DNA from: Giardia intestinalis
Taxonomy: Eukaryota
Direction: 5' to 3' (one strand)
Assembly: GCA_000002435.2 (NCBI GenBank)
Contig: CM018792.1
Length of the DNA stretch: 64,000 nt
Part shown: positions 1-64,000 of the stretch, one piece after another
Layout of the letters: each line of letters starts with the position of its first letter
How positions within the stretch are numbered: the stretch's first letter is position 1
Program-made: the position numbers and the translations under genes
Notes under the pieces: generated by a model
Told to the model about the DNA's origin: nothing
Databases searched by the model: none
Seen by the model: the letters and a program-made list of their open reading frames with translations, nothing else

Positions 1-2055
1 TTGAACAGCTACATGAGAGGTCGTAAAATGAGATTGAAGCTCGTATATCGCCGGATAAATGCGGCTCGAAACATCATATCGAAAGACCTGAAGCTCTGTT
101 GATTTGTCATCCAGGTCTGCCCGTAGGTTCTCCAATTCAATATTAGAATTAGACTGATCTAGTTCTGCATAGTCTGCGTTGGGAGAAGAGTTGGTAGAAA
201 GGCGCCTAATTATGTTCCCCACATCATTATGCACCTGTTCACGTGCCAGCTGTTGAATCGTACTGTCTTTTTCTTTTTCTAATTCTTGAATGTAGTTCTG
301 GTTTTGCGTAATGGTCTTCCTAGCTTGATCCAACTCAGACCGCAGCTCTACTACGTTAGCGTCCACGGACTGCAGCAATGCTATCTTTTTATCAGCCTCG
401 TAAAGCTTTCTATTTAGTACAGCATTTTCTATTTCTAACTGAAGGCGTGAGTCGCGTTGGCTTTTTGCTGACCATGGTGTTGATTGAGCCACCAAACTCC
501 CGTCAACATGCAAGCTCGAGTGCTGTTGAGATGTCCGTTCGCTTAATTCTTTATAATTCTGGGAGTCACTAATGTTCTGTTTGCGCCCAGTTAGCTCTGA
601 AACGGTCATTGGTCTTGTTGGAGATTCAACAGATAGGCTCCCTGTGAGAACTGCCGACTTCGGTCTTCCAGAAACATTGTGAGATAGAGAGAAGTTGGAT
701 TTCCTTGAAAGTAAAGCGCTATCATCAAAACTTTCTTGCTGCGCTCCAGAAAGACGCATTACTGAAGATGTGTAACTGGCCTTTGCTGTTATTGCGTCTC
801 CCCGGCCAGTAGGTGTTGATATGGGGATTATTATCGGTTGCGTATAGGGTTCGGTTCCTTGGAAAGGAGGAGAGGAGCCTCGAGATATAAGCCCTAAGGG
901 TCTATTAGATCCTTTAAGCTGATGATCGGATGAACTACCATAGAGAGACGAATAAATTAGAGACCCATCAATTCGTCCGAGAGATCGAAGAGGGATGGGG
1001 AAGGCAGTGCCCTGACCCGGTTCATTACCTATAGTCTGGAGAAGTGAGACAACTTCTTGTCGCCCACATTGCTTAGCTATTGTCAAAGCAGTGGAGCCAA
1101 CTGGAAACTCGGCCGTTGCGGAAACCGTAGAGAAACTATTTTCATATGGAGCCAGAAGCTTACATATTTCTAAGTTACCAAGGCTTGCAGCAAGCATCAA
1201 GGATGTGATTCCAGACTGGGTTGTGCGACCAATTTCATAGCGCGATAGCATATCGCAAAGGGTGTAGTCTTCCATCTCGACCGCAAGCATAAGGGCTGTC
1301 TTCCCCGCTACAACTGTTCCATTATCTGTTTCATCATATGTGTGCTTATTTATCTCAGTAGTGGTTAGGTCAAGAAGATAGCGCACTGCATCTCGATGTC
1401 TAGCTGTGACCGCATACATAAGCGCCGTTTTCCCATAAGCATCCTGTGCCCCTTCTTGCGTCCGAATTAAGAGTTTGATGCAGCGTCCTAAATCGTGTCG
1501 CGCCAGAGTATCGCGACGGTGCATTACAAGATACATTAAGGGGGTGCGGTTATAATTATCTCTCGGGGCCACAGATGTGAGCAAGCCAGGGTCACTAGAA
1601 AACGCGGTGTTTAGTGCTCCAAAGTCAACATTGTACGCGGCAAGGAAAAGAGGGGTCCAGCCACTAAGCTCTGCCTCTCGGTCATAAAGAAGCTTTACAA
1701 TTTGATCATGCCCATGCGTAGCAGCAAGGAGAAGAGCAGTGGTGTTAGGTTTATAAGGAGAAACCGTAGTCAACGTCCTAAAGCCTGCCTCATGAGGAAA
1801 TAGGGTTTCCACAATATCTGTAAAGCCATTCTTCGCTGCACTCATAAGCGAAGTCCATCCCTCCGGAGTTGTCAGGCGCTTTTCATGGGATAGTAGAAGT
1901 TTGACGATACTGAGGTTATGTGTCTCTGCTGCCTTCATCATCGCTGTCTGATAAGGAGGGTTAGGTTCTGTACGCTTTGCATTGCTCAAATAGTTTCTAG
2001 CAATGAAACGTACATCTCCATTAGCGGCTGCGTTGAACCACGGGTCAACGTTCAT
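1..2055 (-). CDS. Ankyrin-repeat protein with C-terminal coiled coil (Giardia Protein 21.1 family); partial, N-terminal ~685 aa in window, C-terminus lies beyond the left edge
   Basis: The minus strand stays open from an ATG (rc of cat at ~2053-2055) down to position 1 with no stop codon. It is absent from the ORF track because no stop falls inside the window. Hand translation gives tandem ankyrin motifs (GWTSLMSAAKNGFTDIVETL, GKTALMYAVTARHRDAVRYLL, GKTALMLAVEMEDYTLCDML, TSLMLAASLGNLEICKLL). These are followed by heptad coiled-coil sequence (LQSVDANVVELRSELDQARKTITQNQNYIQELEKEKD). An A/T-rich stretch (tttgatttttgagtaaatag) lies directly upstream of the ATG. Confidence 0.65.
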   Translation of the reverse strand, partial: MNVDPWFNAAANGDVRFIARNYLSNAKRTEPNPPYQTAMMKAAETHNLSIVKLLLSHEKRLTTPEGWTSLMSAAKNGFTDIVETLFPHEAGFRTLTTVSPYKPNTTALLLAATHGHDQIVKLLYDREAELSGWTPLFLAAYNVDFGALNTAFSSDPGLLTSVAPRDNYNRTPLMYLVMHRRDTLARHDLGRCIKLLIRTQEGAQDAYGKTALMYAVTARHRDAVRYLLDLTTTEINKHTYDETDNGTVVAGKTALMLAVEMEDYTLCDMLSRYEIGRTTQSGITSLMLAASLGNLEICKLLAPYENSFSTVSATAEFPVGSTALTIAKQCGRQEVVSLLQTIGNEPGQGTAFPIPLRSLGRIDGSLIYSSLYGSSSDHQLKGSNRPLGLISRGSSPPFQGTEPYTQPIIIPISTPTGRGDAITAKASYTSSVMRLSGAQQESFDDSALLSRKSNFSLSHNVSGRPKSAVLTGSLSVESPTRPMTVSELTGRKQNISDSQNYKELSERTSQQHSSLHVDGSLVAQSTPWSAKSQRDSRLQLEIENAVLNRKLYEADKKIALLQSVDANVVELRSELDQARKTITQNQNYIQELEKEKDSTIQQLAREQVHNDVGNIIRRLSTNSSPNADYAELDQSNSNIELENLRADLDDKSTELQVFRYDVSSRIYPAIYELQSHFTTSHVAVQ

Positions 2056-2447
2056 TTTGATTTTTGAGTAAATAGAGCTTGCTTCTTACAGGAACAACTG
2101 GTACCACTACAACGCGCTACTTCACTCCTGTGGGTTTTCTTTGATATCGAGAGCAATATCTTGTGTGACAAATGCGTCACAAGCTGTTGGACCAGTGCTC
2201 TGAGTAATCTGAGAAATAGACCAAGAGATCGTTCATGATTCCTTAAAGACCTCTTTCTAGTTAAAGTAAATAACATATTTACGGAGATTGATGTTCTAAG
2301 GTACATGTGGAAATACATCATCATCTAAAAGCAACCAGTATTCCTGCCTGCCTCAAAGATCCACTGTGTGTTATACACCAGAGTAGTGGGTCTTACGCGG
2401 TGCATATTAGAGCGTCGTAGATAAACACATTAAGTTATTAAAAAATA

Positions 2448-5400
2448 ATGCGGTTATTCAGTCTGCAGGAATGTGGACACCTGGCCTGGTCCCCTGTTAG
2501 CATGCAGTTTGCCTTGGCTACGTCAAGTGCAAACATAACTGAGACATTTGTCAGTGAGACTTCGCTCTCTGTTTATTCTTTGGACATTGACTCCGTTACG
2601 CCTGTCCGTGAGTTCAGCTGGCCGTTTGCGGCAGAATTCACATGTCTCCTCTGGAGCACAAGCGATAGTATTATAGCAGGATTCGAGGATGGATCTCTTT
2701 CTATAGGTCCATGGAATGATATGGGAAATGCAATACGCCTGCAAGCACACAATGCAGCTTTGTCGGCTCTTTCATGTTCAGAGGCATATTCACTCCCCCT
2801 CCTAGCAACGGGGTCTGCCACAGGCGAAGTATCATTTTGGGATCTCAATACTCGCGCCCTTTGGCATGCAGTCAAGAGCCGTGAAGGGGCTGCAGCACAC
2901 CATGGTGCGATTGTGCAAATCAGTTGGAACCCTAAAGTGCCAAGAATATGCTGCACTGCTTCTCAGGATGGCACTGTCAGCATATGGGACATGGACAAAA
3001 AGGGTGGTCTTATGAGCCTTCGTGGAGATGACACGCCTCTTGTTTCAGCTCTCTTTAGTCCCGATGTGGCGACTGTTGTGTTTACTGTCAACACTGCGGG
3101 CCTGGTTTCCATGTGGGACTTACGGCAAAAGACACATCCTGTCTCAACCAGCCGTCTTCAGTTACCAGCTAATGTAGTCCCTGAATCCATGTTTATCCAT
3201 CAATACGAAAAAACCTTCCTTTATATTCCGACCAGTGATGGGAAGTGCTTTTTCTTTCTTCCTAAGCAGACAGACCTGGTCTTCATGGGTTCGATCGATA
3301 GCATTGGTACACATATTAATGCGTCGCCTTTTTATCCTGGCTATTTCCTCTCGCAAGTGTGCGATCCGGTGCAATTTTCTTCAAAAACAGAAGGGCATTT
3401 CCTTCCTTCTCTGATTCCGTTACCTCTGCTTTCCGAGCATGTAGAATTGTTACCTTCACCTGTTCTTCTCCACCCTCTTTTTTTGTTTGCGGAAAACTGT
3501 CCCGAAGACATTTCGGACAACTATGATTTTGCTCCGCGTGCAATAGTAAGCATTGATTCCCATAATGTTATGATAGATGGAAAACAGCGACAGAGCATGG
3601 AGGGGCTGTTTTCGCTGACACAAGTTCGCGACGCGGGAGCTGTGCTGTCTCAAATAGAGCACGTGCTTGCTGTTCCTATTGATGCCCATTCTTGCCCTTT
3701 GCCGTTGCACACTGATCTCTCTCTTCAACCACCAGACAAGATCTTTCGTGCTCTTCTATCCGCTGGATCGTCTGGAATTTTGTCTTGGCTTACCAGTACC
3801 GAGGCCTCTTCAAAGATAAATTTTGTTAAGCAAGTTGTGGCACACCCCGCGTCACAGCCTGTGGTAGCTTCTGATGGAAGAGACTTCTTTGATGATATCC
3901 AGAATTCCTTCCCCGACTCCTTTCCCGAGAATGAAATTCTCGAACCTTCTGTTTCTGCATCCGATAGGTTTTCGTCGTATTATTCATTTTTGTATAACAA
4001 CGATCTGGAGTCTGCGGCAGCTTATGCAGCCAACAGTGGAGATTTTGGGTTAGCCTTCTACATTGCTTCCAAGAAAAGTAATAAGGAGCTCCTAAACTCT
4101 GTGTCAGACTCTTTTAGGAAAGCAATGAAATCCAACTTCATAAAGGCTGTTGATAGCATGGAGACAGGTTATGCAGCTATCATAGAGTGTCTTCCGCCAG
4201 AAAACTGGTTCTATCATCTAAAAATTGCTGCCTCATATGGTGGCGAACAGGCAATACGAGAAGTCGCTGCAACTCTCTTGCAGAGGTCTACTAGCTTTTC
4301 GCCATCTTTATTGACCGCATTAACAATATTGGCGGGACGCATTCCAGAAGCCTTTGAGTTGGCTGCGTCGACATCAAGCCTTTTAGATACACTAGTTATG
4401 GGTCTCCTCTGTGTGTCGCAGGGAGTGTCGATGACGGGTGGCGGTGTCTTTAGAATCCTGGAGGGGCTAGTCGATATTGTTGTTTCACAAGGTGATGAGA
4501 ATCTTGCAGCAACGCTTCGTGGTAAGTTTTCTCTTAACAAGTCAAATCTAACGCCTCAAAGTGCCCCATTTGTGGAAAAAATCCAGGAGAAGGGGGCTCC
4601 TCTGAGTTCTACAACACATACAAAACAAGGGCGTCGTAGTCGAGCTTCTACTATACCACAAGTAACTGGTAATACCCTACTACCTCCACAACTTGCTACT
4701 GCGTCTCTGTTTTCTGGGCCTGCTCCACCTGCGCCAATTACGGCATCTATCGCCCCAGGAATGTCATCAACTCAAACTTCGGTACCGTTAGCAGTGCCCC
4801 CTATGTCTTATACTACTCCGGCTCAAACCGCTTCTTCTTTCCCTGCTGTTCCTCAAATTGCTTTGAATTCAGCTATTACACCACCGATACCTCATATACC
4901 AATGGCACAACCATCTGTTCAACCTCAGTCAGCTGTTTTACCTCTCGAAAGCCCGCAGACTCCCATCTTGTCAATAGCTCAACCGCCTTCAGTGATATCA
5001 GCCCCTTCCGTTAGACTACCACAGGCAGAGGTACCACTTGCTGCTCCTCCGTCTATTACAGCTCCTGCGCCCCCAACAGTTAATGGAGCAATTTCTACAG
5101 AAGTTGTGCAAGTAACTACAACAACAGCGCCACAGGCCCGAGCGCCACGTCGTCAACCAACTCAGTCATTATCGGCGGGCCAACCTTATGATGTAATTCA
5201 TAATATCGCGACAAACGGATCAGCAAATGCAGAGAGATTTAAGGCACTTGTTTTACGCTATGCTGATGTTGATCAATTGGGATTTTTGAAATATTACACG
5301 AAGCTAGGCGATTGTATTATTCATCTTGCAGAGCAAGGGGTGCTTTCAGCAGACACTATTAGTGTCCTTGGACGGTACATTGCTGGACTGGAAATGGGAA

Positions 5401-5522
5401 ATGGACAGGCTGCAACGGAGGCTATAAAAGGTATGGCAGCGCGCAAGCAGCGTCTCTACACTGAAGAGCTTTCTACGTGGGCCGCACCGCTGAAGATCAT
5501 GGCGCGGGCGCTCTGCAAGTAA
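2448..5522 (+). CDS. SEC31: Sec31-like COPII outer-coat protein (N-terminal WD40 propeller, helical region, Pro-rich segment, conserved C-terminus)
   Basis: 1024-aa ORF. The ATG sits behind the A/T-rich initiator ttaagttattaaaaaataATG. The N-terminus aligns by eye with Sec31 (MRLFSLQECGHLAWSPV..ATSS..TF..SLSVYSLD against human MKLKEVDRTAMQAWSP..ATGTS..ATF..SLEIFELD). WD signatures are present (SFWDL, SIWDM, SMWDL). A Pro/Ser/Thr/Ala-rich low-complexity block at aa ~745-890 matches the Sec31 Sec23/24-binding region. The stop TAA is embedded in AGTAAAC. Confidence 0.7.
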   Translation: MRLFSLQECGHLAWSPVSMQFALATSSANITETFVSETSLSVYSLDIDSVTPVREFSWPFAAEFTCLLWSTSDSIIAGFEDGSLSIGPWNDMGNAIRLQAHNAALSALSCSEAYSLPLLATGSATGEVSFWDLNTRALWHAVKSREGAAAHHGAIVQISWNPKVPRICCTASQDGTVSIWDMDKKGGLMSLRGDDTPLVSALFSPDVATVVFTVNTAGLVSMWDLRQKTHPVSTSRLQLPANVVPESMFIHQYEKTFLYIPTSDGKCFFFLPKQTDLVFMGSIDSIGTHINASPFYPGYFLSQVCDPVQFSSKTEGHFLPSLIPLPLLSEHVELLPSPVLLHPLFLFAENCPEDISDNYDFAPRAIVSIDSHNVMIDGKQRQSMEGLFSLTQVRDAGAVLSQIEHVLAVPIDAHSCPLPLHTDLSLQPPDKIFRALLSAGSSGILSWLTSTEASSKINFVKQVVAHPASQPVVASDGRDFFDDIQNSFPDSFPENEILEPSVSASDRFSSYYSFLYNNDLESAAAYAANSGDFGLAFYIASKKSNKELLNSVSDSFRKAMKSNFIKAVDSMETGYAAIIECLPPENWFYHLKIAASYGGEQAIREVAATLLQRSTSFSPSLLTALTILAGRIPEAFELAASTSSLLDTLVMGLLCVSQGVSMTGGGVFRILEGLVDIVVSQGDENLAATLRGKFSLNKSNLTPQSAPFVEKIQEKGAPLSSTTHTKQGRRSRASTIPQVTGNTLLPPQLATASLFSGPAPPAPITASIAPGMSSTQTSVPLAVPPMSYTTPAQTASSFPAVPQIALNSAITPPIPHIPMAQPSVQPQSAVLPLESPQTPILSIAQPPSVISAPSVRLPQAEVPLAAPPSITAPAPPTVNGAISTEVVQVTTTTAPQARAPRRQPTQSLSAGQPYDVIHNIATNGSANAERFKALVLRYADVDQLGFLKYYTKLGDCIIHLAEQGVLSADTISVLGRYIAGLEMGNGQAATEAIKGMAARKQRLYTEELSTWAAPLKIMARALCK

Positions 5523-5531
5523 ACCCATAAA

Positions 5532-5981
5532 ATGGCCGGGTCTCTGCTTCCCCGCAACTTCGGCGTCGCCGAGAACGGCGCGCGGGTGGTCGACTTCAGC
5601 TCGCAGTACCACCACAACTCGGGGGTCCAGAACCTTGTGCGCCAGGATCCCTCGGTCTGCTGGTTCACGTCGGTCTACGCGCCCCTCCCCCAGCACGTCG
5701 TCATCGACATGGGCCAGCCGGTCTGCCTCACGCGCGTGGGCATCTTCCTCCACGGTGAAAACAGCCAGAACCCCCGGCGCGTCTCCTTTGCGTGCGGGGC
5801 CGACCCTGCCTGCCCCGAGCCCCTCGCCGAGATGGACCTCCCGCACCGGGGCGGAGACCACCTGTGCACCCTTCCGTCCCCCCGCGTGGCGCGCTTCGTG
5901 CGCTACACGATCCTCGAGAACTTCGGGGGCTCGGGCGCCTACACGACCGGACTCCAGCTCTACGGGGTCCCCGCCCAGTAA
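5532..5981 (+). CDS. Small (149 aa) galactose-binding-like / F5-8 type C-like single-domain protein, possibly IFT25 (HSPB11)-like
   Basis: The ORF starts 9 nt after the Sec31 stop. It is non-repetitive despite the G+C-rich context. The pattern SSQYHHNSGVQNLV..DPSVCWFTS..PQHVVIDMGQPVCLTRVGIF resembles IFT25 (TSSDEKHPPENIIDGNPETFWTTTGMFPQEFIICF). The stop TAA lies within AGTAAAC. The function call is tentative. Confidence 0.5.
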   Translation: MAGSLLPRNFGVAENGARVVDFSSQYHHNSGVQNLVRQDPSVCWFTSVYAPLPQHVVIDMGQPVCLTRVGIFLHGENSQNPRRVSFACGADPACPEPLAEMDLPHRGGDHLCTLPSPRVARFVRYTILENFGGSGAYTTGLQLYGVPAQ

Positions 5982-5992
5982 ACGACGGTTTA

Positions 5993-8212
5993 CTACAGGT
6001 AGCTGAACCTCGCCGGCCCTGCGTGGGCCTCGCGGTCCAGCTCTCCGAGCCCCAGGTCTCCCCCGACCGCCGACCGCCCGAGGGAGCCGCTGCGGATGAG
6101 GTTCGACATCTCGTCGATGAGGTCTGGCATCGCAAAGTGCTGGGAGCCCCGCGGGCCTGCGTCGCCGTCCTCAAGCGCCTTACTGGACTCGGTGGCCTTC
6201 TTGAGCGTGTCGCTCAGACGCTTGTTGCAGATCCACATGTCGTCGATCAACATCGAAATCACGGAGTTGGCCTCGGTCACCTTGCGCGACTTGTCGAAGA
6301 GCCGCTCGCGCAGGGCCTCGACTTCTGCGCGAAGGTCTGCGTAGCGCTCGACCGTGATGCCCTCGGCCTCGAACTGCTCCATCGCCTCCTGCATCCCGAG
6401 AAGGTTGCGCTGCATCTCCTCCATCTCCTCGAGGAGCTTCTTTGCGTCCTCGTGCTCTGCGCTCAGGGCGTCGAGCTCGCGGCGCGTCTCGTCCAGCTCG
6501 CGCGCCGCGTTGCCTCCCGCGGCTTCGGCCCGGGCCAGCTCTCCCTCGAGCTCTTTGACGCGCTCCTGGGCCGTTATCAGCTGCCCCAGGACGGAGTCGT
6601 CGCTGTTCTGGAGGTCTGTGATGTGCTTCTCGAGCTCGCGGACGTGTGCATTCATGAGCTCGACCTCGCCCCGCGCGGCCTCGACTTCCTGGCGGGCGGC
6701 GGCCTTGACCTCCTCGACCTCCTCCTCCATCGCCTGGGTGTCGCGGACCTTCTCTGCATACCTCGCCTCTGCGGCGGCAACCTTCTTCTCGAGCTCGGAC
6801 ATGTCGTACAGATGGCCCTTCATCTCGCGAATCGCCGCCGCCTGCTCGTCCACCTTTGCACGAAGGTCATCGCGCTCCTGAGCCACGACCTGGAGCTCGA
6901 CCCGGAGCTTCTCAAGCTCGCGGATCGCATCTCCCTGGGAGAGGATGTCCTCGATCGCCTGGAAGAAGCTGTCCGAGTCACGCACGCCGAGGAGATCTGC
7001 AAGGCGCTGGATCGCCTCGGTAAGGGGCTTGTCGGTGACCAGGTTGAACTCCTCGCTCCGGCTGTCGAGGATGAGGGCGGTGACGATGCACGGCTCGACC
7101 TCGTCCTCGTAGACCTGCAGAATCTCCTGGCATTGCCGGTGGCCGTGCTGGACGGCGATGTCGTATGCAGACTGGCCTGCATCGTTCCGGAGCCCGTGCT
7201 CGAGGGGAGCGAGGAGCCCGACGATAGGCGCGTGGCCGGCCAGGGCTGCGTGCTGGAGCGCAGTGGCCTTCCCGGGGGAGTGGCCGAGAGGCGCCGTGCT
7301 CTGGAGGTTGGCCTCGAAGGGCGCGAGGGCCCCGACGATCTCGAGGAAGCCCCGGTGTGCGGCGAACATCATCGCAGTTGTTCCGGTCTTGTTGGGCTGG
7401 GCATTTTCGGCGTCGATGAGGTGCTTCACGCACGCGAGGTGGCCTGCGTCTGCTGCGAGGATCAGGGCGGTCGAGCCCTCGTGGTCGCCGCAGCTCGGGT
7501 TGTCGGGGATCGCCGCGCCGACGTCCTCGGGCGTCCTTTCAATCAGCACTCGGACGGCGTCTGCGCGCCCGAACTCTGCGGCAAGCATGAGGGGCGTCTT
7601 CCCCGACGCATCCCGTGTTCCGCGGTAGAGGTCGGCGAGGAGCGTTACCGAGACGGTGGGGTCTCGCGGAGAGAGGGCGGCATAGTGGAGGGGTGTGCGG
7701 CCCAGGCAGTCCCGGGTCTGGGCGCCTGCGGCCACGTGGGCCCTCAGGGCCGGCTCGTTCAGATCGAGGGCGGCGAGAAGGGGCTCGGCGAGGTACGGCC
7801 GCTCCTGGTCGAACGCCAGGAGTGCCTTCGTGGTCGAGAGGTGGCCGCGGGAGGCGGCGATCTCAATGGCCGTCGCACCAGCTGGGTACCCGAAGGCCGC
7901 GGCGGAAAGCTGCCTCCCAGCCTGGTAGGGCGCGAGGGCTGAGACCGCCGCATCGTGGCCGTGCATGGCCGCCGACATGAGGGCGGTCCAGCCTGTGTCG
8001 CTCCGGATGTCCTTCTCGTACGGGAGAAGGTACTTGACCGTGCCTGTGTGGCCGCCCTGGGCTGCAAGGTGTAGCGCCGTGAGCCCGGGCCCGTCCGGGA
8101 GCACGGCCCCCTGGTACTGCTTGCAATGGACAACGGTGAACTTGATCTCTCCGGACCGCGCCGCCTCAAACCAGGCGTCGAGGTTTCGCTTGTATTGCGA
8201 GTCGTCGGGCAT
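5993..8212 (-). CDS. Ankyrin-repeat + coiled-coil protein (Giardia Protein 21.1 family)
   Basis: The ORF-track start at 8242 is GTG. The first ATG lies 10 codons in (MPDDSQYKRNLDAWFEAARSGEIKF). At least 8 ankyrin repeats are visible (TALHLAAQGGHTGTVKYLL, TALMSAAMHGHDAAVSAL, TPLHYAALSPRD, TPLMLAAEFGRADAVRVLI, TALILAADAGHLACVKHLI, TAMMFAAHRGFLEIVGAL, TALQHAALAGHAPIVGLL). A ~300-aa Glu/Ala/Arg-rich coiled-coil tail follows. Confidence 0.8.
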   Translation of the reverse strand: MPDDSQYKRNLDAWFEAARSGEIKFTVVHCKQYQGAVLPDGPGLTALHLAAQGGHTGTVKYLLPYEKDIRSDTGWTALMSAAMHGHDAAVSALAPYQAGRQLSAAAFGYPAGATAIEIAASRGHLSTTKALLAFDQERPYLAEPLLAALDLNEPALRAHVAAGAQTRDCLGRTPLHYAALSPRDPTVSVTLLADLYRGTRDASGKTPLMLAAEFGRADAVRVLIERTPEDVGAAIPDNPSCGDHEGSTALILAADAGHLACVKHLIDAENAQPNKTGTTAMMFAAHRGFLEIVGALAPFEANLQSTAPLGHSPGKATALQHAALAGHAPIVGLLAPLEHGLRNDAGQSAYDIAVQHGHRQCQEILQVYEDEVEPCIVTALILDSRSEEFNLVTDKPLTEAIQRLADLLGVRDSDSFFQAIEDILSQGDAIRELEKLRVELQVVAQERDDLRAKVDEQAAAIREMKGHLYDMSELEKKVAAAEARYAEKVRDTQAMEEEVEEVKAAARQEVEAARGEVELMNAHVRELEKHITDLQNSDDSVLGQLITAQERVKELEGELARAEAAGGNAARELDETRRELDALSAEHEDAKKLLEEMEEMQRNLLGMQEAMEQFEAEGITVERYADLRAEVEALRERLFDKSRKVTEANSVISMLIDDMWICNKRLSDTLKKATESSKALEDGDAGPRGSQHFAMPDLIDEMSNLIRSGSLGRSAVGGDLGLGELDREAHAGPARFSYL

Positions 8213-8266
8213 CCAGGAATTTTGTGTTGGCTGCAATTTCACATGAACTTGCGATCGGAATTTACA

Positions 8267-9559
8267 ATGGACCCCGAGAGCACCCTGCTTGGCGCGGCAA
8301 TCCAGGAGCTCTGGGCCATCAGCCGCCGCCTCGACGAGCTCTCGGCTCGGAAGGCGCCTCTAATGACCGCGATTGCGGTGCGCGAACAGAGGCTCGCCGC
8401 CCTCGAGGTCGCTCTCGGGGCCCCCACGCCCCGTCACAGAGCAGCCCTTGTGACGCGCAGCAGCGCCGTGTCTCTTGAGCAGGCGACTGCAGCCCAGATC
8501 TACGCGGGCCAGCCGCCCCTTCTCTACCTCCAGGACCGCGAGTCGCACATAGGCTCAACTCGCATGGCCCCGCTCCCTACAGACCCGTGCGCCGCCTTCG
8601 CGAGCGAGGAGGCCTCCAGCTTCGTCGGCTTCGAGCCGGCCTATCCAACGAACATCGCAGGGATCGGCGGGGTCCTGGGGCCCCGCTCGGGCATTCCCCT
8701 ACGCCTCCGCCCCGTGAAGAACCGCTTTCGCGCAAACGACGACCTTGTCAAGGGCCTTCGGACGCTTTCGCCCGCAGACGCACAGGGCGCGCCCTACTTT
8801 TCCCGCCCAGTTGTCTCCCCGGACGACGAGCACGACGACGTGACGCACCTCCAGGCGGTCCAGAACGTCGGGCTCTACGCCGCAGCGCCCCTGCTCCCGC
8901 TGGCATCGGCGCCTGTCGGGCCTTCGAGGACACACGCCCGTCAGCGGCAGTTCAGCGTCGTTGGGGTCAGCAAGGCGGTCGAGGAGGCCTTCGAGTTTGC
9001 AAACATCGAGCGCCTGGTGGCAGACCTCAACGACGACGGGGTGCCGTCTGCGGTTGAGCCCTCCTCGGCCGCGCCTGTGCTTCCTCGGGCCCGCGGGTCG
9101 CTTGCGGGCAGAGGTGGGCGTGCGCCGGGGATCTGCCGCCTCTCCACGCACCGCGGAGTGCCCAGCCGCCCGGCCTCTGGGGGCTCTGCATTCGACGAGA
9201 CCCGTCGCATCGTCGGCGAGATGATGGCCGGCAGCGCCGCCCCCACGCTCGACCGTCTGCGCCGCGCATTTGCAGACCGAAACCTCCGACTGCGACGAGC
9301 GCTCGCCGCGCGCCTCGAGACCCAGGTGCTCTGCCTCCGCTGGCAGCGTCTGGAACGGCCCCTGAGTCGCCCGGTAGACAAGACCCTCGACCTCCTTTGC
9401 AAGCACCGGCTCAACAGCCTACCCGGCTTTGCCACGAGTAGTTTGCGCCTGATGAACCGAAGCAGGCGCCACGGAGTTGCGTGGGAGGGGTTTACACCGG
9501 TCACAGGCTCCTCCCCCGGCCCCGGAACTCCTCGGCAGGAGGCGGAAGTGTCTCTGTAG
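8267..9559 (+). CDS. Hypothetical protein (430 aa, G+C-rich, no recognised domain)
   Basis: In the ORF-track frame 8126-9559 I take the start as the ATG at 8267 (MDPESTLLGAAIQELW). It is preceded by aatttacaATG. The upstream in-frame part would overlap the divergent ankyrin gene. The sequence is non-repetitive, but the product is unassigned. Confidence 0.5.
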   Translation: MDPESTLLGAAIQELWAISRRLDELSARKAPLMTAIAVREQRLAALEVALGAPTPRHRAALVTRSSAVSLEQATAAQIYAGQPPLLYLQDRESHIGSTRMAPLPTDPCAAFASEEASSFVGFEPAYPTNIAGIGGVLGPRSGIPLRLRPVKNRFRANDDLVKGLRTLSPADAQGAPYFSRPVVSPDDEHDDVTHLQAVQNVGLYAAAPLLPLASAPVGPSRTHARQRQFSVVGVSKAVEEAFEFANIERLVADLNDDGVPSAVEPSSAAPVLPRARGSLAGRGGRAPGICRLSTHRGVPSRPASGGSAFDETRRIVGEMMAGSAAPTLDRLRRAFADRNLRLRRALAARLETQVLCLRWQRLERPLSRPVDKTLDLLCKHRLNSLPGFATSSLRLMNRSRRHGVAWEGFTPVTGSSPGPGTPRQEAEVSL

Positions 9560-10313
9560 GCCGGACGTCCTCGGGCCCGTCCTCGCTGGCCACGAGAGCC
9601 TCGTCCTCCGGGGACAAAGGCCTCCTGAAGGCTCTTCGCGGCAGGACATACGCTGCGACGACGCCCGAGAGCGTGTAGGGAACGCCCTCCCAGGGGGGAT
9701 AGAGCATCACCTGGGCCATGAGGACGGTGACGAGGATGACGCCCCACGCCGGGATGGGGCACCGGAAGCAGCAAGTGAACGACTTATGCCCGGACAGCCG
9801 GATCCCCATAATCGTCAGGAATACCAGCAGGGGTCCGGGCCCCATGTTCGCATTGCTTGTCCACTGGGCGGCGAAGTACGGGACGTCCCGGAGGCCGGGG
9901 GTGAGGGCGAGGAGGGCCGTGAGGGCCGACGTCAGAAGGGAGACGCAGGGGACCGCAAAGGCGAGGAGCCCGAGAAAAACCTTCCAGCCGACGGTCCGCT
10001 CCAGTAGGAACGCAGAGTTCCAGCCGATCAAGGCGAAGAGGGCTCCCTGGAAGACGGACTCCGGGAGAACAGGGGCGCTGACCAGCCGCCAGAGCTCCAG
10101 GTCCTTGTATGCACGCTCCATATTGATGGAGAGCCAGATTGCAGCCTGGAAGCCCCCCGCCAGCGAGGCCAGCGACAGGGAAAGGCCGGCGAGCAGCTCG
10201 AGGGCAAGAAGGCAGAGTGCACACCGGGGCATCGCGAGAAGCGCAGCTCCGAACCTGTGGCAGCATCCCGCTGGCCGTGCCGGGGGGTCGTCAGGTTGCA
10301 TGCCGGGGGGCAT
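9501..10313 (-). CDS. Multi-pass membrane protein (~5-6 TM helices); weak Derlin-like WRL motif after TM1 (speculative)
   Basis: The ORF-track start at 10316 is TTG. The ATG at 10313 gives MPPGMQPDD. Clear hydrophobic helices are present (LLAMPRCALCLLALELLAGLSLSLASLAGG, FLGLLAFAVPCVSLLTSALTALLAL, PLLVFLTIMGIRL, WGVILVTVLMAQVMLY). The motif LELWRLVSAPV is reminiscent of the Derlin QxWRLxTxF motif. The 3' end overlaps the convergent gene at 8267-9559 by ~59 nt. Confidence 0.5.
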   Translation of the reverse strand: MPPGMQPDDPPARPAGCCHRFGAALLAMPRCALCLLALELLAGLSLSLASLAGGFQAAIWLSINMERAYKDLELWRLVSAPVLPESVFQGALFALIGWNSAFLLERTVGWKVFLGLLAFAVPCVSLLTSALTALLALTPGLRDVPYFAAQWTSNANMGPGPLLVFLTIMGIRLSGHKSFTCCFRCPIPAWGVILVTVLMAQVMLYPPWEGVPYTLSGVVAAYVLPRRAFRRPLSPEDEALVASEDGPEDVRPTETLPPPAEEFRGRGRSL

Positions 10314-10324
10314 CAAAATTATAA
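10314..10324. promoter_or_regulatory. 11-nt A/T-only bidirectional initiator between divergent ATGs (CAT caaaattataa ATG)
   Basis: Read directly. It lies inside otherwise very G+C-rich DNA. Confidence 0.5.
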
Positions 10325-11665
10325 ATGCCTATCAGCGATGGCATCCCGACGGCCATCCTCACAGCCCACCGGGGACGCATTCGGGCGCTGCTTCTGACAC
10401 TCCACGGCCAGCTGGGCCTCCGGGAGGTTGTCTTTGCAGCCCTGGCCAACCTTTCCCTGCTCGAGCCCCCAGGGCCCGCTGCGGCACCCACGCCCCTCCC
10501 CGACTATGATTGCTGCGAGCTCTACCAGGTCGTCACCAGGTCTCGCCGTAACCTCCTCCAGTGGCTCCCCCCGCTCCACTTGACCCTTGAAGACCTCCGG
10601 CGTGTCCAGACGCGTGTCCGGGGCGACGCCGAGCTCCTCACGTTCTTCCTTGTTGTGAAGCAGCACGTCACCCGGCTCCGATACACCCACCCCCTGGCAC
10701 AGCCTGGAGGTCCCGGGCTGGCTGCCGCCCCCGAGGCAAGCGCCCGCTGTCGGGACATCGGGTACGCCGCAGCAGACCTCCGAGGGTCAACGCGCGCCAG
10801 TCTGGACCCCGCAGACCTTCTGGGCGGCCCCTTGGAGGACCCGGCGCTGGCTGTCTGCCGCACCCTCCGGGGCCTTCATCCGGCTCCCTGGGTCCTTCCC
10901 ATGGGCGTCCTTGCGCAGCACTACGGCACGTTTCTGCAGCGATCCGGGGTCCAGGGGCCGTTCTTTGTGCGCGTCGTCCAGATGCCCCCGATCACGCCCT
11001 CGGGTGGCCAGGAGTCTCGCCGGCTGTTTTCGCGCCGCCAGTTTCTTGAGGTCGGGCTGTACGTGCGGGCCGGAAGCACGCTCTACACGCTCCTCCTTCC
11101 TCTCGTGGCCGTCGGGCGCGCCCTCCATCACCTCGCCGTGGCCACTCGACTTGCCGCCCCCTGGCCGCTGCTCCTGTCTCCAGACCTGCTCCTGGCAGTC
11201 CGTGTCTCCCCCATCGGCTTCGCCGTCCACGTCCTCTCGACGTTCTGGACCGTCTGCGTCATCTACATCTTTCAGCTCGCGAGCGTTCCCAGCCTCGCCG
11301 CCCTGGCCGCCCTCTACTGGAAGACCTACGTCGTCACGTACGCCGCCAAGGCCCTCATCTACAGCACCGCGAACTTCCTGCCGCCCGCGCCAATCGTCGA
11401 GTTCATCAAGTCTGCAGACCCCGTGGGGGCCGAGGGCGTCCTCTACCACGCGTTCTTCGACGACTTCTTCCGCGAGGACTGCGAGCAGCGGGCCCATGGG
11501 GGCTACCGGAGGGTCGCGCAAGCCCCGGCTGTCTTCAAGCTCCTCGAGGAGGCGAACATCAATCTTCCGCAGCCCCAGGGGCCCCGCATGCACAGCGCCG
11601 CAAGGCTTGTGCTCCTGCTGTTGGCCACGCTGCTTCCAAGCTTCGACCCTCAGAGACGCTTCTAG
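10325..11665 (+). CDS. Hypothetical protein (446 aa) with hydrophobic C-terminal half
   Basis: The ATG sits in catcaaaattataaATG. This is an A/T-rich initiator shared head-to-head with the gene at 9501-10313. The sequence is non-repetitive. Hydrophobic segments are visible (LYTLLLPLVAVGRALHHLAV, FAVHVLSTFWTVCVIYIFQLASVPSLAALAALYW). The stop lies 7 nt before the next ATG. Confidence 0.55.
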   Translation: MPISDGIPTAILTAHRGRIRALLLTLHGQLGLREVVFAALANLSLLEPPGPAAAPTPLPDYDCCELYQVVTRSRRNLLQWLPPLHLTLEDLRRVQTRVRGDAELLTFFLVVKQHVTRLRYTHPLAQPGGPGLAAAPEASARCRDIGYAAADLRGSTRASLDPADLLGGPLEDPALAVCRTLRGLHPAPWVLPMGVLAQHYGTFLQRSGVQGPFFVRVVQMPPITPSGGQESRRLFSRRQFLEVGLYVRAGSTLYTLLLPLVAVGRALHHLAVATRLAAPWPLLLSPDLLLAVRVSPIGFAVHVLSTFWTVCVIYIFQLASVPSLAALAALYWKTYVVTYAAKALIYSTANFLPPAPIVEFIKSADPVGAEGVLYHAFFDDFFREDCEQRAHGGYRRVAQAPAVFKLLEEANINLPQPQGPRMHSAARLVLLLLATLLPSFDPQRRF

Positions 11666-11672
11666 TCAAAAA

Positions 11673-12623
11673 ATGGAAGAGGTCGTCATTGCCACGGGGA
11701 GCTACGACGGGTCGATCAAGCTCTGGCGGCCGACCTCTGAAAGTGCGCTCCGCACGCTGAACTTCGGAAAGGTCGCCAACGGGCTGGCCCTCAGCGCGGA
11801 CCGGAAAGTCCTGCTTGCAGCCGGGTTCTCCGCCACGACCGTTTATGACCTCGGCTCTGCCGGGCGGGACCCAGTCGCCGCCTTCGACGGACACCTCTCC
11901 AACGTCACAGGATGCTGCTTTCTCCAGGGCGACTCGACCGTCGCCAGCGTGGGCGAGGACGGACGCCTTCTGCTCTTCGACACCCGCGGGGGGAAGCAGA
12001 CTAGCTGCATCGTCCACGACGCGGCCCTCAACACGCTCTCTGTCGCGTGCGACCGGGGGGATGCGGCGCTCCTCGTCACGGGAGATCAGGAGGGTCGCCT
12101 GCTTGCGTACGATCTGCGCCAGCCCCGGCACCCCTTCGCAACGACGGTCGCGTTCGAGTGCGACGTCGGCGTCCGTTCGGTCAGCTGCGCCCCGGGGGCT
12201 CAAATCCTCGCGTGCTCTGACGGGCGGGGCATCGTCCGCGTCTACGCCTACAAGGGCAGCAGCCACTTCTTCGCGCCTCAGCAGTCCATCCAGGCGCACT
12301 TGGATGCCGTGATGCACGTCAACCTCTCTCCGGACGGGGCCGTCCTGGCGACGTGCAGCGCCGACAAGACTTGCAAGATCTGGTCCGTTGCTCTTGAGGA
12401 GGACTGCTATCTGACGCGCGCCCGCGTGCTGGGGACAAACGAGGCCACGGTCTGGGCGAGCGCCTTTAGTGCGGACTCGGCGTGCATCATCACGGCCGCA
12501 GACAAGAGCGCGAAGCTCTGGAACATCGCGGGCGACCCGACCGACAAGTATGTCTACGCCTACAACGGGCACTCGCACACCGTGACGACGGTGGTTCTCG
12601 GAGACGTCCGCCTTCCCCTGTGA
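11673..12623 (+). CDS. LST8: LST8 (G-beta-like, TOR complex subunit), 316-aa seven-WD40 protein
   Basis: The ORF-track ORF 10911-12623 carries a spurious Ser/Pro/Arg-rich N-extension overlapping the upstream gene. The real start is aaaaaATGgaagag ([18 protein letters not shown]). It aligns by eye with human MLST8 along its length. Examples: VILATAGYDHTVRFW; LATCSADQTCKIW against [37 protein letters not shown] against [31 protein letters not shown] against YNGHSHTV. Confidence 0.8.
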   Translation: [316 protein letters not shown]

Positions 12624-12657
12624 TTCCCTGCGCCGTTCCCTGCGCGCCTGCAAAAAG

Positions 12658-13842
12658 ATGCTCTATAGCGCTTCAGATGTCGAACGCGTTCCTACGGACT
12701 CCCGAATCTGCGTCCTCCTGACCACCCTCTTTACCGTCCCTCCCGGCGGCGATCCTGCCGAGCCGAGCCAGCGGTGCCCGCGCAAGACGTTTATCTCGGC
12801 GATCCTCGAGGGCTCTGGCCGCGGGCTGCAGGGCTCCTGGGAGGAGGTCGCAGAGCCCGTCTGCCTGCTCGAGGCGTACGATCCCGCCCTGCCCTACGCG
12901 ATCCGGGTCGCAGCGGGCGCCGGCCGGGTCGCCCGGGACCCGACGCTCCCTGCCTCGCACTACCTCTATGCCGCACACAAGCAGGGCCTCTCCGTGGGCT
13001 GCCCACACTATGTCCGGGGCTGCCTCCTCTACTGCGCAGTCTGCGGAGAGCGCTCTCCATGCCGCTTCTGCCACGATGCCTCCCACGACGACCACGAGTT
13101 CCCGCGGACCCGCACGGCAGAGGTCTTCTGTCTCTTCTGCCGCGCCACCGGCCCCATCGGGCTCCGCTGCACACACTGCCAGATGCCCTTCGGGACGCGC
13201 TACTGCGAGACGTGTCGCCTCATCTGCGGAATGGGCCGCGAGGGGCGTCCGAGCTTCCACTGCGCCCGCTGCGGGACGTGCCGGCAGGGCCTTCCGGGGT
13301 ACTCGGAGCACTGCGAGCGTTGCGGGACATGCCACACAGTCGCCCTTGGCCAGGTTCACGCGTGCGCGCCGGACCCCGGGAACTGCGTCTACTGCCTCGA
13401 CGGCCTCCGGGACAACATCTACCCGTACATCGTCCTTCCCTGCGGGCGCCACTCGTGCCACCGCCACTGCTACGAGGCCGTCTTTCGCCTGGGTGGGGCG
13501 AACTACAAGTGCCCGGTCTGCCGCCGGCTCGTCCTCTTCGGGCAGGACAGGGAGCTCTACGAGGCGCGCCTGGAGGAGCTCCGGGGATCGCTTGCGGTCC
13601 CGCCCGAGTACCGGGGCGTCTTCGTCGACTGCGCATGCCACGAGTGCGGCGGGCTCTTTGTCGCCCGGCGCCACCACCTCTACCGCTGCCCGGGCTGTGG
13701 CTCCCACAACGCCGCCGAGCGCGGGCTCTTCAGAGGCGCCGCCGCAGACGCGCGCCGCGCAATCGCGCTCCAGGCCCGCTCCGGGGCGTTTACTAGAACA
13801 GGGCGTCAAGGGCCGCCTCCAGCTGGGCCCCAAACTGGGTAA
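12658..13842 (+). CDS. RCHY1: CHY zinc-finger + CTCHY + RING-H2 + C-terminal zinc-ribbon E3 ubiquitin ligase (Pirh2/RCHY1 type)
   Basis: Motif order: GCPHYVRGCLLYCAVCGERSPCRFCHD..H (CHY finger); CLFCRATGPIGLRCTHCQMPFGTRYCETCRL..FHCARCGTCR..EHCERCGTCH (CTCHY); CVYCLDGL..PYIVLPCGRHSCHRHCYEAVF..YKCPVCRR (RING-H2); CHECGGLFVARRHHLYRCPGCGSHN (zinc ribbon). The ATG is preceded by tgcaaaaag. Confidence 0.8.
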   Translation: MLYSASDVERVPTDSRICVLLTTLFTVPPGGDPAEPSQRCPRKTFISAILEGSGRGLQGSWEEVAEPVCLLEAYDPALPYAIRVAAGAGRVARDPTLPASHYLYAAHKQGLSVGCPHYVRGCLLYCAVCGERSPCRFCHDASHDDHEFPRTRTAEVFCLFCRATGPIGLRCTHCQMPFGTRYCETCRLICGMGREGRPSFHCARCGTCRQGLPGYSEHCERCGTCHTVALGQVHACAPDPGNCVYCLDGLRDNIYPYIVLPCGRHSCHRHCYEAVFRLGGANYKCPVCRRLVLFGQDRELYEARLEELRGSLAVPPEYRGVFVDCACHECGGLFVARRHHLYRCPGCGSHNAAERGLFRGAAADARRAIALQARSGAFTRTGRQGPPPAGPQTG

Positions 13843-16270
13843 GCCGGTGGCTAGGCTCATCACAAAACCCTTTTGGTACTTCACTTTCTGCAAGTATCAC
13901 TTGCCCTGGTGCAGAGGTTTCCGTAGACCCTAAGAGAGACCAGGTATTGTTGAAGGCTTGTGGTTGCTCTTCTATGCAAGGCTCTCTCTTTGTGTGTCCA
14001 CCTAATGCACGAATCATTTGTCTGCCACTGGCCCGTGTGCTTATTAGTGCATACACCTGCCCGTCAGGGCTACAATCTACCCCGCATACTCTATCTCGCT
14101 TATGCCGTTTTTCAAAAATGACTACCTTTTCTTCTATTGCACCGTTCGCTAGCTTAAAAAGCATGCCCTTATCATCACCAATTCCAAAGACATAATGACG
14201 ATCGTTACTGTCAGGATGCGGAGATAGACAAACTTGGTGTATTATTGGCAGGCTGATACTTAGAGGCCGCTTCCTATTAGAATCCTGCTTCTTTGTAGAG
14301 ATACTTGAGTCCCTAATAAACTTATAGTAAAATATTCCTGCTGGGCTGGTGATGCAGACAGAGGTATCACCGACGGCACACATAGTTCTTCGGGTTCGGT
14401 AAGATGAACTCTTTCCTCTAGTCGCTAATAGGTCGAACCTCTCCAGCACCTTGATGCTCACGGGAAAAGGGTGACCATTCTCACTCTTTTCTGAACCGGA
14501 GTAAATAATCTCATAGACGCGCAGCTCCAAGTGGTGCTTATCAAGCTCTGCGTCCCCGAGTACTGCACAGAAATAATGGCCATTTCTAGAAACTCCAGCT
14601 GCTTCCACCCATATGGGAATATCCCCAAGACCATCGCAGATGTCCCAATTAAATACCTCGACAATGCCTGCGTCGGTGAACGTGAAGACCTTAGCCTCTA
14701 GCTGGCTAACAGTTAAAAACAAATCGCAATTAGGAACAGACAACAGAGGAGCCAGCAACTTCACAGACGTGCTGTGCGGCCGAAAAATTTGGGCGAGACA
14801 GATGGAATCGTCAAAACGGCCAGTAGCACGATAAGCATAGAGCACCTCCTCTTGGTGAACATTGTGCGTCAGTTTTAGTCCTGTAACAGCAAGCAACAAA
14901 GATCCGTTAGCCAGCGCAGCGAAGTGAAGGATATGCGGAGGATCCGAGATTTCACATCGAGAATAGACTTTGTTTCGTTGTATAATAGTCACTATATCAG
15001 TTGAGTTCGTGGGTAGCAAAGCAGAACTTGGTATATTTTCTACCCCGTGGAAAAGCTGGATGTCTCCTGGAGACCCATCAGCTAGTATGCTGAGCTGGTC
15101 GTTCTCGCCATATAAGAAGATTCCTGGAGTATCCTTTGGTGTGTAACGCAAATTTCTAGCTGGAGAGACTAACCCATGCCTCTGAGCCATAATGACACCA
15201 GCAGCGGTATCTATCAAATACATTGTGTTGGTTGCTGTAACTACGCACGCCGTCTGGGAGTAGGTAAGAGAGGTTGGAGAGAAGATTGACGGACAAGGGC
15301 ACGAGATGTACCGTACCGGTCCAACCACAGCCGGTCCAAATTGCGGAGTATAATCAAGAAGCGAAAGATTGACCACGATTGTTTCCTCTCCTCCCAGTAG
15401 GACCTTAGGAGTGGCAGTGGTGGCATGAGCAACAGCCAACGCACTGATCCCATTTTTATTCCAATGGAACCGAACATGCTTTGATTGAGCAACAGTGGTT
15501 CCTATTGGTATGCCTTCAAAGCGGTACAGAGCCCCGCGAAGATCACCCATCAAGAATCCATAGGAGGTGCGATGGTTAAACGCAACCAACTGAGTAATAC
15601 AGGCGTCATGAGACATTGTGGAATAGTTATCTGGAAGCCTTCGTGGGGAGTCGGGCCTAGAATGCGGAAATCTGGCAAAGAAAAGCGTACAATCAATAGC
15701 TATATAAATGACGTCATCTGAAATGATTAGTCGACTGCTCGTCCGCTGCAAAGTAAGTTGGTCGGGAGTGACAGGCGGGGGATTCAAACAGACTACATCA
15801 GATAGGTCAAAGACGGCCTTACGCGGGTTGTTGGCTGCAGCCGAGAGACTGTACAAGATGAGAAAATGGGTTCTGTTCTTCGCTGCTTTGGCTTCCAGTA
15901 AGAAGACAAACTGATCAGATCCATCACACTGTGCACACGCAACAAATTCTGGCTCGTGCTGCAAAATGGATCCGTCCTTAGTCTTTTTGGGCCCCTTGTC
16001 CTCTGGTAAGGAGACTTCAAGCGAGAAGTCCCCCGTCCGTGTATTGTAAATAGAGAATCGATGCTTCGAGAGGATGAGAAGCTGTGAATCTGATGCGCGT
16101 AGGAACAAGAGTTGGACTATCCGCCGTTTATGTGTTGGTACTACCTTCAAGAGAGCAAGTGTCACTGGAGACAGTGCAATTATGGAGTCTCCGGTGGCAG
16201 AATAGATTGCGCTACCATCTGGAGCAAATGCAGGAGGGCAGGACGCCATAAAGCCACCGAATGCATCCAT
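13793..16270 (-). CDS. WD40/beta-propeller protein (825 aa), possibly t-UTP UTP17/WDR75-like nucleolar SSU-processome component
   Basis: ATG MDAFGGFMAS. The N-terminus pattern GGFMASCPPAFAPDGSAIYSATGDSIIALS resembles WDR75 (GGSELNFRRAVFSADSKYIFCVSGDFVKVYS). Multiple WD-like blades run through the protein. The 3' end overlaps the convergent RCHY1-like gene by ~50 nt. The stop TAG is embedded in AGTAAAC on the minus strand. Function is low confidence. Confidence 0.7.
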   Translation of the reverse strand: MDAFGGFMASCPPAFAPDGSAIYSATGDSIIALSPVTLALLKVVPTHKRRIVQLLFLRASDSQLLILSKHRFSIYNTRTGDFSLEVSLPEDKGPKKTKDGSILQHEPEFVACAQCDGSDQFVFLLEAKAAKNRTHFLILYSLSAAANNPRKAVFDLSDVVCLNPPPVTPDQLTLQRTSSRLIISDDVIYIAIDCTLFFARFPHSRPDSPRRLPDNYSTMSHDACITQLVAFNHRTSYGFLMGDLRGALYRFEGIPIGTTVAQSKHVRFHWNKNGISALAVAHATTATPKVLLGGEETIVVNLSLLDYTPQFGPAVVGPVRYISCPCPSIFSPTSLTYSQTACVVTATNTMYLIDTAAGVIMAQRHGLVSPARNLRYTPKDTPGIFLYGENDQLSILADGSPGDIQLFHGVENIPSSALLPTNSTDIVTIIQRNKVYSRCEISDPPHILHFAALANGSLLLAVTGLKLTHNVHQEEVLYAYRATGRFDDSICLAQIFRPHSTSVKLLAPLLSVPNCDLFLTVSQLEAKVFTFTDAGIVEVFNWDICDGLGDIPIWVEAAGVSRNGHYFCAVLGDAELDKHHLELRVYEIIYSGSEKSENGHPFPVSIKVLERFDLLATRGKSSSYRTRRTMCAVGDTSVCITSPAGIFYYKFIRDSSISTKKQDSNRKRPLSISLPIIHQVCLSPHPDSNDRHYVFGIGDDKGMLFKLANGAIEEKVVIFEKRHKRDRVCGVDCSPDGQVYALISTRASGRQMIRALGGHTKREPCIEEQPQAFNNTWSLLGSTETSAPGQVILAESEVPKGFCDEPSHRLTQFGAQLEAALDALF

Positions 16271-16302
16271 TCTAATAATTGTATTTCTTTTTAGTCATAG
16301 AA
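16271..16302. promoter_or_regulatory. 32-nt A/T-rich bidirectional promoter between the UTP17-like and RNase PH-like genes
   Basis: tctaataattgtatttctttttagtcatagaa lies between CAT (16268-16270) and ATG (16303). Confidence 0.45.
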
Positions 16303-17022
16303 ATGGTCCCTGCTCCTTTCCTTGACCAGGACCGCTGTTTTGAGTGGTTTCTAGAAGAGGGTGCACGAGAGCTAGAGGCACTCCACAAGTGTGCGTCCCC
16401 CGTGCAAAACGCCATTTTTGTTCAGCACACTTCTCCAATTTCTGATTCGTCTGCAGGGTCTGTGACTGTGGAACTAGGTGGAAGCAAGGTGGCGTGCTCC
16501 ATCACCCTCCAACTTGTAGAAGAAGGAAATCCAGCTATTGTGATAGCGGTAGATTGTGGTCCTTTAGCAGCACATAAAGCCCTTGGGCGGCAGATTCACG
16601 AAATCCTCTCGAAAGTTTCTTTACACTTTGAGGAGCCGGCAGTGGAGACAGGGTGGTTACTTCAATATTCGGTTTCCTTGTCCTTGATTGTTCCTGGCCC
16701 TTCCAACATACCTGCCTTAGCAACTGCTTTCAGTGAATGCTTTAAGGCTGCTACTAGACCTGCAGATTTGTATGCAGACCAGAGTCCTCGCGTCCCTATT
16801 CTAGATCCTTCCGTTGAGCCTCTTCTGGCATCCCGCTTTACCTATGTTTCTTCCAAGTCAGGTGTAATCCAGATCAGGAACCCAACGGTAACCCAGTCAA
16901 AGATATCTGCAGGTCACATGGACATAATAATGCAGGGTGAGTCTATTTACTTTCTGGATGCCTACAATGTCCCTGCGGACATGATGAAGAGATTCTTCCA
17001 ACTTCTTAGACAGAGTTCCTAA
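16303..17022 (+). CDS. RNase PH-like domain protein (239 aa), probable RNA-exosome ring subunit (Rrp46/Mtr3/Rrp41 class)
   Basis: The ORF-track start at 16279 is TTG. The first ATG is at 16303 (MVPAPFLDQ). The segment SDSSAGSVTVELGGSKVACSIT resembles the RNase PH motif [22 protein letters not shown]. The size is typical of exosome PH subunits. It is divergent from the gene at 13793-16270 across a 32-nt A/T-rich spacer. Confidence 0.55.
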   Translation: MVPAPFLDQDRCFEWFLEEGARELEALHKCASPVQNAIFVQHTSPISDSSAGSVTVELGGSKVACSITLQLVEEGNPAIVIAVDCGPLAAHKALGRQIHEILSKVSLHFEEPAVETGWLLQYSVSLSLIVPGPSNIPALATAFSECFKAATRPADLYADQSPRVPILDPSVEPLLASRFTYVSSKSGVIQIRNPTVTQSKISAGHMDIIMQGESIYFLDAYNVPADMMKRFFQLLRQSS

Positions 17023-20000
17023 CCTCTTTGCAGTTGGCATCGTAACTATATACGTGACCTCTATACAGTGCCCGGTCTAGAAACGACGCTCGGTAAAAGT
17101 CTGACTCATGATATGGGACAGAAGAGAGCCGTCTAACAAAGTCGTCGCTTTGAATCTTTGGATGCATGAGAAGGTATGTCGCTATCGAGGCGCCAGATAT
17201 ATGGCTAGATATGGCAGTAAGATCTTCTGTTGAGATATTGACAGTCTTCAACCCAGTCTCGAACGCCTTCATTAGGTTCCTTCTGTTATCAACAATTCTA
17301 TTGGCTACACCAATGTCCTGTAACATTCTGCAAATATATTCGACATCTGACTCATATATGTTGGAGAAAGTAGTGTTAGAGAAAGACTTGTCTTTGTTAC
17401 CCTTCAAGTTTTCATAGTAGCGCCAAAAAAGAGCACAGAAGTATGCAGCGGGGAAAAGATTTGATAGCTCTATTTGAACCAGGTATTGAAGGGTATCCGA
17501 TAAGGTGCTTGCGACTCTTTCAAATGTGTTTCTAAGGTCGAGAGTCAAGTCATTAATCAGCGATTGATCGTGTGTAGCAGTAAACAGTCTTCCTATGTGG
17601 CTGTCTCGAAACGTACTCAGAATCACATAGACTAGCTTAGATGCAACTACATTGAGGGCCTCACTAACAACCTCCTTGACCGAGCTCACTTGTGCTTCAA
17701 TTACAGAACGTGCAAAAGACTCTGATTTCAGGGCACTCTTCACAAAGTCTGTAAGCTTTTCAAGTGAGTTTGGTATTAAATCTATATCATTTGCCAATGC
17801 AATATAGTGACGCGTTTCGAGCTTTTCACCTGACCAGAGCGACTCCGCGACTGGGCACCCACAGGTGGAGGAGGCATCAGAGTTAGCAACGTTTGATTGG
17901 CCTGCTACACCCTGAGATGCAAGCGTCTCTTGTAGGTTTAGTCCGGTAAGACAACTTGAGTTCCTACTGTGTGCACTGGCAGCCATAACGCTACTGGTAT
18001 CAGTGGCCATTTGGCGTGGCCTCCGTCGGATGCCGAATATCCCCCCAAACTTAGTATCGCTCGCTCGATAAAGAGGCTCGGCTTTGCTTGTCAGTTCTGA
18101 AGCAAGAGCTTGAGGGGATATCAAGGAGGAAGACCCGAGTGTTTCAGAAAGGAACTGAAAATCATCCGAATTAAGACCCTCTCTTTTAATGCTCCAAAAA
18201 GCGTCGCTAGCTAAGAGGTTATTAAAACTGTGTGCACCATCAACTATTTTGCAAAGATACTGGATGTTCATGGGCGGATCAATGCCAGAGATATTGCCAA
18301 GAATGTCGTACACAAAATTCTTTATTGCAGTACAGGCGGCGTTATAGGTTTCAAGAAAGATGCACTTCCCCAAGTCTGCAGTTAGATCAATGGTGCGAAG
18401 CTGTTCAAGGAAAATTGCAAAGATTGTACTTATAACTCCAGTCATAATGGTCCCCTCAGAGGTTGGTCTGGACGTATCCAGATCCCGTACATAGGTAAGT
18501 TGAATCTTATAGCATGCCTCGCAAAACTTCCGCAAAACATCCCTCTTGTATTGAGAAACGACAGATTGCATGGGTGCCTCCAGCGAGTATGCATTGACAA
18601 AGAACAGATCCTTTGCCTTCTGCTCCACCATTGTAGCTTTGAGTTGTGATTTCATTGCTGAGTCCTTGGAGCCTGTAAGAGAACTTAGAACCATATCTAT
18701 TGTAATTGCCCTGTCCGTGGAGCTCATGCCACTCCAAGCTGTCTCAGCAAGGCTGAGTACACAATCGTGGATTGTAAATATACAGGGGTGGGATGAAGCC
18801 TGGGCCGAGAATGGAGCTAGATCAAAGAACTTCCCGTCTGTTCGCACCATAGCATAGCTCGATCCCTTTGCCCTGGAATCCTCAGCCATGCCATCTTCAA
18901 AAACAGAAGTGAGGCTAGAGTGCCAAGAGCGATAGTGTGGTGACACTCCTGCGTGGGCTGTACCCCTGGCGATATTTTGGAAATAAACCGCATCAGGAAA
19001 GCGGCAAACAGCCCAATTAAATCCACGAGTGTCTAACTCTGTGGTGTAAGATGAAGCAAACGCAATAAGGGAGTGTAGCACCTCTTGTGTTAGAGCTACC
19101 GTCTCTGAAATGTTTCTAAGGACCCCCTGAACGTGATTGTGTATAGCAGAGACGTAAACAAGCGGAAGATTGAAGATACTAGCAACTGGAATGTGCGAGC
19201 TATTTGGGGAAAGAGGTGATGCGAGTGCGACTCGAGTTTCCTGAGTGCCGAGCCCTTTATAATATGCTTCTACAATGACAGTAGCTGCAGGCTTTCTAAA
19301 CGGGGGTTCAATGTGCATTTTTATGTGATCTAGATCCTCCTGTATGATTGATAGGAGGGTGTCCAGAAAGGTCTGGAGGTCTGAGTCTTTTGCGCCATCT
19401 GAATCATTCTTCATCGTTGACATAGCTGACCTCTCAGAGTGCTTACCCATCCTGCTCGAGAATGTGTGAGGCCGCACACGCGTACTTTGCTGCTCGTAGC
19501 GGTCAGGGATAACTGTGTTGTACACGGTATTGACGATCGCAATCCACGCTTTCGCAGCTCCTCTCTCCTCCAGAGTTTCCTGCGCAGAAAGGTTTAGAAT
19601 AAGTTGCTCCACAATCTCTCCTATATCACGCCTGGCTATCGTTTTTGAATCAAAGAGCTGTGCTGGCATTTTATCTGTGATATAGGAGGACAACTCCCGG
19701 GACAGATCCAGCGCACTCTTGAAAAACGTATTGTCAAAAGACGTTGCTATTGACGTGAGTTCTGCAGACAACTTGTCGAGCTGGACTGTCTTGAGACTTG
19801 ATGAGTGGGTAAGTGAGCTTACATACTGCTTTGGAAGCTTACGCACATCATCTCTATTCTTTAAGATGGCAAGAATTTCCTTCTGGAGCTCAAAAACAGA
19901 GACAGGGGCCGTTTCTCTTCGAGCCCATTTGCCAGCAACGACTGCTGCCCGGGCTGGGACCGAGACGACCTTTTCATAAAGCTCCTGGGTTGCAAGGGCG

Positions 20001-20329
20001 TTGGACAGCCCGTGACCAACATGCTGCATCAATATGCTGACATCTGGAGGAAAATCCTCTTCCGTCTCGCCGTAACTGGTAAGTTTAGACGCATCGTTCT
20101 GGGCTGTCTCAACTGTTTCCTGTGCCCGCACCAGAAGGTCTATGAATGAAGATGCCTTTGTAACTTGGGCATTTACGCATCGGGAAATCTCCTCCTCAAT
20201 GTGGGCCGCCTCCTGGGAAAATTGCTCAAAGACCACCTGATAGACATTCTCTCCAGACGCGGCAGCAAGAGCCGACTTGAGAAGCTGGAAAGCCTCTGCC
20301 TGCACATCGGTCTCATCAACGGATGTCAT
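17006..20329 (-). CDS. Hypothetical large alpha-helical protein (1107 aa); no recognised domain (possible CATCHR-type tethering factor, very speculative)
   Basis: Long non-repetitive minus-strand ORF. The ATG is preceded by an A/T-rich sequence (cttttaaatgagtagccataattttcATG). Confidence 0.7.
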   Translation of the reverse strand: MTSVDETDVQAEAFQLLKSALAAASGENVYQVVFEQFSQEAAHIEEEISRCVNAQVTKASSFIDLLVRAQETVETAQNDASKLTSYGETEEDFPPDVSILMQHVGHGLSNALATQELYEKVVSVPARAAVVAGKWARRETAPVSVFELQKEILAILKNRDDVRKLPKQYVSSLTHSSSLKTVQLDKLSAELTSIATSFDNTFFKSALDLSRELSSYITDKMPAQLFDSKTIARRDIGEIVEQLILNLSAQETLEERGAAKAWIAIVNTVYNTVIPDRYEQQSTRVRPHTFSSRMGKHSERSAMSTMKNDSDGAKDSDLQTFLDTLLSIIQEDLDHIKMHIEPPFRKPAATVIVEAYYKGLGTQETRVALASPLSPNSSHIPVASIFNLPLVYVSAIHNHVQGVLRNISETVALTQEVLHSLIAFASSYTTELDTRGFNWAVCRFPDAVYFQNIARGTAHAGVSPHYRSWHSSLTSVFEDGMAEDSRAKGSSYAMVRTDGKFFDLAPFSAQASSHPCIFTIHDCVLSLAETAWSGMSSTDRAITIDMVLSSLTGSKDSAMKSQLKATMVEQKAKDLFFVNAYSLEAPMQSVVSQYKRDVLRKFCEACYKIQLTYVRDLDTSRPTSEGTIMTGVISTIFAIFLEQLRTIDLTADLGKCIFLETYNAACTAIKNFVYDILGNISGIDPPMNIQYLCKIVDGAHSFNNLLASDAFWSIKREGLNSDDFQFLSETLGSSSLISPQALASELTSKAEPLYRASDTKFGGIFGIRRRPRQMATDTSSVMAASAHSRNSSCLTGLNLQETLASQGVAGQSNVANSDASSTCGCPVAESLWSGEKLETRHYIALANDIDLIPNSLEKLTDFVKSALKSESFARSVIEAQVSSVKEVVSEALNVVASKLVYVILSTFRDSHIGRLFTATHDQSLINDLTLDLRNTFERVASTLSDTLQYLVQIELSNLFPAAYFCALFWRYYENLKGNKDKSFSNTTFSNIYESDVEYICRMLQDIGVANRIVDNRRNLMKAFETGLKTVNISTEDLTAISSHISGASIATYLLMHPKIQSDDFVRRLSSVPYHESDFYRASFLDRALYRGHVYSYDANCKEVRNSV

Positions 20330-20630
20330 GAAAATTATGGCTACTCATTTAAAAGTATGCAGCACTCACAGAGAGATGCATGCTAAGTCCTATACGACCG
20401 TGTGTGAACAAGTGCACTCCTCTGCAAGCATCACACGATAAAGACTTTGCAAAATAGTTTGCACAACTGCTCTCTTGACGCCGAAGCACGAGCTGGAGCT
20501 GCGAGTGCTGCACAGAGATTCCCCTGGGAGATACCCTCTCGCCTTGAGGGCAGAACCTCAAGACGCGCTACCGCCGGCGGAACCCTTTTTTGCGCGCAAA
20601 AATTTGAGCCCAAGTTAAGAAAATAAAAGG

Positions 20631-21449
20631 ATGTCTATGTTCACCTCCACCCGTACGCTCACCCAGACGATGGACAAGCCCGACGACCTCACCCGCAGTG
20701 CGACCGAGACGGCGGTCAAGCTCAGCAACATGAACCAGCGCGTCAGCAGGTTCCACGACAAGATGGAGAACGAGATCGAGGTCCGCCGCGTCGACGACGA
20801 CACGCGCGTGAAGATGATCAAGGACGCCATCGCACACCTCGACAGGCTCATCCAGACGGAGTCGAGGAAGCGCCAGGCCTCGTTCGAGGACATCCGCGAG
20901 GAGGTCAAGAAGTCCGCCGACAACATGTACCTAACGATCAAGGAGGAGATCGACACCATGGCTGCAAACTTCCGCAAGTCCCTTGCGGAGATGGGCGACA
21001 CACTCAACAACGTTGAGACAAATCTCCAGAACCAGATCGCCATCCATAACGACGCCATCGCGGCTCTCAGGAAGGAGGCCCTCAAGAGCCTGAACGATCT
21101 CGAGACGGGCATTGCCACGGAGAACGCAGAAAGGAAGAAGATGTACGACCAGCTCAACGAGAAGGTCGCAGAGGGCTTCGCCCGCATCTCCGCCGCGATC
21201 GAGAAGGAGACGATCGCCCGCGAGAGGGCCGTTAGCGCTGCCACGACAGAAGCGCTCACAAACACGAAGCTCGTCGAGAAGTGCGTCAACGAGCAGCTCG
21301 AGAACGTCGCCTCGGAGATCCGCGCTATCCAGGAGGAGATCGACCGCGAGAAGGCCGAACGCAAGGAGGCAGAGGACAAGATCGTCAACACTCTCGAGGA
21401 CGTCGTCTCGAAGATCCAGGGCGGCCTCTCGATGGTCACAAAGCACTAA
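20631..21449 (+). CDS. bg: Beta-giardin (SF-assemblin family striated-fibre / ventral-disc protein)
   Basis: The translation MSMFTSTRTLTQTMDKPDDLTRSATETAVKLSNMNQRVSRFHDKMENEIEVRRVDDD...IQGGLSMVTKH matches Giardia beta-giardin as I remember it. The classical 259-aa form starts at the internal ATG at 20670 (MDKPDD). The A/T-rich initiator gttaagaaaataaaaggATG supports 20631 as the first codon. A poly(A) signal AGTAAAT lies 9 nt after the stop. Confidence 0.95.
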   Translation: MSMFTSTRTLTQTMDKPDDLTRSATETAVKLSNMNQRVSRFHDKMENEIEVRRVDDDTRVKMIKDAIAHLDRLIQTESRKRQASFEDIREEVKKSADNMYLTIKEEIDTMAANFRKSLAEMGDTLNNVETNLQNQIAIHNDAIAALRKEALKSLNDLETGIATENAERKKMYDQLNEKVAEGFARISAAIEKETIARERAVSAATTEALTNTKLVEKCVNEQLENVASEIRAIQEEIDREKAERKEAEDKIVNTLEDVVSKIQGGLSMVTKH

Positions 21450-21457
21450 GCGCCTGC

Positions 21458-21472
21458 AGTAAATCATTTACT
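21458..21472. terminator. Perfect palindrome AGTAAAT-C-ATTTACT: poly(A) signals for both convergent genes
   Basis: The Giardia poly(A) consensus AGTRAAY reads AGTAAAT on the plus strand 9 nt after the beta-giardin stop. On the minus strand it reads AGTAAAT overlapping the RING-gene TAA stop. Confidence 0.55.
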
Positions 21473-23915
21473 TAGGGAGTCCGACTACCTCGCCGCCGCA
21501 CCGCATCTGCACCACGGGCTGTCTGCAGAGCGCACACCGTCCGGATCGGAGCACGAGGCGTGCGGCGCACTCTGCGCAGAAGTAGTGGTTGCAGTTGAGC
21601 ACCACGATTGCCGCGCGGCAGAGCGCTCTGAGGCAGACTGCGCAGACCTCCTCATCTGCGTCTCCGTCAGAGGCGCTTTCCGACCCCTGCACCATGTCGG
21701 GGTGTGTCGAAGACTCTCTCTCGGTGTCTTCCTGCCGTCCTCGGGGCTCGATGACCATCTCCTTTGCTATGGACCCATCAAACTGGGCATAGGTCCAGGA
21801 CACCCGTTCCGTAGCCAACGTAGTAATGGCCTCAGTTTCCCTTGCAACGGCCCTGGATCCGAGGCGCCAGGATTCAAAGGGAGCATTCTGATCGGAATAG
21901 TAGTCTGTGTTGGTGTAGTCACACTGTTCAGGCCTAAACATAAAGTGTTCTGTGCTCTTGTCAGCCAATTCATCGAGCGTTGCTTTCTTGAAGATAGAGT
22001 AGAAATTAAGACTTTTCAGCGACTCCGGTGGATGCGTAATAAGTGAGGCATAATATGTCATGTACCGTAGCGCAGCAAACGCAGCCACCTGGTGATTTTG
22101 AACACTAAATTCCTTGTTGTCCAATACCCGATAGGCGTAAATTGCGAGGATATGTTTGAGGGAGTTGAGAAAGTGCTCGCCGTGTGACAAAGGTTTATAC
22201 TCATTGAACAGAATGTACGCCACCAGAGGCGAATACCCTGGTCCCAAATTTGGGCAGTTTGTTTGAAGCCACTGTGCAGCAGCCCCAGTAAGTTCCTCTT
22301 CGTGTACAGCAGGACCAGCATGGGAAAGAAGTAGGAGGAGCAAATTTGCCCTCTGGCCAATGCCCTTTGCAACCAATTCGGCACAGCCTTGATAGATATG
22401 CAAGAGCCTCTCATCAATGGTGGATTTGCTCAGTTCAATTTCAAGGACTTTGGCACAGGTGTCAACAAACATGAAAAGATGCGGAAGACAGTTGATGCGT
22501 TGTAGCTTTGCAGTTGCTAGGGTTGCAATAAGCGCATCTGGACCCTCCACATATGATTCGGCCAATCCGTCTGCAAGATGGGAGAGAAATGATCTGCATA
22601 TTTGCTTGTTTGTGGGGAACGCTGCTATGGGGTATGCAATCGCCTCAGAAAGCTCCTTGATTTCAAAGCTGCGCATTACAACCTCGTCAAAAAATTCTGC
22701 TGGCCGACAGTGTTCGTTTTCGTATGCAATCTGATAGCACAAGAGATAAATATGCACAAGGTCGGACTCACTAGGGTTTGAGAAATCAATTTCGTGATGT
22801 AAAGGATGAAGGTCGAGACGTGAGATGGCTTCTCTTGCAACTAGACCAGAGTCTAGGATAAGGTGCCGGCCAATATTTGATATGTGCGTAAGGATGTCGT
22901 TCGACACCATCTTATTGAAATGCAGATATGAACAGGCTCGGTAGAACTGAGCCATGACCCCCGTTTGATAAGGGTAGCCATTTAGGCCCATATCTAGGGC
23001 AAGATTAGCAAAGAAGCTGTACAGCACAGTCGAGTACAGAGACGATAGAAAGGTCACTGCGAGCTGAATTTGTTTCTCGTGGTATGCCACCAGACCTGAT
23101 ATTTTATGCTGTACAAACGCCACCTCAAGGGCAGTCCTAGTTGGAGGCATGGGTGACATGAGAAAGCAGTGCATGAAAGAAAAAAGAGCCAAATACCATG
23201 CATAGGGTGTGTGTGTGACGACGATCTCACTCAGAATTCCTGCCAGCTCTGCTGCATCTTCATTTGTATAGTTCTTTAGCGGCAGTAGGTCATCCAAATC
23301 AAAAGTGCGGGATGTTAAAAGCATAAGAGCCTTGTAGATAGCCGTGTTTTCACTAGAGGGAGCTTCGGGAACAAAGGCTATCAAGTGGCCCAATAGTTCT
23401 ACAGAGAGCTGCTTGTTGTACGCGTGGCATACAATAAGCTTCTTGTAAATAGGTATGGTTGTATAGATACCAACACGCCCTGTGCGTGCGGTTTGAGCCT
23501 CCTTGGAGTCAGAGGCCGTGCCTGTGGCGAGCACAACAGAAAGGACAAACTCATAAATGAAGAGGGTCTCCTCTATCGGGCCCTCGCTAGAGCCTGGCTT
23601 TGGAGGAATGTCGGTACTTACTTCTTGCAACGATAGAATCAAATGCGTCCCGCGAATAATAGAACATTTGTCTTGCTGCAAGAGCATGAGCCCACTAGCA
23701 ATAACATCACTATCTATATAAACAAAAGGGTCGTGCAGGTACATCTGCAGGTCTCCAAGAACAAACACATGAAAGCTGTTTCCTGGCGTTAAGACGACTG
23801 CCTCGGAGAGAAGACTCAGAGTCTTATCCGAAACTATGTACGCGTTCCTCTGGACTCGGCTCGCACGGTGTAGCATGCCAGAAAGAGAAGTGATGTCCAA
23901 AGGTCTTCTGAGCAT
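21468..23915 (-). CDS. Large RING-finger (C3HC4) protein, probable E3 ubiquitin ligase (815 aa)
   Basis: C-terminal RING: CAVCLRALCRAAIVVLNCNHYFCAECAARLVLRSGRCALCRQPV. The ATG is preceded by cttcaaagtaaATG. The stop TAA overlaps AGTAAAT on the minus strand. Confidence 0.75.
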   Translation of the reverse strand: MLRRPLDITSLSGMLHRASRVQRNAYIVSDKTLSLLSEAVVLTPGNSFHVFVLGDLQMYLHDPFVYIDSDVIASGLMLLQQDKCSIIRGTHLILSLQEVSTDIPPKPGSSEGPIEETLFIYEFVLSVVLATGTASDSKEAQTARTGRVGIYTTIPIYKKLIVCHAYNKQLSVELLGHLIAFVPEAPSSENTAIYKALMLLTSRTFDLDDLLPLKNYTNEDAAELAGILSEIVVTHTPYAWYLALFSFMHCFLMSPMPPTRTALEVAFVQHKISGLVAYHEKQIQLAVTFLSSLYSTVLYSFFANLALDMGLNGYPYQTGVMAQFYRACSYLHFNKMVSNDILTHISNIGRHLILDSGLVAREAISRLDLHPLHHEIDFSNPSESDLVHIYLLCYQIAYENEHCRPAEFFDEVVMRSFEIKELSEAIAYPIAAFPTNKQICRSFLSHLADGLAESYVEGPDALIATLATAKLQRINCLPHLFMFVDTCAKVLEIELSKSTIDERLLHIYQGCAELVAKGIGQRANLLLLLLSHAGPAVHEEELTGAAAQWLQTNCPNLGPGYSPLVAYILFNEYKPLSHGEHFLNSLKHILAIYAYRVLDNKEFSVQNHQVAAFAALRYMTYYASLITHPPESLKSLNFYSIFKKATLDELADKSTEHFMFRPEQCDYTNTDYYSDQNAPFESWRLGSRAVARETEAITTLATERVSWTYAQFDGSIAKEMVIEPRGRQEDTERESSTHPDMVQGSESASDGDADEEVCAVCLRALCRAAIVVLNCNHYFCAECAARLVLRSGRCALCRQPVVQMRCGGEVVGLPK

Positions 23916-23963
23916 TTACTTTGAAGAAAAGAAGAAACTGCCTCAAGCACAAACGCGTCTGTA

Positions 23964-24179
23964 TCATCTATCTTTAGTGGCCATATCCTTTGAAGAACCC
24001 TCTTCGGAGCAACAGCGAGATGTGCAGCACATTTCGTAGAAGTTTATGCACAGAGACCACGATATCAGTAATATCACGACAGACATGCCAAAAACAAAAC
24101 CAAGGGTGATGACCCAGATCTCAGCTGAATGGAGGGACGCACGGGAGTAAGACTCGACGGCTATAGAGACATCGACCAT
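23964..24179 (-). CDS. Possible small (71 aa) single-pass membrane protein ORF in an unusually long intergenic spacer
   Basis: The ATG is preceded by ctgtaaaaaATG. One hydrophobic helix is present (IWVITLGFVFGMSVVILLISW). There is no homology support. The ORF is short. Confidence 0.2.
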   Translation of the reverse strand: MVDVSIAVESYSRASLHSAEIWVITLGFVFGMSVVILLISWSLCINFYEMCCTSRCCSEEGSSKDMATKDR

Positions 24180-24271
24180 TTTTTACAGTGATCCAAGTTG
24201 TGGGTGCAGCAGACCTGCAGCATTTCATACGTGCTGAGCTGACTAAGGAAGCATAGATATGTCAATCTAAG

Positions 24272-26779
24272 ATGAACTGGGCAGAATTTTCAAAAACCGC
24301 GGAAACCATAGCTGCGCTTACTCCTTTTACCCTGGCGCCACAACAGAGGGCTGTGACCCCGGTGGCTCCTTACATGGAGCTAGCCATCCTGAGTGGAGAG
24401 AGCATAGATACCGCTGGCTCGGGCCTTTCTGATGTATCGTGTCCTCCACTGTCAACTGTAGAGGCCCCAATCTGGGGGTCTTTAGCACTTTCCACATATA
24501 GTGATCGTGAGCCAGACCCTGCTCTTCGGGCTGCATTTCAAGCTTGGCGTGCCCAGGCAAAGATGAGGAGATTGATCCTAAAACCGTATAGACGCATTGT
24601 CCGGCGATGGCACCGTCTAACAGAAGAGTCTAAGCGAGGAGAAGTCGCTTGGTCATTTTATCGACAAGCACTTTTGCAGAAGGCCTTCAATTCTCTTTTG
24701 TATCGAGTTACCACTTGCACCCATCTCACCGCACGACTGGGGTTTAAAACTCTGAGGGATATTGCTACCATAAGGAAACACGAACGCGATGTGGCTGACG
24801 AATACTACTGTGCCCGTCTTTGTGCCAAGACTTTACGCGGCCTTTTTCAATCAATTACAAAGCGCTGCCGGATCTTTCTCCAAATCCAGAGGGCTCGCGA
24901 ACTGCGTCTTCTCTCTCATACGTTTAGGCACATGCGAGTCGAGGCGTCTCTCATTGCATTAGCATTTCGCATTTATCGACGCATAACACTACATAAAGTT
25001 GTTTCCATTTGGCGACGTATGCTGCGTATTCATGTGGTAGAACAGCGCGTTAACCAGGTGATCTTACGTCACTGCTTCATTAGGTGGCGGCACCGATACA
25101 GACGCAGTCTTGCGCTCTTGCGTGATATGTATGTCCGCCAGGGGTATGACGAAGATCTGGCGCTTACTCTGGCGATTGCTTCAGAGAACGTCTGCCTCTT
25201 GCTCCGCGCTTTCTATAGTTGGCTGAAAAGAACAAGACATAAGTTACATCAGAAAATGTTGCAATCCGTCATTAATGCATTTCAGCGACAGCATCTTTTG
25301 CGGTCTGCCCTATGCAGTATAACGGAGCGTTACAAAACGATACTGGCGAGACGCCAGGCTATTTCTTCGTGTCTGCAGTCTATTGATCGTCGAACTTTGA
25401 TCCTTACCCTCAGAAGATGGAAGGGCAACGCGCAAAGTGCTAAGATTGCCCGTATTTCTTCCAATATGGTCGCACGCGAGCATAACCTCCTAGTACAGGA
25501 ACAGGCTTTCTGTGCCTGGAGAGTTGCTTGGAATATGCATCGTACAGCAAGAGCAAGATATGGTCCACTTGCATCTTCTCTGAATAGGATTCTTGTGCGT
25601 TATATATTTCACGAGTTGCAACAGAAGTACGAGGAGAACCGCTGCCGATTGGAGCGGGCAACTGAATTCCACGAAATACTGGTGAAACAATCGCTACATA
25701 AAGTGTTTAGTGCCTGGTATGTACGTTTTCTAGAACAAGAAAACACCGTGCAATTTCTCAGCTCTATTGTACACACGCTGGCAGACAGAGCCTATGATGT
25801 CTGTCACACGCGGGTACTTCGTCCTGGGAAGTGGTTTCTCGATACTCCTTCTTATAGACTTCTACGGAAGGCTTGGGATGCTTCCTGGTGGAAGTACAAA
25901 AAGCGTTCTGCTTATAGAGCAGTTCTCTTGCAAGCAGACAAGGATTATAACAATAAAGCTCTTGTGCGCACATTCTCTACATGGAGAATTGAGACAAAAG
26001 TATCTATTCTTTTGGCAATCTGGTACCCCAGGATACTTAGTGGCACCTTCACAGCTTGGCGCCTGGCTGCAGAAGGAAGTCGAGCGATTGCCCTTATGGA
26101 GTCCCAAGCCAGAATGAAGCATGAATACTCTTTGATGCATTGGACTTTCTGCTACTGGAAGCACATACGCAAGGTCTTGTCCACAGAGCGCCAGCTAGAG
26201 CAGACAATCTACTATAGAAGAGCCACACACATCCTCATATTATCGTTTAGAAGCTGGCACGCTGCGTATCTTCAAGACGTATATCTTAGAGCCAAAGAGC
26301 AGGAAGTGGCAGCCTCATGGTCCCGAACATCCCTTGCTATTGCACTGCGCAGCATATGCGCGGCGTACCTTTCACGCTTACGCTTCAGGGCAAACAGGAG
26401 GAGAAACGTGTTCACTGAGACGCTCGAAGGAATAACCGCCAGCCTTTCTTCCATCTGCATCGGCCGTTTGCTACTGGACATCCGCACGGAGCACATGAGA
26501 ATGTTGGTCCATATCTCACCTTTAAGGGTCGGGCAAATAGTCAAGAGCCCAGTCGCTGCTGTGGTGTGTGATCAAGGGTCTTCCCTACGTAGCTCACCCG
26601 AGCGTTCGCACTGGGAAATATTACGGGGACATAGAGAGAAGTACAGGTCAACGTATGAAGAAGATAGCGTTGGGATCATCCCACACAAAGTCCAGGACTG
26701 CGGGGCTCGGCAGCTCATTGATATCCTTGACAACAAGATAGCAGCACTCGGTCATCGTCTGGCAGGATGTAGCCCATAG
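24272..26779 (+). CDS. Sfi1-like centrin-binding repeat protein (835 aa)
   Basis: At least 11 copies of the Sfi1-type repeat core (F/L-x-x-W-K/R/H), spaced ~30-35 aa apart: AFQAWRAQ, VRRWHRL, VSIWRRM, FIRWRHR, FYSWLKR, TLRRWKG, AFCAWRV, VFSAWYV, TFSTWRI, TFTAWRL, TFCYWKH, SFRSWHA. The protein is basic and alpha-helical. Confidence 0.65.
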   Translation: MNWAEFSKTAETIAALTPFTLAPQQRAVTPVAPYMELAILSGESIDTAGSGLSDVSCPPLSTVEAPIWGSLALSTYSDREPDPALRAAFQAWRAQAKMRRLILKPYRRIVRRWHRLTEESKRGEVAWSFYRQALLQKAFNSLLYRVTTCTHLTARLGFKTLRDIATIRKHERDVADEYYCARLCAKTLRGLFQSITKRCRIFLQIQRARELRLLSHTFRHMRVEASLIALAFRIYRRITLHKVVSIWRRMLRIHVVEQRVNQVILRHCFIRWRHRYRRSLALLRDMYVRQGYDEDLALTLAIASENVCLLLRAFYSWLKRTRHKLHQKMLQSVINAFQRQHLLRSALCSITERYKTILARRQAISSCLQSIDRRTLILTLRRWKGNAQSAKIARISSNMVAREHNLLVQEQAFCAWRVAWNMHRTARARYGPLASSLNRILVRYIFHELQQKYEENRCRLERATEFHEILVKQSLHKVFSAWYVRFLEQENTVQFLSSIVHTLADRAYDVCHTRVLRPGKWFLDTPSYRLLRKAWDASWWKYKKRSAYRAVLLQADKDYNNKALVRTFSTWRIETKVSILLAIWYPRILSGTFTAWRLAAEGSRAIALMESQARMKHEYSLMHWTFCYWKHIRKVLSTERQLEQTIYYRRATHILILSFRSWHAAYLQDVYLRAKEQEVAASWSRTSLAIALRSICAAYLSRLRFRANRRRNVFTETLEGITASLSSICIGRLLLDIRTEHMRMLVHISPLRVGQIVKSPVAAVVCDQGSSLRSSPERSHWEILRGHREKYRSTYEEDSVGIIPHKVQDCGARQLIDILDNKIAALGHRLAGCSP

Positions 26780-26783
26780 TTCG

Positions 26784-27269
26784 TCATCTTATCTCCTTGT
26801 ACGTCATATCCTTGATGTGTTCGAGGGCGAAGTTGAGAATCAGGTCGACGGGAGATTCGTCAAACAGCCCTCTACTGATCACGGTTGTGACTCCCCTGTT
26901 GCAGCACCTGGCGTACCCATCTGTGGATCGGATCATGGCTTCTTCCTGAGGACTGGCAACCAGTATGGTTGGCCCCGTCAGCAAGGATCTGTCAAGCAGG
27001 TCTGCCAACACGCTGCTCGTCCGGTCGTTGACTAGGAAGACGAATATCTGAGAAGCGGAGAGCTTTTGCTTCATGTACTCGCTGATGGGCTTGTCCGTAG
27101 CGGCCGCGAAGAAGTGGAACCTGTATGCATTCACATCCCTGATGACCGTGTGGAACGAGTAGCCCAGATGCTCCGACTCCCCCGCTACAGAACCAGGGAA
27201 GGCCGTCTCTAGCTGGGCCGAATCACCGAAAAGGGAGACTTTCACGTCTGCAATAACAGGGCGGCTCAT
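26784..27269 (-). CDS. V-type ATPase subunit F-like protein (161 aa, with insertion)
   Basis: KVSLFGDSAQLETAF ~ KLIAVIGDEDTVTGF. QIFVFLVNDRTSSVLADLLD ~ DIGIILINQYIAEMVRHALD. GPTILVASPQEE ~ SIPAVLEIPSKE (human ATP6V1F). The ATG is preceded by cctaattaaaaagctctATG. Confidence 0.5.
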   Translation of the reverse strand: MSRPVIADVKVSLFGDSAQLETAFPGSVAGESEHLGYSFHTVIRDVNAYRFHFFAAATDKPISEYMKQKLSASQIFVFLVNDRTSSVLADLLDRSLLTGPTILVASPQEEAMIRSTDGYARCCNRGVTTVISRGLFDESPVDLILNFALEHIKDMTYKEIR

Positions 27270-27332
27270 AGAGCTTTTTAATTAGGTTGACTCGCCCGCA
27301 TCGGCTCGCAACCATCAGCCCTGTGAATACAT

Positions 27333-30300
27333 TTACTTTCTAAAGTCCCAGCAGTCCCCGTTGTTTGAAAGCTGGCCGCTCTTAGTGAAGATACTGGTGG
27401 TGCTATCCACGGGGTCGTAGACACGGCTCACAGACATCTCCGTCGCCGTGCAATCTGATATCATGGGGAAGAGCTCGCTATCGGTCAATGACACCACACT
27501 CATGCTAACCTCGATCATCGTCTCCTTGTAGTCCTTCGAGCGCATGAACTCCATACTATAGAGGTACCTGAACGTGACGTTCTGGCATATTCCACCGAAG
27601 AAGAGCCCGGCCCAGATGAGGTACTGGCAGAAGAAGATGGCTCCGAACGTCTCCAAGAGCCCCGTCCCCAGCGTCAGGCTCCTAATGCTCTCGGGGACCA
27701 CCTCTAATACGTAGGGAGTCGCCAAGCCCTTGGGCCCTGCCAGGATGTCCAGGAGCCTATTGAGCTGGACGTCGAGCGGCTCTATCACGTGCTTGTTGAC
27801 GGTACTTCCAAGCTCCATCAAAAGCGTGTCGTACATATGCTGAGAAAACCGCGGGTACAATCCTCCGGACAGGTTCTTCGAAACCATGTTTGCTTCGATG
27901 ATATCTAAGAGGATGGACAAAGGGGAGACTACAGCGTTGAGCAGCTCTGTGTATGCATCTATGAAGCTGACCTCATCGGTTGAAAAGCTACTCCAATCTT
28001 TAAACACATCCACAAACCGCTCATAGACCCTTGTTGTGTCTAGCACCACATCTAGTGCCCCGCTGGAGCCATCGTTCGGATTGCTCGCAGCATTCCAGCC
28101 AATCGTCTGGAAGCCCTTTTCCTGAAGCGCATACACGAGGTCTCGCACGGCTGCGTATGTGTTGGAGACGCAAATGGAGGTCTGTTCTACGGTGTCACCT
28201 GGGCGGATCTTCGTGCACAGGTTTCCAACGAGGTCTGGGTATGGAGACCCGTGGACGATGGAGGACAGGCTAGTGGAGATGCTTGGACACGAAGTCTTGA
28301 GGTTGGTTAGTTCGGCTCTTATCTTCTGCATTGTGCTCTTAATACTGCCCTGTGAACACAGATTCTTATCGACGGGGTTATCGGCAAGGAAGGTCACCGA
28401 GGGGCACTTTGTCATAGCGACCAAAGTATCCAGAAAGTGAATCATGGAAAGGCACTCTGCGACTATCCCCTTCTGGCCCCTAACGGCTTTGGCACTGGCT
28501 TCGAGGGACAGGGCGCTATAGTTCGCGCTGGAGGAAATGCCTCTGATATAGGCCTCAACCTGCGCTGTGACATTCATGGCAGCCAGAGCAGATGCATCAA
28601 CATCTCCGTACAAAGCTGTGCGCTTTTCTGTACTGGAGTATGTGTCGTTATATAGCTTGTGCCCTGCAGAGAAGTCCCCGAACAGGACGGCGTTCGAGAG
28701 CTCGCCACTGAGGAACGCGTTCCTAATCCCGCTAAGAAACGGATCAATGTCCGGAACAATGAAGGTCTCGAGGTACTGTGAGAGGCTGGAGCGGGGGTTG
28801 ATAGCTTCGGGTAGCACCGCGGGCAGCAGTCCTTGGAGCCCGCCCAAAAGATCCGGCAAGCCGAGGATATCGAGGATCCCTCCACCCTTCTTGTTGTAAT
28901 AGAGGAGGTCTTTGATGGACATGCGAGTTGTATCCACCCTCGTGGAAAGGCTCAGAGAGGCCATGCTGTCGTCAGGTTCGGCAGGAATCCCAAACATGCT
29001 CGGCAGGTTTCCGACGGCAACGGTAGCTGTCACGTTGGCGAGGCTCTTACGGAGAGCATCGTATGTGGTGTAATCCAGCACGGCGGACGACGGGGCTGTG
29101 TAGGCTAGGTCGGGGTGCCCCGTGTGCCGGAGCACAAAGGATCCCAGGTCCAGCTGGACCGGCGCAGGGTCTCCTATGACTCCGTTGTCTTTGAGGAGTT
29201 GGAGGACGGTGTCGTAGTTGTTGCGCAGAAGCTTGTCTGGGTTGGTGAGGAGCCCCGAATAGTACTCCAGAGCGAACTTCTGCAGAACCACCGCGACGAT
29301 CCCGAACAGCATCAGGAAAAGCGACACCCAGCAAACAACGCACCCGTTGCAGCACAAAGAGCAGCCAGCGCACCTCGTCTTGAAGCGCGCAGCGCCCACG
29401 ATCCCGCAAATGAACGTCCCGATTGGGACGAGGAGAAGAGCCAGGGCGAGCAAGAAAGGGGCCATCGATATCAGAACGTAATTGCGGCCAGCAGGCGGAA
29501 TCGTTGCCGGATCAAACCCAGAGAGCTTGCAATTCTTCAACGAGTCCAACGCACCGCCTTCTACAGGCAGGTCTGTTATGTAACCGGGGCAGGCCCCGTT
29601 GTTTATGAAGGCGTCGAACAGAGCACGCGCAGTCATCTGCTCCTTGTGGTCGTGGAGTTGCAGCACGTAGTTGATGTACTTGGAGAAGCTGGAGACCTGT
29701 GTCAGGGCATCGGTTGCGAGCTTAGGCAGGTTCAGCTGGTCGCTGATAGATCTGGCGAGCTCTTCGTCTGTTGGTCCTCCCTCGGCCCGCGTGGCAGACG
29801 CACACCACGATAGCTTGCCCTTAAGTGCCGGCTTGCCACACGCCCTCCGGACTATGTCCCCCACGGTTTGCGTCTTCGTGCTGAGTACTTCAAGCAAGTC
29901 AACGAGTAGTTGTGTGTCATCCTTACTCTGCTGTTTGCCAGACGCCTTCGGCCTTAACGAGTCTATAACGAACTTTATCACTATTTCGGGGTTGTTGTTG
30001 ACCGGGACATTCAGATCTGCTCTGTCAATAGGTGAATCGGAGGCAGCAGCAACACTGGACTTTGTTGTGCAATAATTATTTCCTGAGTTATCCTTAAAGA
30101 CCTGCTTGCACACCTTTTCAATGATAGTTTGCCAATTTCCTTGACCTGGTGGTTGCTGCTTATCTAGCGACTTCGCTATCCCGTTGGTGATAGAATTGGC
30201 CGCAAAGACAGCCCCGCCAATAAGAGACTTCTTGTTGATGTTCTTGTAGCTGGCCTCGGAGATTGCCGTGTCATCGGGTGGAGACGGAGGTTGCGTTGAT

Positions 30301-31106
30301 CGTATAGAGAAGTTGCCATAATTTTGCTTGCCTTCTAAACTCTTCTTTACTGATTCTTGCGTCTTTGTGTTCAACAATAAATCTAAGTTTTTCTGTATGT
30401 TATCTGAGAAATCTGTGATAGCACTCAACGAGGGTAGGGACGCAGGCGGCAGAAGGATGGTGCTGACCCCCTCTGCCAGCGAGGAATTCTGCGACAAGAC
30501 ATCAGAGACCACCCTCAGCGTGCAGCTCTTGGAAATCGCGCTTATGTACTCGCTGACCTCGTCTGCTGTTTTATTCAAGATATTGGAGATTGGGGAAATG
30601 GAACTATTATCTGAGCTCGAGATGAGCGCGTTTATAAGACTGTCTGAGGTGCTAATGGTGTCCGAAGCCAGATCGTAGACGCGATCGGTCGTTCGAGCCA
30701 CGACCCGGAACATGTTGTCCATGCCAATGAAGGGCTGGGAGACGGCGACGAACATCCCGATGCATCCGCAGAGGCCGATGACGTTGGCAGCGAGGCCCGT
30801 GTAGAAGCAGCAGCAGCGGTACTTGCTGGATGTCTGCTCCATCTCCAGCTTCCGGTGGCAGCATCTGCGACAGCACTGGCTACACCGGCAGGGGGCTATG
30901 CAGACGAGCGCAATGTTGAAGCAGAGCCCGAGGACAAAGGGAAGAACAAGCAGGACGCCCATGGCAACCAGGAGCGGAAGATACGGCTTGAGGGCAGCCA
31001 TGACATCCACTCCCCCGCCCTGGTGCATGAACAGGTTGGCCGTATCTATGATTGTTTCCGGCGGCACCCTCGGGAAGAACGCCGTACTAAAGGCCGTGAC
31101 CCCCAT
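27333..31106 (-). CDS. Large (1257 aa) five-TM membrane glycoprotein-like protein with two Cys-rich juxtamembrane loops; prominin-like topology
   Basis: The ORF-track start at 31109 is TTG. The ATG is at 31106. The order is TM1 (LPLLVAMGVLLVLPFVLGLCFNIALVCIAP), a Cys-rich short loop (CRCSQCCRRCCHRK..YRCCCFY), TM2, a ~500-aa loop, TM3 (FLLALALLLVPIGTFICGIVGAA), a Cys-rich loop (RCAGCSLCCNGCVVC), TM4, a ~600-aa loop, TM5 (LETFGAIFFCQYLIWAGLFFGGIC), and a C-terminal tail. Confidence 0.75.
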   Translation of the reverse strand: MGVTAFSTAFFPRVPPETIIDTANLFMHQGGGVDVMAALKPYLPLLVAMGVLLVLPFVLGLCFNIALVCIAPCRCSQCCRRCCHRKLEMEQTSSKYRCCCFYTGLAANVIGLCGCIGMFVAVSQPFIGMDNMFRVVARTTDRVYDLASDTISTSDSLINALISSSDNSSISPISNILNKTADEVSEYISAISKSCTLRVVSDVLSQNSSLAEGVSTILLPPASLPSLSAITDFSDNIQKNLDLLLNTKTQESVKKSLEGKQNYGNFSIRSTQPPSPPDDTAISEASYKNINKKSLIGGAVFAANSITNGIAKSLDKQQPPGQGNWQTIIEKVCKQVFKDNSGNNYCTTKSSVAAASDSPIDRADLNVPVNNNPEIVIKFVIDSLRPKASGKQQSKDDTQLLVDLLEVLSTKTQTVGDIVRRACGKPALKGKLSWCASATRAEGGPTDEELARSISDQLNLPKLATDALTQVSSFSKYINYVLQLHDHKEQMTARALFDAFINNGACPGYITDLPVEGGALDSLKNCKLSGFDPATIPPAGRNYVLISMAPFLLALALLLVPIGTFICGIVGAARFKTRCAGCSLCCNGCVVCWVSLFLMLFGIVAVVLQKFALEYYSGLLTNPDKLLRNNYDTVLQLLKDNGVIGDPAPVQLDLGSFVLRHTGHPDLAYTAPSSAVLDYTTYDALRKSLANVTATVAVGNLPSMFGIPAEPDDSMASLSLSTRVDTTRMSIKDLLYYNKKGGGILDILGLPDLLGGLQGLLPAVLPEAINPRSSLSQYLETFIVPDIDPFLSGIRNAFLSGELSNAVLFGDFSAGHKLYNDTYSSTEKRTALYGDVDASALAAMNVTAQVEAYIRGISSSANYSALSLEASAKAVRGQKGIVAECLSMIHFLDTLVAMTKCPSVTFLADNPVDKNLCSQGSIKSTMQKIRAELTNLKTSCPSISTSLSSIVHGSPYPDLVGNLCTKIRPGDTVEQTSICVSNTYAAVRDLVYALQEKGFQTIGWNAASNPNDGSSGALDVVLDTTRVYERFVDVFKDWSSFSTDEVSFIDAYTELLNAVVSPLSILLDIIEANMVSKNLSGGLYPRFSQHMYDTLLMELGSTVNKHVIEPLDVQLNRLLDILAGPKGLATPYVLEVVPESIRSLTLGTGLLETFGAIFFCQYLIWAGLFFGGICQNVTFRYLYSMEFMRSKDYKETMIEVSMSVVSLTDSELFPMISDCTATEMSVSRVYDPVDSTTSIFTKSGQLSNNGDCWDFRK

Positions 31107-31376
31107 CAATTATTATTTGTACTAATTGTCATGCATCATAAGTACGTTTTTCAGAACAGTGCGCCATTCTCCTCCTGGCACACTAGGTACCCTCTGCCGC
31201 CTTTTGCCGCCTCAACGCGGATTGCCTGTCTCAATAATTTGTAGACACTTGTCCGACAATTCGCCGTCTTACCTCTTCTCTTACCGGGGCCAGGGGTCGA
31301 CGAGGTTCCTAAAGTTATACACAAAATCTCGAATTCGTCGATTTCAGATTTAGATTTAAAGCTGCTGAAAATAAAT

Positions 31377-33017
31377 TCACTCGTCGGAGGCTGTCTCGCA
31401 CTGCTTCTTGTAGTCCAGGGTCCACTTGATGTAGATGATCATGGACACCAGGCCAGAGACGGCGTCCCCGACCGCGGGCGAGATGAAGATGCCGTGCACG
31501 GGGTCGACCTGGCTCTTGGTCGCCTTGACGATGAGCGGCAGGACGAAGATGCACACGATGGTGACGGCTGCTCGCGTAAGCTGCAGTATCGTGCTGAGGA
31601 CGGTCTTCCGCTTCATCTGCGACACAGAGACGGTGATGCTCACGAACAGCTGGAGAGGAAGCCCGGCCAGCCCGAGCCGCACGGCCAAGGCGGAAATGGC
31701 CCGCTCCGTCTCTCCGTCGCCCGCAAAGAGATACATAAGAGGGTAGGCCAGGCCCTCGCAGAGCCCCCAGACGGCCAGGGTCATGACCACGCCGATCAGG
31801 CTAGTGTAAACGAGGACAAGGTAGACTCGGTCCAGTTTCTTGGCCCCCAGGTTATAACCGAGGATGGGTGTCAGGGCCTGGACAAGACCTATAATGGGCA
31901 TAGAAACTAGGGTGGTTACCCTTGTCACTATCCCTACAGCGCTGCGATTGATTTCTTGGTTGGCCTGGGAAATAATTGTAGTATAGTAAGCTGCCAAGAG
32001 AGAACACACAGAGCTCGAAACACCGTTGATGTAAAAGGGGAAGCTGATCGCAAGGAATCTATAGATGATCATTCCTAGTGAAGATCGCTTAGCAGCCGGC
32101 TGAGGGTTGTCGGCAACTGTAGTATGTGGCGGGCACGACGGTTCCCCTGCAATTGTCTCAAAGCTCATCCCATCCTGCATGTCCGCATGAACCATCTCTA
32201 TTGTACTTTTCACATTTTCTAGCTCAACGGCTTCTGTGGACGTCTCAGAAGACGACTGGAGCTGTCGTTCGTCGTGGTCTCTCAGCTCGTCTACATTGTA
32301 TCGCAGAAGTCCGAACTTACACCGGAGAACGCCCCCTTTGATTAAATCAAAGATGTTTAACACCATCCAAATAGAGACTATGAGGAGGCTGATGCAAGTG
32401 GACGCCGATGCCGCGTAGTACTCCATTTTCGGGACACAGTAAAAGAAGATCGCATCAAGGACGATGTTCAGAACAGCTCCAAGCAGTTGCCGCCACATAG
32501 AAAGATTTGCCCTGTTCTCTGCACGCAGGATAGGGCCCATTGAATTAGAAAACATGTATGTGATGGTATATCCAGGAATAGCAACAACACCATACTGCTG
32601 CGCGTACCTAAAGACGTTGTTCGTGGCGTTAAACATAGAAAGAATGTTGGGTAGAAGAGGCAAGAGGATAAGCATTGCAAGCCCCCAGTAGATTAGCCCC
32701 ATGCATATAAACACTGTCGTATAGTAGTTAGCTATTCTGAACTGCTTCTGGCCTAGTGCCGGAGAGATGTATGTAGAGGCACCATATGCCATAGACAGGC
32801 TGGGGAAAAGCAGAGCTATGACATCAATGGGGGCGAACACAGATAGCGCACTTAGGCCGTCTGTGCCAAGAAATTTGGCAATGAAAATTGCATCAACGTT
32901 CATGTAAATAGCAGAAATGACCATTGAGAAAATGCACGGTACAGAGAAAGAACAGAGCAGTTTAAAGACGGGCGCTTCACCGAGTCGTTTGACCTTCTCA
33001 GTATGAACATTTGACAT
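31377..33017 (-). CDS. MATE-family (multidrug and toxic compound extrusion) transporter, ~12 TM
   Basis: The ORF-track start at 33056 is GTG. The ATG at 33017 (MSNVHTEKVKRLGEAPVFKLL) is preceded by aaatatttataattatcattcaaaaaATG. The MatE signature N-lobe (NVDAIFIAKFLGTDGLSALSVFAPI) and a repeated C-lobe are present. The protein is very hydrophobic. Confidence 0.8.
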   Translation of the reverse strand: MSNVHTEKVKRLGEAPVFKLLCSFSVPCIFSMVISAIYMNVDAIFIAKFLGTDGLSALSVFAPIDVIALLFPSLSMAYGASTYISPALGQKQFRIANYYTTVFICMGLIYWGLAMLILLPLLPNILSMFNATNNVFRYAQQYGVVAIPGYTITYMFSNSMGPILRAENRANLSMWRQLLGAVLNIVLDAIFFYCVPKMEYYAASASTCISLLIVSIWMVLNIFDLIKGGVLRCKFGLLRYNVDELRDHDERQLQSSSETSTEAVELENVKSTIEMVHADMQDGMSFETIAGEPSCPPHTTVADNPQPAAKRSSLGMIIYRFLAISFPFYINGVSSSVCSLLAAYYTTIISQANQEINRSAVGIVTRVTTLVSMPIIGLVQALTPILGYNLGAKKLDRVYLVLVYTSLIGVVMTLAVWGLCEGLAYPLMYLFAGDGETERAISALAVRLGLAGLPLQLFVSITVSVSQMKRKTVLSTILQLTRAAVTIVCIFVLPLIVKATKSQVDPVHGIFISPAVGDAVSGLVSMIIYIKWTLDYKKQCETASDE

Positions 33018-33539
33018 TTTTTGAATGATAATTATAAATATTTTGTGGGAAACCACACGTTAAACAGAACTTTACCAATCTCTCGCCAAGTATGCCCCGG
33101 CCGTCCAGTTGTGACGCAGTAAGTAGTAACGTAGATTGCTGCATTTATCATTTGATCACATAATGGAGTGAAGATTATAGCGAGAAGCTGATGAAGTCAA
33201 ATCAGGCAACACACAGCATTATTGTAGATTCGAATTTAAATTACTACGCCGAGACAAATCCACTAAGACGGGGTAGGTCAATTTAGAAGGAGTAGTATAG
33301 TCGCTCTAGATATCCACTTAGCGCATGACCGATTCTATGAGCTTTATGGCTCCGAGCTGTCAGCCGGGTCAGACCGACCCGCCGAGTGCATCTACGAAGA
33401 TATCTCCACAGTCTTTGCCGGCCGGTACGTGGAACTTGTGACTGAATTCCCTGACGCGCCGACTGTGTCGGACACGTGCGATGTTACGTGGAGTAACATC
33501 TGCAAACGCGCTCCTGTCTACTGCTATCACTGCTTCGCT

Positions 33540-34094
33540 ATGAAAGATATCAAGGCCCAGCAGTCAAAGCCCAAGTCTAACGCCAAGTCCAGACAAACAG
33601 GCGAGCACGGAGCAGCTAGCGGGTCTCCTGCGGGGAATACTCTATCTGAGAAGAGCAGTGTCAAGAAGAAGAAGAAGACTCCTCAGGCTTCCCCAGGCAA
33701 AGGATCCGTCACCGTGGAATTTGCTACTCCGTCGGATGGCAGGAGAGGTAACAAGAAAAACGGGAAGCCGGAAAGCGACGAAAGTGGCCAGAAGGATGGC
33801 GGCTCATCGCGTAGGAGGAAGGGCAGCAGCCCATCGCTGCCGATTTCCAAGAGGTTCGAGTCTGACGAGGAGGCCAGGGAATTTGCAAAGACCCTCAGTT
33901 GGGAGAGGTGCATGGTGATAGAGAAGAACAGCAGCCTCGATCTTGCAGAGCTGCACCTGATGTGCACAAACAATGGCAGCTACTTGAGCTACGTCTCCGA
34001 CAACTACATCTTCTACGGCTTTCCCAGGTCACAAGAGGTGAACATAGATATCTACAGGCGCTCCATGTCCGACACAAACATGTTTCTTGTCTAG
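33540..34094 (+). CDS. Hypothetical basic Lys/Ser-rich protein (184 aa from first ATG; ORF-track frame opens at a GTG at 33429)
   Basis: The ORF-track ORF 33429-34094 begins with GTG. The first in-frame ATG is at 33540 (MKDIKAQQSKPK). It has a KKKKK basic stretch and a conserved-looking C-terminus (WERCMVIEKNSSLDLAELHLMCTNNGSYLSYVSDNYIFYGF). Start assignment is uncertain. A 37-codon Cys-containing N-extension exists only if a non-ATG start is used. Confidence 0.4.
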   Translation: MKDIKAQQSKPKSNAKSRQTGEHGAASGSPAGNTLSEKSSVKKKKKTPQASPGKGSVTVEFATPSDGRRGNKKNGKPESDESGQKDGGSSRRRKGSSPSLPISKRFESDEEAREFAKTLSWERCMVIEKNSSLDLAELHLMCTNNGSYLSYVSDNYIFYGFPRSQEVNIDIYRRSMSDTNMFLV

Positions 34095-34177
34095 CCACGC
34101 GTAGGCCCCTGTGGGAGGCCTCCGTGTGCATTGTAAAATCACTATCTTTTTCTGATTGCATCCTGGTGTTCTGGAAG

Positions 34178-35002
34178 ATGTCTGCAGACAGCTCGGGCGC
34201 AAGGATCGCGCTATTCACGGATACACACCTCGGGTTCACTGCCCCGTCTGCACGCCCCTGCAATGCCCACGAAAACTACCTGCTTCTTGAGGAGTGCCTC
34301 TGTCTGGCCCGCAAGCTGGGCGCGCATGCTATCCTGCACGCCGGAGACTTCTTCAACCAGAACAGGCTGTCCAGCAAGAAGGTCATCAAGGCAATCTGTG
34401 CACTGAGACGATACGGGGTCTCGTCCTTTGCAGGCCACAGCGACGGCGACTCGATACCCATGGCCCTCATCTACGGCAACCACGACAACAACGATAAGAT
34501 TTTGGGCCTCCTGGAGGCGGCCGGGGCGGTGAGTCTCCTGGGGCACACTCAGGCCGGCAAAAGCCTTACGCTCCATCCTTTCTGCCGGGTAGTTGGCGGT
34601 GTAGAGCTCGTCGTGTACGGACTGGATTACCACAAAGCGTGGCAGAGGGATGTGGCACCCGAGATTTCCTTTGCCCCGGCCGCTCGCTCAGCTCTGAAGG
34701 ACGAAGCGGTGGGGAGAGGCGCTAAAGGAGGACGCAGGCACGCACGATACACCTTCCTGGTTCTTCACCAAGACTATTCAGACCAGGTTGGAAGAGACAA
34801 GATCAGCCTTTCATTCGTCGACCAGTGGAATCATACGCATGCCCCGGAAGAGCGCATAGACTTTGTGTACATAGGGCACGAGCACGACGAGACGCCTCCT
34901 CGCGACGGGGAGACGTTCACGCTTCTCATGCCCGGCTCTCCGCATAGACAAAGCAGGAAGAGAAGCCTTCCCGACTTATACTTGCTGTCTCTGCCTCTAT
35001 AG
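34178..35002 (+). CDS. Mre11-type calcineurin-like phosphoesterase, nuclease core only (274 aa); lacks capping and Rad50-binding regions
   Basis: The phosphoesterase motifs are in Mre11 order and spacing. [11 protein letters not shown] (I, against ILVATDIHLGF). [12 protein letters not shown] (II, against GGDLFHENKPS), within a block [20 protein letters not shown] ~ [27 protein letters not shown] (III). LVLHQD (IV). IGHEHDE (V/VI). LLMPGSP ~ YISQPGSS. The ORF stops 10 codons later. No continuing frame exists downstream. Confidence 0.7.
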   Translation: [274 protein letters not shown]

Positions 35003-35343
35003 TGGAAATGGCTGGCTGGCTCACGATTAGGTATTCAGTATGCAATAAACTGGTGTGTAGTTGCGTTGCTATGGGTCTGAATCATCTTAGGCAAAGGATG
35101 CTCAATTCTACTTGCTCGTAACTTTTATTTCGGCTCTTGCAAGCAATATTGAGCAAACGAGTAAAGCGCGCCTTTTGCATTATAACTTCAACAAACTCGG
35201 TAAATAAAAGTCAAGACATGAGCTGTACAAGCAACCATTTCCGTAAAGACAGGTCAGATATGCGTTGATACCCTTGTTACGTCCAAGTGTTGTGCCTTAC
35301 ATTGTCCGTAATCAGTTCTTAATTCCATCAGTCGATATCTCAG

Positions 35344-35369
35344 AAATTTGACTTTAAAAATTTGACTTT
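35344..35369 (+). repeat. Tandem direct 12-mer (aaatttgacttt aa aaatttgacttt) 9 nt upstream of ATG 35378
   Basis: Read directly: cagAAATTTGACTTTaaAAATTTGACTTTgtctctaaATG. Confidence 0.6.
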
Positions 35370-35377
35370 GTCTCTAA

Positions 35378-36967
35378 ATGGCCAGCAGCGGCCCTGGTGA
35401 TTCATCATGCTCTATAAATCAAGTGAGCGATTCTTCCACCGATGTTAACAGTCATGAATATTGCAGCAAGGAGCAGTCTACAATATCCTGTCTGTCGCCG
35501 CTTAGCTCTAATCATGTCAAGGATGAATCGTCCAAGCAAACGCCGCTTTTTGACGCGCTTGGTGAGGAGTCCCCCAACGGGGGTCAAGAACTTGCGTCAC
35601 AGCCCCTGGATGTGAATCTGGACCGTACCTCAGACCGGGATGTGGCTGTAAGTGAGATGTACAAGCAGACAAAAACAACTATCTCTCCTGAAAAGCGGGC
35701 AGCACTGCAAGTTCTTTATCAGAAGCACGGGTCCCACCAGTCTGTCATATGGTACAGCGCCCAGTCTGAGATACCGAGGTCGATCGTATCGAAGTTTATA
35801 ACGTTCATGGAGCACGGTCTTGATGTGCGGAATCTTTCATACAGAGCACCATGCAAGGCCAGAATGGCCAAGACGACTAGATTCTCTCCGGTAATGTCGA
35901 TGAAAGGCTCTAGAACGGAAGTCTTCTCTGTAGCGTCTCCTATCCAACTCAATACAGTCCAGACAAACCTAGGCAGCTCAATTCTTCATACTGACCCGAA
36001 CAACCTGGTCTTACAAAAGAAGGATGAAATTGTTAAGAAGAATGTAGCAGACACAGAAAAGGCACCAGAGAGTAAGAGAAAGAGAAGAGGTAATGATATC
36101 ACAAAGGATACTGCAGAGTCCATGGAACGTCCACATAAACAAAGAACCTCGAGACAGCAACAACACCCTAACAAAACTCCCGAAGGATCTGCTTCAGAGA
36201 TACTCTCTTGCACTCCGATGCGCTGTAAAGTGGAAACGGAACAGCTTCGCAAGAACAGAAGCAACAACCGCGAGATTCTCTCCGCTAGAGTTACATTTCT
36301 TCGCATAGAGTTCTCCTCACCTTTGACGCCAAGAATTATTAGTCAGTTGTCGAATCAGGAGGCTAGACGTGCTCAGCTTGACTTCATTGAGAGATACAGA
36401 ACAGCTCTGGTAGAGGGACGAACTGCCATGTTCATTTCTGCTGATCACTATGATCTATACGTAAGCGGATCAGAGAATTTGATATCTCTTTCCTTACTAT
36501 CTCTTTTCAGTTCAGACGGAGAGATATTTTGTGAGCTCTTTCTGGATCTGATTGGCAATGAGGTTATCAGCGAGTGGATCACCCACGTTCTCCAGACTCA
36601 ATTTAGCAACAAGGTGCCACTTATAGTCACCACTCACGAGATCCTCAGTACCCTGCCAAATCACTTTCTTTCTAACTCTCTTTCTATTGCCTATTCAAGC
36701 ATTCTTGACGTGCTTAGCCCCGTGAAGCACATGATGGAAATTTGGGAGCATCGAGTAAAGTTCTATAGTCTTCTGAACACGAACCAGACCGTGGAGGAGT
36801 TGCTGGAGCAGCTTTCAACAGAGTTCTTAACACTTCCCAAGACAAGTCTCCTGGGAAAGCTAGCAGAGATACGAGAACGCGTGTGGTGGGAAGTCTATAG
36901 CTCAACTTGGTCTGAGACCTCTAGGCCAAAAACTGAATCTAGTGCATCGGAAGTTCTAGCTCAATGA
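35378..36967 (+). CDS. Hypothetical protein (529 aa): Ser-rich disordered N-half, helical C-half; no recognised domain
   Basis: Non-repetitive ORF. The stop TGA overlaps the next gene's ATG (ATGA). Confidence 0.65.
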   Translation: MASSGPGDSSCSINQVSDSSTDVNSHEYCSKEQSTISCLSPLSSNHVKDESSKQTPLFDALGEESPNGGQELASQPLDVNLDRTSDRDVAVSEMYKQTKTTISPEKRAALQVLYQKHGSHQSVIWYSAQSEIPRSIVSKFITFMEHGLDVRNLSYRAPCKARMAKTTRFSPVMSMKGSRTEVFSVASPIQLNTVQTNLGSSILHTDPNNLVLQKKDEIVKKNVADTEKAPESKRKRRGNDITKDTAESMERPHKQRTSRQQQHPNKTPEGSASEILSCTPMRCKVETEQLRKNRSNNREILSARVTFLRIEFSSPLTPRIISQLSNQEARRAQLDFIERYRTALVEGRTAMFISADHYDLYVSGSENLISLSLLSLFSSDGEIFCELFLDLIGNEVISEWITHVLQTQFSNKVPLIVTTHEILSTLPNHFLSNSLSIAYSSILDVLSPVKHMMEIWEHRVKFYSLLNTNQTVEELLEQLSTEFLTLPKTSLLGKLAEIRERVWWEVYSSTWSETSRPKTESSASEVLAQ

Positions 36968-38889
36968 GCTCGTCTCTACGCAACAGAGCAGCAAGACCCC
37001 AAGCTGAACACTCCTCCCAGCACAAAGAGGCAGTCAGATCATTTCATGAATGGATCTTGGAGCACTTAAAAACGGACACCTTGCAGAAAGCTAAGGTAGC
37101 AATATTAGCCGCGGAATCCGAAAAAACTTTCTTAAGCAACGAACTGGATGCGCAGAGGAAGGTAGTGAAGGGATTGACTGCGCAAAACTCCCAGATGAGT
37201 GCCCAGCTTCTCAAACTGAGCTCTCTACTGACTCGCAAAGGAGAGCTCCGCAATACAGAAGAAGCTATTCCTCGATTAGAAGAGTGCCCTAGACCAGAAT
37301 ATGAACAGGTACTCTTACTTGTGCTCCAGCAAACCTTCAATTCTTCTCCAGCGACAATTCAGAGAATTTCGCGTATCCATAACCAAGAGCATCGGCTTTC
37401 AGAATTAGCGAATACTATAAAGGAAGAAGTGGCGCGGATTGTAGACGCAAACAATGCGCTGCAGGCCCAACTAGATATAGAGTTAAACGCTCATGGCATA
37501 ATAGTCGAGAAAGACAGAATTATCAACAATCTGGAGCTAAACGTGGAGGACTGTCAAGCGACAATTCAAGCAAAGGATAGAAAAATCCGGGAACTACAGT
37601 GCCGAGAACAAGAAGACTCGTTGAAGATTAATACTCTCACACAACACTTTGAAGACTTGCAAAAGAGAAGCTATGGGCTTAGTAACCGTATGGAAACAAT
37701 GCAAGCATGCAATGAGGGGCTCAAACAAACAGTAGATGATCTACAGAAGAAAATTTCAGAGCTTGAAAAGCAGAACCATCTAGATGCTGGTGCGTCTGAA
37801 GAGTTGCTGGCGATATCCACTGGTTTGAACACTTCGCTTTCGTCCAGCAATGTAGGCTTACAGGGTATCAGAGACGATCTAGATAATCTAGCAGCCGAGA
37901 CCCAGACTTCATTAATCAGACTCGCAAATAATTGTGATCATTCCGTACTAACATCCAAGTTGGTTGGAGAAGAGAAGATGTGCGGCTCGGATTTTTCTGA
38001 ACTACCAACAATAAGTCCAAGTGATAATGAAGCCCAGCCAATAAGCTTGCTGCAACGAATTTGTGCGTCCATATTAGAGCCAGATGCAACTATCGATAGA
38101 CTCAGAATCTATGTGACCAACGAAATGCCGACTAGCATTTCCAACGTAGCCCTGACAAGCGGTAGGTCACAGAAAGCTGCACACAGCGCTTCTATAGGAG
38201 TCTCCAAGGGGTCTCAATCATCTGTCGATAGAGTAGCAAAGCTGCGTGCCTCCAAGAGCACTCAAACAGATGTGTCCCTGTCACAGGTGTCCAAGATGCT
38301 TATAAACGAGAAGAGATTGCGGGACAAAGTAAGTCTTCTTGAGAATCGTCTGAGAGAACGCGAACTAGCTGTGCAGTCTCTGGAGAAAAAGCTTGCTGAA
38401 TGTACAGAAAGATCAGTCTGGCTAGAGCTCTGGGAAACACGCGTTGCAACCCCGCCGATCTCTTATGTAGCTGATTGTGACCGCGTTGACACTGCGGCAG
38501 GCTCTACAACCAGCTACTCTTCTTCAGCAGAGACACAGACAGACCCCTGCTTGAGCCTGGAGGCTCCAGACCCATCCTGGCCCGATTTTCAAGAGAAAAT
38601 GGACTTGTTTGAAGCAACACTCAATAATCTTTACTTGGCGTTGCAACAACAGAAGGCGAATGCTGGACACGACTTGCGGATAGAGGATCTTGCGACAACA
38701 ATTCGTACCCAGATTCTCGAGGCGCTTAATGGCACGACGACAGCGTCCGTTTTTACTAACGATCGTAACCTTGATCTGTCAATTATTACTGATGACATTG
38801 TTGACTACGATCGTAGCCTGCTTCATCTACAACAAAAGAAATCTGAACAACGACCAGGTAACCGAGGGATCTTCCCCTTCTGGAAATAA
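36964..38889 (+). CDS. Coiled-coil protein (641 aa), hypothetical
   Basis: Long heptad-repeat stretches (LQKKISELEKQNHLD, LRDKVSLLENRLRERELAVQSLEKKLAE). The ATG overlaps the upstream stop (caATGAgc). There are no Walker motifs, so it is not Rad50-like. Confidence 0.65.
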   Translation: MSSSLRNRAARPQAEHSSQHKEAVRSFHEWILEHLKTDTLQKAKVAILAAESEKTFLSNELDAQRKVVKGLTAQNSQMSAQLLKLSSLLTRKGELRNTEEAIPRLEECPRPEYEQVLLLVLQQTFNSSPATIQRISRIHNQEHRLSELANTIKEEVARIVDANNALQAQLDIELNAHGIIVEKDRIINNLELNVEDCQATIQAKDRKIRELQCREQEDSLKINTLTQHFEDLQKRSYGLSNRMETMQACNEGLKQTVDDLQKKISELEKQNHLDAGASEELLAISTGLNTSLSSSNVGLQGIRDDLDNLAAETQTSLIRLANNCDHSVLTSKLVGEEKMCGSDFSELPTISPSDNEAQPISLLQRICASILEPDATIDRLRIYVTNEMPTSISNVALTSGRSQKAAHSASIGVSKGSQSSVDRVAKLRASKSTQTDVSLSQVSKMLINEKRLRDKVSLLENRLRERELAVQSLEKKLAECTERSVWLELWETRVATPPISYVADCDRVDTAAGSTTSYSSSAETQTDPCLSLEAPDPSWPDFQEKMDLFEATLNNLYLALQQQKANAGHDLRIEDLATTIRTQILEALNGTTTASVFTNDRNLDLSIITDDIVDYDRSLLHLQQKKSEQRPGNRGIFPFWK

Positions 38890-38904
38890 TCCACTATCAT
38901 CTTA

Positions 38905-39459
38905 TCAGTAGTATTGATCTATAAGCCTTGCAAAACACGTGACTTCTTCGCTAAACCTATAGATGTGGCCACTTACCTCAGATATACTCAAGCCTATCTT
39001 CTCCTCAAACTCCTTGCGCTTTGGGAGAGATTTGAACCCCATGTTGAAAATACCACTAGTAACCGTATTGTGATAATTCCTCAATGTTTGTTCGTATGCT
39101 AACTTCGCCAACTTGCTAGGCTCCTCGTATGCATAGCTAGGATCCACAACTAGACACATGAGCGTTGAAACGAAACTAAATGTACGAGACAGCCAAAGAG
39201 CACCCGTAGCCAGTTTTTTGTTGTCTGGAATGGTCTGTTCAAGAAGACCGTCAACTGGCTCTACTTTCTTAATGTTTCCTGTAATGTCTCCCTTTGCTAG
39301 TTTCAGTACGCCTATATTAAGTTTGTCAATTAGCTCAACAACGTTGCGTGATGCTTGAACAAGATTCGCACTGGTCGGTGCGTGGTTCAGGTCAGTAAAC
39401 GATTTCTCAAGCCTCTCTGCGAGGGCGCTCCATTCGTTTGCGGTCGTAACTGTTCGCAT
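38905..39459 (-). CDS. Glycolipid transfer protein (GLTP) family
   Basis: LVQASRNVVELIDKLNIGVLKLAKGDITGNIKKVE ~ human GLTP FLEAVSHLPPFFDCLGSPVFTPIKADISGNITKIK. GALWLSRTFSFV ~ ATLALMWLKRGLRFI. AYEQTLRNYHNTVTSGIFNMG ~ AYEMALKKYHGWIVQKIFQAA. I prefer the second ATG (ggaaattaaaATG, A/T-rich initiator) over the first at 39492, which lies in G+C-rich context. Confidence 0.65.
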   Translation of the reverse strand: MRTVTTANEWSALAERLEKSFTDLNHAPTSANLVQASRNVVELIDKLNIGVLKLAKGDITGNIKKVEPVDGLLEQTIPDNKKLATGALWLSRTFSFVSTLMCLVVDPSYAYEEPSKLAKLAYEQTLRNYHNTVTSGIFNMGFKSLPKRKEFEEKIGLSISEVSGHIYRFSEEVTCFARLIDQYY

Positions 39460-39513
39460 TTTAATTTCCAGACATAGGATTCCCGGGGCCATAGGGTAGT
39501 TCCGGGGCAGGGA

Positions 39514-41046
39514 TTAGCGCAGGGAAAGCTCGGCACGGAGCCAACCAATAAAAATTCCCAGGTACTCCTTTAAGGTTGAAAAATATAGGTCCTGAATCTG
39601 GGGAACGCTTTGTGGGCCTCCCAAGACTGGAAGCGCGTCCGTGAACTCTAGGAGTCCCGATACCATTGACATGGTTTGAACATAATCTGTCAAAGATGTA
39701 TGTAATTTTCCAATCAGTGAGTTATAGAACTTCTCGTTTTTGTATATTAGCAGCTGCATGGCCAGTTGGTGAAGGGCGGAGGAAAGGCTAGTCAGTACCT
39801 TGTCAACAAGAGCAGGAACAAAGTAACCACAGGGAGTTTCTAGGTCTTTGGAGAGGACCTCTGCTGGTGGACGAAGAAACAGGTTAAGCGTCTGGCAGAG
39901 GTTATCAGAGAATTCTGATATGGTAGTGTTTAAGCTCGCTTGCTTCATATCTCGATTCTTTAACACCAAGATAACTATTTTAAAGGAGTCCTCGATATCG
40001 TTCATAATCTTAGTCTCCAAAAGCAAGGCATCCTTTAAACCTGGCCAAGGATCTACCGATGCATTTGAGTAGATTTTATATAGTCCTTGTAAGTAGTGAA
40101 GTGCCTGAGAATAAGACAGTGTTGCAATACTAGACCTAGAGTAACTCTGGAGAAAGTTCATCAAGGGGACGGTAAGACACTGGTGAAAAGTATTAGAATA
40201 TGCTGCAGACCCAGATTCTACCTTAAGCTTTTGATAAAGAAGTGCAAGCCATGAATTACTATCTCTTTTCTTTAGTCGAGAGACGAGCACGGCGACGTTT
40301 TCGAGGATCTGCAATGGAGTGTAGTCACTCAATTTGTGCAAAAGAGGAGTGGTAAAGTTTTTACAGACAATGGCGGGCATCTCACTGTAATCTAGCAGGA
40401 TGCTATAAAGTTTCTGTACCTGGGGAGACTCAAGACAAACAAGATTAGATAGATATATAGTTTCCACATGGGATAAAATCGTGCTGCATAGAATGTCCAT
40501 TGCGTGCTTTAGACGTGAAGAAATAGCAGTACAACAAGAAGGAGGATTGATGTGAGAGATTGTTGTACGGATTTGAAGAGATTGAGAAAGTAGTCCTGCC
40601 AAGGCGTCGCAATCTGTTGGTTTGGAAAAACAGGTCTCGTCAAGATGATCGATTAGCCTAAGGGTAGTACGAAGAGAGTCCTCTATTTGGCCAAGAATAT
40701 GCTCTTCTTGTGCAGCAGAATGCAGCTTCTCGAGACTCTCTGTAATGCTTGCCTGGGCCTCTAAAAGAATTTGCTTGGCATCTTCAAGAGAAGAATCTCT
40801 TCCAAGAGCGCTGACTGCACTACTTGCTTCAGCGCCTTTAAAGGGAAGTGGACCTGATGAACATTTCTCGCTTTGCAAAGTGTTATGGGATAGCTGCTCC
40901 AATATACCTGCAGAGGAGTTTCGGATAAACGACTCAAGGTGTTCGCGGAGGGCCGAAAGTTCAGAAGCTGGAAGCTGCAGGATGTAGCCCTCAACCTTCT
41001 CCTTGGGAAGGTGAAGCAACTCAGGAAGAGATAAAGGATCCGGCAT
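39514..41046 (-). CDS. Hypothetical protein (510 aa), alpha-helical, no recognised domain
   Basis: Non-repetitive ORF. The ATG is MPDPLSLPELLHLPKEK. It lies 21 nt upstream of the GLTP ORF on the same strand. Confidence 0.65.
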   Translation of the reverse strand: MPDPLSLPELLHLPKEKVEGYILQLPASELSALREHLESFIRNSSAGILEQLSHNTLQSEKCSSGPLPFKGAEASSAVSALGRDSSLEDAKQILLEAQASITESLEKLHSAAQEEHILGQIEDSLRTTLRLIDHLDETCFSKPTDCDALAGLLSQSLQIRTTISHINPPSCCTAISSRLKHAMDILCSTILSHVETIYLSNLVCLESPQVQKLYSILLDYSEMPAIVCKNFTTPLLHKLSDYTPLQILENVAVLVSRLKKRDSNSWLALLYQKLKVESGSAAYSNTFHQCLTVPLMNFLQSYSRSSIATLSYSQALHYLQGLYKIYSNASVDPWPGLKDALLLETKIMNDIEDSFKIVILVLKNRDMKQASLNTTISEFSDNLCQTLNLFLRPPAEVLSKDLETPCGYFVPALVDKVLTSLSSALHQLAMQLLIYKNEKFYNSLIGKLHTSLTDYVQTMSMVSGLLEFTDALPVLGGPQSVPQIQDLYFSTLKEYLGIFIGWLRAELSLR

Positions 41047-41143
41047 ACTAAGCTAAGAAAAACAGCCCACCAGTATAGTGGAAGCGTTATACGGGTCTCA
41101 AAGGTATCTCTGGTCTTTGGATTTACTTAAGTATTTCTAAAAA

Positions 41144-44100
41144 ATGAGCATTGCGACCCTTCCACTCTCTCCGGTTGGGCCCGCAGGCTACAATCACAAT
41201 GTATTCATCCACCTCCATGAGCAGGGATGCTTAATACATAATAATATTGGGTCATCGTCCTGTCACGTTTCCGTGCTGGTTCCTGTCCGGCTTGTGCACG
41301 CTACAGACTTCCTTGCACTTTCAGCTATTAAGTATTGCTTCTTGAAGAAAAGTGCCAATTACGCACCAGGATACATGCACAGTTACTTCGCCTCCACTAT
41401 GGCGTCCATTCCCACTGTTACACACCTTAGAGGTCTTTCAGGTCTAGCTTTTTCGTACTCATTTCTTGCAAACCAAGACATAACCAACCACAAGCAGTTT
41501 TCAGAGACAGTCACAAAGCAGCTTCTCGTCCTTCTTTCCCACATCTTTTACCCGGGTACCTTCGATATGTTTAGCATGTATGATTTTCAACGTATCTGTG
41601 ACGACTATGACAAGGCCATTGTGCAGGCTGCCATTGTTGACCAGATCACCGGCCGTGCAGCTTTGGCGAGCCTGCGTGACGTCGTTAAGGTTGATAAGAT
41701 GCTTCCATCTAAATTGCGCGAGATAACGAAGCAGTACTTTAACTCCGTTCTGCGTAGTGCTCCCTTCATCGTGTTTGTAACGACACAGTCTGAAGTTATA
41801 CCTGTCATCCTACGTCAAGCTATAAAGAATTGGTGCAGCCGCCTCGACGTGCAAGGACCATCAGGATCGTCTAAGCGTTCTTCCTTTCTACAGGGTGAGG
41901 GTTTGAGACGAGGCTATCAACCTGATCAAACATATATAAAGAACAAGCCTCTTATGCTAGACGCCGAGGACGAGCGTAAGCAAATGGCCAACACGACAGC
42001 TCAGACGCCCATTCTTTTTGTTCAGAAAGACAGTAGTATCTACAAGCATGTAGTGGACATTGTTGTTACCTCTAGGCGTTACATACTGCTTAACGTCTTC
42101 GATATTACATTAGCTCGCATGCTTTTTCAGTGGCTTATTGACGGCAATAAGATTCTCGATGCAATTATTAAGTACTCGAATTCATCCATTTATCTAGTGC
42201 ACGAATTGAAAGCGCTTCCGCTTCAACTAGAGGAATTTTTTGTAGGGAAGCATTATCATCTCCAGCTAGTCATCAAGAACGTACCAATTCTTATAGCAGA
42301 TATTCTGACTACTATTCTCAGCTCACTAGATCTCCAGAAGGACGTATCGAAGTACGTCTCTACCCACCTTGACTCATTCGTTAGTTTCATTCAGCGAAAA
42401 CAAATTGAAAGTGCACGTGCCTACATCACGAATCCTCATCTAGCCTTGCTGGACGAGGCAATACCCTACATGCTCAGCTTCTTTTCACTGAATGTCTTTG
42501 GGGCTGTGAAGACAGGACTGGGGCTAATGCTTATCGAAGACGTATATGGTCCTCTGAAACTCCTCAGCAAGGAGATGGGCCTGTCCGTGACACTATATGA
42601 CATATGGGGACGTGATTTGTCTAACGAACAGAGAGATACTAAACCTCAGCTTATTGACTCAAATCCGTTTCTTAACAACTACTCTTCTGCATCCTACATT
42701 TATGATGCTAAAGCTGTACTCACAGTTGCGTTTTCCACTGAGCCGGCAGTAAAGAGCCACATCTTCAATAAGGCCACAACAAAGCATGTTATCAGGCGAA
42801 GCAATTCAGTATCAGTGGGCCACATGGACAACATTTCGAGCCGCTCCAACCTACTCACAGGATCTAGGATTGGAGGGCACGGTGACCTCTCCAAAGAGTA
42901 TTCTGGAAAGATGGGTGGCAAAACAACTGCGGATCTTTCAGACAGTAATCTGGCTTCGGCATTTATTCTCAAGAACCACGAGCGCTTTTGCTTCACATTC
43001 TTTGCGGCGCTAGGGGCTATGCAACGAGTTGCCACCATTGTAACGCACTGTCATGAAAGCATCTACGACACCATGAGCAAGTTTGTTGCCGCTTTCTTCG
43101 CCGGCTGCTGGACTGTCACTCTGATTGGTGACAGGGTATCGGACTTCTTTAGTTCGTTAGTTGACAGTATCAAGATTTCGCTGCACTCCAATAGTAGCAA
43201 GATGTATAGCAACATTTGGTTCTACTACCTCGGAGGATCGTCGCTTAAGCTTCAGAAACTGGCTTCTGAGGAAAAACTTTGTCCGCAAATGTTTACTATC
43301 CAGCCTTTTGACAAGGTACCTTACGTTTCTGTACCTCTGGCCACTATGAATTTGAAGCTGTTTGATTGTAGCACCGTAGCAATATCCCCATGGGTGTACA
43401 ATATCGTTCATCCTGAAACCGATTGCAAATACATCGATATAGCTAACAGGATTTCTAAATTTTGTGGCTTTACTGTCCAGGATACTATCTCTTCTGTAAC
43501 TATTACAGATCAGGAGCTGCTCAGCGTGTTCTTTGGATCACCACTTGCATCATTAGTTACCAATCTTACGAAGCTCCAAGAAGCAACGGCAACAAACCTC
43601 ACAACTCATAACATCAGCCTGGGGCTTGTGGCACGACAGCAGTCCATCGACAATAACAAGCTGATTCAGCACATCTCTCACTCTAGAGAAATCATCGACG
43701 ACTCTGCTGTCTTTGCCTTAAAAGCAGTTCAATCCTCTATTATCTGTGCGTCTAATACGCATTCGCATATATCTCACAACGCCTCTAAGGAGCTACCATG
43801 TACCTATTCCTTTGATACCGTAGAAGATCTATTTGACCATCTCCACCCGATAAGTGCCGATATAGTTCTCGGCTCATCCTCCTATCTGCCAAAGTTTTTG
43901 CACTCCAGCCTTTTCATGAACGATATGGAAACAAGCTTCACACTCAAAGTACTCTTTAATGCTTCCAATGCCATTTCCGCAGGGCTATCTGCAGAGTTCC
44001 TCGCGCATTTGCACGTCTATCTAGATGTTTTGAACTCATTTAGCTCCAACATACTGTTTGCTTTTGAATCTCTGGATAGCTGCATATCTGTCACGCTTCG

Positions 44101-46252
44101 TGCAATATCTTTGCAACACTTTCTACAACTTGTGGACACGCTCCTAGAGATTATCCATCATCGACAGCTCAGCATACCTGACCTAGAGTTTTTAAATCTT
44201 TCTGGAGGCTCAGTGACTGCCAGCAACCTCCTCCTTCTCACAAATTCCATCTTCATGGGCCAAACAGCTAAGCTCTATCTAGATATCTGTTTTGACAACT
44301 ACTTCTTAATGACACAACCGACCAGTCGGCTCAAGGACGTCGCTCACGCGTTCAACTCAAGCAAACAACACCTGGCCCATCTTACTACCATTGTGGCTTT
44401 GAGCAAGCTCCACAGCTTCACAAAGGGACTTCCCTCTGTGTTACCTCCGTCTCCTGCCACACTTGGTAATCAGCTGTATGGTATAGCATCCTCTCAAGGT
44501 GCTCTTCTGAACACTATTTCCTTGACGTTTTGTATAAAAAAGACGCTCGATGATAATGCATTGTTACAGGACTTTCTATCACAGGACTTGCTTGGTAACA
44601 CTAATGATCTACATGCTTACCTATTCAATTTGACTACGCTATCTCTTGAGTACGTTATTTCTCGCTTAGAAGGAACGCATGCTGTATCTTGTAGCATTGC
44701 TGATAGTGTTCATGTAGGCATGTATTCTGACTATGCAACGATTGACATACTGTGCACTACTGCATCACTATCCAGCATACTTTCTCTGTTCTTTGATGAG
44801 GACGATAGCTTCAATCTGTCTATTCTCATGAAGGAGGTGCCTAACGATGTGTCTCTTTGTTTAGCTGTTCGCACCCTGTTTGACTTCCCGAATCTCTTTA
44901 CTGCGGCAAATGTCCAGCACCTCTCTGCTCTTCTGCTGAATTATTATAAAGGATTCTCCCCGAGATTGGAGATTCTTTACGGCACGCTGAAGTTGACGGC
45001 CAGCGAAATGACTGAGGTGTGCACTCAGCACTTCACACCTCTCCCCACCACCTCCATAAATCTTTTCAAGCAGCCAAATACACTAGAATATCTGCATTTT
45101 ATATCTGCTACGTACAAGAAGGTAGCGATGGCTCAGTCAAGGTTCCGATTGGATGATCTGGAGAGGTTGCAGAGCTCCAATGAAGAGGCTAGTGTTAGAA
45201 ACAAGGTCCTTTTGGAGTCGAATGAGTTTACTCAAGCACATCCTATGGACACTACTACCAAATCCGATATGAAGATGATCTCCAAACTAGAAAAACTGCG
45301 TGCTTATCGACAGTTGCTCGAGCGGCAGCTCAAGGACATACATCAAAAGAACGAGGCTGTCGCGCTTGCATGTCATTCGGCTCACGATTCCACCCAGAAT
45401 GTTAATCTCTCTTCACCCCTGAAGACACAAGCCAATACCAATGACATTCGTTATGTGCCAAACTCCGATAACGAAGGAGATCTAGATTCAATGTTCATAC
45501 ACAACCCGACAGAGTTCTTAGTCACTGCATTTAACGTCCAATTGGAGAAGAAAGGAATATATACCATTAACGGCTTTCCCATTTGGTTCAAACATCTCGA
45601 AATGAACGTTTTCCCAACAAACTCTCTAACGCTTGGTCTCAATATAGCACATCCTAGCCACTCCACGATTACAAAGAAGCATGACTTTTATGGAAGCCTG
45701 CCCTTTTATGTCACACACCTAGGTAAGAACATGTCTCAACTCTACATCCAAGAGACTGCGCTGTGGTATGCCATGCACCTTCAGCAGGCTCTCTCACTCA
45801 TGCAGAACATTCCTCTGAGGCACGAGCTTCAGCTTGCAGGTATGCACAGCAGAATCTTAAGCACCGTTACTGGACTGCCTTATCCTATTGGAATTTCGGC
45901 TGTCCATGGATGCAATGTCTATTTCCGCGACCCGCAGAGTACAGTTGCCCCTAAGAGCATTATAAAGGGCCATTACTCTAAACTATTTTCATACACTCAA
46001 GATGCGCACGGGCAGACAGCCGAGCCTGCTGGGCCAGTGCTATCGCTAAGTCCTGACGCAGTGCCTCCACTTACAAACTTCCAGATGTGTGCGGGGATGC
46101 TGATGGAGAATCTTGCCGTCATTGCATACTACTTAGATGTGGATATTTCGTTGCATGCCGGTCGCAAAGCGCCTTCAGACCCGGCTGAATACCTTTTCTA
46201 CCTGTATAGGGACTGTTTACTGCACAAGCACGGCCTGTCCCGATTGTCCTAA
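41144..46252 (+). CDS. Very large hypothetical protein (1702 aa), Leu/Ser-rich helical; no recognised domain
   Basis: Longest ORF in the window. The ATG is preceded by tacttaagtatttctaaaaaATG. The frame stays open and non-repetitive for 5.1 kb. Confidence 0.75.
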   Translation: MSIATLPLSPVGPAGYNHNVFIHLHEQGCLIHNNIGSSSCHVSVLVPVRLVHATDFLALSAIKYCFLKKSANYAPGYMHSYFASTMASIPTVTHLRGLSGLAFSYSFLANQDITNHKQFSETVTKQLLVLLSHIFYPGTFDMFSMYDFQRICDDYDKAIVQAAIVDQITGRAALASLRDVVKVDKMLPSKLREITKQYFNSVLRSAPFIVFVTTQSEVIPVILRQAIKNWCSRLDVQGPSGSSKRSSFLQGEGLRRGYQPDQTYIKNKPLMLDAEDERKQMANTTAQTPILFVQKDSSIYKHVVDIVVTSRRYILLNVFDITLARMLFQWLIDGNKILDAIIKYSNSSIYLVHELKALPLQLEEFFVGKHYHLQLVIKNVPILIADILTTILSSLDLQKDVSKYVSTHLDSFVSFIQRKQIESARAYITNPHLALLDEAIPYMLSFFSLNVFGAVKTGLGLMLIEDVYGPLKLLSKEMGLSVTLYDIWGRDLSNEQRDTKPQLIDSNPFLNNYSSASYIYDAKAVLTVAFSTEPAVKSHIFNKATTKHVIRRSNSVSVGHMDNISSRSNLLTGSRIGGHGDLSKEYSGKMGGKTTADLSDSNLASAFILKNHERFCFTFFAALGAMQRVATIVTHCHESIYDTMSKFVAAFFAGCWTVTLIGDRVSDFFSSLVDSIKISLHSNSSKMYSNIWFYYLGGSSLKLQKLASEEKLCPQMFTIQPFDKVPYVSVPLATMNLKLFDCSTVAISPWVYNIVHPETDCKYIDIANRISKFCGFTVQDTISSVTITDQELLSVFFGSPLASLVTNLTKLQEATATNLTTHNISLGLVARQQSIDNNKLIQHISHSREIIDDSAVFALKAVQSSIICASNTHSHISHNASKELPCTYSFDTVEDLFDHLHPISADIVLGSSSYLPKFLHSSLFMNDMETSFTLKVLFNASNAISAGLSAEFLAHLHVYLDVLNSFSSNILFAFESLDSCISVTLRAISLQHFLQLVDTLLEIIHHRQLSIPDLEFLNLSGGSVTASNLLLLTNSIFMGQTAKLYLDICFDNYFLMTQPTSRLKDVAHAFNSSKQHLAHLTTIVALSKLHSFTKGLPSVLPPSPATLGNQLYGIASSQGALLNTISLTFCIKKTLDDNALLQDFLSQDLLGNTNDLHAYLFNLTTLSLEYVISRLEGTHAVSCSIADSVHVGMYSDYATIDILCTTASLSSILSLFFDEDDSFNLSILMKEVPNDVSLCLAVRTLFDFPNLFTAANVQHLSALLLNYYKGFSPRLEILYGTLKLTASEMTEVCTQHFTPLPTTSINLFKQPNTLEYLHFISATYKKVAMAQSRFRLDDLERLQSSNEEASVRNKVLLESNEFTQAHPMDTTTKSDMKMISKLEKLRAYRQLLERQLKDIHQKNEAVALACHSAHDSTQNVNLSSPLKTQANTNDIRYVPNSDNEGDLDSMFIHNPTEFLVTAFNVQLEKKGIYTINGFPIWFKHLEMNVFPTNSLTLGLNIAHPSHSTITKKHDFYGSLPFYVTHLGKNMSQLYIQETALWYAMHLQQALSLMQNIPLRHELQLAGMHSRILSTVTGLPYPIGISAVHGCNVYFRDPQSTVAPKSIIKGHYSKLFSYTQDAHGQTAEPAGPVLSLSPDAVPPLTNFQMCAGMLMENLAVIAYYLDVDISLHAGRKAPSDPAEYLFYLYRDCLLHKHGLSRLS

Positions 46253-46254
46253 TA

Positions 46255-47715
46255 TCACTTTTGCATGCACTCTAAATCTAATCGCAATTGGCTCAAGTAC
46301 GAGCAGCAGGCGAGCAAAAAGGTCAGGTCAAAGATTCCGCAACCGTTGGTCTGGATGGCAGAACGCACTTTTTCTGTGATAAAATACAATATATCTGTAA
46401 ATATACTTCCGCAACTAGCATAAAAACAGATTTCGGACATTAATGGGGTCTTCCCCGTGATGTTTGGCTGTATGAACACACTCAGAGCAAATGGGCCCGG
46501 GACCGTCTTGCGCTGTTGTCTGTCAATGTTAGGGACTAAGAACTGGAAGACCTTCTCCAAATCACTGCGCCACCTGTCCGCGGTGTCAGAGATGCAGAAG
46601 GCATGGTGTGAGATGATCGCATACGAGCCGCCGGACAACGCCTTCACCGAACTGACGACCTCACGTGCCACATTAAGAGCTGTCTTATGAGCAGAGTAAC
46701 TTACATGCAGGGTGCCCATGGCACACGTCTGGCCAGTTACAGAGAAGGCGGAGCCGGTGGACATGTGTAGACAAAGATGTGCAAGATTGTCCCGATTTAA
46801 CAGGCTGAGAATAATGAATATTACATCAACGCAATATCCATATGCATGTAAGTCATCGAACGAGGAAATAGCTATTCTATCGGATGTCTGGGGAATGATG
46901 TTGTGGTACATGTTCTTGGCCTCAGCCTCAGGTGCGCCGTCGCCTTCAGACTTATCACTCATGTCAGTGCCTCTGACCTTATTCTTTTCTGAAGACGTCA
47001 GACTGAGGCCCATGAACCTCATGAAGGCTAGCTTATCTTTGAAGCACTCTCCAACGTCTGTCGGCACATGATGAGGTACAAAGAGAACAGAGGCAGCCCG
47101 GCGTAGAGCCACAGACATGATGATAGCGTAGTTACAAAGTTCAAGTGTGGGTATCATGGACCAATTCTTGTTGACCAGCAGGACATGGACATGCGCCAGG
47201 CTATTCAAGATACTGAGCATGGGGCTGAGGCACCCTGAGATTGAGTCGCTTGGGTCGCAGACAACCATGAGCTCCTGGGCAGTGGGGGTACTCTTGCGCA
47301 TGTAGTGGATGCATGTGTAAACTATTGCCTTGGAAAGTAAATCTGAGCGCCGAACCTCCAAAATTCCGCGAGTAGGAAACTCTCCACTATTGAAAAAGAT
47401 GTCTTTTCCAGACATTCTACCGGCATCGTCAAAGTTGTGGTTTGACAGAAAGTCCTCTGCTGTAATGGATAGACAGTATTCCTTTGTAGTGATGTACACA
47501 CACCCAAGTGACGCTGATTGTTTTGCGTGGTGGGTATAGTGCGACTTAAGAAATGCCGAGCGGATCAGTTGAGGCCTATGGTCTGCGAAGACGAAGTCAA
47601 TGTTGCCGGCGGTAAGCACTCGTTTGAACACATCTTTCTCACCATTTGTCACTAGCATCCTTGTCATCATGGTCCCGCTGTATATCGCTTCCTGACCAAG
47701 CCACACAATAAGCAT
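46255..47715 (-). CDS. Hypothetical protein (486 aa)
   Basis: The ORF-track start at 47745 is TTG. The first ATG is at 47715 (MLIVWLGQEAIYSG), with agtaagaattttattttg upstream. It converges on the 1702-aa gene with only a 2-nt gap between the two stop codons. Confidence 0.65.
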   Translation of the reverse strand: MLIVWLGQEAIYSGTMMTRMLVTNGEKDVFKRVLTAGNIDFVFADHRPQLIRSAFLKSHYTHHAKQSASLGCVYITTKEYCLSITAEDFLSNHNFDDAGRMSGKDIFFNSGEFPTRGILEVRRSDLLSKAIVYTCIHYMRKSTPTAQELMVVCDPSDSISGCLSPMLSILNSLAHVHVLLVNKNWSMIPTLELCNYAIIMSVALRRAASVLFVPHHVPTDVGECFKDKLAFMRFMGLSLTSSEKNKVRGTDMSDKSEGDGAPEAEAKNMYHNIIPQTSDRIAISSFDDLHAYGYCVDVIFIILSLLNRDNLAHLCLHMSTGSAFSVTGQTCAMGTLHVSYSAHKTALNVAREVVSSVKALSGGSYAIISHHAFCISDTADRWRSDLEKVFQFLVPNIDRQQRKTVPGPFALSVFIQPNITGKTPLMSEICFYASCGSIFTDILYFITEKVRSAIQTNGCGIFDLTFLLACCSYLSQLRLDLECMQK

Positions 47716-47786
47716 CGCGGAAGCACAGGAAAGCGCAGAAGACAAAATAAAATTCTTACTAACCGCACAACCTCACGCGCCACCTC

Positions 47787-48698
47787 ATGCTGTGCAAGTC
47801 CGTCTACGACAAGTTCCGCTATGTAAACTGGCCCGGGCCACTGATGAAGTATACAATACAGCGAAAGACGGTTTTGATCCCTCCAGAGGTCTGCAAAGAG
47901 ATTGTTTCCGATGACATGGCCATGACCAGTGTCAATGCCCCTGCGCTGCATAAGTTCTGCGAAAGCCTTGATCTTGTTAATGGGAAGTTCCTTAAGGTGG
48001 ACTGGGCAGCCCCCACTGACTGTTCCCAGATTGTGGAGACTCTAATGTGCATTGTCCCCAGCAACGCCTTTATCCTGCTGAAGATGTCTGAAAAGATACG
48101 CAATGCGCTCCTAAACTTCCACAACGAAGAGATTCCTGGCAAGTTTGATCCCAGTATTCCGCACTATCTCTATGTTATGCCATATGAGCGTCTTCACAAG
48201 ATCTTCGAGTACCGCATATTCATCAAGGATCTGCGTATTGTCCTCATCGCTCCGCGTTATCAGTGCATGATCACCGACGTGACTACAGACATCGTCCGCT
48301 TTGTCAAGGTCTTCCTCCTCGAGCACATCACTCAGCACATGGGTGTCACGGACCTCATAATCGATCTCTACTGTGATGTAGATGAAGACATATGTTCTTC
48401 TATTCTTCTCTTAGACATGCAACCCCTGCCGACAGCAGAGTCCGCCTTCGAAGACCTTTGTGTGCTGGGAGCCGCTGTTTTGAAGGAGAGATTGAAGCCT
48501 GACGCAATTCTAGACCCCCTGTTTGTCAATCCTACTGTTGAAAGGATATCTGCAGTGGGGCGAGCCACCACGAACAACACTTACCCCTCCGAGCTTACAT
48601 CTGGGATGATCTCTGGCACCCACACGGAAATCATAGAGCTTGTCCGACAGGCCACTCGCAAGACAGAGATCCCCGAGCTGGTCAGTCTCAGGCTCTAG
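47787..48698 (+). CDS. CDC123: CDC123 / D123 family (ATP-grasp-like eIF2 assembly factor)
   Basis: Aligns by eye with human CDC123. KFRYVNWPGPLMKYTIQRKTVLIPPEV ~ CQFSAWYPFFRGVTIKSVILPLPQNV. GKFLKVDWAAPTDCSQIV ~ VFPKLNWSAPRDAYWIA. DLIIDLYCDVDEDICSSILLLDMQPL ~ DFVFDIYRDSRGKVWLIDFNPF. Confidence 0.7.
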   Translation: MLCKSVYDKFRYVNWPGPLMKYTIQRKTVLIPPEVCKEIVSDDMAMTSVNAPALHKFCESLDLVNGKFLKVDWAAPTDCSQIVETLMCIVPSNAFILLKMSEKIRNALLNFHNEEIPGKFDPSIPHYLYVMPYERLHKIFEYRIFIKDLRIVLIAPRYQCMITDVTTDIVRFVKVFLLEHITQHMGVTDLIIDLYCDVDEDICSSILLLDMQPLPTAESAFEDLCVLGAAVLKERLKPDAILDPLFVNPTVERISAVGRATTNNTYPSELTSGMISGTHTEIIELVRQATRKTEIPELVSLRL

Positions 48699-48786
48699 GG
48701 CAGCCTGTTTGGTATGCTTGACTCTTTCAATTGCAGGTTAGTAAATTTGAAAGCGGGAAAAGAAGACCAAGTCTTGTCTTCAGCGC

Positions 48787-51150
48787 ATGCGTCCAGGCAG
48801 CAGCTCATACCAAGAGCGCCTTCAACGCCTCCCTCTTGTTGAGGATGCATTCCTGGGAGACGTGCGTACGCGGTACTCAACTGCCGGCCCTTGGCGGTTA
48901 GGAGGCCAGTGCTCTGCTGTACCTACAACCCTTCCACCCTGCATAGCAGATATCCATATAAAGCGGCAGCAAGCGGAGCACATTCGGCCTGCTTCTGTCT
49001 ATTTGGAGATGGATTATTCACCAGGGATTGTTTCCGATAGCTCTTTGCTATTCCCAACTGATCAGGATGACAAGAAACACCTAAGAATGTTCCATGGCAG
49101 CTTCTCTTTGCATCTCCCCAAAGCCTCTTCATATCCCTTGGGACTCTCATTTCTTAAATCGATCACTGGCAAGTCATGTCGACAACGTTACTTAAAATTG
49201 TTAGACTTATTATCAACAGATGCACTGCACGTAACAAAAGCCTTAGTTAGCCACACTTCAAGTGTAAGCCCTTCGGCTGCCCTAGATCCACCTCAAAGCA
49301 CCCAACTGGTATTATCAACGCACCGAGCTATTCTACGACCTATAGTATGTCGCGAACTTCTGACAGACGTAGTTCGTCTACTAACATGTAGTGCACCAGA
49401 CGTGGTGACACTATCAAGTTTAGAGCGCTCAGCTCGTTGGTTCCTTACAGCTGCCCCTCACTCTATCTGGTTTTCAGACCGTAATGGACTAAGCACTGGC
49501 GTACACATATGTCGTGAGGCCATCAAGTGTAAGAGTACATGTTCGCCACCTGTCAGCTTTCTCTGCAGTTACTTTAAAGCCTCCAATCTTCCTTTAGACA
49601 CTAGTGTTGAGAAAATATCTTCACCAACAATAAGCACTGGCCACCTGAGGCTTGGTCTGGAGCTCTACCTCCTGCTATATAGGTACTACCTGATCAGAAA
49701 GACCCTATTCTTCGCATCTGCGCATTCGCTGAATACAGAGCTGCAGTCGCTTGCAGTACGAACAAATGCACGAGAGATATACTCTCAGCTAGCCAACGTC
49801 TCCACCGACATTCAAGCTTTGTGGACACAGAAGACTACTCTTCAGAACTTTCGGGAATCTCTTCCAGTGAGTGCCACAAGAATGAATCAGCGCATTCAGC
49901 TTCTAAAAATGGCACTAAATGATGCTAGTATGAAGATTCTGAGGCATCAAAAGAAGCATGGTCAAAGCAAAGAATACTGGAGAACCAAGAGCGCTGAGCT
50001 GGAGCAGAGCGCTATGCGCCAACGGAAGGTGCAGCAAGACCTTCAAGACCAAATACAGAGGCTTGAGCAACGCGTTAAGTCATCAACTTTGGCAAAGACG
50101 CGAGTCTCGAGAGGAGCCGAGAAGATCCAATCAAGCGTGGACAAATTGAACAATAAAATGGCCGCAAAAAAGGGAGAACTGGAAGGATTGAACAAACAGA
50201 TTAAGGAACTAAATCAAACGCTCACTGATAAAGAGTGGCAGATCACCACAGCCCAATCTGTACGCAAACGAGAATTGGAAGCCAATTCCTTGGCACTACA
50301 CACAGAACTTAACAGACTCGATGTACTATTAAGTGCATCGTTCTTTGAAAACAAGCCTGCTAACCTTCACTCAATTATAGCCAACATGCAATTATACATC
50401 TCTCGAATAACCAAAACAAAGGACATAAATCTCACACTTCCGGAGCTAGGCGCGCTTGAGGAGCAGATCCTTGCAATACACAAGACTGGGTTTATCCAGC
50501 TGCTATCAGACAGTATATCTGCTATGCAACGAATCAACTATAAGTTTCCTCCCAAGTTTCTAGGCCTTATGGCTGCAACATGCATTTCACTGCAACAGAG
50601 AACCGCCCTTCTAAAGGAGCTATGCGCATTTTTGGGCAAAGCGCAACCGCACCTCATGGCATGTTGCACGGCGGTCTCTGCAGCACGTACGAGCAAGCCA
50701 TCCGCCCCGCTATCGTCCAATCCAGATGTTAGTGTTATCATAACATCAACCAGCATTCAGCCAAAGCTCTGCTTTCAGCACCATTCGGATGATGCGACAA
50801 CATCTAGCTTCTGTGGTAATAGCGAGGAGGACACAGGGCCCCAAGGAAGCAGCTCTACCAAGGAAGCTTCAGAAGGTGCCTCTCAAGCAAAGGAACCAGA
50901 GCTTTGCAGCTTGCTTGGGTCACCTATTCCGTGGAATCTCTTGCACTACAGGTATTCTACCTCACTGACACTGGAGCAAAACATCTTGCAGTACCTACGA
51001 CAAACCTGTGCCCTCAACCCTTGCATCGCAAGATCCCATCACTACAAGCAGACGCTGAAGCCTTCGCTTGCTGACGAGAGCATAAACAAAAAGTCTGATG
51101 AATGCTGCGAGAAATCCAGCACTCCGCACCCTAGTACCCCTGTGGAATGA
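48787..51150 (+). CDS. Hypothetical protein (787 aa) with central coiled coil
   Basis: Non-repetitive ORF. Coiled-coil block: QRKVQQDLQDQIQRLEQRVKSS..KKGELEGLNKQIKELNQTL. The ATG is at 48787. Downstream in-frame Met alternatives exist. Confidence 0.6.
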   Translation: MRPGSSSYQERLQRLPLVEDAFLGDVRTRYSTAGPWRLGGQCSAVPTTLPPCIADIHIKRQQAEHIRPASVYLEMDYSPGIVSDSSLLFPTDQDDKKHLRMFHGSFSLHLPKASSYPLGLSFLKSITGKSCRQRYLKLLDLLSTDALHVTKALVSHTSSVSPSAALDPPQSTQLVLSTHRAILRPIVCRELLTDVVRLLTCSAPDVVTLSSLERSARWFLTAAPHSIWFSDRNGLSTGVHICREAIKCKSTCSPPVSFLCSYFKASNLPLDTSVEKISSPTISTGHLRLGLELYLLLYRYYLIRKTLFFASAHSLNTELQSLAVRTNAREIYSQLANVSTDIQALWTQKTTLQNFRESLPVSATRMNQRIQLLKMALNDASMKILRHQKKHGQSKEYWRTKSAELEQSAMRQRKVQQDLQDQIQRLEQRVKSSTLAKTRVSRGAEKIQSSVDKLNNKMAAKKGELEGLNKQIKELNQTLTDKEWQITTAQSVRKRELEANSLALHTELNRLDVLLSASFFENKPANLHSIIANMQLYISRITKTKDINLTLPELGALEEQILAIHKTGFIQLLSDSISAMQRINYKFPPKFLGLMAATCISLQQRTALLKELCAFLGKAQPHLMACCTAVSAARTSKPSAPLSSNPDVSVIITSTSIQPKLCFQHHSDDATTSSFCGNSEEDTGPQGSSSTKEASEGASQAKEPELCSLLGSPIPWNLLHYRYSTSLTLEQNILQYLRQTCALNPCIARSHHYKQTLKPSLADESINKKSDECCEKSSTPHPSTPVE

Positions 51151-52084
51151 ACTATTTGTTAGCGATCTGGAGCGTGAACATATCCTCAATGCGTTGAGAA
51201 CACACAGTTACGCTTTACCGACCTATATTGAGGGACTTGAAACTCTTGTTAAGCTCAAGCACGAGTACATATCCGTCTCCAACAAGCATAGGCTACTCTA
51301 TGAGTATCTCTCCACCACTTCTTGTAGCCCCCAGAGCTCATCTAACACTCTCTTAGCTATTGCGCAATTTCGCTACTACACTCTAGCCACTATCTCCCTT
51401 ACCGCGGCAGCACGCTCGATAATAGGCCTCCCCGTGACTCTACCCTCCTTTAAAATCCTACCAATGGACGCTGGCAACTGGCTGACCCTGATTAGATCCA
51501 TGTATGTGTTCACTCTAGACAGAACAGCGTCCTGTTTGAGTATGATAGAAGTTCCAGAACAGAAAACGGCAGAAGTAGCAGAGAACGCCTTCTCGAATGC
51601 CAAAAATCGGCTCCTGAACTGGATTGTTGATCTATTGGATCCACAGAATCGGTCCGAAGGGAGCACTAAATTGCGCCGTCAGATGGAGGCCTTCTTTCCG
51701 GATGGATCGTTCCTGCCTAAGATGCTATTTGACCCAGATGTGTCATTCCTTGGCCCGTCGCTTTTCATCGACATCAATTTCCGCATGCTGTTGGGGATAT
51801 CCTTCGACGATAAGCCACATCCTGACGATGCCATTGTAAAGCTGAGGCGCTACATAAATGGGCAGCGCCTGAACGACGCTTATTACTGCGGAATCTCCGC
51901 TAAAATCATGACTCCTGAAGAGGCGTTCAACTATGCTATTGGAGAAGAACAGCGGGTACAAGCAGCACACGCAATGATAGAGCAAGCAGCTCTCTACAAG
52001 CAATCCCCCGTATTATTGCCAATTCAGCGTGACTCCAAGAGACGAGAAACATACAGTATATCGACCAACAAAACGGTCAAATAG
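51098..52084 (+). CDS. Hypothetical protein (328 aa)
   Basis: The first ATG overlaps the last 53 nt of the upstream gene in another frame. The sequence is protein-like and non-repetitive from M1. An alternative start at Met123 (MDAGNWLTL) would remove the overlap. Confidence 0.5.
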   Translation: MNAARNPALRTLVPLWNELFVSDLEREHILNALRTHSYALPTYIEGLETLVKLKHEYISVSNKHRLLYEYLSTTSCSPQSSSNTLLAIAQFRYYTLATISLTAAARSIIGLPVTLPSFKILPMDAGNWLTLIRSMYVFTLDRTASCLSMIEVPEQKTAEVAENAFSNAKNRLLNWIVDLLDPQNRSEGSTKLRRQMEAFFPDGSFLPKMLFDPDVSFLGPSLFIDINFRMLLGISFDDKPHPDDAIVKLRRYINGQRLNDAYYCGISAKIMTPEEAFNYAIGEEQRVQAAHAMIEQAALYKQSPVLLPIQRDSKRRETYSISTNKTVK

Positions 52085-52094
52085 AAACATGGCC

Positions 52095-52574
52095 CTAAGG
52101 AGTTGCCCTCTTGGAGCTTTTAAACTGCACATAGAGCCTTTTCATGGCTGCATATTCGCGTGCTATCAGAGATGCAGAGTAGCTTGGAAAGTAGCGTCTC
52201 TGCAAGTATTGAGCTATGGCGACAAGCGTGTTCCTAGGTGGCTTGGGGGCCTGAGAAGTGGACATGTTCTCATTGTGGAACGATTCCGTGAGGGCCTCCT
52301 GCTCGAATGCTTCAGACTCTATGAGACGGCAAAGAAGCTCTCTGTCCTCTTCAGTAAACTCGCGGCGATCGAACAATGTATCAAGAATAAGCTGCATCTG
52401 CGCTTTGCACACGTTTTCTGGTGTGCCAAGCTTGGCGGCAATCTCGGGCCAAGACACCTGTAAGCTATCAACAAAGCGGTGTAGTGAGCCTCCAGAGAGT
52501 AGTATGCGTTCTATGAGTGCGTAAAGATTTGGGGAGATCTGTGGTCTTTGTAAGGATGCTTGAGAGCTATGCAT
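52095..52574 (-). CDS. Small protein (159 aa) with a Myb/SANT-like half-repeat (W-x-EIA-x-L-G-x-P-x-N-x-x-K)
   Basis: SWPEIAAKLGTPENVCKAQMQ ~ c-Myb [22 protein letters not shown]. It has its own A/T-rich initiator (tctctttttaaaaataATG), 34 nt downstream of the stop of the Myb gene at 52609-53298. Confidence 0.45.
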   Translation of the reverse strand: MHSSQASLQRPQISPNLYALIERILLSGGSLHRFVDSLQVSWPEIAAKLGTPENVCKAQMQLILDTLFDRREFTEEDRELLCRLIESEAFEQEALTESFHNENMSTSQAPKPPRNTLVAIAQYLQRRYFPSYSASLIAREYAAMKRLYVQFKSSKRATP

Positions 52575-52608
52575 TATTTTTAAAAAGAGACAATAATCGA
52601 TATTTTCA

Positions 52609-53298
52609 TTAGAAGGTTTTGCACCAAGCTAAGTGGCCGAGGAACCTCCCTTCTCTGCGCTTTTTGCTGCCACTACATCGTCTTGCAGAATCCTTAGATG
52701 ATAGGGGAAAGGTCAGAATGTTCCTGTCCAGTGACCAAGGATTAAAAGGCTTTCGATTATGTTTAAACGCTTGTACGAGCCACAATTGACGACAAGAGTC
52801 AGCACCAATGTACTCAGCCAGGCGTCGACGCTTGTGAGATGCACGATAGAGACTCTCCTGAAGAAGCTCCCTATAGGGGGCGTACTCATCCAGGCGCCAA
52901 ACATCGGAGTTCTTGGACATCAGTGCACGCTGTAGGGATAAGAACTTACCCTTGACCTCAGCAGGAGTTCGCCCAGGAAAACATGTCGAGTACATGCTCC
53001 AGTTACGTCCGTGGTCCGCATACCACTTGAGCAGCTGAACGGTCTCATCAATGCTCCACAAGCAGCGTGACGTGCCGCTTTTGCCGGGGTGATTAATGTA
53101 CGTATATCGCTGGTAGCACTGTACTCGGTCTCTAGTGCCTACCCGCTTGGCAACCTCCCGCCAGTTAATCTTGCCAACAGTAGTTGCAGCCCTTTCCATG
53201 GATATAGCATCTACAAGCCTTTTCACTTCATCAGCGCTCCACGGGACTCGATGCCTTTTGTTTGTGCTTGAGATTCTGTAGAAGCTAATGGAGGACAT
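52609..53298 (-). CDS. Myb-like DNA-binding protein with two Myb/SANT repeats
   Basis: Repeat 1: RVPWSADEVKRLVDAI..INWREVAKRVGTRDRVQCYQRY. Repeat 2: RCLWSIDETVQLLKWYADHGRNWSMYSTCFPGRTPAEVKGKFLSL. The ORF-track start at 53517 is GTG and would overlap the upstream LRR gene by 175 nt. The first ATG is at 53298 (MSSISFYR). Confidence 0.65.
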   Translation of the reverse strand: MSSISFYRISSTNKRHRVPWSADEVKRLVDAISMERAATTVGKINWREVAKRVGTRDRVQCYQRYTYINHPGKSGTSRCLWSIDETVQLLKWYADHGRNWSMYSTCFPGRTPAEVKGKFLSLQRALMSKNSDVWRLDEYAPYRELLQESLYRASHKRRRLAEYIGADSCRQLWLVQAFKHNRKPFNPWSLDRNILTFPLSSKDSARRCSGSKKRREGRFLGHLAWCKTF

Positions 53299-53342
53299 AT
53301 AAGATGTAAGCCAGAACGAAGCTGAGAAGGGGAGAATGACCT

Positions 53343-54215
53343 TTAAGAATGATCCGCCTTTGTACTCTGAATAGGTGTTTGGGTTGTAAGAGATGAAACG
53401 ATGATCTGATTGACTCGCATGTGGGGGTTCACTGCAGCAAGAGCCTTCCTCAAGTAGGCCACAACCTCCTCGCGTTCCATGCACGGATTGCCGGCTAGGC
53501 CCAACTGATGGAGCCACTTGGTCCTGGTGAGAGCAGAAAGATCCCTAATCATTACAAGCCGGTTGTGACCGAGCTCCAACTGGCGAAGCTTTGGAAGGCA
53601 GATCCAGCTATCAGAAATGCTAGATATTTTGTTGTGGGACAGCCGAACCTCTCTGATGCTGGCGGACAGGATCTGGGGGCAAGCAGTTAACTCGCATTCG
53701 GAGAAGTTAACCTTTCGCAATGATGGAAAGTCAGAGAATTTGTCCTTGATGGACTCATTTGTTAGCGGGTTTTTGGACAGAATGAGCGTGTTAAGATTGT
53801 ATGTAATTTTTATCGCCCGCGGTCCTTTGGGGATGCTTTCTAAGAGAGGGGGCACTTCTGTGATGTTATTATCGCTTAGAATAAGGGCCTTGAGCCCTGG
53901 TTTCAGAAGAGAAAACGGGATTTTGGACAGCTTGCAGCCGGAAACATTAAGAACAATGAGCTTATACTGCGAAAACTCCCGTAGTTGCTCCTCATCTATC
54001 TGGCAATCGACGATCTTCAGCATAGTCACTGATGGGAAGATCATGGGGATAAACGTAACATCTTCAATGGAGCAGGTGAGAAACGAGAGATTTGTGACCG
54101 CCTCCCACTTGGTTCTGGTATCGATAGATTTTATCACCAGGTCAGAAAAGCTAGCCTTTGATGATGATGTGCAACTCGCAATCAGTACGTCGTCAAAAGC
54201 CACAGTCTGAGGCAT
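53343..54215 (-). CDS. Leucine-rich-repeat protein with C-terminal LRRcap (Sds22 / dynein-LC1 / U2A'-like architecture)
   Basis: LRRs: LNVSGCKLSKIP, LKALILSDNNITEVP, LNTLILSKNPLTN, LRKVNFSECELTACP, IREVRLSHNKISSI, LRQLELGHNRLVMI. Cap: LAGNPCMEREEVVAYLRKALAAVNPHMRV. Confidence 0.7.
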   Translation of the reverse strand: MPQTVAFDDVLIASCTSSSKASFSDLVIKSIDTRTKWEAVTNLSFLTCSIEDVTFIPMIFPSVTMLKIVDCQIDEEQLREFSQYKLIVLNVSGCKLSKIPFSLLKPGLKALILSDNNITEVPPLLESIPKGPRAIKITYNLNTLILSKNPLTNESIKDKFSDFPSLRKVNFSECELTACPQILSASIREVRLSHNKISSISDSWICLPKLRQLELGHNRLVMIRDLSALTRTKWLHQLGLAGNPCMEREEVVAYLRKALAAVNPHMRVNQIIVSSLTTQTPIQSTKADHS

Positions 54216-54310
54216 CTACGAAAAATGAATGCAAAATGCAATTTTCTATTTCTTTTATGGTGACACGGTCTCTAAAAATGTGTCGACAATCTGAACTATA
54301 GAAATTCCGG
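54216..54310. promoter_or_regulatory. 95-nt A/T-rich divergent promoter region (LRR gene / hypothetical gene)
   Basis: acgaaaaatgaatgcaaaatgcaattttctatttcttttatgg...ctatagaaattccgg lies between CAT 54213-54215 and ATG 54311. Confidence 0.4.
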
Positions 54311-54817
54311 ATGGCTATGGAGCTCCACGTCCCGGTGCCGTTTGATCTCGACGAGGAGGTGGTGTTCTTGGAGCAGGACGGTAACATGCGCCACGTAGCA
54401 GCCCGTCAAATCTTGCTCGGCAAGGAAAATGCCCACACAGAATGGATATGCAAAAACTTCTCCTGTAGATGCCGACTGGTCGACACAACGTCCCAGGCTT
54501 GGCCATCTGCTTCACGCGGAGAGAGTACCTTCAACTCTGACGCCTCTAGGCAGCCGGGTTTCGTTCTAGACCGCGGCACAGAGGCAAACCTCCAAAACGC
54601 GAGGACCGCTGTTAACGCACTTATCGATGCGGCGATGGAACTCATCGATACTCTGCAAGCCACGGAAAATAGGGTTCTTGAGCTCACTAACGATGTCAGC
54701 TTCATTCGCTGGTACGAGGCAGAGCGCGATCCCGAGTCTCAGGAGTCACGTAAAGCGATCGTTGCTCAAATATACGATACCTTAATCGATGAGAAAGAGA
54801 CGCAGGAGGACCCGTAG
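54311..54817 (+). CDS. Hypothetical acidic protein (168 aa)
   Basis: It is divergent from the LRR gene across a 95-nt A/T-rich spacer. The sequence is non-repetitive. No domain is recognised. Confidence 0.5.
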   Translation: MAMELHVPVPFDLDEEVVFLEQDGNMRHVAARQILLGKENAHTEWICKNFSCRCRLVDTTSQAWPSASRGESTFNSDASRQPGFVLDRGTEANLQNARTAVNALIDAAMELIDTLQATENRVLELTNDVSFIRWYEAERDPESQESRKAIVAQIYDTLIDEKETQEDP

Positions 54818-55129
54818 AAGAGACGTGCGGGCTCAGAAGGTAAGTTTTCACCTGCCCACTCTTTGGTGTCTATCTATGCAAGTGAGCGTTGGTTGGGGCT
54901 GATGCGATTTGCCTGGTCACAAATTGCATTGATGCCTCGACCCACCTTTTTCTCTTGGTTCTAGGATTCTCAGAATTTCTCAGGAATTTGTCGTTGCCAC
55001 AAAAAACACAGCCGCGTGGTGGAGCACAAGCCCCTCTGTATGCCTCCTTGTCGTTAGTCTTTTGTCATTAGTCTTTGTACTCTAATTATTACGTACGTGA
55101 TATCCTATCATCTCAAACCAAAAAACAAC

Positions 55130-55633
55130 ATGTCTGAAGAAGTTGCCCCTGGACGCAGCCCCGATGCAAAGGGCTTCGTTCCCTTGCGCGCAATCGCACG
55201 CTTCATTAGAAAGATGTGCACGCGTCCCACGACGAGGCGTGCCACATCCGAACCCGACGTTGACCTCGAAAGCTTTTTGGAGCACATCAACGACCGTGCG
55301 GACCTTCCCAGGCCGTGCTTCACCTATGCCGTTGTGCTTCTGAAGCACCTTGCTGAGAGGTATGCCGGAAAAATCACTCCAAACAATATCATACGTGTCA
55401 CCTTTGCTTCTATTATCGTCGCGGCCGGGATGCTCCAGGACATAACCTACAACCTCGACGCTTGGGCTGACATCGGAAACAACTATTACTCGAAGACCCA
55501 ACTCTGCACCCTGCAAACCCAGTTTCTCCAGAGCCTGGGGTATGAGGTCCACGTCATGATTGACGAGTATGCGCGAATGAATAATGACATTCTCGTGTAT
55601 AATGATGAGATAGAGAGTGTTGAAACAAATTGA
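55130..55633 (+). CDS. Pho80/PCL-type (cyclin-U-like) cyclin, CDK5/Pho85-class partner
   Basis: The ORF-track start at 55097 is GTG. The ATG is in caaaccaaaaaacaacATG (MSEEVAPG). Cyclin box: FLEHINDRADLPRPCFTYAVVLLKHLAERYAG..IIRVTFASIIVAAGMLQDITYNLDAWADIGNNYYSKTQLCTLQTQFLQSLGYEV. The antisense 230-aa ORF is rejected. Confidence 0.7.
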   Translation: MSEEVAPGRSPDAKGFVPLRAIARFIRKMCTRPTTRRATSEPDVDLESFLEHINDRADLPRPCFTYAVVLLKHLAERYAGKITPNNIIRVTFASIIVAAGMLQDITYNLDAWADIGNNYYSKTQLCTLQTQFLQSLGYEVHVMIDEYARMNNDILVYNDEIESVETN

Positions 55634-55751
55634 CCGTGTCAGGAAGGTATGGCGCTTTCCATGACGATCCTTCTGCGTTTGCCTCGACGCGCGTCGGTAT
55701 TGCAGGCCTGGGCTAATGTCTAGTAAATAAATTATTACCTTGGAGTTTGCC

Positions 55752-58700
55752 ATGTATCGCGCGGGTGAGCACACGCTGATGAAGCTGAATCACGTTATAA
55801 TTCGCTCGATCTCCACGGCGGGAGGGAACTATTGGCCGCACATAGATACAGAGGCCTCCAGGGACATCGTCCCCATCGCCCCCCACTGCCTCATCTCCGT
55901 GCGTACAGTCCTCCAGGGAACCCTTTTAGTGACTAATATGCGTGTTTTCTTATTAACACAAGAGCGCCAGCTGAACTTTGGATTCCCTATTCATCACATA
56001 GCAAAGCTGGAAATGTCTGGCGGTGAAAGCAATGTTGCCCTGACCACGTTCTCTATCCGGTTGGTGACCCCCCACTTGATCATTCTTTCCGCACATTCTA
56101 GTGCAGTCCAATGTGTTGTGGAGCTTCTCAAGCGCATCAATGTCACACCCACTCTGTCTCGCTACTCATCGACCATCACCCAGGCTGTTTCTCGGTTTAC
56201 AGAAGCCACTCCGCACATAGCTGCATCATATGATGGGCTCTACTATCAGGTGCCTATCCCGCACACCATTTACTTCAGCAAGGATCCTGTGCAATCGTTT
56301 ATCTACTCAGCACCACACGAGAAGCTTATGCAGGCGTTTCGCAAGAACCCAGCACTAGAAGCTTTCCTTGGCGAGGCAGACAGCATGATGTTGGATAATG
56401 TGACCCACTTTCCCAGCCTGGGCCACTCTATCTTTGATCCTATTCGAGAGTTCCGCAGAATGGGGGTTCAGATGACCCACCCTACCCCTGCTCAACTTAG
56501 TAAGATGATCTTTGGGGCCAGCATCCATCCGGATCTACTATCGTACTTACTGAAGTTCAAGCCTGTTAGGTCTATGGACTACTTCAACGACGCTGGAATC
56601 CTAATGGGGTCTTGCCGCGGGTCAGTGTGCTGCACGAGATTTAATTCTGGTGTATCTGACTTCTACGAGAAGATGCGTATGACAGCCTTCTATGACCCGT
56701 TCCTACTTTTCGATACACCAGAACAGTTTTATTGCTTGTTGAACTACCATCCACAAGCAACTCAGAGTAATTTCGGTGCTGTCACCTACAGGTCCGGTCA
56801 GGCAGGAGATGATATCATGAACGAAGAAGATGCTGAAGACGATGGGTCTGGAGCTCCACGTCCCCAGCCATCGTCGTTTCTATCAAAGCTTAAGAGCGGT
56901 TTTTCACCAGCCTCCAATACTGGGAGCGCGACTACATCGGCCGTCCCAACTTACAACTTCACGTTGCAAGATAGACAGACAGGAACATATCTGTATGCCC
57001 ATGGATGCTTCTTTGAGCCTACGTTCTTCCGTTGTGAACCTCATATGCGCCACTACATCAAGGCTCTCCTTGCTGTTGTAATACCTCCATATATAGACAG
57101 CACACATGAGCCTCCCATGCGCCCCCAGGAACTAGCACGAGATGGTTGGAACATTTCGTGGACCAATTGTGTTTACGAGAACTCGCCAACATATCCTGCG
57201 GTGTTAGCTGTTCCTGACACGGTCAACGACAGCATTGTCTTGGGGTCCATGAAGTTCAGGTCTAAAGGCCGCTTCTGTGCTCTTTCATGGCGGTCTCCCG
57301 TGACTGGGGCCGCTCTCTGTCGTTGCTCACAGCCTGGCGGTGGGTTTGGCCTGTCTAGAAGCTCAGATGACGAGGCTCTTTTGCGCGCCGTTTGCAACGC
57401 TCCGCCGTCCACCGACACACGGAACCTCCTTTTTGTTTTTGATGCTAGGCCCCATCTGGCTGCATTTGCCAACAGGCTCACTGGCAAGGGCTTCGAATCC
57501 ACGCGCGCATATCCATTCTCTAGAACTATCTATTTGAACATACAGAACATCCACGTGGTTCGTGACAGCTATGAGGCCATGCGCAAGGCTGCACTAGAGT
57601 TTATCCTCACCAGAGAGGCAAACTTCAGGGGCATTCTAGACACATCGGAGGATAAAGTGCAAGGCAATTATGATTATAACATTCAGAATGCGAGAAATCT
57701 ACTCGAAAGTGTGGCCTCCACGAAGTCTGTCATATTCAAGACAGGAAAGGAGTCTAACTGGTATAGCCACATCCAGACCATCATGGCGGGTGCATGCATG
57801 ATCTGTGAGTGCCTCACGAAGCTTCGTTGTCATGCGATGATACACTGCTCCGATGGCTGGGATCGAACGTCTCAACTGAGCTCCCTTGCGATGCTACTTC
57901 TGGATCCTTATTACAGGACCCTTCGAGGGTTTTGCATCCTCATCGAGAAAGAGTGGCGTTCTTTTGGGCACATGTTTGCCACCCGTTGTAAGCAGGAAGG
58001 CAGTACAAAGGCCAGCACTAGGAAGGAGGACAAAAAGGCCAAACCCTTTAATGTACTCGCAGCAGCATACAGTCAGATGCTAGGGCACCACAATGCTTAC
58101 CAGCAGGGGCCGGATGCACCTCTCCAGGGAACTGTGTATGCACCAATTGTGATCAACCCTAGTTACGCTGGTCCTATCGGCCCGGCCCCAGGACCTGCAA
58201 TGAGTCCTACAATAGGCTCTGCGATGTTCTCGGGCCCAGTGCCCTTTAGCTCGAGTGCGCCCCTCCCCGGCGCAGCTATAAGCGGAAGCCAGGGACCACA
58301 GGGTGCAAGCTATACTAATCAAGGCATCAATCTAGGCCAGCCATCGATACCATCTCAGGGACTCTTGAGGACGCATCTGGCTGATGCCTTTGATAGCGTG
58401 GACACATCTCCAATCCCAGAGGTGCCTCTATCTAACTTAGACTTTTCTAGCTCTCAATCGTCTCCCATCTTTTTACAGTGGTTGGAGTGCGTGTATCAAG
58501 TTATGCACCAGCGCGCTGACGAGTTTGAATTCAACGATAAAGTGTTACTATACATAGCACACCACGCATACTCCGGCTGGCATGGAACATTTATTTTTGA
58601 CAACGAACGGGATAGAACCCAGCACCTCCTATCAACCATAACGACCTCTGTATGGGATGAATTTATCACCAATTCAGCTTATTATCTTAACCCGCACTAT

Positions 58701-58829
58701 AAGATACCGGCTCCTTTGAATGTCATGAAGACACGAACGGGGCTGGAATATATGCACATTTCATGTAGTATGCGAAAGATGACTCCGTGGAGCGCCTACT
58801 GGTCACAAGTAGCGGCATTCCACGAATAG
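55752..58829 (+). CDS. Myotubularin-family phosphoinositide 3-phosphatase (active; N-terminal GRAM/PH-like region and C-terminal Pro/Gly-rich extension)
   Basis: The ORF-track start at 55740 is TTG. The first ATG lies 4 codons in (MYRAGEH). The catalytic loop [45 protein letters not shown] is near-identical in pattern to MTM1 [46 protein letters not shown], with intact CX5R. Confidence 0.85.
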   Translation: [1025 protein letters not shown]

Positions 58830-58842
58830 AAAAGCAAGAGCT

Positions 58843-59250
58843 CTACTTCACCGCAAATGAGTGCGGTACGGGAGGAATAACTGCTACACGAGGCTTTACT
58901 GTTGCCAAGTGCTTGTAGACAACTTCAAAAGCGGTAAAATTGAGGGGTACAGCCACGTCGCGATCATACAATGTTACTCCCGTCGCAGTTGTATTTGCAT
59001 AGTCTTGCATCATCTTGTAAACATCTACATAGCTTAACGCATCCGGCAATTTTATGGCTTCAAGGATTTGCACTAGTTCTTCGCGCTTGTGCACCTCAAG
59101 AGTAGCACTTGATGCATTAGGCCCGGTGCTGGAGCATGGAGTGCCACCGAGCACCGCTTCTACGGTGGCAGAGATAGCCCCTATAAAGGCCTGCTCCTCT
59201 AAGCCGCTTGTATGCCTAGAGGACTGCATGTAAGAGTTGGAAGTTTGCAT
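58843..59250 (-). CDS. Hypothetical small protein (135 aa from ATG at 59250; alternative ATG at 59229)
   Basis: The ORF-track start at 59301 is GTG. There are in-frame ATGs at 59250 and 59229. It is divergent from the WD gene at 59258. The sequence is non-repetitive. No family is recognised. Confidence 0.45.
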   Translation of the reverse strand: MQTSNSYMQSSRHTSGLEEQAFIGAISATVEAVLGGTPCSSTGPNASSATLEVHKREELVQILEAIKLPDALSYVDVYKMMQDYANTTATGVTLYDRDVAVPLNFTAFEVVYKHLATVKPRVAVIPPVPHSFAVK

Positions 59251-59257
59251 TTTTTTG
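59251..59257. promoter_or_regulatory. 7-nt T-rich spacer between divergent ATGs (CAT ttttttg ATG)
   Basis: Read directly. If the minus gene instead starts at 59229, the spacer is 28 nt. Confidence 0.4.
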
Positions 59258-60238
59258 ATGATTGCTGCTGGTGTCCGGCTGGCGCTCAAACACACGATCA
59301 CGTGTCACAGAGCTCCAGTGACGAGCATGATCTACGACGAGAGTGGCTCAGTGCTCTTCTCTGGCTCTGCTGATGGAACCGTCTCGGTGCACGCAGTGGA
59401 TGCAAATCCTAATCAGGAGCCGAAGTTCCTGCACCGCCTCCACCGAAACCAGGCAAAGGGTATCAATGCCCTGGCATGGTCGGCTAATAGAGTTTTGGCA
59501 GCTGGCGACGATTGCGCTGTTCTATGGGACATAAACGTCCAAAAGCCGATGCTCACGCTTACTGACCATACGCTTCCTGTCACCGACTGTGACATCTACG
59601 AAAACTTTGCGCTAACATCATCTGCTGACCAGACCATCAGCCTTGTGGACATGCGCCAAGGGAAGCCCATTTCGACCATGCGAGCCCACACCGGCGCTGT
59701 TCTTTCGTGTCGTTTACTCACAAAACTGGAGATCTTAGGTCAGGGAGGCGTTGCGGCCCTTAGCGGTGGTGTAGATGGAATGCTCAAACTTTGGAACGCT
59801 GTTCAGGGTAATACACTAGTAACAATCAAGCCGGCCAAACCAATCTCTAGCATAAAAGTTTCGCCCAACGAAAAATATGCTTTGTGCATGCACGTAGGAG
59901 CGGGCGTCGTGCTCCATACTCTTCCCACTGACACACAAGGTCTCGAGCTGCGCAAGGTGAAAGAGTACTCTGTTCATGACAGTACGGACTATCTCTTGCC
60001 AGCAAACTACATGTGGCTGAAGGACAACAAAACACAGATGGTCGTTTGCGGAAGCAGCAAAAATCAAATTGTGATCTATGATATTAAGAGATCGGATCGG
60101 ATGCTAATAGAGCCGATTCCTTTATCGAGCCCGCCCCTTGCAATTGCCTCCTCGTCCAACAGCCAGCTTCTTGGGGTCGGGTGCATGGACGCTAGGATCC
60201 AGCTATTTGATATAATCACGGAATGGCCCAGTGCTTAG
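59258..60238 (+). CDS. WD40-repeat protein (326 aa, ~7 blades)
   Basis: The ORF-track start at 59237 is TTG. ATG MIAAGVRLALKHTITCHRAPVTSMIYDESGSVLFSGSADGTVSVHAV begins a canonical first WD blade. Further blades: LAAGDDCAVLWDI, LTSSADQTISLVDM, LSGGVDGMLKLWN. It is preceded by a T-rich initiator (gcatttttttgATG). Confidence 0.7.
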   Translation: MIAAGVRLALKHTITCHRAPVTSMIYDESGSVLFSGSADGTVSVHAVDANPNQEPKFLHRLHRNQAKGINALAWSANRVLAAGDDCAVLWDINVQKPMLTLTDHTLPVTDCDIYENFALTSSADQTISLVDMRQGKPISTMRAHTGAVLSCRLLTKLEILGQGGVAALSGGVDGMLKLWNAVQGNTLVTIKPAKPISSIKVSPNEKYALCMHVGAGVVLHTLPTDTQGLELRKVKEYSVHDSTDYLLPANYMWLKDNKTQMVVCGSSKNQIVIYDIKRSDRMLIEPIPLSSPPLAIASSSNSQLLGVGCMDARIQLFDIITEWPSA

Positions 60239-60445
60239 CTTGGCATTGTGGTTCCTTTATGTGAGGGGTGCACTCTTGGAGCTATTTGGACGCCTTGAGA
60301 TACCCGGCTTTCAAGTAGAGTGGGACAGTAAATGACCCAGAGAGTAAAACACCCCGCTCTGGGCAAAGTCTAGGGTAGGATGGTCGACTAGGGTTCCACT
60401 TAGTGATAGCATTCCTGCGCTGCACAGGGGCGCGTCTAACTAAAT

Positions 60446-60766
60446 TTACTCATCGTTATCGTCGTTGTCATCTTCGTCTTGGGATGTCTTGGCAGCAAAA
60501 CGGCTTCCCCCCGCGGCAGGTGGGTTCGGCTTTCCTGCAGTCTCCTTTGTTATGTCCTTGTTGAAGTAAGCACTAGGCTGGGTCTCTCCTCTACCTTGCT
60601 TCAAGATGAACTCTGCAGAGTCATAGAACCTTCCCTTGGACTGGGCAATCCTGCGCAGCGCAGCCGCTCTATTGAAGGGCACCCCGGCCTTCTTGGCCTC
60701 TGCCTCCTTCTTGTCCATCTCGCGCTGCAGCTCGTCAAGGTCCTCCTGACTCGGTCTATCAGTCAT
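60446..60766 (-). CDS. Endosulfine/ARPP-19-like small protein (106 aa)
   Basis: KGRFYDSAEF resembles the ENSA/ARPP19 core KYFDSGDY (the Greatwall site). The N-terminus is a charged helix. The acidic tail is DEDDNDDNDE. The ATG is preceded by ctagtaaaaaacgATG. Confidence 0.5.
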   Translation of the reverse strand: MTDRPSQEDLDELQREMDKKEAEAKKAGVPFNRAAALRRIAQSKGRFYDSAEFILKQGRGETQPSAYFNKDITKETAGKPNPPAAGGSRFAAKTSQDEDDNDDNDE

Positions 60767-60850
60767 CGTTTTTTACTAGAGAAATTACAGGCTAAAGAGA
60801 GCAGAAAAGGCCGAGGGTACATGCTGTGTCCATTTACTCAACAGAGAGGC

Positions 60851-61180
60851 TCACTTCTTCTGGGAGGAGTTGCGAGGAAAGCGCTTTGGTGGGGTGCGTA
60901 TCTTGCGGTCCTCGCGGGAGCGGACTCGAACGATATGATTGTGGATGGAGCACGACACACAGTACTGGACCTTGTTGTAGAGCTTGGGGATGGCGAACCC
61001 CTGAATCACGCACGCGTTGAGGACATCGTCTGCAATAGTATTGTCCACTATATTGCGAATGGTGAATCTCTTAATTACTTTGTCCTTGGGAACGCAGCGG
61101 TGGCAGTTCTGACAGCGAACGATGTTCGTGTGTCCGCAGTTATATTTTGAGCGTCCGTTGTTGCGTCTTTTAACAGGCAT
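60851..61180 (-). CDS. RPS26: 40S ribosomal protein S26e
   Basis: The ORF-track start at 61207 is TTG. The ATG at 61180 gives [45 protein letters not shown]...[34 protein letters not shown]. Human RPS26 is [45 protein letters not shown]...[34 protein letters not shown]. Confidence 0.9.
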
Positions 61181-61450
61181 GTCGCGAGTCCAAAAAAGAA
61201 AATGCAAGAAGTGGAATTAAAATTATTACGGGCGTTGTTTTTGCTTGCAGAGTGACGCCGAGACAACGCGGAGAAAACGTAGCATCAGAGAAAGGTGGTC
61301 GCTGATGATCTTCCAGTCACGGTCCAGTCATGGTACTGACCACAGATAAAGTGCTGCGCTGCACTTGTTACGACACTAAACTGTGTGGCTCAGGCGGTTC
61401 AAAATCAAACGGTTCAAAATATAATTATCCTCTTTACTACCCGTTGCTAC

Positions 61451-62272
61451 ATGCAGCAAGCTCAACAGAAGCCATTCATCCCAACCATCCCTGCTTATCA
61501 GGCGCTGAAGCTGGATGAAGATCTTATAAACAAGTGCAATTATTCTATAGAGCAGCTGATGGAGATTGCTGGCACAGCCGTTGCTCAGGCGACTACTCAT
61601 TATATAGAGTCAACCTCATCGGTGTCTAAGGCTGGGGTGCTGGTCGTCTGTGGCCCAGGGAACAACGGAGGAGACGGCCTGGTGGCTGCTAGGCATCTCT
61701 CCTCTGGGTCCATGAGCAGTGCCACCGTCCGCGTATGGCTGCCTAAAGAACCAAGTTCCTCCGTGAACAAGCGGATGCTGTCTATTGCCAAGCATGCAGG
61801 AGTTGTTTTCATTAAAGACACCAATGAGGAGGCGTTGCACGCAATCTTGGAATTTATCAACTCGTGTGAAAGTTTTTACTTAGTAGATGCCATATTCGGC
61901 TTTTCTTTCCACGGAGGACCCATCAAGCCCCCGTACGACACAGTGATAAACACACTTCTGCAGATGCAGACGTCAATGGCCATCGGCCCCAAGACAAGGA
62001 TCGTCTCTGTTGATGTTCCATCTGGCTGGTCCGTGGATGCACAGGAATGGGGGCTGAATACTGACAAGGAACTAATACCAGACGGCCTGCTTCGTCCTGA
62101 CGCACTTATATCCCTTACGGTGCCAAAGAACTGTTCGCTGTGGCTACCTCCCGGTACAGCCCACTACCTGGGAGGCAACTTCCTGACTCCATTGCTTGCC
62201 ATGGAGTATGACGTGCAAGAGATCCAACACTATTGGAGCGGGGTGTCGTCTCTCTTTGTAGTCCTGTCCTGA
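61451..62272 (+). CDS. NAXE: NAD(P)H-hydrate epimerase (YjeF N-terminal domain; NAXE/AIBP family)
   Basis: The ORF-track start at 61385 is GTG. The ATG at 61451 (MQQAQQKPF) follows caaaatataattatcc. YjeF_N motifs are present: LMEIAGTAVAQA, VLVVCGPGNNGGDGLVAARHL, VDAIFGFSFHGGPIKPPYDTVINTL, VSVDVPSGW. Confidence 0.8.
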   Translation: MQQAQQKPFIPTIPAYQALKLDEDLINKCNYSIEQLMEIAGTAVAQATTHYIESTSSVSKAGVLVVCGPGNNGGDGLVAARHLSSGSMSSATVRVWLPKEPSSSVNKRMLSIAKHAGVVFIKDTNEEALHAILEFINSCESFYLVDAIFGFSFHGGPIKPPYDTVINTLLQMQTSMAIGPKTRIVSVDVPSGWSVDAQEWGLNTDKELIPDGLLRPDALISLTVPKNCSLWLPPGTAHYLGGNFLTPLLAMEYDVQEIQHYWSGVSSLFVVLS

Positions 62273-63168
62273 TCGTTATTGGTTTCATCGTCTTTGTGCT
62301 CATACATTTGTACTGCGTGGACATCCGGCCTGGTGACGACAACGATAGAGAGGAATGCAACGGCTATCAGGACCGCTGTTAGAGTATCAGATAGGAAGTG
62401 GGCTCCTGCTGACATGCGTGCTATGATCATCAGAATAATTCCTGAGATCCCCCACACGGCAACAACCGTCAACAAGAGCCCCATGACTATAGATAAGATG
62501 GTGAGTCCCAGCAGTCTTGGCGCCCAGTATGCTCTTATGAGTTCAAACAGTTGAATAATGTAGGCAACGGAGGGGAGGATGCAATATGCAGCGGCAGCTG
62601 TGTGCCCGGAAGGTGTAGAGCTCAGGGAGTGACTGCACTGGCTCCTTCCCAGATAAGGTGTAAATATAGCTTTGAATTCATACTTGCACGTCTCCAGGAG
62701 GATGCCAAACTCGTGAGTGTTGCGTGGCCGAGGCCTGCGAAGCAGTACTTTTAGGGCTATAACGACGGTTTGAACCGTTATGACATAGAAGCAGAAAGAT
62801 AGAGGAAAGTAGAGGTAGACACTTTTGTCCCGGGACCGCACAATGAAAAAGAGAATCCCGTAACAAAGCAATATGACGCTCAGAGGAAACAAAATGTATA
62901 TTAGAGGATACGTGTTGATGAATGATATTAATCCAACATTGTAAGGATTGGAGACGTAGATGCCTTCACTATTTATTGCTGATGAGAATGCAGATGCCAA
63001 CACCTGGTCCAAATTTGCCACACTCTCTCTAAACACATAAATAAAGATCAGCGTACTGAAGGACGCAACGCTTAAGACTATAGATCCCAGACCCGCGGTA
63101 GGTGAAGTCATACCGATCGGAACGTAATGAAGATACTGAATGCACGCCCTCACTACTAGTCTTTGCAT
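62230..63168 (-). CDS. PAP2-superfamily lipid phosphate phosphatase (LPP / dolichyl-PP phosphatase type), polytopic membrane protein
   Basis: Three PAP2 signature motifs are present. KVLLRRPRP (KxxxxxxRP), STPSGHT (PSGH) and ARMSAGAHFLSD (SRxxxxxHxxxD). It has ~6 TM helices. The 3' end overlaps the convergent NAXE gene by ~43 nt. Confidence 0.8.
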   Translation of the reverse strand: MQRLVVRACIQYLHYVPIGMTSPTAGLGSIVLSVASFSTLIFIYVFRESVANLDQVLASAFSSAINSEGIYVSNPYNVGLISFINTYPLIYILFPLSVILLCYGILFFIVRSRDKSVYLYFPLSFCFYVITVQTVVIALKVLLRRPRPRNTHEFGILLETCKYEFKAIFTPYLGRSQCSHSLSSTPSGHTAAAAYCILPSVAYIIQLFELIRAYWAPRLLGLTILSIVMGLLLTVVAVWGISGIILMIIARMSAGAHFLSDTLTAVLIAVAFLSIVVVTRPDVHAVQMYEHKDDETNNDQDRTTKRDDTPLQ

Positions 63169-63215
63169 GTATAGTAGTGTAGGACAAGATTTAAATTTGA
63201 TAACATCACCTAGAG

Positions 63216-63764
63216 ATGCAGGAGATGGAGAAGTGCATATATGTAGCTATCTGGGGGTTTACTGAGGCCAAAGAGAGCTTTATTAGCCATTTTGATAAAA
63301 CCGCAGCACCCCTCATACTAAGGGATGACCTCGACTTTGTCTATCTGCCCCTTGAAAATAAGGACTACTCGATGATGCTCTTCAATCTGCCGATGCGTGC
63401 TACGATCAAGGACACAGCTATTCAATACGTTATACATATCGCCCATGCACACCTGCTCATCGAGCCCAGCCTGGAAATAGCCAAAGTTATACAAGCCTGC
63501 ATGCCCCACTGCGACGGTTCTGGGCTTATTTACACATGGCATCGGCTGGACGCCGAGGCCTTGGGGCTTGAGCTGGTTACGGAGCCCAAGACGACCGAGG
63601 AGGCCGTCCAGCTCATGCACCTGATAGCCTCTAGAACCATAGAAAAGAATTTATTGCTTCCTCCAATCATAGAAGCGAAGCTTCCGGAGCCAATCAACAG
63701 AGACGTAGTCCCCGTGGATGAAATTCTAAAGGATAAAGACACGAAGCAACAGTGCAAGAAATGA
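63216..63764 (+). CDS. Hypothetical protein (182 aa); faint resemblance to a degenerate small-GTPase-like fold (no intact P-loop)
   Basis: The ATG is preceded by caagatttaaatttgataacatcacctagagATG. It is divergent from the PAP2 gene across a 47-nt spacer. AGTAAAT lies ~40 nt after the stop. Confidence 0.5.
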   Translation: MQEMEKCIYVAIWGFTEAKESFISHFDKTAAPLILRDDLDFVYLPLENKDYSMMLFNLPMRATIKDTAIQYVIHIAHAHLLIEPSLEIAKVIQACMPHCDGSGLIYTWHRLDAEALGLELVTEPKTTEEAVQLMHLIASRTIEKNLLLPPIIEAKLPEPINRDVVPVDEILKDKDTKQQCKK

Positions 63765-63820
63765 CCAACACTCGGCTCTGTAGGCACATCTGATATTACG
63801 TAGTACAGTAAATATGTCTG

Positions 63821-64000
63821 TTACTTCTTCGGATCCTTCTTGCCAGAGGGGGTTGTAGTGGTGGTGGTAAGCTCTGCGATCATCCGAGCCCTGGCCTTCT
63901 CAAGCTGAGTATTTGTAGCTGTCTCAATGACTCTAGCCAGGCGTTCTACGTCTACTTCTTCTTTCTGCGTTTCGCTCTCATCGTCATTAGCGCCGTCTTT
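63821..64000 (-). CDS. C-terminal 59 codons of a gene whose start lies beyond the right edge (ends ...ERLARVIETATNTQLEKARARMIAELTTTTTTPSGKKDPKK)
   Basis: The minus strand stays open from position 64000 to a TAA (rc of tta at ~63821-63823). It is not in the ORF track because it has no in-window start. Confidence 0.35.
   Translation of the reverse strand, partial: KDGANDDESETQKEEVDVERLARVIETATNTQLEKARARMIAELTTTTTTPSGKKDPKK

Follow-up and report, generated by a model that had tools for sequence, protein, structure and literature searches.

Opposed poly(A) signals as the probable basis of a palindrome between the convergent beta-giardin and RING-finger genes of Giardia intestinalis

Gene pair and palindrome

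The window, i.e. the whole stretch of 64,000 nucleotides analysed here, comes from Giardia intestinalis WB. It contains the gene for beta-giardin and the gene for a RING-finger protein, which are convergent and whose stop codons are 18 nt apart (gap 21450–21467). The palindrome AGTAAATCATTTACT was located at 21458–21472 by direct reading, a pattern search and an inverted-repeat scan. It comprises 15 bases, with two arms of 7 nt that are 100% complementary and 1 nt (C, 21465) between the arms. In shuffled sequences, 0.07 occurrences of this 15-mer are expected when up to two mismatches are allowed. The features of the locus, and a second site of the same kind, are as follows.

20631..21449, plus strand: beta-giardin coding sequence (GL50803_4812); ORF list, Pfam, exact match to XP_001705425
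21458..21464, plus strand: poly(A) signal AGTAAAT of beta-giardin; begins 9 nt past the stop codon and matches AGURAA(Y) exactly
21471..21472, plus strand: beta-giardin cleavage/polyadenylation site; published UTRs of 22 and 23 nt (WB), converted to window coordinates here
21468..23915, minus strand: gene for a RING-finger protein of 815 aa (XP_001705422), convergent with beta-giardin; ORF list, Pfam, protein match
21468..21470, minus strand: RING stop codon TAA; direct reading, ORF list
21466..21472, minus strand: putative poly(A) signal AGTAAAT of the RING gene, dual-use with the stop (AAG TAA AT); sequence match
21456..21459, minus strand: predicted cleavage site of the RING mRNA, 13–16 nt from the first A; distance rule and 11-nt median UTR
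5977..5994, both strands: second face-to-face pair, AGTAAAC-gacg-GTTTACT; pattern search, simulations

The beta-giardin ORF ends with TAA at 21447–21449 (plus strand), carries the SF-assemblin/beta-giardin domain (PF06705, E=1e-106) and is identical to the protein of Giardia WB. In the convergent gene, the RING finger is C-terminal (PF13920 and PF13639, both above the cut-offs).

A preliminary description of this DNA had reported AGTAAAT on both strands of the palindrome, within an 18-nt gap, and direct reading confirmed this. The reported overlap with the RING stop was also correct: the TAA (21470..21468) lies inside the AGTAAAT at 21472..21466, which reads CCT AAG TAA AT. The poly(A) signal of Giardia is AGURAA(Y) (Peattie 1989, Yee & Dennis 1992, Que 1996, as cited in PMC9014877), written WGURAA in a 2024 Genome Research paper (PMC11529991), and both arms match it exactly. 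Whenever one 7-mer occurs on either strand at a distance of a few bases, an inverted repeat results, and this accounts for the symmetry. The 'perfect palindrome' thus means merely that both genes use the same variant of the 7-mer, AGTAAAT.

Signals and stop codons across the window

Of the 36 long ORFs, 7 had an AGTRAA motif starting between −2 and +25 relative to the stop, compared with a background of 1.5% (p=1e-6). In sense coding sequence, the motif was rarer (0.18 per kb) than in the window overall (0.54 per kb). Enrichment at stops and depletion in ORFs are as reported genome-wide. Apart from the RING stop, five long-ORF stops overlapped a signal in the window (5518; 13788, 27331, 31375 and 5988, all on the minus strand), as did the stops of two shorter ORFs (5977 and, on the minus strand, 60444). 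Three of these sites had been cited beforehand as stops embedded in the motif, and the sequence bears this out: AG-TAA-AC is present at 5518–5524 and 5977–5983 (plus strand), and the minus-strand stop cited near 13793 reads T-AG-TAAAC (13795..13788), where the stop is TAG and overlaps the motif by 2 nt.

Face-to-face AGTRAAY pairs not more than 12 nt apart occurred twice in the window. The expectation from 300 Markov-1 simulations was 0.04, and none of the 300 reached two pairs. A chance origin of the palindrome and of the signal pairs was ruled out by the shuffles, the Markov-1 simulations and the stop-enrichment test. The second pair (5977–5994) lies between a convergent F5/8-type-C gene, whose stop is inside the plus-strand signal, and an ankyrin-repeat gene, whose TAG overlaps the minus-strand signal. 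Assemblages A, B and E share it without any change, and its counterpart in G. muris is AGTAAA-aatc-TTTACT. The beta-giardin/RING junction had been singled out as a compact solution for two 3' ends; since the window holds another face-to-face pair at a distance of 15 kb, this junction is no special case. At other convergent pairs, the signal was located within the coding sequence of the partner, e.g. for 46255–47715 (minus strand), with AGTAAAC 36 nt past the stop.

The 3' end of beta-giardin

The beta-giardin 3' UTR was published as 23 nt (Bilodeau et al. 2022, Table S1, PMC9014877) and as 22, 22, 21 and 21 nt in WB, AS175, P15 and GS, respectively (Franzen et al. 2013, supplementary file 3, PMC3610916). 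For WB, UTRs of 22–23 nt put cleavage 13–14 nt past the first A of the plus-strand signal, which corresponds to the distal end of the palindrome. Poly(A)-site mapping had been proposed as a check, and for beta-giardin it is thus answered by two published data sets. Taking all published UTR lengths from the four isolates, the last templated base is 12–14 nt past the first A. This fits the modal distance in Giardia, where signal and cleavage site are mostly 13–15 nt apart and where AGUAAA precedes 45% and AGUGAA 15% of the validated cleavage sites (Bilodeau 2022, PMC9014877). According to the published UTR data, the plus-strand AGTAAAT is used for 3'-end formation of beta-giardin. The mRNA ends 4–5 nt into the RING coding sequence, i.e. 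opposite its last two codons.

The 3' end of the RING gene

[quoted passage not shown] 2014 and 2020; PMC11529991); in this class, a NAG codon and the UAA or UGA stop behind it together make up AGURAA. Dual-use NAG-UAA stops were found in ~15% of Giardia genes, and the median length of their UTRs was 11 nt (Bilodeau 2022, PMC9014877). The RING gene ends in the same way, with AAG-UAA-A, and its stop occupies positions 3–5 of AGUAAA; as a member of this class, it would be expected to have a UTR of ~11 nt. From its sequence, the minus-strand AGTAAAT is most likely a dual-use stop and poly(A) signal for the RING mRNA. The predicted RING end is just short of the beta-giardin stop, so that the mature mRNAs would overlap by ~15 nt, roughly the palindrome.

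A different reading is that only the plus-strand copy is functional. The minus-strand AGTAAAT would then be a passive mirror or a codon coincidence (AAG-TAA), and RING transcripts would end distally, in or beyond antisense beta-giardin. A validated RING cleavage site was not found in the parts of the published tables that were covered: the position-ordered 'Singles' table (Bilodeau 2022) has the order GL50803_41569, 4812, 14493, with no RING 3'-end entry between GL50803_4812 and GL50803_14493, the latter being an Mre11-like gene placed at 34178–35002 of the window. A literature search for A8BR45 and XP_001705422 found no mention. Two Logan contigs extend beyond the RING stop, by 56 and 91 nt, and end inside beta-giardin; these are contig breaks with no poly(A) tail. 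Distal ends would also agree with the literature, in which Giardia 3' UTRs of several hundred nt are frequent and antisense poly(A) clusters are common. However, a mirror of the plus-strand signal would sit on top of it, and the minus-strand copy is on other bases (21466–21472 versus 21458–64); hence, it is an independent sequence. Moreover, AG-UAA stops are over-represented genome-wide and accompany the 11-nt UTRs (Bilodeau 2022, PMC9014877), and the minus strand has no further AGTRAAY downstream of 21466 until 16951. Together with the conservation of the minus-strand heptamer (see the following subsection), this makes a functional plus-strand copy alone an improbable explanation.

Conservation among Giardia lineages

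The junction was compared in assemblages A (A1, A2), E and B and in two further lineages, ERR3333381 and ERR3333383 (project PRJEB32663). The RING proteins of the latter two were 75–78% identical to those of A, B and E and 83% identical to each other; plausibly, they represent the dog assemblages C and D.

The plus-strand heptamer was invariant in the five G. duodenalis lineages while its flanks varied, and the spacer between the beta-giardin stop and the signal was 7, 8, 12 or 14 nt. The minus-strand heptamer was AGTAAAT in four lineages (A1/A2, E and the two further ones) and AGTGAAC in B, so AGTRAAY fits in all five. The changes in B are confined to the degenerate R and Y sites of the consensus and cost two of the seven complementary pairs. 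The spacer between the arms was 1 or 2 nt: the exact palindrome was present in A1, A2 and E, and in the two further lineages the arms were intact with a spacer of 2 nt. The RING stop shifts around the minus-strand heptamer. It is a TAA inside the heptamer in A and a TGA after the hexamer in E and in the two further lineages, and there is none in B. The heptamer has thus stayed within AGTRAAY in five lineages although the stop moves around it, which argues against a minus-strand copy without function.

In G. muris, the synteny of beta-giardin and RING was kept, and an AGTGAAT starts 14 nt after the beta-giardin stop. The junction of this gene pair had no palindrome, and no WGURAA was recognisable after the RING stop. 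Conservation across isolates had been proposed as a further check. Both signals were kept in the five G. duodenalis lineages, while the palindrome as such was broken in B and absent in G. muris. In these sequence comparisons, conservation tracks the signals rather than the pairing.

The RING ORF of assemblage B

In assemblage B, a T-to-C change at the Y position removes the RING stop (AGT AAA TGA to AGT GAA CGA). The stop is lost because this base is common to the stop codon and to the degenerate position of the signal. The RING ORF of B has 1110 aa in at least 13 assemblies (at least 13 of 15 cluster members from other assemblies, among the matches listed). A 454 sequencing error was rejected as the source of the long ORF in isolate GS, since these other assemblies have the same length of 1110 aa and an independent Illumina-derived contig has an identical junction. 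The B ORF runs on for 295 codons past the site, and this is in favour of distal RING ends with only the plus-strand copy in use.

Folding of the palindrome

According to the preliminary description, the palindrome would form a hairpin in either read-through transcript. The stem consists of six mostly A-U pairs, and the 15-mer folds with −1.0 kcal/mol. Taken alone, it folded better than shuffled versions of itself (z=−6.9 and −4.1), but in its native context of 43–51 nt it did no better than shuffles (z +0.04 to +1.2). The plus-strand RNA of assemblage B does not fold (0 kcal/mol), while its minus-strand RNA retains a stem of 6 bp thanks to a G-U pair (−1.5 kcal/mol). Compensatory changes were not observed, as B alters one arm at two positions and leaves the other arm unchanged; with one informative lineage only, this is a weak test. 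No Rfam match at E≤1 was found in 21300–21650. The hairpin claim was not upheld, and a hairpin function was rejected on the basis of the fold energy and the assemblage B sequence.

The broader view that the palindrome itself is functional includes an RNA hairpin, a DNA cruciform or a site for a dimeric factor, acting as a bidirectional terminator or a stability element. The folding of the isolated 15-mer, the surviving stem on the B minus strand and the intact arms in A1, A2, E and the two further lineages speak for it. Set against this are the weak stem, the z values in context, the unfolded plus strand of B, the lack of an Rfam match and the G. muris gene pair without a palindrome. In addition, the substitutions in the arm were confined to the degenerate R and Y positions and were uncompensated, and a cruciform would need arms longer than 7 nt for stable extrusion. 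We regard a function of the palindrome as a unit as very improbable.

Discussion

The palindrome very probably consists of two independent, opposed and ordinary AGURAA(Y) poly(A) signals, one for each convergent gene. On the plus strand, the AGUAAAU 9 nt past the beta-giardin stop directs cleavage 13–14 nt downstream, at ~21471–21472, as the published data show. On the minus strand, the AGUAAAU containing the RING UAA would lead to a 3' UTR of ~10–13 nt ending near 21456–21459. Selection would act on each signal and on genome compactness, and the symmetry would have no function of its own. Two findings stand against this explanation: the RING ORF of assemblage B has no stop at the heptamer site, and no WGURAA can be recognised past the RING stop of G. 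muris. Without a RING stop in B, the simple picture of a stop plus a signal cannot hold unchanged there.

The palindrome is known Giardia biology, with all ingredients published, and no new element. Compared with the Giardia signal in general, there is no difference in kind; the available parts of the published work treat the signal gene by gene and do not remark on opposed pairs. Overlapping transcripts are likewise common, as 81% of the tail-to-tail WB gene pairs with mapped 3' UTRs have them (Franzen 2013, PMC3610916). The beta-giardin end inside the RING coding sequence is of this kind, and the predicted overlap is minimal, as the gap accommodates both signals.

Similar arrangements are known from other systems. 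The SV40 early/late poly(A) region has opposed hexamers for convergent units in one short segment, and the mRNA 3' ends overlap. SV40 uses AAUAAA and downstream auxiliary elements over roughly 100–200 bp. In contrast, only 1 nt separates the hexamers in Giardia, from which the known auxiliary poly(A) elements are described as absent. Bacterial bidirectional intrinsic terminators share the inverted repeat in a short gap between convergent genes. However, their active element is a stable G+C-rich hairpin, while the Giardia stem is A/U-rich and its pairing is not conserved. The mechanism in Giardia is motif-directed cleavage and polyadenylation, unlike that of the bacterial hairpin terminators.

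It is possible, though unlikely, that the face-to-face pair is more than passive packing, either as a bidirectional 3'-end module or through a RING stop completed by polyadenylation in assemblage B. For the former, the complement of each signal, UUUACU, may supply the U-rich context of the partner's cleavage site, and pairs 1–4 nt apart may be a selected module. For the latter, the poly(A) tail may complete the RING stop codon of B. If the RNA were cut 13 or 14 nt past the first A of AGUGAA, it would end in ...AUU U or ...AUU UA, and the added A would give UAA. RING 3' ends in B would then read ...AGUGAACGAAUUU(A), followed by poly(A). Stop codons created by polyadenylation have been described in Blastocystis (PMC4159000). 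Otherwise, B would have either a non-stop RING mRNA or a protein of 1110 aa whose tail of 295 residues is read from antisense beta-giardin.

The locus is a textbook-like illustration of the compactness of the Giardia genome, with two 3'-end signals, one stop and one cleavage site in 15 bases. The AGURAA signal, dual-use stop codons and overlapping convergent transcripts have already been published, and the symmetry adds no information to them. For annotators and motif finders, this means that AGTRAAY/RTTYACT inverted repeats are to be expected between convergent Giardia genes and should not be taken for hairpins. The RING ortholog of assemblage B is the one lead of possible importance. If the poly(A) tail restores its stop, polyadenylation-dependent termination codons would extend to nuclear genes of diplomonads, and the junction would be a case of direct evolutionary conflict between two overlapping codes.

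Gene pair and palindrome in the window

The window derives from isolate WB (assemblage A1). Beta-giardin and a RING-finger gene are convergent here, with 18 nt between their stops.

Features at the beta-giardin/RING junction
20631-21449, plus strand: beta-giardin, identical to XP_001705425 / GL50803_4812 (Pfam SF-assemblin/beta-giardin, E=1e-106)
21458-21472: palindrome, 7-nt arms, 100% complementary, 1-nt spacer (pattern search and inverted-repeat scan)
21470..21468, minus strand: RING stop TAA, inside the minus-strand AGTAAAT at 21472..21466
21468-23915, minus strand: RING-finger gene, 815 aa, identical to XP_001705422 'Ring finger domain-containing protein'

XP_001705422 carries a C-terminal RING finger (PF13920 and PF13639, each over its Pfam cut-off). 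Direct reading of the intergenic stretch gave TAA gcgcctgc AGTAAAT c ATTTACT TAgggag. The preliminary description had reported a palindrome in this gap, a minus-strand signal overlapping the RING TAA and further overlaps of stops and motifs in the window. The palindrome and the stop spacing were recovered, the overlap was read directly as CCT AAG TAA AT, and all the other overlaps were correct.

Two ORFs run antisense to beta-giardin on the minus strand, at 20615-21439 (274 aa) and 20931-21467 (178 aa). Most likely both arise incidentally from the codon composition of the coiled-coil gene. The reading frame of the second is the one joined to the RING ORF in assemblage B.

Chance expectation and other convergent gaps

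The 15-mer was unique in the window (0.07 expected from shuffles with up to two mismatches). AGTRAAY followed by its own reverse complement within 12 nt occurred twice in 64 kb (5977-5994 and 21458-21472), with 0.04 expected; none of 300 first-order Markov simulations reached two. No back-to-back pair was found in the 64-kb window. Both face-to-face pairs sit exactly between the stops of convergent genes. Of 36 long non-overlapping ORFs, 7 had an AGTRAA start at -2 to +25 nt relative to the stop, compared with 1.5% of random positions (p=1e-6), and sense coding sequence contained AGTRAA at one-third of the density of the whole window. About one-third to one-half of the stop-proximal signals in the window use the same signal variant. 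The palindrome is more than chance, and the reason is ordinary.

Second face-to-face pair
5977-5994: AGTAAAC-gacg-GTTTACT, between a convergent F5/8-type-C gene (stop inside the plus signal) and an ankyrin-repeat gene (TAG overlapping the minus signal)

The sequence of this pair does not differ between assemblages A, B and E, and the corresponding junction in G. muris reads AGTAAA-aatc-TTTACT (L022:1046-1061). Elsewhere in the window, convergent genes 2-15 nt apart carry the signal within the coding sequence of the partner; the AGTAAAC of ORF 46255-47715 (minus strand) lies 36 nt past the stop in this way. Several gaps of 2-15 nt (46252-46257, 38889-38905 and 52084-52095) contained no signal, and some of the smaller ORFs there may not be real genes.

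Poly(A) signals and 3' ends

In Giardia, AGURAA is established as the polyadenylation signal, and Bilodeau et al. 2022 (PMC9014877) validated 2764 cleavage sites. The same study showed that NAG-UAA serves as both stop codon and poly(A) signal (dual use) in about 15% of genes, whose 3' UTRs have a median length of 11 nt. PMC11529991 added G. lamblia B and G. muris as further cases of dual use, which PMC7641422 also remarked for G. muris. Among 1,097 tail-to-tail pairs of WB genes whose 3' UTRs had been mapped, Franzen et al. 2013 (PMC3610916) reported transcript overlap for 81%.

For GL50803_4812, one validated site with a 3' UTR of 23 nt is given in Table S1 of Bilodeau et al. 2022 (PMC9014877). 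The Franzen ortholog table (PMC3610916) gives 22, 22, 21 and 21 nt in WB, AS175, P15 and GS. Counted from the UTR start at 21450, the mRNA ends at 21471-21472, i.e. 13-14 nt past the first A of the plus-strand AGTAAAT and 4-5 nt into the RING coding sequence. In the mature mRNA, the poly(A) tail is therefore preceded by the palindrome in virtually its full length. The 1-nt UTR differences between isolates track 1-nt indels in the spacer.

The preliminary description had assigned signals to both strands and proposed poly(A)-site mapping as a check. The plus copy stands, as the published UTRs of 21-23 nt fit it; use of the minus copy is suggested by the NAG-UAA class. Next to 4812, the available part of the position-ordered list of Bilodeau et al. 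2022 (PMC9014877) has no RING entry (order verified with GL50803_5258, the 106-aa ORF 60446-60766, and the Mre11-like gene 34178-35002). Assembled contigs ending near the RING stop are genomic. Since no RING 3'-end data were found in the accessible parts of the two published tables, we infer use of the minus signal from the class rule. The RING mRNA would then end near 21456-21459, and the two mRNAs would overlap by about 15 nt. The minus copy is probably the main RING 3'-end signal. An unused minus copy, with a RING transcript that reads through, is improbable.

Other observations in the window

Tandem plus-strand genes at 2448-5522 and 5532-5981 are 9 nt apart. The dual-use AGTAAAC at 5518 predicts cleavage at ~5531-5533, on the next gene's ATG, so the promoter of the downstream gene would have to be inside the upstream coding sequence. 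G+C was ~67% at ~8000-14000 vs 45-56% elsewhere in the window; ORFs 9501-10313 (minus strand) and 10325-11665 (plus strand) had no Pfam match. The metallophosphatase ORF at 34178-35002 (plus strand, 274 aa) is taken to be GL50803_14493 'Mre11, putative'; 274 aa is short for Mre11. The 529- and 641-aa ORFs next on the same strand had no Pfam hits.

Conservation across lineages

The junction was compared in seven G. duodenalis sequences from five lineages and in G. muris. RING proteins differ by 10-25% between lineages.

Junction by lineage
A1 and A2: AGTAAAT-c-ATTTACT, identical; RING ends AAG TAA, stop within signal
E (P15): same 15-mer, 1-nt deletion each side; RING ends AGT AAA TGA
ERR3333383 and ERR3333381 (two further lineages, probably dog assemblages): AGTAAAT-tc-ATTTACT, 12-14 nt from beta-giardin stop to plus signal; RING ends AGT AAA TGA
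B (GS and an independent Illumina assembly): AGTAAAT-tc-GTTCACT, minus signal AGTGAAC; no RING stop here
G. muris (L014:3817-3840): syntenic pair, 5 nt between stops, no palindrome; RING TAA

Conservation of the palindrome was partial: A1, A2 and E keep the 15-mer, and neither heptamer departs from AGTRAAY in any G. duodenalis lineage compared, but the arms mismatch in B and the palindrome is absent from G. muris. Spacers, stop position and arm complementarity vary. Arm substitutions fall only on two degenerate consensus positions and are uncompensated, which is the pattern of two sequence signals and not of a pairing element. Past the G. muris RING stop no recognisable WGURAA was found (nearest GGUAAAG). 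In G. muris the beta-giardin signal, AGTGAAT, falls within the RING gene's coding sequence, and its complement there codes for Phe-Thr.

The RING stop is shifted while the signal is fixed (window 21466-21476 vs L003, L016 and L017, from E and the two further lineages). The assemblage A protein ends GLPK, with TAA inside the signal; that of E and the two further lineages ends GLPSK, with TGA directly after the hexamer. The shift is due to a 1-nt indel, ACTTAGGG vs ACTTGGG.

In B, the ortholog reads ...GGA CTC CCA AGT GAA CGA ATT TAC TGC... (L002:3828-3850 in GS; L015, SRR21529646); the corresponding codons are AGT AAA TGA in E and the two further lineages. The substitution of C for T that converts TGA to CGA falls on the Y position of the heptamer, where it is tolerated in the signal and fatal for the stop. 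The ORF gains 295 codons antisense across the whole of beta-giardin and reaches 1110 aa. The same length recurs in independent Logan and ENA assemblies, in at least 13 of the 15 cluster members listed, so a GS sequencing error was rejected as the source of the long ORF.

The poly(A) tail might complete a RING UAA in B (AUU UA/C). With cleavage at the usual distance, an mRNA whose templated part stops 12 or 13 nt past the first A would have ...AUU U or ...AUU UA before the tail, and the tail would make UAA. An end at 15 or 16 would give UAA or UGA, and one at 14 or 17 a non-stop mRNA. Nuclear stop codons created by polyadenylation are described in Blastocystis (PMC4159000); no Giardia report was found in the literature searched.

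Folding and interpretation of the palindrome

The proposed hairpin found no support. The fold of the 15-mer has a 3-nt loop and a stem of six pairs, mostly A-U (-1.0 kcal/mol), and for native stretches of 43-51 nt around it the predicted energies were no better than those of shuffles (z +0.04 to +1.2). In assemblage B, the plus strand gave 0 kcal/mol and the minus strand -1.5 kcal/mol via a G-U pair. Rfam had no match at the junction. A structural role is unsupported, and it is highly improbable that the palindrome itself is a functional element.

Two opposed ordinary poly(A) signals very likely explain the palindrome. The plus signal and its cleavage site are shown by the published UTR lengths, and the minus signal would act as stop plus poly(A) signal. 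The special meaning given to the symmetry was not borne out: palindromy would be a by-product, as two opposed copies of one 7-mer always form an inverted repeat. The biology of the palindrome is already known, and the recurrence at 5977-5994 means that face-to-face signal pairs are a recurrent outcome of tight convergent packing.

What the first reader, a model, noticed from the sequence alone, without database searches (positions are those of the whole stretch)
24545..26430. Sfi1-like repeat array (12 or more W-K/R/H repeats) in an 835-aa protein
The conserved Trp-basic pairs are regularly spaced in a basic helical protein. This matches centrin-binding Sfi1 repeats of centriole/basal-body fibres. 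It is relevant to Giardia's eight basal bodies, and it sits 2.8 kb from beta-giardin.
Basis: partly seen in the sequence, partly recalled or inferred. Interest (0 to 1): 0.5.

Follow-up and report, generated by a model that had tools for sequence, protein, structure and literature searches.

The report
Giardia Sfi1-like centrin-binding repeat protein
This Giardia gene encodes a long helical protein carrying about 13-18 copies of the Sfi1 centrin-binding motif, so it is very probably the parasite's Sfi1-type scaffold for centrin fibres at its basal bodies; public databases already tag it this way, so the reading is correct but not new.

Summary
ORF 24272..26779 (+) encodes an 835-aa protein identical to Giardia duodenalis WB GL50803_4819, deposited as 'hypothetical protein'. 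It has 11 strict W-[K/R/H] pairs. The core [FWL]xxW[KRH] occurs 8 times against 0.85 expected (0 of 5000 shuffles). A position-free lag analysis gives 33 residues as the top period in all five Giardia orthologues. Leave-one-out scoring supports 13 units plus 5 marginal ones, and 8 of 17 intervals are exactly 33 residues. The unit consensus is L-x3-F-x2-W-[K/R/H], the published centrin-binding triad of Sfi1. These triad positions are twice as conserved as the rest against the 24%-identical G. muris orthologue. Pfam Sfi1 (PF08457) scores 25.7 bits against a cut-off of 22. A Giardia-only repeat profile ranks the human SFI1 peptide first and yeast Sfi1p third among 177,635 PDB sequences. The Sfi1 interpretation is supported; centrin binding and basal-body localisation remain untested inferences. 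The beta-giardin gene does lie 2.8 kb away, but nothing links the two. It is not new: PF08457 is precomputed on this protein, UniRef names the P15 orthologue 'Sfi1 spindle body domain-containing protein', and Li et al. 2006 used Giardia Sfi1 repeats. Interest is low.

The parts
24272..26779 (+). Whole gene: 835-aa ORF plus stop codon, equal to GL50803_4819 (G. duodenalis WB), an Sfi1-repeat protein
   Evidence: ORF list; 100% identical database protein with precomputed PF08457; Pfam Sfi1 at 25.7 bits against a cut-off of 22
24272..24493 (+). N-terminal non-repeat region (aa 1-74), acidic and Pro-rich. The orthologues start at Met35 (24374). The conserved motif SLxLSxYxxxEPD (aa 70-82, extending to 24517) sits just before the first unit
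   Evidence: Alignments; composition; no Pfam hit
24494..25117 (+). N-terminal sub-array (aa 75-282): units with W-equivalents at 92, 113, 142, 195, 221, 247, 272 and short spacing of 21-29 residues (one 53-residue gap). This is the only part the Pfam Sfi1 model recognises (best stretch aa 170-279)
   Evidence: Leave-one-out scores; Pfam on this segment alone 29.3 bits, E = 4.4e-7; unit table
25136..25156 (+). Conserved helix break RQGYDED (aa 289-295); G291 and Y292 are invariant, including in G. muris
   Evidence: Alignment A2; break in the predicted helix at 290-293 (low confidence)
25154..25747 (+). Central block of six units spaced exactly 33 residues apart (W317, I350, W383, W416, L449, W482). 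Unit 383 reads LILTLRRWK, compared with LLRGALRRWK in the human R18-Sfi1 centrin-binding peptide
   Evidence: lag-33 autocorrelation z = 5.2 for aa 300-735; human peptide sequence from PMC3871271
25748..25915 (+). Irregular linker (aa 493-548) holding the conserved PG(K/Q)WFLDTPSY break (aa 518-528, 25823..25855) and W535/W540-K. No unit is statistically supported here
   Evidence: Leave-one-out p = 0.15-0.21 for positions 511, 521 and 540; Pro/Gly positions; alignment
25916..26386 (+). C-terminal block (aa 549-705): units W571, W596, W629, W662, I695, with spacing 25, 33, 33, 33
26468..26776 (+). C-terminal non-repeat tail (aa 733-835): conserved W781-E-x-L-R-G-H-R-E-K-Y-R-S and a terminal helix (aa 810-831, 26699..26764) with L815, L819, D820 and L830 invariant in G. 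muris. It is a candidate self-association or anchoring domain (inference)
   Evidence: Alignment A2; predicted helix H810-831; no Pfam hit

Best explanation
The gene encodes Giardia's Sfi1-family protein. Its central ~630 residues (aa 75-705) form a long, basic, mostly continuous alpha-helix carrying 13 well-supported and about 5 weaker copies of the centrin-binding unit L(-7)-x3-F/L(-3)-x2-W(0)-[K/R/H](+1). By analogy with the yeast and human complexes, each unit would bind one centrin. The centrin C-lobe pocket would bury the Trp and the two upstream hydrophobic residues, and neighbouring centrins would contact each other, giving a centrin-coated filament roughly 95 nm long (631 residues at 0.15 nm each). 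Two Giardia centrins are reported at the basal bodies (PMC12307541, PMC4931700). The filament would therefore most likely link or space basal bodies, or link basal bodies to nuclei or spindle poles, and take part in their duplication and segregation. Shown here: the repeat array, its motif, its period, its conservation and its family-level similarity. Inferred: centrin binding, the filament, localisation and cellular role.
For: Pfam PF08457 Sfi1 E = 5.4e-6, 25.7 bits against a cut-off of 22; 34.7 bits for the GL50581 orthologue; 29.3 bits for segment aa 75-300 alone. Motif enrichment: 8 [FWL]xxW[KRH] against 0.85 expected, 0 of 5000 shuffles. Lag 33 is the top autocorrelation lag in all five orthologues, matching the 33-residue repeat of non-fungal Sfi1 (PMC2063913). 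An ungapped alignment of 65 units gives the consensus L-x3-F-x2-W, which is the L8-x3-L4-x2-W1 centrin-binding triad of Sfi1 (PMC3871271). The triad is hydrophobic in 17 of 18 units. Triad positions are identical to G. muris in 25 of 54 cases against 12.3 expected, 0 of 10000 permutations. A Giardia-only unit profile searched against 177,635 PDB sequences ranks the human SFI1 peptide 2K2I_B first (E = 0.074) and yeast Sfi1p 2GV5_C third (E = 0.85), both in register. The array is Pro-poor (7 of 658 residues against 12 of 177 outside) and basic, and is predicted almost entirely helical over 83-746. No other long ORF in the window scores above 3.1 bits with the unit profile. UniRef names the P15 orthologue 'Sfi1 spindle body domain-containing protein'.
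Against: Pfam support is borderline and uneven: two orthologues fall just below the cut-off (21.6 and 17.6 bits) and G. muris gets no hit. The 33-mer C-terminal half gets no Pfam hit on its own. The PDB reciprocal hits are individually non-significant. Whole-protein homologues exist only within Giardia. Kilmartin's A-x12-[FL]-x2-W-[KRH] pattern occurs only twice, where three hits are required. The array has three irregular gaps and five internal prolines, so it may not be one uninterrupted helix. The structure model is low confidence (pLDDT 38.6). No paper in the library mentions this gene, and the 2016 list of Giardia basal-body proteins does not include it.
Confidence: 0.85

Rival explanations
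1. It is an Sfi1-repeat protein but not the functional equivalent of canonical Sfi1. It would be one of several centrin-binding repeat proteins, like the Tetrahymena Sfr family or Paramecium PtCenBP1, serving a different centrin-based structure such as a nucleus-basal body connector, a nuclear centrin-2 pool, or a contractile fibre.
For: Only the repeats link it to Sfi1; there is no N- or C-terminal homology outside Giardia. Other protists have large Sfi1-repeat families (PMC5483020). Giardia centrin 2 is also nuclear (PMC12307541). I could not scan the Giardia proteome for paralogues.
Against: The unit count (13-18, possibly up to about 22), the central position of the array, the 33-residue spacing and the short non-repeat ends resemble canonical Sfi1 (PMC2173958, PMC2063913). 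N- and C-terminal domains are not conserved among bona fide Sfi1 orthologues either.
Confidence: 0.2
2. It is a basic amphipathic helical protein that binds something else (microtubules, nucleic acid, calmodulin or another EF-hand protein), and its Trp-basic motif resembles Sfi1 by convergence.
For: The array is strongly basic (123 K+R against 48 D+E). Pfam support is borderline. The PDB search also picked up an unrelated RxLR effector carrying LRRIFRSWR, which shows that single units can arise by chance.
Against: No IQ motif, even a loose one, is present. The conserved positions are exactly the centrin triad, with the 33-residue period that Li et al. derive from centrin-centrin geometry. Two of the top three PDB hits are Sfi1 fragments solved in complex with centrin.
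Confidence: 0.06
3. It is a chance pattern in a Trp-, Arg- and Leu-rich sequence, with no real repeat.
For: W-[KRH] pairs alone are only moderately enriched (11 against 4.9 expected). Segment-against-segment profile comparisons were weak (E = 0.07-0.09).
Against: 0 of 5000 shuffles reach the observed count of core motifs. Lag 33 exceeds the 99% quantile of the shuffle maximum and recurs in a 24%-identical orthologue. The motif positions are selectively conserved.
Confidence: 0.01

Closest known systems
Human SFI1 (hSfi1)
   Same: Central array of units with the L-x3-L/F-x2-W-[K/R] triad, predominantly 33-residue spacing, a Pro-poor helical array and short non-homologous ends. Giardia unit 383 (LILTLRRWK) nearly matches the human R18 centrin-binding peptide (LLRGALRRWK; PMC3871271). 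The human R17 peptide is the top PDB hit of the Giardia unit profile.
   Different: Human SFI1 has 23 very uniform units, nearly all 33-mers (PMC2173958). Giardia has 13-18 detectable units in three blocks, a short-spaced (21-29) N-terminal block, conserved helix breaks, and several units with I, L or M in place of Trp. The protein is shorter (835 against 1242 aa).
S. cerevisiae Sfi1p (SPB half-bridge; PDB 2GV5, 2DOQ)
   Same: Variable short repeat lengths (23-35) like the Giardia N-terminal block, which is the part Pfam's Sfi1 model aligns to. The consensus is AX7LLX3F/LX2W[K/R]. Degenerate units fill the 'gaps' (PMC2063913). Yeast Sfi1p is the third PDB hit, in register.
   Different: There is no detectable homology outside the repeats. 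The Ala of the consensus is weak in Giardia (5 of 18 units). Giardia has basal bodies rather than a spindle pole body.
Toxoplasma gondii TgSFI1
   Same: A divergent protist Sfi1 recognised only through its repeats. Triad position 4 is often Phe or Trp, and position 8 tolerates V or I (PMC9406199). Giardia has Phe at that position in 13 of 18 units.
   Different: TgSFI1 is 3903 aa with 32 units, all with Trp at triad position 1, and its centrin binding has been measured. Giardia's protein is 835 aa, has Trp-less units, and no binding data exist.
Ciliate Sfi1-repeat proteins (Tetrahymena Sfr1/Sfr13, Paramecium PtCenBP1)
   Same: Centrin-binding repeat scaffolds acting at basal bodies or in centrin fibres of flagellated or ciliated protists (PMC5483020).
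   Different: Those belong to large paralogous families with specialised locations. Whether Giardia has paralogues could not be tested here.
POC5
   Same: Contains Sfi1-like centrin-binding units matching [F/W/L]X2W[R/K]. A Giardia homologue of POC5 is reported (PMC2700515).
   Different: POC5 has only three units, plus coiled coils and a conserved 21-aa signature (PMC2700515). This protein has 13-18 units and is a different gene product.

Membership tests
Sfi1 (Pfam PF08457; Kilmartin 2003, Li et al. 2006) | Score at or above the curated gathering threshold of the Pfam Sfi1 model | tested here: met
   25.7 bits against 22, E = 5.4e-6; 29.3 bits for aa 75-300 alone. This is borderline: the orthologues score 34.7, 21.6, 17.6 and no hit.
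Sfi1 (Pfam PF08457; Kilmartin 2003, Li et al. 2006) | Unit consensus AX7LLX3F/LX2W[K/R], including the centrin triad L8-x3-L4-x2-W1 | tested here: met
   An ungapped alignment of 65 units gives L-x3-F-x2-W. In the 18 units of this protein: L at -7 in 14, F/L at -3 in 16, W at 0 in 12, K/R/H at +1 in 11, a hydrophobic residue at -8 in 10, and Ala at -16 in only 5.
Sfi1 (Pfam PF08457; Kilmartin 2003, Li et al. 2006) | Kilmartin's ScanProsite criterion 1: A-x12-[FL]-x2-W-[KRH], at least 3 hits | tested here: not met
   2 hits (positions 555 and 613), against 0.07 expected. The Ala position is weakly conserved in Giardia.
Sfi1 (Pfam PF08457; Kilmartin 2003, Li et al. 2006) | Kilmartin's ScanProsite criterion 2: [FWL]x2W[KRH]-x21-34-[FWL]x2W[KRH], at least 2 hits | tested here: met
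   3 hits against 0.01 expected, 0 of 5000 shuffles.
Sfi1 (Pfam PF08457; Kilmartin 2003, Li et al. 2006) | Repeat length about 23-36 residues, with 33 favoured outside fungi | tested here: met
   8 of 17 intervals are exactly 33 and six are 21-29. Lag 33 is the top autocorrelation lag in all five orthologues.
Sfi1 (Pfam PF08457; Kilmartin 2003, Li et al. 2006) | About 20-24 continuous units in a central array | tested here: inconclusive
   13 supported plus 5 marginal units. Gaps of 45, 53 and 89 residues could hold 3-4 degenerate units that did not pass leave-one-out scoring. The array is central (aa 75-705 of 835).
Sfi1 (Pfam PF08457; Kilmartin 2003, Li et al. 2006) | Pro-poor array forming a long alpha-helix | tested here: met
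   7 Pro in 658 array residues against 12 in 177 outside. DSSP on the AF2 model is nearly all helix over 83-746, but pLDDT is 38.6, so the helix is a weak prediction.
Sfi1 (Pfam PF08457; Kilmartin 2003, Li et al. 2006) | Reciprocal similarity: a profile of its units retrieves bona fide Sfi1 units | tested here: met
   The top PDB hit is the human SFI1 peptide (E = 0.074) and the third is yeast Sfi1p (E = 0.85), out of 177,635 sequences, both in register. Individually the hits are weak. The search of the large protein database was uninformative.
Sfi1 (Pfam PF08457; Kilmartin 2003, Li et al. 2006) | Direct binding of one centrin per unit | not testable with these tools
   This needs pull-down, ITC or a complex structure. 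The partner proteins exist in Giardia (PMC12307541).
Sfi1 (Pfam PF08457; Kilmartin 2003, Li et al. 2006) | Localisation to the microtubule-organising centre or basal bodies | not testable with these tools
   No paper in the library mentions the gene, and it is absent from the 2016 basal-body protein table.
POC5 | Three centrin-binding units including one tandem pair, flanking coiled coils and a conserved 21-aa signature (PMC2700515) | tested here: not met
   13-18 units spread over 630 residues. The architecture is different.
IQ-motif calmodulin or light-chain binding arrays | [FILV]Qxxx[RK]Gxxx[RK] units spaced 23-26 residues apart | tested here: not met
   Zero matches, even to the loose form [FILV]Qxxx[RK]xxxx[RK].

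The most novel reading that the evidence does not exclude
The array may be a deliberately segmented and 'coded' scaffold rather than a uniform Sfi1 filament. It has a short-spaced (21-29 residue) N-terminal block, then two strict 33-mer blocks, separated by breaks that are conserved across Giardia (G291-Y292 also in G. muris; PGxWFLDTPSY within G. duodenalis). Several units keep I, L or M in place of Trp, some of them also in G. muris (M221, I195). Different blocks or unit types might recruit different EF-hand partners (centrin 1, centrin 2 or others), or differ in Ca2+ dependence as reported for Phe-containing triads in TgSFI1. That would give a hinged fibre adapted to Giardia's arrangement of eight basal bodies and two nuclei.
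Probability: 0.15. Interest if true: 0.45.

Novelty: already known. Interest (0 to 1): 0.2.

Why it matters
Giardia must duplicate and partition eight basal bodies together with two nuclei, and centrin marks the basal bodies and spindle poles. An Sfi1-type scaffold is the obvious candidate for the centrin fibre that links and spaces these structures. Neither this gene nor Sfi1 appears in the 2016 Giardia basal-body protein table (PMC4931700), and no paper in the searched library mentions the gene. The value here is practical: a defined unit map, including which units are well supported, which lack Trp, and where the conserved breaks lie. That map can be used to design binding, tagging and knock-down experiments. 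It is not a discovery of a new kind of system.

Tried and rejected
1. A repeat HMM seeded on 33-residue windows stopped after one round because of my own filter. A self-trained PSSM was overfitted. I replaced both with leave-one-out scoring.
2. hhalign of array segments against each other gave only E = 0.07-0.09, because the units are short and the alignment is shallow. This was uninformative.
3. phmmer of the whole protein and hmmsearch of the five-species profile against PDB sequences gave no hits.
4. The large-database search with a double-unit profile collected only 94 candidates through its word prefilter and returned one Giardia fragment. MAFFT slid overlapping double units out of register, so I redid the alignment with non-overlapping units.
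5. The exhaustive profile search of 1.8 billion representatives and the five-species search found full-length relatives only in Giardia. Orthology to Sfi1 of other eukaryotes therefore cannot be shown by whole-protein homology.
6. The AF2 model has pLDDT 38.6, so I did not attempt a fold search.
7. The supplement of Li et al. 2006, which would name their Giardia accession, is not held. Lauwaet et al. 2011 is not held.
8. IQ-motif reading: rejected, no matches.
9. I tested whether the GC-rich block at 6-14 kb is rDNA. It is not: Rfam found nothing.
Full report
**What is there.** The window carries an 835-codon ORF at 24272..26779 on the + strand. Its product is 100% identical to GL50803_4819 of Giardia duodenalis WB, deposited as 'hypothetical protein', and already has a precomputed Pfam PF08457 (Sfi1) hit. 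The 272-aa ORF at 20631..21449 (+) is beta-giardin (SF-assemblin, E = 1.2e-106). A RING-finger gene on the opposite strand (21468..23915) lies between the two. The organism, the protein length and the '2.8 kb from beta-giardin' statement are therefore all correct.

**Is the repeat real?**
- The protein has 24 Trp residues (2.9%) and is rich in Arg (12.5%) and Leu (11.9%).
- Strictly there are 11 W-[K/R/H] pairs, not 12. Composition-preserving shuffles give 4.9 +/- 1.9, and 17 of 5000 reach 11.
- The fuller core [FWL]xxW[KRH] occurs 8 times against 0.85 expected (0 of 5000).
- [LIVM]x3[FLWIMY]xxW[KRH] occurs 7 times against 0.35 expected (0 of 5000).
- Kilmartin's tandem pattern occurs 3 times against 0.01 expected.
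- A test that uses no chosen positions, BLOSUM62 autocorrelation over lags 5-139, puts lag 33 first. The z-score is 4.6 for the whole protein and 5.2 for aa 300-735, above the 99% quantile of the maximum over all lags in shuffles.
- Lag 33 is also the top lag in each of the four other Giardia orthologues, including G. muris at 24% identity (z = 3.7).

**Unit map.**
- Leave-one-out profile scoring against a shuffle null supports 13 units at per-position p<0.02. Their W-equivalent residues are 92, 221, 272, 317, 350, 383, 416, 482, 571, 596, 629, 662 and 695.
- Five further units are marginal (113, 142, 195, 247, 449; p = 0.04-0.11).
- Three supported units carry M or I where Trp is expected (M221, I350, I695).
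- W127, W521, W683 and W781 are not repeat positions, and W540-K is not supported.
- The intervals between the 18 units are 21, 29, 53, 26, 26, 25, 45, 33, 33, 33, 33, 33, 89, 25, 33, 33 and 33. Eight of the 17 are exactly 33.
- The array therefore has three parts: a short-spaced N-terminal block (aa 75-282), a block of six 33-mers (aa 295-492) and a C-terminal block (aa 549-705).
- The parts are separated by two conserved breaks. One is RQGYDED, with G291 and Y292 invariant even in G. muris. The other is PG(K/Q)WFLDTPSY at 518-528.
- The array is basic (123 K+R against 48 D+E) and Pro-poor (7 of 658 residues against 12 of 177 outside).
- An AlphaFold2 model is low confidence (mean pLDDT 38.6) but is helical almost throughout 83-746. 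I treat this only as weak support for helicity, and I did not run a fold search on it.

**What the unit looks like.** An ungapped alignment of 65 units from four orthologues has the majority consensus L-x3-F-x2-W. In the 18 units of the window protein, position -7 is Leu in 14, position -3 is Phe or Leu in 16, position 0 is Trp in 12, and position +1 is K, R or H in 11. The three triad positions are all hydrophobic in 17 of 18 units. This is the core of the published Sfi1 consensus AX7LLX3F/LX2W[K/R] (PMC2173958). It is also the reversed centrin-binding triad L8-x3-L4-x2-W1 described for Sfi1 (PMC3871271). The upstream Ala is weak (5 of 18 units), so Kilmartin's A-x12-[FL]-x2-W-[KRH] pattern hits only twice, where three hits are required. 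Unit 383 (LILTLRRWK) nearly matches the human R18-Sfi1 peptide SQHNRQLLRGALRRWK, which binds centrin 1:1 in ITC (PMC3871271).

**Independent evidence of family membership.**
1. Pfam's curated Sfi1 model scores 25.7 bits against a gathering cut-off of 22 (E = 5.4e-6). This support is borderline. The GL50581 orthologue scores 34.7, two others score 21.6 and 17.6, and G. muris gets no hit. When the protein is cut into segments, only aa 75-300 hits (29.3 bits), and the 33-mer half gets nothing. A possible reason, which I did not check, is that the short spacing of the N-terminal block fits the spacing built into the model.
2. The exhaustive profile search of 1.8 billion representatives found one distant full-length relative, G. 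muris GMRT_13114 (E = 3.5e-28). Across that 24%-identity pair, the three triad positions are identical in 25 of 54 cases, against 12.3 +/- 2.9 for random position sets (0 of 10000). Selection is therefore concentrated on the motif.
3. As a reciprocal test, I searched the 33-column profile, built only from Giardia units, against 177,635 distinct PDB sequences. The human SFI1 peptide of the centrin-2 complex (2K2I_B) ranks first (E = 0.074). Yeast Sfi1p of the Cdc31 complex (2GV5_C) ranks third (E = 0.85). In both, the Trp and the Leu/Phe positions are in register. Each E-value is weak, but Sfi1 fragments are presumably only a handful of entries in that database (I did not count them).
4. No other ORF of 200 aa or more in the window scores above 3.1 bits with the unit profile, so the motif is not a by-product of Giardia composition.

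**Mechanism (inferred).** In yeast, Sfi1p is a continuous alpha-helix with one centrin wrapped around each unit and with centrin-centrin contacts between units. Fifteen units give a 60-nm filament, and a 33-residue repeat places successive centrins at close to the required angle (PMC2063913). Applied here, aa 75-705 would give a filament of roughly 95 nm carrying up to about 18 centrins, possibly hinged at the two conserved breaks. Two Giardia centrins are reported at the basal bodies, and centrin foci are reported at the spindle poles during division (PMC12307541; PMC4931700). The most likely role is therefore a centrin-Sfi1 fibre that connects or spaces basal bodies, or links basal bodies to nuclei, and contributes to their duplication and segregation. 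None of this was tested here. In Toxoplasma, units with Phe at triad position 4 bound centrin only in the presence of Ca2+ (PMC9406199). Phe occupies that position in 13 of 18 Giardia units, so Ca2+-dependent occupancy is possible. This is speculation.

**Rivals.**
- A paralogous Sfi1-repeat protein with a different centrin-related job cannot be excluded, because I could not scan the Giardia proteome.
- A convergent basic helix binding another partner is unlikely. There are no IQ motifs, the conserved positions are exactly the centrin triad, and the period matches the centrin packing geometry.
- Chance is excluded.

**Novelty.** The reading is correct but not new. PF08457 is precomputed on this exact protein and on the GL50581 orthologue. 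UniRef names the P15 orthologue 'Sfi1 spindle body domain-containing protein'. Li et al. 2006 included Giardia lamblia units in their logo of 454 Sfi1 repeats; the accession is in a supplement I could not read. What is missing is experimental work. No paper in the searched library mentions GL50803_4819 under either ID format. The 2016 review of Giardia basal bodies lists neither it nor Sfi1. The 2025 paper on the two Giardia centrins cites Kilmartin 2003 but does not discuss a Giardia Sfi1. The proximity to beta-giardin has no demonstrated meaning.

**Verdict.** The finding is already known at the annotation level, and interest is low (0.2). The most useful output is the unit map, which can guide experiments.

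Noticed in passing
window 6000-14000: An 8-kb block is about 67% GC, against 45-52% on either side. It is not rDNA (no Rfam hit anywhere in the window). It holds real genes: an ankyrin-repeat protein at 5993..8242 (-), a WD40 protein at 10911..12623 (+) and a CHY zinc-finger protein at 12658..13842 (+). It also has many long spurious ORFs on both strands. The reason for the compositional jump is unexplained.
   Followed up: partly
window 24272-24376: There is a start-codon discrepancy. The window ORF starts at Met1 (24272), but the three G. duodenalis orthologue models begin at or just after the residue matching Met35 (24374; MELAIL...), and the 34 extra residues are not conserved in G. muris. 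The sequence upstream of 24272 is more AT-rich than that upstream of 24374, so Met1 may still be genuine in WB.
   Followed up: partly
window 25532-26117: A 193-aa database protein from a run assembly (P0005) joins aa 421-542 of the Sfi1-like protein to the +2-frame ORF at 25767..26117. This is most likely a frameshift error in that assembly rather than an isoform.
   Followed up: no
window 24479-24517 and 26612-26764: Two non-repeat motifs are conserved as far as G. muris. SLxLSxYxxxEPD sits immediately before the first unit. In the C-terminal tail there is W781-E-x-L-R-G-H-R-E-K-Y-R-S, plus a terminal helix with L815, L819, D820 and L830 invariant. They are candidates for anchoring or end-to-end association, as proposed for the Sfi1p termini in yeast.
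   Followed up: no
window 27333-31109 (-): A 1258-aa multi-pass membrane-like protein has a weak, sub-threshold Pfam Prominin match (E = 1.8e-5; 23.5 bits against a cut-off of 34.3). A prominin-like protein in Giardia would be worth a separate look.
   Followed up: no
window 26784-27269 (-): A 161-aa ORF with no Pfam family lies convergent to the Sfi1-like gene. Its stop-codon end (26784) is only 4 bases from the Sfi1-like gene's stop codon (26777..26779), so the two genes are packed almost end to end at their 3' ends.
   Followed up: no
window 17006-20329 (-) and 13793-16270 (-): Two large ORFs (1107 aa and 825 aa) upstream of beta-giardin have no Pfam match at E<=0.01 and E<=0.001 respectively. 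I did not examine them further.
   Followed up: no

Follow-up and report, generated by a model that had tools for sequence, protein, structure and literature searches.

The gene at positions 27,333 to 31,106 (minus strand) of the 64,000-nucleotide stretch of Giardia intestinalis DNA that we analysed (the window) encodes a protein with five predicted membrane-spanning segments, two short Cys-dense loops and two large loops, which is probably a very distant relative of prominin (CD133) and Tweety. We infer this homology from profile matches of the protein sequences, and the protein can be placed in neither the prominin nor the Tweety branch.

The gene and its flanking signals

On the minus strand an intact reading frame opens with an ATG at 31106 and closes with a TAA at 27335-27333. 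An exact-sequence look-up identified its product of 1257 aa as GL50803_0060774 (XP_037902062.1) of Giardia intestinalis WB, which is annotated as "hypothetical protein". The gene and the signals at its borders are:

27333..31106 (-): complete CDS of GL50803_0060774, 1257 aa plus TAA (ORF list and translation, exact-sequence look-up)
31107..31127 (-): initiator-like AT-rich stretch (..tagtacaaataataattg; initiator aaataataattgATG) that adjoins the ATG upstream (sequence reading)
27331..27337 (-): AGTAAAT, a match to the consensus for poly(A) signals in Giardia; the motif overlaps the stop codon (sequence reading)

Giardia genes typically have a short AT-rich initiator, and the consensus of the poly(A) signal is AGTRAAY; because an AT-rich initiator abuts the ATG and a poly(A) signal overlaps the stop, the gene looks expressed. 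A search of the literature by gene IDs returned nothing on GL50803_0060774, and the absence of expression data from the literature searched is all that speaks for a chance long ORF instead of a real protein-coding gene. That reading is effectively refuted and its probability is negligible: the intact ORF spans 3.77 kb, its protein sequence is conserved across assemblages A, B and E, in a paralog and in a distant homolog, the pattern of conservation resembles purifying selection and is strongest at the TM helices and the Cys, and initiator and poly(A) signal are both in place. The possibility that the 67%-GC block represents rDNA or contamination was considered and rejected.

Membrane topology

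Kyte-Doolittle hydropathy (19-aa window, threshold 1.6) yielded exactly five hydrophobic segments, at approximately aa 45-72, 101-124, 546-572, 593-615 and 1149-1174. The 2+2+1 order that an earlier note on this DNA had described is therewith recovered, and this pattern is kept in all family members. The lengths of about 500 and 600 aa that had been given for the two large loops were too high; these loops count about 421 and 533 aa. From N- to C-terminus the protein is built up as follows:

30975..31106 (-): N-terminal segment, aa 1-44, predicted extracellular, with the family-conserved motif MGVTAFSTAFFP (hydropathy, alignment)
30891..30974 (-): TM1, aa 45-72 (Kyte-Doolittle peak 2.78)
30807..30890 (-): cytoplasmic loop 1, aa 73-100, basic Cys cluster, candidate S-palmitoylation site (Cys and charge counts)
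30735..30806 (-): TM2, aa 101-124 (Kyte-Doolittle)
29472..30734 (-): large loop 1, aa 125-545 (421 aa), predicted extracellular, mostly helical (hydropathy, AlphaFold models)
29391..29471 (-): TM3, aa 546-572 (Kyte-Doolittle peak 2.66)
29331..29390 (-): cytoplasmic loop 2, aa 573-592 (ARFKTRCAGCSLCCNGCVVC), second Cys cluster (Cys and charge counts)
29262..29330 (-): TM4, aa 593-615 (Kyte-Doolittle peak 2.87)
27663..29261 (-): large loop 2, aa 616-1148 (533 aa), predicted extracellular, mostly helical (hydropathy, AlphaFold models)
27585..27662 (-): TM5, aa 1149-1174 (..GLLETFGAIFFCQYLIWAGLFFGGIC), where conservation within the family is highest (alignment)
27336..27584 (-): cytoplasmic tail, aa 1175-1257 (83 aa), poorly conserved outside G. 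intestinalis

The predicted orientation, with the N-terminus out, the C-terminus in and the large loops out, follows from the positive-inside rule, as loop 1 carries charges of +7/-2, loop 2 of +3/0 and the stretch after TM5 of +4/-3, while the outer flanks are about neutral. The outward position of the large loops is also suggested by the distribution of the N-x-S/T sequons, all but one of which lie within these loops (4 in the first and 5 in the second). The Cys residues C423, C506 and C526 of large loop 1 and C885 and C917 of large loop 2 are present family-wide. No signal peptide was recognized by hydropathy, as no stretch ahead of aa 31-45 is hydrophobic and a basic n-region is absent. 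N-myristoylation of Gly2 was rejected, as G-V-T-A-F is off the consensus and Gly2 is absent in the distant homolog P0005 described below. Two AlphaFold2 models of low confidence (pLDDT 32.7 and 36.0) both contain about 60% helix and essentially no strand.

The Cys clusters

The two short Cys-rich loops reported earlier were confirmed: the TM1-TM2 loop (CRCSQCCRRCCHRKLEMEQTSSKYRCCC, aa 73-100) contains 9 Cys and the TM3-TM4 loop includes CAGCSLCCNGCVVC (aa 579-592) with 6 Cys, so that 15 of the 37 Cys of the protein fall within 42 positions (hypergeometric p = 2.7e-14). Outside the clusters, 13 Cys are spread over 954 ectodomain residues, and the protein as a whole is 2.9% Cys. The cluster of loop 1 recurs in the assemblage B ortholog, in the paralog GL50803_0016888 and in P0005, and assemblages A and B share 90% identity in cytoplasmic loop 2. 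Both loops may be S-palmitoylated: the Cys cluster of CD133, at the boundary of TM1 and the first cytoplasmic loop, is thought to be palmitoylated (PMC10967083) and DHHC palmitoyltransferases are present in Giardia (PMC4109852).

Basic Cys clusters close to the membrane are a common device of palmitoylated membrane proteins in general. The layout might therefore have a different origin, namely by convergence within a diplomonad-specific pentaspan family, the Pfam matches presented below then reflecting the pattern TM/Cys-basic loop/TM and not common descent. We regard such an origin as possible, though on the unlikely side.

Family members and conservation

Going by sequence comparison, two proteins are true homologs of GL50803_0060774: the paralog GL50803_0016888 (A8BG86), encoded in the same genome, 30% identical and scoring 552 bits to the Giardia profiles, and P0005, derived from a Logan contig of another organism (SRR31929897), 19% identical, scoring 74.6 bits and aligned to the Giardia proteins over three collinear HMM domains. 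Both have the five-helix layout, the Cys-rich loop 1, the TM5 motif and the Cys that are conserved in the ectodomain, and the orthologs of assemblages B and E likewise keep the 2+2+1 layout. The paralog differs in that it has lost most of the loop 2 Cys and has a short tail. The N-terminus of P0005 aligns from residue 4, and its contig showed no synteny with the window.

The conservation peaks in TM5, with identities to GL50803_0060774 of 85% (assemblage B), 54% (paralog) and 42% (P0005), compared to about 60, 30 and 15% elsewhere. The residues G1149, L1151, G1155, Y1162, W1165 (codon at 27612-27614, minus strand) and G1167 are invariant in the family.

When 1.84 billion proteins were searched exhaustively with HMMER, homologs were recovered solely among Giardia proteins and in one other sequence, and bridging sequences were found neither there nor in word-indexed searches (5.8 billion clusters) or two JGI metagenome scans. 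This narrow distribution favours a convergent, diplomonad-specific family.

Profile and structure comparisons with Prominin and Tweety

Among 24,736 Pfam models the only match of GL50803_0060774 was Prominin (E 1.8e-5, 23.5 bits), below the gathering cut-off of 34.3 bits. The matched region, aa 49-195, is collinear with profile positions 91-233 and extends from TM1 through loop 1 and TM2 into the first ~70 aa of the ectodomain. A 98%-identical variant of the protein scored slightly better (E 6e-6, 25.1 bits) and the reversed sequence had no match in Pfam. P0005 matched the Pfam family Tweety with the same hairpin (E 5e-6 to 1e-5, 24.5-26 bits), again below the gathering cut-off (31.8 bits), whereas the hairpin of GL50803_0060774 fell far short of that cut-off (E 0.51, 9.4 bits). 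Tweety is a known homolog of prominin, and human PROM1 itself has a sub-threshold match to Tweety (30.1 vs 31.8 bits) at the TM1-TM2 hairpin, so this is where a superfamily signal is expected to survive.

We compared these matches with those of 59 shuffles that keep the composition and position of each TM and loop segment. One of the 59 reached E <= 0.01 against Prominin and none the real score, and the Tweety match of P0005 was likewise reached by none of 59. As the real sequences beat all shuffles, the order of the residues matters and not the layout alone, which argues against convergence, and so does the finding that two members that are 19% identical point independently to two mutually homologous families at equivalent profile positions. 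On the other hand, layout-preserving shuffles can attract Prominin at E about 1e-3, the matches lie under the Pfam cut-offs, and the assemblage-B ortholog and the paralog GL50803_0016888 have no Pfam match to Prominin or Tweety, all of which speaks for a convergent origin.

The same holds for the profile-profile comparisons. An hhalign comparison with 25 mammalian PROM1 sequences gave E 5e-5, but 8 of 80 layout-preserving shuffles did as well and the score was therefore rejected as evidence of homology. The TM5 alignment, in which FFCQY..LIWAG is placed on PROM1 FLCSY..LFWFG and W1165 on the TM5 Trp of PROM1, was rejected as well, its score being reached by 13 of 100 shuffles. For TM3-4, hhalign against PROM1 returned a non-collinear noise match only, and self-comparison returned nothing usable on internal repeats. 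Searches of the PDB sequences with phmmer and profiles gave no match; they had no power, because PROM1 is absent from that set and a PROM1 profile fails to find TTYH in it.

In a Foldseek search with the second of the low-confidence models, the cryo-EM chains of TTYH3, TTYH2 and TTYH1 ranked 2-5, 20 and 24 of 350,542 with non-significant E-values, and TTYH chains were the top matches of this weak model outside the ABC proteins. This enrichment, like the emphasis on TM5 and its Trp that is shared with prominins, would be unexpected under pure convergence.

The prominin reading proposed in the earlier note is thus upheld in part: the layout is real and conserved, and profile searches point to Prominin and Tweety, with Prominin as the only Pfam match and one that exceeds the shuffles; the match is confined to one hairpin and sub-threshold, is not shared by the assemblage-B ortholog and paralog, and finds no backing in the hhalign comparison. 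The accompanying view that prominins are essentially metazoan is outdated, since putative prominins have been curated in fungi, excavates, SAR and plants (Bell et al. 2024, PMC11405016) and Tweety homologs were reported in Entamoeba, Dictyostelium and, among plants, Arabidopsis (PMC8273234). With this wider eukaryotic spread a protist member is less surprising than had been assumed.

Proposed role and implications

Taken as a whole, the best explanation, to which we give a little more than an even chance, is that GL50803_0060774 is a pentaspan that belongs to the prominin/Tweety (TTYH) superfamily as a very divergent member from diplomonads, with a working that we propose by analogy. The protein would insert with its N-terminus outside and its C-terminus inside, and its two short, basic and Cys-dense loops would be S-palmitoylated by the Giardia DHHC acyltransferases and so be pinned to the inner leaflet. 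The two large, mostly alpha-helical outward loops would form a disulfide-stabilised stalk above a five-helix bundle, of which the strictly conserved TM5 (C-x-Y..W-x-G) would engage membrane lipids. The protein could thereby sort to curved, cholesterol-rich domains of the plasma membrane (flagellar membrane, flange, budding vesicles) and help to shape or shed them. Lipid binding, localisation and curvature or vesicle activity are in this scheme all borrowed from the known families, prominins being characterised by cholesterol binding, enrichment in membrane protrusions and vesicle release, and a specific role in flagella or the ventral disc, as earlier suggested, would be pure speculation.

It is improbable, in our view, that the protein is a pentaspan with another function (a host-contacting receptor or adhesin with a fast-evolving helical ectodomain, an ER or peripheral-vacuole protein, or a transporter) and, whatever its ancestry, has no membrane-shaping or lipid-organising role. 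A more far-reaching version of the superfamily reading, which we consider rather doubtful, holds that diplomonads keep an extremely divergent prominin/TTYH branch (two Giardia paralogs whose helical ectodomains are giant and whose paired Cys loops can be palmitoylated) of a superfamily that dates back to the last eukaryotic common ancestor, as a dedicated lipid-organising and curvature protein for flagellar or flange membranes or for microvesicle shedding.

To our knowledge, Giardia lacks much of the canonical membrane-remodelling machinery, and the organism must scavenge cholesterol. If the relationship is true, GL50803_0060774 and GL50803_0016888 become candidates for the shaping and shedding of the plasma membrane and for the handling of scavenged cholesterol, processes that are linked to attachment, flagellar membranes and the release of extracellular vesicles. 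Metamonada would then join the lineages with prominin/TTYH-type proteins, in support of an origin of this membrane-bending fold before extant eukaryotes diverged. The conserved TM5 Trp offers a point mutant, W1165R, that would mirror W795R, a human retinal-disease allele. Should the relationship fail, the family would be a clean case of convergence on a pentaspan, Cys-loop design.

Comparison with known systems

Cys acylation has been reported for the tail of the Giardia VSPs. The VSPs and high-cysteine membrane proteins (HCMPs) are of the surface type, as GL50803_0060774 is predicted to be. They have a single TM, a CXXC-rich ectodomain and a CRGKA tail, whereas GL50803_0060774 has five helices, Cys concentrated on the cytoplasmic side and the C-terminus DCWDFRK; membership of VSP/HCMP was rejected on helix count and Cys distribution.

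The TTYH1-3 proteins (PF04906; 7P5J, 7P54, 7P5C) belong to an ancient family that occurs in protists (Entamoeba, Dictyostelium). They resemble GL50803_0060774 in the 2-2-1 arrangement of the helices, by which the 'Tweety domain' is defined (PMC8273234), and in an N-terminus that is translocated without a signal peptide. They differ in size, with chains of about 395 aa and several-fold smaller ectodomains, and, unlike GL50803_0060774, have no conserved TM5 Trp according to Bell et al. (PMC11405016).

The prominin fold is a five-helix bundle that runs on into an extended helical ectodomain. Prominins have a cleavable N-terminal signal peptide ahead of an extracellular N-domain, and in this respect GL50803_0060774, which lacks such a peptide by hydropathy, resembles the TTYH arrangement. 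The large loops of PROM1/CD133 (PF05478) count about 280 aa each (Bell et al., PMC11405016), against 421 and 533 aa here, and there is no detectable similarity in TM3-4, the ectodomains or the cytoplasmic tail. The criteria used to curate prominins are 2+2+1 helices, large loops over 300 aa and small inner loops under 25 aa (Bell et al. 2024, PMC11405016); both large loops of GL50803_0060774 exceed this length, loop 2 measures ~20 aa and loop 1, at ~28 aa, is borderline and boundary-dependent. The likenesses to PROM1 comprise the 2+2+1 helices, the N-out/C-in orientation (predicted here), two large outward loops that carry sequons, and two short loops on the inner side. Both proteins carry a Cys cluster at the boundary of TM1 and the first cytoplasmic loop (CMCRCCNKC in PROM1, CRCSQCCRRCC in GL50803_0060774) and more Cys in the second inner loop, where the cluster of GL50803_0060774 is much denser. 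Finally, TM5 is in both a hot-spot of conservation with a Trp in the context L-x-W-x-G, and W1165 may correspond to the TM5 Trp of the prominins (human W795), their most conserved, near-universal residue (Bell et al., PMC11405016).

Gene and membrane layout

The protein under study, GL50803_0060774, is encoded on the minus strand (27333-31106) by a single unbroken ORF of 1257 codons with an ATG start (ORF listing and translation), and the exact record for the 1257-aa product (GL50803_0060774 / XP_037902062.1 / UniRef A0A644F6L3, Giardia intestinalis WB) reads "hypothetical protein". The ATG is adjoined by an AT-rich stretch, aaataataattg, and the TAA stop is overlapped by AGTAAAT; in Giardia such sequences commonly serve as initiator and poly(A) signal.

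Membrane helices (by hydropathy) and short inner loops of GL50803_0060774
aa 45-72: TM1
aa 101-124: TM2
aa 546-572: TM3
aa 593-615: TM4
aa 1149-1174: TM5
inner loop 1, TM1-TM2: CRCSQCCRRCCHRKLEMEQTSSKYRCCC
inner loop 2, TM3-TM4: ARFKTRCAGCSLCCNGCVVC

The five-TM layout read from the sequence in the earlier note was borne out by hydropathy, which gave exactly five TM-grade segments, and so were its two Cys-rich short loops: 15 of the 37 Cys lie inside the 42 loop positions (p = 2.7e-14). Its description was otherwise correct except for the lengths of the large loops, put at ~500 and ~600 aa, which are actually about 421 and 533 aa. The post-TM5 stretch is net basic and the remaining flanks are neutral; since both short loops are also net basic and 9 of the 10 N-x-S/T sequons fall within the large loops, we infer an orientation in which the N-terminus would be out, the C-terminus in, and the 421-aa and 533-aa loops outside.

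Homologs and conservation

Relatives were sought with three strategies: among 5.8 billion clusters by word index, among 1.84 billion representatives by exhaustive HMMER, and in JGI metagenomes by two scans. Very few were recovered: the assemblage E (84% identical) and assemblage B (62-64%) orthologs, one same-genome paralog, GL50803_0016888 (A8BG86; 1195 aa, 30%), and P0005, a distant homolog of 1277 aa (19%) encoded on the 69-kb (68.9 kb) Logan contig L001 of run SRR31929897 (L001:10001-13834, plus strand). None of the searches turned up a homolog in Giardia muris or Spironucleus. A Giardia-only HMM matches P0005 in three collinear domains (74.6 bits), which makes P0005 a real homolog. It is the sole homolog found outside Giardia intestinalis and its source is a eukaryote; its contig has 53-57% GC and called genes that translate as unbroken ORFs, no synteny between this contig and the window was seen, and of five contig proteins tested, none (0/5) shares a 90%-identity cluster with a named protein.

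Common to all members are the five helices, the Cys-rich loop 1, the ectodomain cysteines C423, C506, C526, C885 and C917, and an N-terminal motif: aa 1-12 (31071-31106, minus strand; MGVTAFSTAFFP) correspond to MGVTAFATAFFP in the paralog and are still recognisable in P0005 as MTISSFFVSAAP, and the following ~30 residues are without such conservation in these two proteins. As a classical signal peptide the motif was rejected, being too short and uncharged. TM5 is clearly the most conserved segment, with 85% (assemblage B), 54% (paralog) and 42% (P0005) identity against roughly 60%, 30% and 15% elsewhere; Y1162, W1165 and G1167 are among its invariant positions. In the comparison of assemblage A with B, identity is lowest in the outward loops (53-68%) and highest in TM5 and loop 2 (85-90%), a pattern that would suit a host-exposed surface protein; with the ectodomains evolving fastest, a role as host-exposed receptor or adhesin would also fit.

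Profile comparisons with prominin and Tweety

Prominin (PF05478) is the sole Pfam family matched by GL50803_0060774 (E 1.8e-5, 23.5 bits): aa 49-195, which take in the first hairpin (TM1-Cys loop-TM2) and the ectodomain start, are collinear with profile positions 91-233. The reversed protein gave no Pfam match, and among 59 shuffles, in which residues were permuted only inside the flank, TM1, loop, TM2 and ectodomain segments so that layout and composition were kept, Prominin was found once at E <= 0.01 (1/59) and never at the real score (0/59). At the corresponding hairpin, P0005 matched Pfam Tweety (PF04906, TTYH; E 5e-6 to 1e-5, 24.5-26 bits), a match given by 0/59 shuffles. Homology between the prominin and TTYH families is accepted (PMC11405016). 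Because human PROM1 (CD133) itself detects Tweety solely at the TM1-TM2 hairpin and sub-threshold (30.1 bits), residual superfamily signal is expected there.

Several results weigh against prominin kinship. All Prominin and Tweety matches of the Giardia family fall under the curated Pfam cut-offs, neither the assemblage-B ortholog nor GL50803_0016888 gave a Prominin match when searched against Pfam, and the weak Prominin match of P0005 (E 0.006) lies inside the shuffle range (4/59 at E <= 0.01). When the family was compared by hhalign with 25 mammalian PROM1 sequences, the match (E 5e-5, 68% probability) was equalled by 8 of 80 layout-preserving column shuffles and was discounted as evidence. 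An hhalign alignment puts FFCQY..LIWAG on PROM1 FLCSY..LFWFG, and W1165 on the PROM1 TM5 Trp that is the most conserved prominin residue according to Bell et al. (PMC11405016), with a score reached by 13/100 shuffles. The second-best global match (E 0.002) lays the Giardia TM3-Cys loop-TM4 (29262-29471) on PROM1 TM1-Cys loop-TM2, the PROM1 hairpin being matched almost as well by this TM3-TM4 hairpin as by the first hairpin (30735-30974, minus strand); hhalign gave no collinear match of TM3-4 of the Giardia family with PROM1, and nothing usable in a self-comparison of GL50803_0060774. The resemblance of the TM3-TM4 hairpin to the first PROM1 hairpin hints either that the two hairpin-plus-ectodomain halves may stem from an ancient internal duplication, or that layout alone may drive the hhalign scores. 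The main rival explanation, a diplomonad-specific pentaspan family that converged on the prominin design, is to us the less likely one.

The prominin relationship proposed in the earlier note is partly supported by an order-dependent Pfam match at the first hairpin, and is weakened by scores under the cut-off and a PROM1 alignment within the range of shuffles. The architecture, the Cys cluster, the weight of conservation on TM5 and two profile matches, independent of each other and dependent on residue order, all indicate one superfamily, and we lean, with some reserve, towards a genuine but very remote homology of GL50803_0060774 to the prominin/TTYH superfamily. The view that prominins are essentially metazoan is outdated: putative prominins have been reported from fungi, excavates, SAR and plants (Bell et al. 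2024; PMC11405016), and Tweety homologs from Entamoeba, Dictyostelium, Arabidopsis and diatoms (PMC8273234). Our literature search found no paper on GL50803_0060774, nor any that describes a Giardia protein resembling prominin or Tweety; the protein is unannotated and highly divergent.

Predicted fold

AlphaFold2 reached a pLDDT of 32.7 with 4 sequences and 36.0 with 9, and the sole feature of these low-pLDDT models deemed noteworthy is a content of about 60% helix and no sheets. Foldseek returned noise with the first model; with the second, TTYH3, TTYH2 and TTYH1 chains came at ranks 2-5, 20 and 24 of 350,542 (E 0.24-0.94, TM-score about 0.1), alongside ABC exporters, which likewise have long membrane-spanning helices.

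Genomic surroundings

The genes flanking GL50803_0060774, all unrelated, encode a Sfi1-like protein, a hypothetical of 161 aa (GL50803_004820), a MatE transporter and a RING-finger protein; in a eukaryote such a neighbourhood is uninformative on function. The adjacent 835-aa ORF (24272-26779, plus strand) has a weak Pfam Sfi1 match (E 5e-6; 25.7 bits, slightly above the cut-off of 22); Sfi1 is a centrin-binding spindle-body protein, and the ORF is of possible relevance to Giardia basal-body biology.

Elsewhere in the window, an 8.4-kb block (~5500-14000) of 64-71% GC is set with razor-sharp edges in surroundings of 45-49% GC. It was rejected as rDNA, with native Giardia genes inside:
5993-8212, minus strand: 'Ankyrin repeat protein 1'
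11673-12623, plus strand: 'G beta-like protein GBL'
The WB genome holds two accessions for each of these, and their order, GBL-Ank-Ank-GBL, points to an inverted duplication of which the window contains one arm. Across assemblages A, B and E, each of the two proteins keeps at least 90% identity. A candidate process that would explain these features is GC-biased gene conversion between the arms.

Proposed function and relation to known families

We envisage GL50803_0060774 as a surface pentaspan of which both cytoplasmic Cys loops may be S-acylated; DHHC enzymes are present in Giardia (PMC4109852), and palmitoylation has been proposed for the equivalent Cys cluster of CD133 (PMC10967083). The helical ectodomains might form a disulfide-braced stalk and the conserved TM5-centred bundle might contact membrane lipids, so that the protein would sort to curved membrane and stabilise or shed it. 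Its chief value lies in offering experiments on Giardia membrane shaping and vesicle biology a testable entry point.

The giant loops and the Cys cluster of GL50803_0060774 are prominin-like, its TM5 Trp appears so too, and its ectodomains are 1.5-2 times prominin size; the apparent lack of a signal peptide and the Pfam Tweety match of P0005 are TTYH-like, and the protein falls cleanly into neither the prominin nor the TTYH branch.

Follow-up and report, generated by a model that had tools for sequence, protein, structure and literature searches.

Mre11 of eukaryotes carries, beside its nuclease fold, a capping domain, Rad50-binding helices, and a C-terminal DNA-binding region; in the Mre11 proteins of other organisms the Rad50-binding helices are located in the C-terminal region. 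To our knowledge, no Mre11 has been reported as functional without the capping domain and the Rad50-binding region. Giardia Mre11 itself has reportedly been the subject of in-vitro work, by Sandoval-Cabrera et al. in 2015 (cited in 10.1101/2025.04.23.650334).

In a supplementary table of PMC8866875, two genes of Giardia intestinalis WB are named Mre11: GL50803_14493 (275), whose entry immediately follows that of the efflux-pump gene GL50803_33787, and GL50803_27735, which represents Mre11 in the set of meiotic genes used there. Our literature search found no paper that names either gene in its main text, and none that describes GL50803_14493 as a partial duplicate or notes its concerted evolution. 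The ORF analyzed here lies in a stretch of 64,000 nucleotides of G. intestinalis (contig CM018792.1 of assembly GCA_000002435.2; hereafter the window). This 274-aa ORF derives from Mre11 and, being a fragment, lacks two defining features of the family, the capping domain and the Rad50-binding region; it is best classed among partial, non-processed duplicates, with the 817-aa Mre11 GL50803_27735 as its parent.

The other described system to which the locus can be compared is that of partial non-processed duplicate pseudogenes under interlocus gene conversion. As in that class, the duplicated block in the window ignores gene boundaries and has decayed edges around a similar core, the paralogues within one genome are more alike than the orthologues, and one lineage shows erosion. 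The Giardia copy differs in that its start codon is intact, its promoter is probably retained, and its frame is open over 274 codons, so that transcription and translation may still take place; we infer its pseudogene status.

Identity of the ORF and the point at which it ends

The ORF encodes the Mre11 nuclease core and ends where the capping domain should start. By exact-sequence cluster look-up, its product XP_001705409.1 is a WB protein on a 2.76-Mb contig, and the identical 274-aa sequence occurs on four contigs in all, this one included. The ORF is already annotated as Mre11 in GenBank, UniProt, and GiardiaDB; it is very probably GL50803_14493, since the supplement entry "Mre11, 275" adjoins the efflux-pump gene GL50803_33787, which matches the MatE ORF of the window. 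In the first homologue search the nearest database protein was a 282-aa protein of Giardia lamblia P15 named "Mre11, putative" (85% identity); the followed-up matches of a search of 1.84 billion proteins were Giardia Mre11 and one named Tritrichomonas Mre11.

Six phosphoesterase motifs in Mre11-specific order, claimed in the earlier note from the sequence, were all located (residues 10–20, 54–60, 98–104, 194–199, 232–238, and 249–255; Table 1). The metal-binding motifs I–V of calcineurin-like phosphoesterases (D-x-H, GD, GNH[D/E], H, GH-x-H) are present, and in an alignment of 88 sequences the near-invariant catalytic residues D15, H17, D57, N101, H102, H197, and H236 are kept, as are G253 and S254. 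Profile, sequence, and structure comparisons agree: the ORF matches Pfam Metallophos (E = 4.9e-11); its PDB sequence matches are Mre11/Rad32 in 14 of 14 cases, with human 3t1i on top (E = 3e-9); and the best 30 Foldseek matches of an AlphaFold2 model made with the 88-sequence alignment (pLDDT 84.6) are eukaryotic Mre11 (E about 1e-15), with archaeal Mre11 next in rank. The earlier note had allowed for another metallophosphatase clade (Dbr1, PP2B, polymerase B subunit); these PDB and Foldseek matches, all of them Mre11, rule it out and also place the ORF nearer to Mre11 than to SbcD-like proteins.

Nuclease fold and active-site motifs match those of human MRE11 (3t1i), S. pombe Rad32 (4fcx), and the C. 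thermophilum protein (4yke) with a Foldseek TM of 0.7 (query-normalised). Identity to eukaryotic Mre11 is only about 20–23%, and the ORF lacks the capping domain, the Rad50-binding helices, and the C-terminal DNA-binding region of these proteins. The Pfam family Mre11_DNA_bind is absent from the 274-aa ORF and was likewise undetected in full-length Giardia Mre11.

Residue 274, the last of the ORF, corresponds to residue 281 of the full-length Giardia protein (hereafter the parent), in the first strand after the PGS motif. The C-terminal 536 residues of the parent, which would include the Rad50-binding helices known from the C-terminal region of other Mre11, are entirely missing. The earlier reading that the frame stops near the start of the capping domain, with no continuing frame in the 375 nt 3' of it, holds, and it can be extended to the whole window, in which parent residues 287–817 gave no tblastn match. 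Splicing or trans-splicing to a downstream exon was considered and rejected: no 5' splice site of the GTATGT type occurs at the ORF end or shortly past it, the stop codons of the P15 and WB copies differ, and the C-terminal part of the parent is encoded nowhere in the window. An Rfam scan of the window gave no matches.

Table 1 Features of the window around the truncated Mre11 ORF. L002 is the assemblage A contig used as full-length DNA reference.
Feature	Coordinates	Strand	Remarks
MatE efflux-pump gene, left flank of insertion site, single-copy	31377..33056	-	Pfam MatE E = 1.9e-27
Duplicated segment, 1,676 bp, from full-length Mre11 locus on other chromosome	33295..34970	+	blastn 96.7% identity to L002 5178-6847
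5'-truncated fragment of the 372-aa gene preceding Mre11 at the parent locus	33295..34094	+	parent residues ~120-372; 95.5% identical to L002
Duplicated intergenic spacer, 83 bp	34095..34177	+	96.4% identical to L002 5972-6054
Truncated Mre11 ORF, 274 aa + stop	34178..35002	+	sequence identical to XP_001705409.1 / KAE8304294.1 / A8BR27, "Mre11", G. intestinalis WB
Phosphoesterase motif I (11 residues; D15, H17)	34205..34237	+	alignment
Motif II (HAGDFFN; D57)	34337..34357	+	alignment
Motif III (IYGNHDN; N101, H102)	34469..34489	+	alignment
Motif IV (LVLHQD; H197)	34757..34774	+	alignment
Motif V (IGHEHDE; H234, H236)	34871..34891	+	alignment
Motif VI region (LLMPGSP)	34922..34942	+	P15 copy: PSC for PGS
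Decayed right edge of duplication	34961..35025	+	21-nt deletion vs parent, about 65-70% residual similarity (alignment, BLASTP)
529-aa gene, right flank of insertion site, single-copy	35378..36967	+	no Pfam family found

Source, boundaries, and neighborhood of the duplicated segment

The separate full-length Mre11 that the earlier note had suggested looking for was found on another chromosome. This second WB "Mre11" (817 aa; XP_001706276.1 / AAP35105.1 / E2RU53) lies on a 1.97-Mb contig and represents the 90% cluster that includes the window ORF. By BLASTP, 257 of 261 positions are identical (98.5%) up to residue 261, the only differences being G86D, F135L, R137Q, and K174E; a 7-residue gap relative to the parent follows, the ORF ends at the parent position given above, and identity overall is 94%. 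The two copies have the same phosphoesterase motifs, the same upstream spacer, and the same 3' part of the neighboring gene; the window copy differs in lacking parent residues 282–817, in its chromosome, and in its gene neighborhood, which is unrelated. At the DNA level the parent was represented by L002, an ENA contig of assemblage A with an 835-aa ORF call, from a close A isolate and not from WB itself.

The duplication cuts across gene boundaries. The high-identity match starts at about codon 120 of the 372-aa neighbor and ends at codon 264 of Mre11, and so takes in the 3' two-thirds of the upstream gene, the spacer, and Mre11 codons 1–264. Its left boundary is sharp in the DNA alignment. 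The translated fragment of the neighbor, listed as ORF 33429–34094 and having neither start codon nor promoter of its own, aligns with the 372-aa parent from NRFYELYGSEL onward as far as the stop; immediately 5' of the boundary there are stop codons. On the right, position 34970 is followed by about 55 nt of weak similarity, and homology is gone after about 35025. The Mre11 ORF ends because the duplicated segment ends there; the last 13 residues come from the decayed edge, and the stop (TAG, 35000–35002) stands in place of the parent's CAG (Gln282). Since the frame stops a few codons past the breakpoint, the capping domain and everything C-terminal of it are missing.

The ORF is thus the 5' third of Giardia Mre11, cut by the breakpoint of an interchromosomal segmental duplication of about 1.7 kb (33295 to about 35025). 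The segment was copied from the full-length Mre11 locus and came to lie between the MatE pump gene and the gene of 529 aa; ORF 33429–34094 is what was cut at its opposite end.

Gene order at the two loci agrees with a single insertion site. The full-length locus reads Cnd1 – PUF(-) – 682 – 372 – Mre11 – NEK/ankyrin kinase in assemblages A (L002) and B (L003). The truncated locus reads MatE(-) – [duplicate] – 529 – 641 – GLTP(-) – 510(-) – 1702 in the WB window and in DH (assemblage A2; L005), where the same truncated ORF is found at the same site (MatE – 292-aa ORF call – 529 – 641). In GS (assemblage B; L004) the flanking genes are the same (MatE – 95-aa ORF – 506 – 641), MatE being a neighbor common to DH and GS; in P15 (assemblage E) there is a 282-aa ORF, and the downstream side of the site matches the window. 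The insertion site between MatE and the 529-aa gene is thus occupied also in DH, P15, and GS.

As the earlier note had it, the ORF is followed by a 529-aa gene and by a gene (641 aa) coupled to that one by an ATGA overlap, which lies at 36964–36967. Both are unrelated, ordinary neighbors, since all assemblages examined have them here, however much of the Mre11 fragment is left. The 529-aa gene was also considered as a diverged C-terminal half of Mre11 and rejected: it has no similarity to parent residues 282–817, and in GS it stands unchanged beside an Mre11 remnant of 307 bp. A 757-aa match (P0003) that might have been a fusion with the downstream gene proved to be the full-length Mre11 of assemblage B, called with its N-terminus clipped.

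The P15 contig (L001) looks like a hybrid: upstream of its truncated ORF stand the genes that precede Mre11 at the full-length locus (Cnd1 – PUF – 682 – 373), and downstream of it those that follow the copy at the truncated locus (524 – 641 – GLTP and further genes). Either a genuine translocation took place through the 1.7-kb repeat, or the 454 draft was misjoined here. A P15 protein with the C-terminal 536 residues of Mre11 was not found in a collection of 5.8 billion proteins; in the P15 genome paper, 30% of the tested synteny breaks failed PCR verification.

Probable concerted evolution and state of the copy among assemblages

Identities were compared over the 297 bp common to all copies. 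Over this stretch the truncated copies of WB and DH are 98.7% and 98.0% identical, respectively, to the full-length gene of assemblage A, and the GS fragment is 97.0% identical to the GS full-length gene; any A copy is 74–76% identical to any GS copy, and the A copies are about 89% identical to P15. Since paralogues within a genome (97–99%) are closer than copies from assemblages A and B (74–76%), the copy is most likely kept alike to the full-length Mre11 within the same genome by repeated interlocus gene conversion, as read from identity patterns. The duplication itself would be old, the same site being occupied in assemblages A, E, and B. In the simplest history, one old duplication was followed by repeated homogenising against the full-length gene; a right edge that has diverged further is as expected where the conversion tract is younger than the duplication.

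A comparison of WB with DH points in the same direction. Their single-copy flanks are 99–100% identical and their duplicated segments 96.4–97.4%; divergence is about 3-fold higher in the repeat and confined to it, local non-coding divergence being 0–1%. Exchange with the paralogue, relaxed constraint, or both would fit this drop.

The state of the copy differs among assemblages. In WB and DH the truncated frame and its motifs are intact. The P15 copy has the 21-nt deletion of WB, CGG at the TAG codon of WB, and a stop eight codons later. In GS only 837 bp separate MatE from the gene that follows, and they contain the 307-bp Mre11 piece (about codons 37–138), without start codon and motif I and with changes in the active site (HAGD to HAED, GNHD to GNYD); here the copy is disabled and has been left to decay.

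The reading that we consider probable is that of a decaying partial duplicate of Mre11, possibly transcribed from the co-duplicated spacer, without independent function. A 30-kDa product, if translated, would possess the active site and the N-terminal dimer surface and would lack the capping domain and the C-terminal region, so that it could not be expected to join the normal Mre11–Rad50 machine; as the capping and Rad50-binding parts are missing, an independent repair role would not be anticipated for it. The ORF is most likely a by-product of segmental duplication and not a minimal enzyme. The earlier note had offered a truncated paralogue, a degenerating duplicate, and a novel minimal phosphoesterase as alternatives; the first two descriptions stand, and the third is unsupported, given the boundary-blind duplicated DNA, the GS remnant, and the existing annotation as Mre11.

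Alternatives to a decaying duplicate

It is unlikely, though less so than the other alternatives, that the truncated copy is an expressed, functional paralogue retained by selection in assemblages A and E, as a stand-alone nuclease domain or as a regulator that heterodimerises with full-length Mre11 by way of the N-terminal dimer interface and is unable to bind Rad50. WB, DH, and P15 each retain an intact ORF with every metal-binding residue, and the predicted fold is confident. A probable promoter was also co-duplicated: Giardia promoters are short, and the 83-bp spacer is presumably the promoter/initiator region of Mre11, which makes transcription of the truncated copy plausible. RNA-seq tables assign reads to GL50803_14493 (logCPM about 5), where mis-assignment from the paralogue of about 98% identity is possible; no trace of the protein came to light.

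Constraint on the coding sequence was estimated as dN/dS (Nei-Gojobori, 262 codons). The ratio is 0.35 between the truncated WB copy and the A full-length gene (7 synonymous and 8 nonsynonymous differences) and 0.33 between the truncated copies of WB and DH (10 synonymous, 11 nonsynonymous), two values that rest on few differences and are confounded by conversion; comparisons of truncated with full-length copies range over 0.33–0.37, from 15–21 differences only and with the same confounding. Between assemblages the ratio is 0.22–0.28 (A vs P15) and about 0.10 (A vs GS). Genome-wide values for Giardia are 0.15 and 0.11 (PMC3091692). A ratio of about 0.35 is below 1 and could be taken as a sign of selection on a functional paralogue.

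All of these features would nevertheless be expected of a copy held 98% identical to its parent by gene conversion. Where a functional parent keeps overwriting its duplicate, intact catalytic motifs in particular are to be expected, and conversion alone suffices for them; the co-duplicated fragment of the neighboring gene is equally "open", despite having no start codon or promoter. Against function stand, furthermore, the reduction of the assemblage B copy to a remnant with damaged motifs, the altered motif VI and different stop of P15, and the 13-residue tail, which is junk from the decayed edge. A particular form of function, also rather unlikely, is that the copy is translated in A and E to a 30-kDa nuclease-only Mre11, acting as a modulator that tunes or poisons Mre11–Rad50 through heterodimers or as a free Mn-dependent nuclease; if true, this would be a naturally occurring minimal Mre11, keeping dimer interface and active site and untethered from Rad50.

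We regard as improbable that Mre11 was duplicated recently and independently into the same intergenic region in each assemblage, with no old, homogenised duplicate. Such events would explain the 97–99% identity between each copy and the full-length Mre11 of the same genome, as well as the different end points of the 307-bp GS fragment and the 1.7-kb A segment. They would require the same donor to strike the same spacer between MatE and the 529-aa gene at least twice, and the A segment encloses the whole of the GS fragment; the 21-nt deletion and the decayed edge (about 65–70%), far more diverged than the core, are, moreover, common to WB, DH, and P15.

That the truncation is an assembly artefact (a collapsed longer gene, as the earlier note had considered, or a chimeric join) is very improbable: 1.7-kb repeats of about 97% identity do confuse short-read assemblers and the P15 contig looks like a hybrid of two loci, but the identical product is encoded on four contigs, the DH assembly and several independent ENA/Logan contigs give the same ORF in the same context, and the single-copy flanks are collinear on both sides.

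Meaning for Giardia Mre11 and its genome

A segmental duplicate and gene conversion are ordinary genomic phenomena, and a decaying duplicate of this kind represents no new enzyme class. The locus does call for caution in the use of gene names, as two WB genes are named "Mre11" and only the 817-aa GL50803_27735 is complete; expression, proteomic, and knock-down studies directed at the first 800 nt cannot separate the two. The 1.7-kb repeat may be an active substrate of interchromosomal recombination in a supposedly asexual parasite, in which case the hybrid arrangement of P15 would be a real translocation; equally, the repeat may have caused a misassembly in the P15 draft genome. As a clean, small example of interchromosomal concerted evolution, the locus bears on the debated questions of recombination and low heterozygosity in Giardia.

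Duplicate, junction and neighbouring genes

The 221-aa ORF upstream of the truncated Mre11 ORF is not a gene in its own right: on the other chromosome, full-length Mre11 is preceded by a 372-aa gene, and the ORF is a copy of this gene that lacks the 5' part. In P15 (assemblage E), one contig (ACVC01000095.1, positions 1–15000) carries the truncated ORF between the genes that lie upstream of full-length Mre11 and those that lie downstream of the truncated copy. This join is either a chimera made in assembly or a translocation for which the 1.7-kb repeat was the site of recombination. A search of a collection of 5.8 billion proteins for a P15 protein with the C-terminal region of Mre11 found none.

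About 30 nt 3' of the stop codon of the truncated ORF lies a 27-nt block, TATTCAGTATGCAATAAACTGGTGTGT, which is unchanged between WB and P15, while the adjoining non-coding DNA has diverged. The block may be a 3'-end or polyadenylation signal; it is possibly older than the insertion and was then already present at the insertion site. Farther downstream, the ATGA overlap of the 529-aa and 641-aa genes is present in WB, in DH (A2) and also in P15; in GS (assemblage B), the counterparts of these genes do not overlap and are separated by about 55 nt.

Coordinates of features in the window and in contigs of other isolates (L001, P15; L004, GS; L005, DH)
Feature	Sequence	Position	Strand	Basis
G+C-rich island	window	6000-14000
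Ankyrin-repeat protein	window	5993-8242	-	Pfam
WD40 protein	window	10911-12623	+	Pfam
CHY zinc-finger protein	window	12658-13842	+	Pfam
1,258-aa ORF	window	27333-31109	-
221-aa ORF, upstream of truncated Mre11 ORF	window	33429-34094
27-nt block	window	35032-35058
529-aa/641-aa ATGA overlap	window	36964-36967
529-aa/641-aa ATGA overlap	L001	12721-12724
529-aa/641-aa ATGA overlap	L005	5631-5634
529-aa/641-aa intergenic spacer	L004	5283-5338
GS counterpart of truncated copy (307-bp remnant)	L004	3309-3615

Other features of the window

The island listed in the table has 67% G+C over 8 kb, versus a background of about 47%, and is densely packed with overlapping ORFs on both strands; an Rfam scan of the window gave zero matches. 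The 1,258-aa ORF encodes membrane segments rich in cysteine, and its match to Prominin is weak (Pfam; E = 1.8e-5, under the gathering score).

Assemblage B remnant and distant relatives

The GS remnant carries the annotation 'DNA repair exonuclease' (ESU42383.1; 95 aa). HAGD is replaced by HAED and GNHD by GNYD; despite both changes, the remnant is 96–97% identical to the full-length Mre11 gene of GS. Two more distant relatives (37–39% identity) are found in Logan contigs: P0005 (1251 aa) and P0006 (893 aa). They have the nuclease core in common, as well as the family-specific region following the PGS motif (motif VI of the core), and both contain large insertions; Metallophos is their sole Pfam match, as it is in Giardia full-length Mre11. 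They are probably Mre11 proteins from other Giardia or diplomonad lineages.
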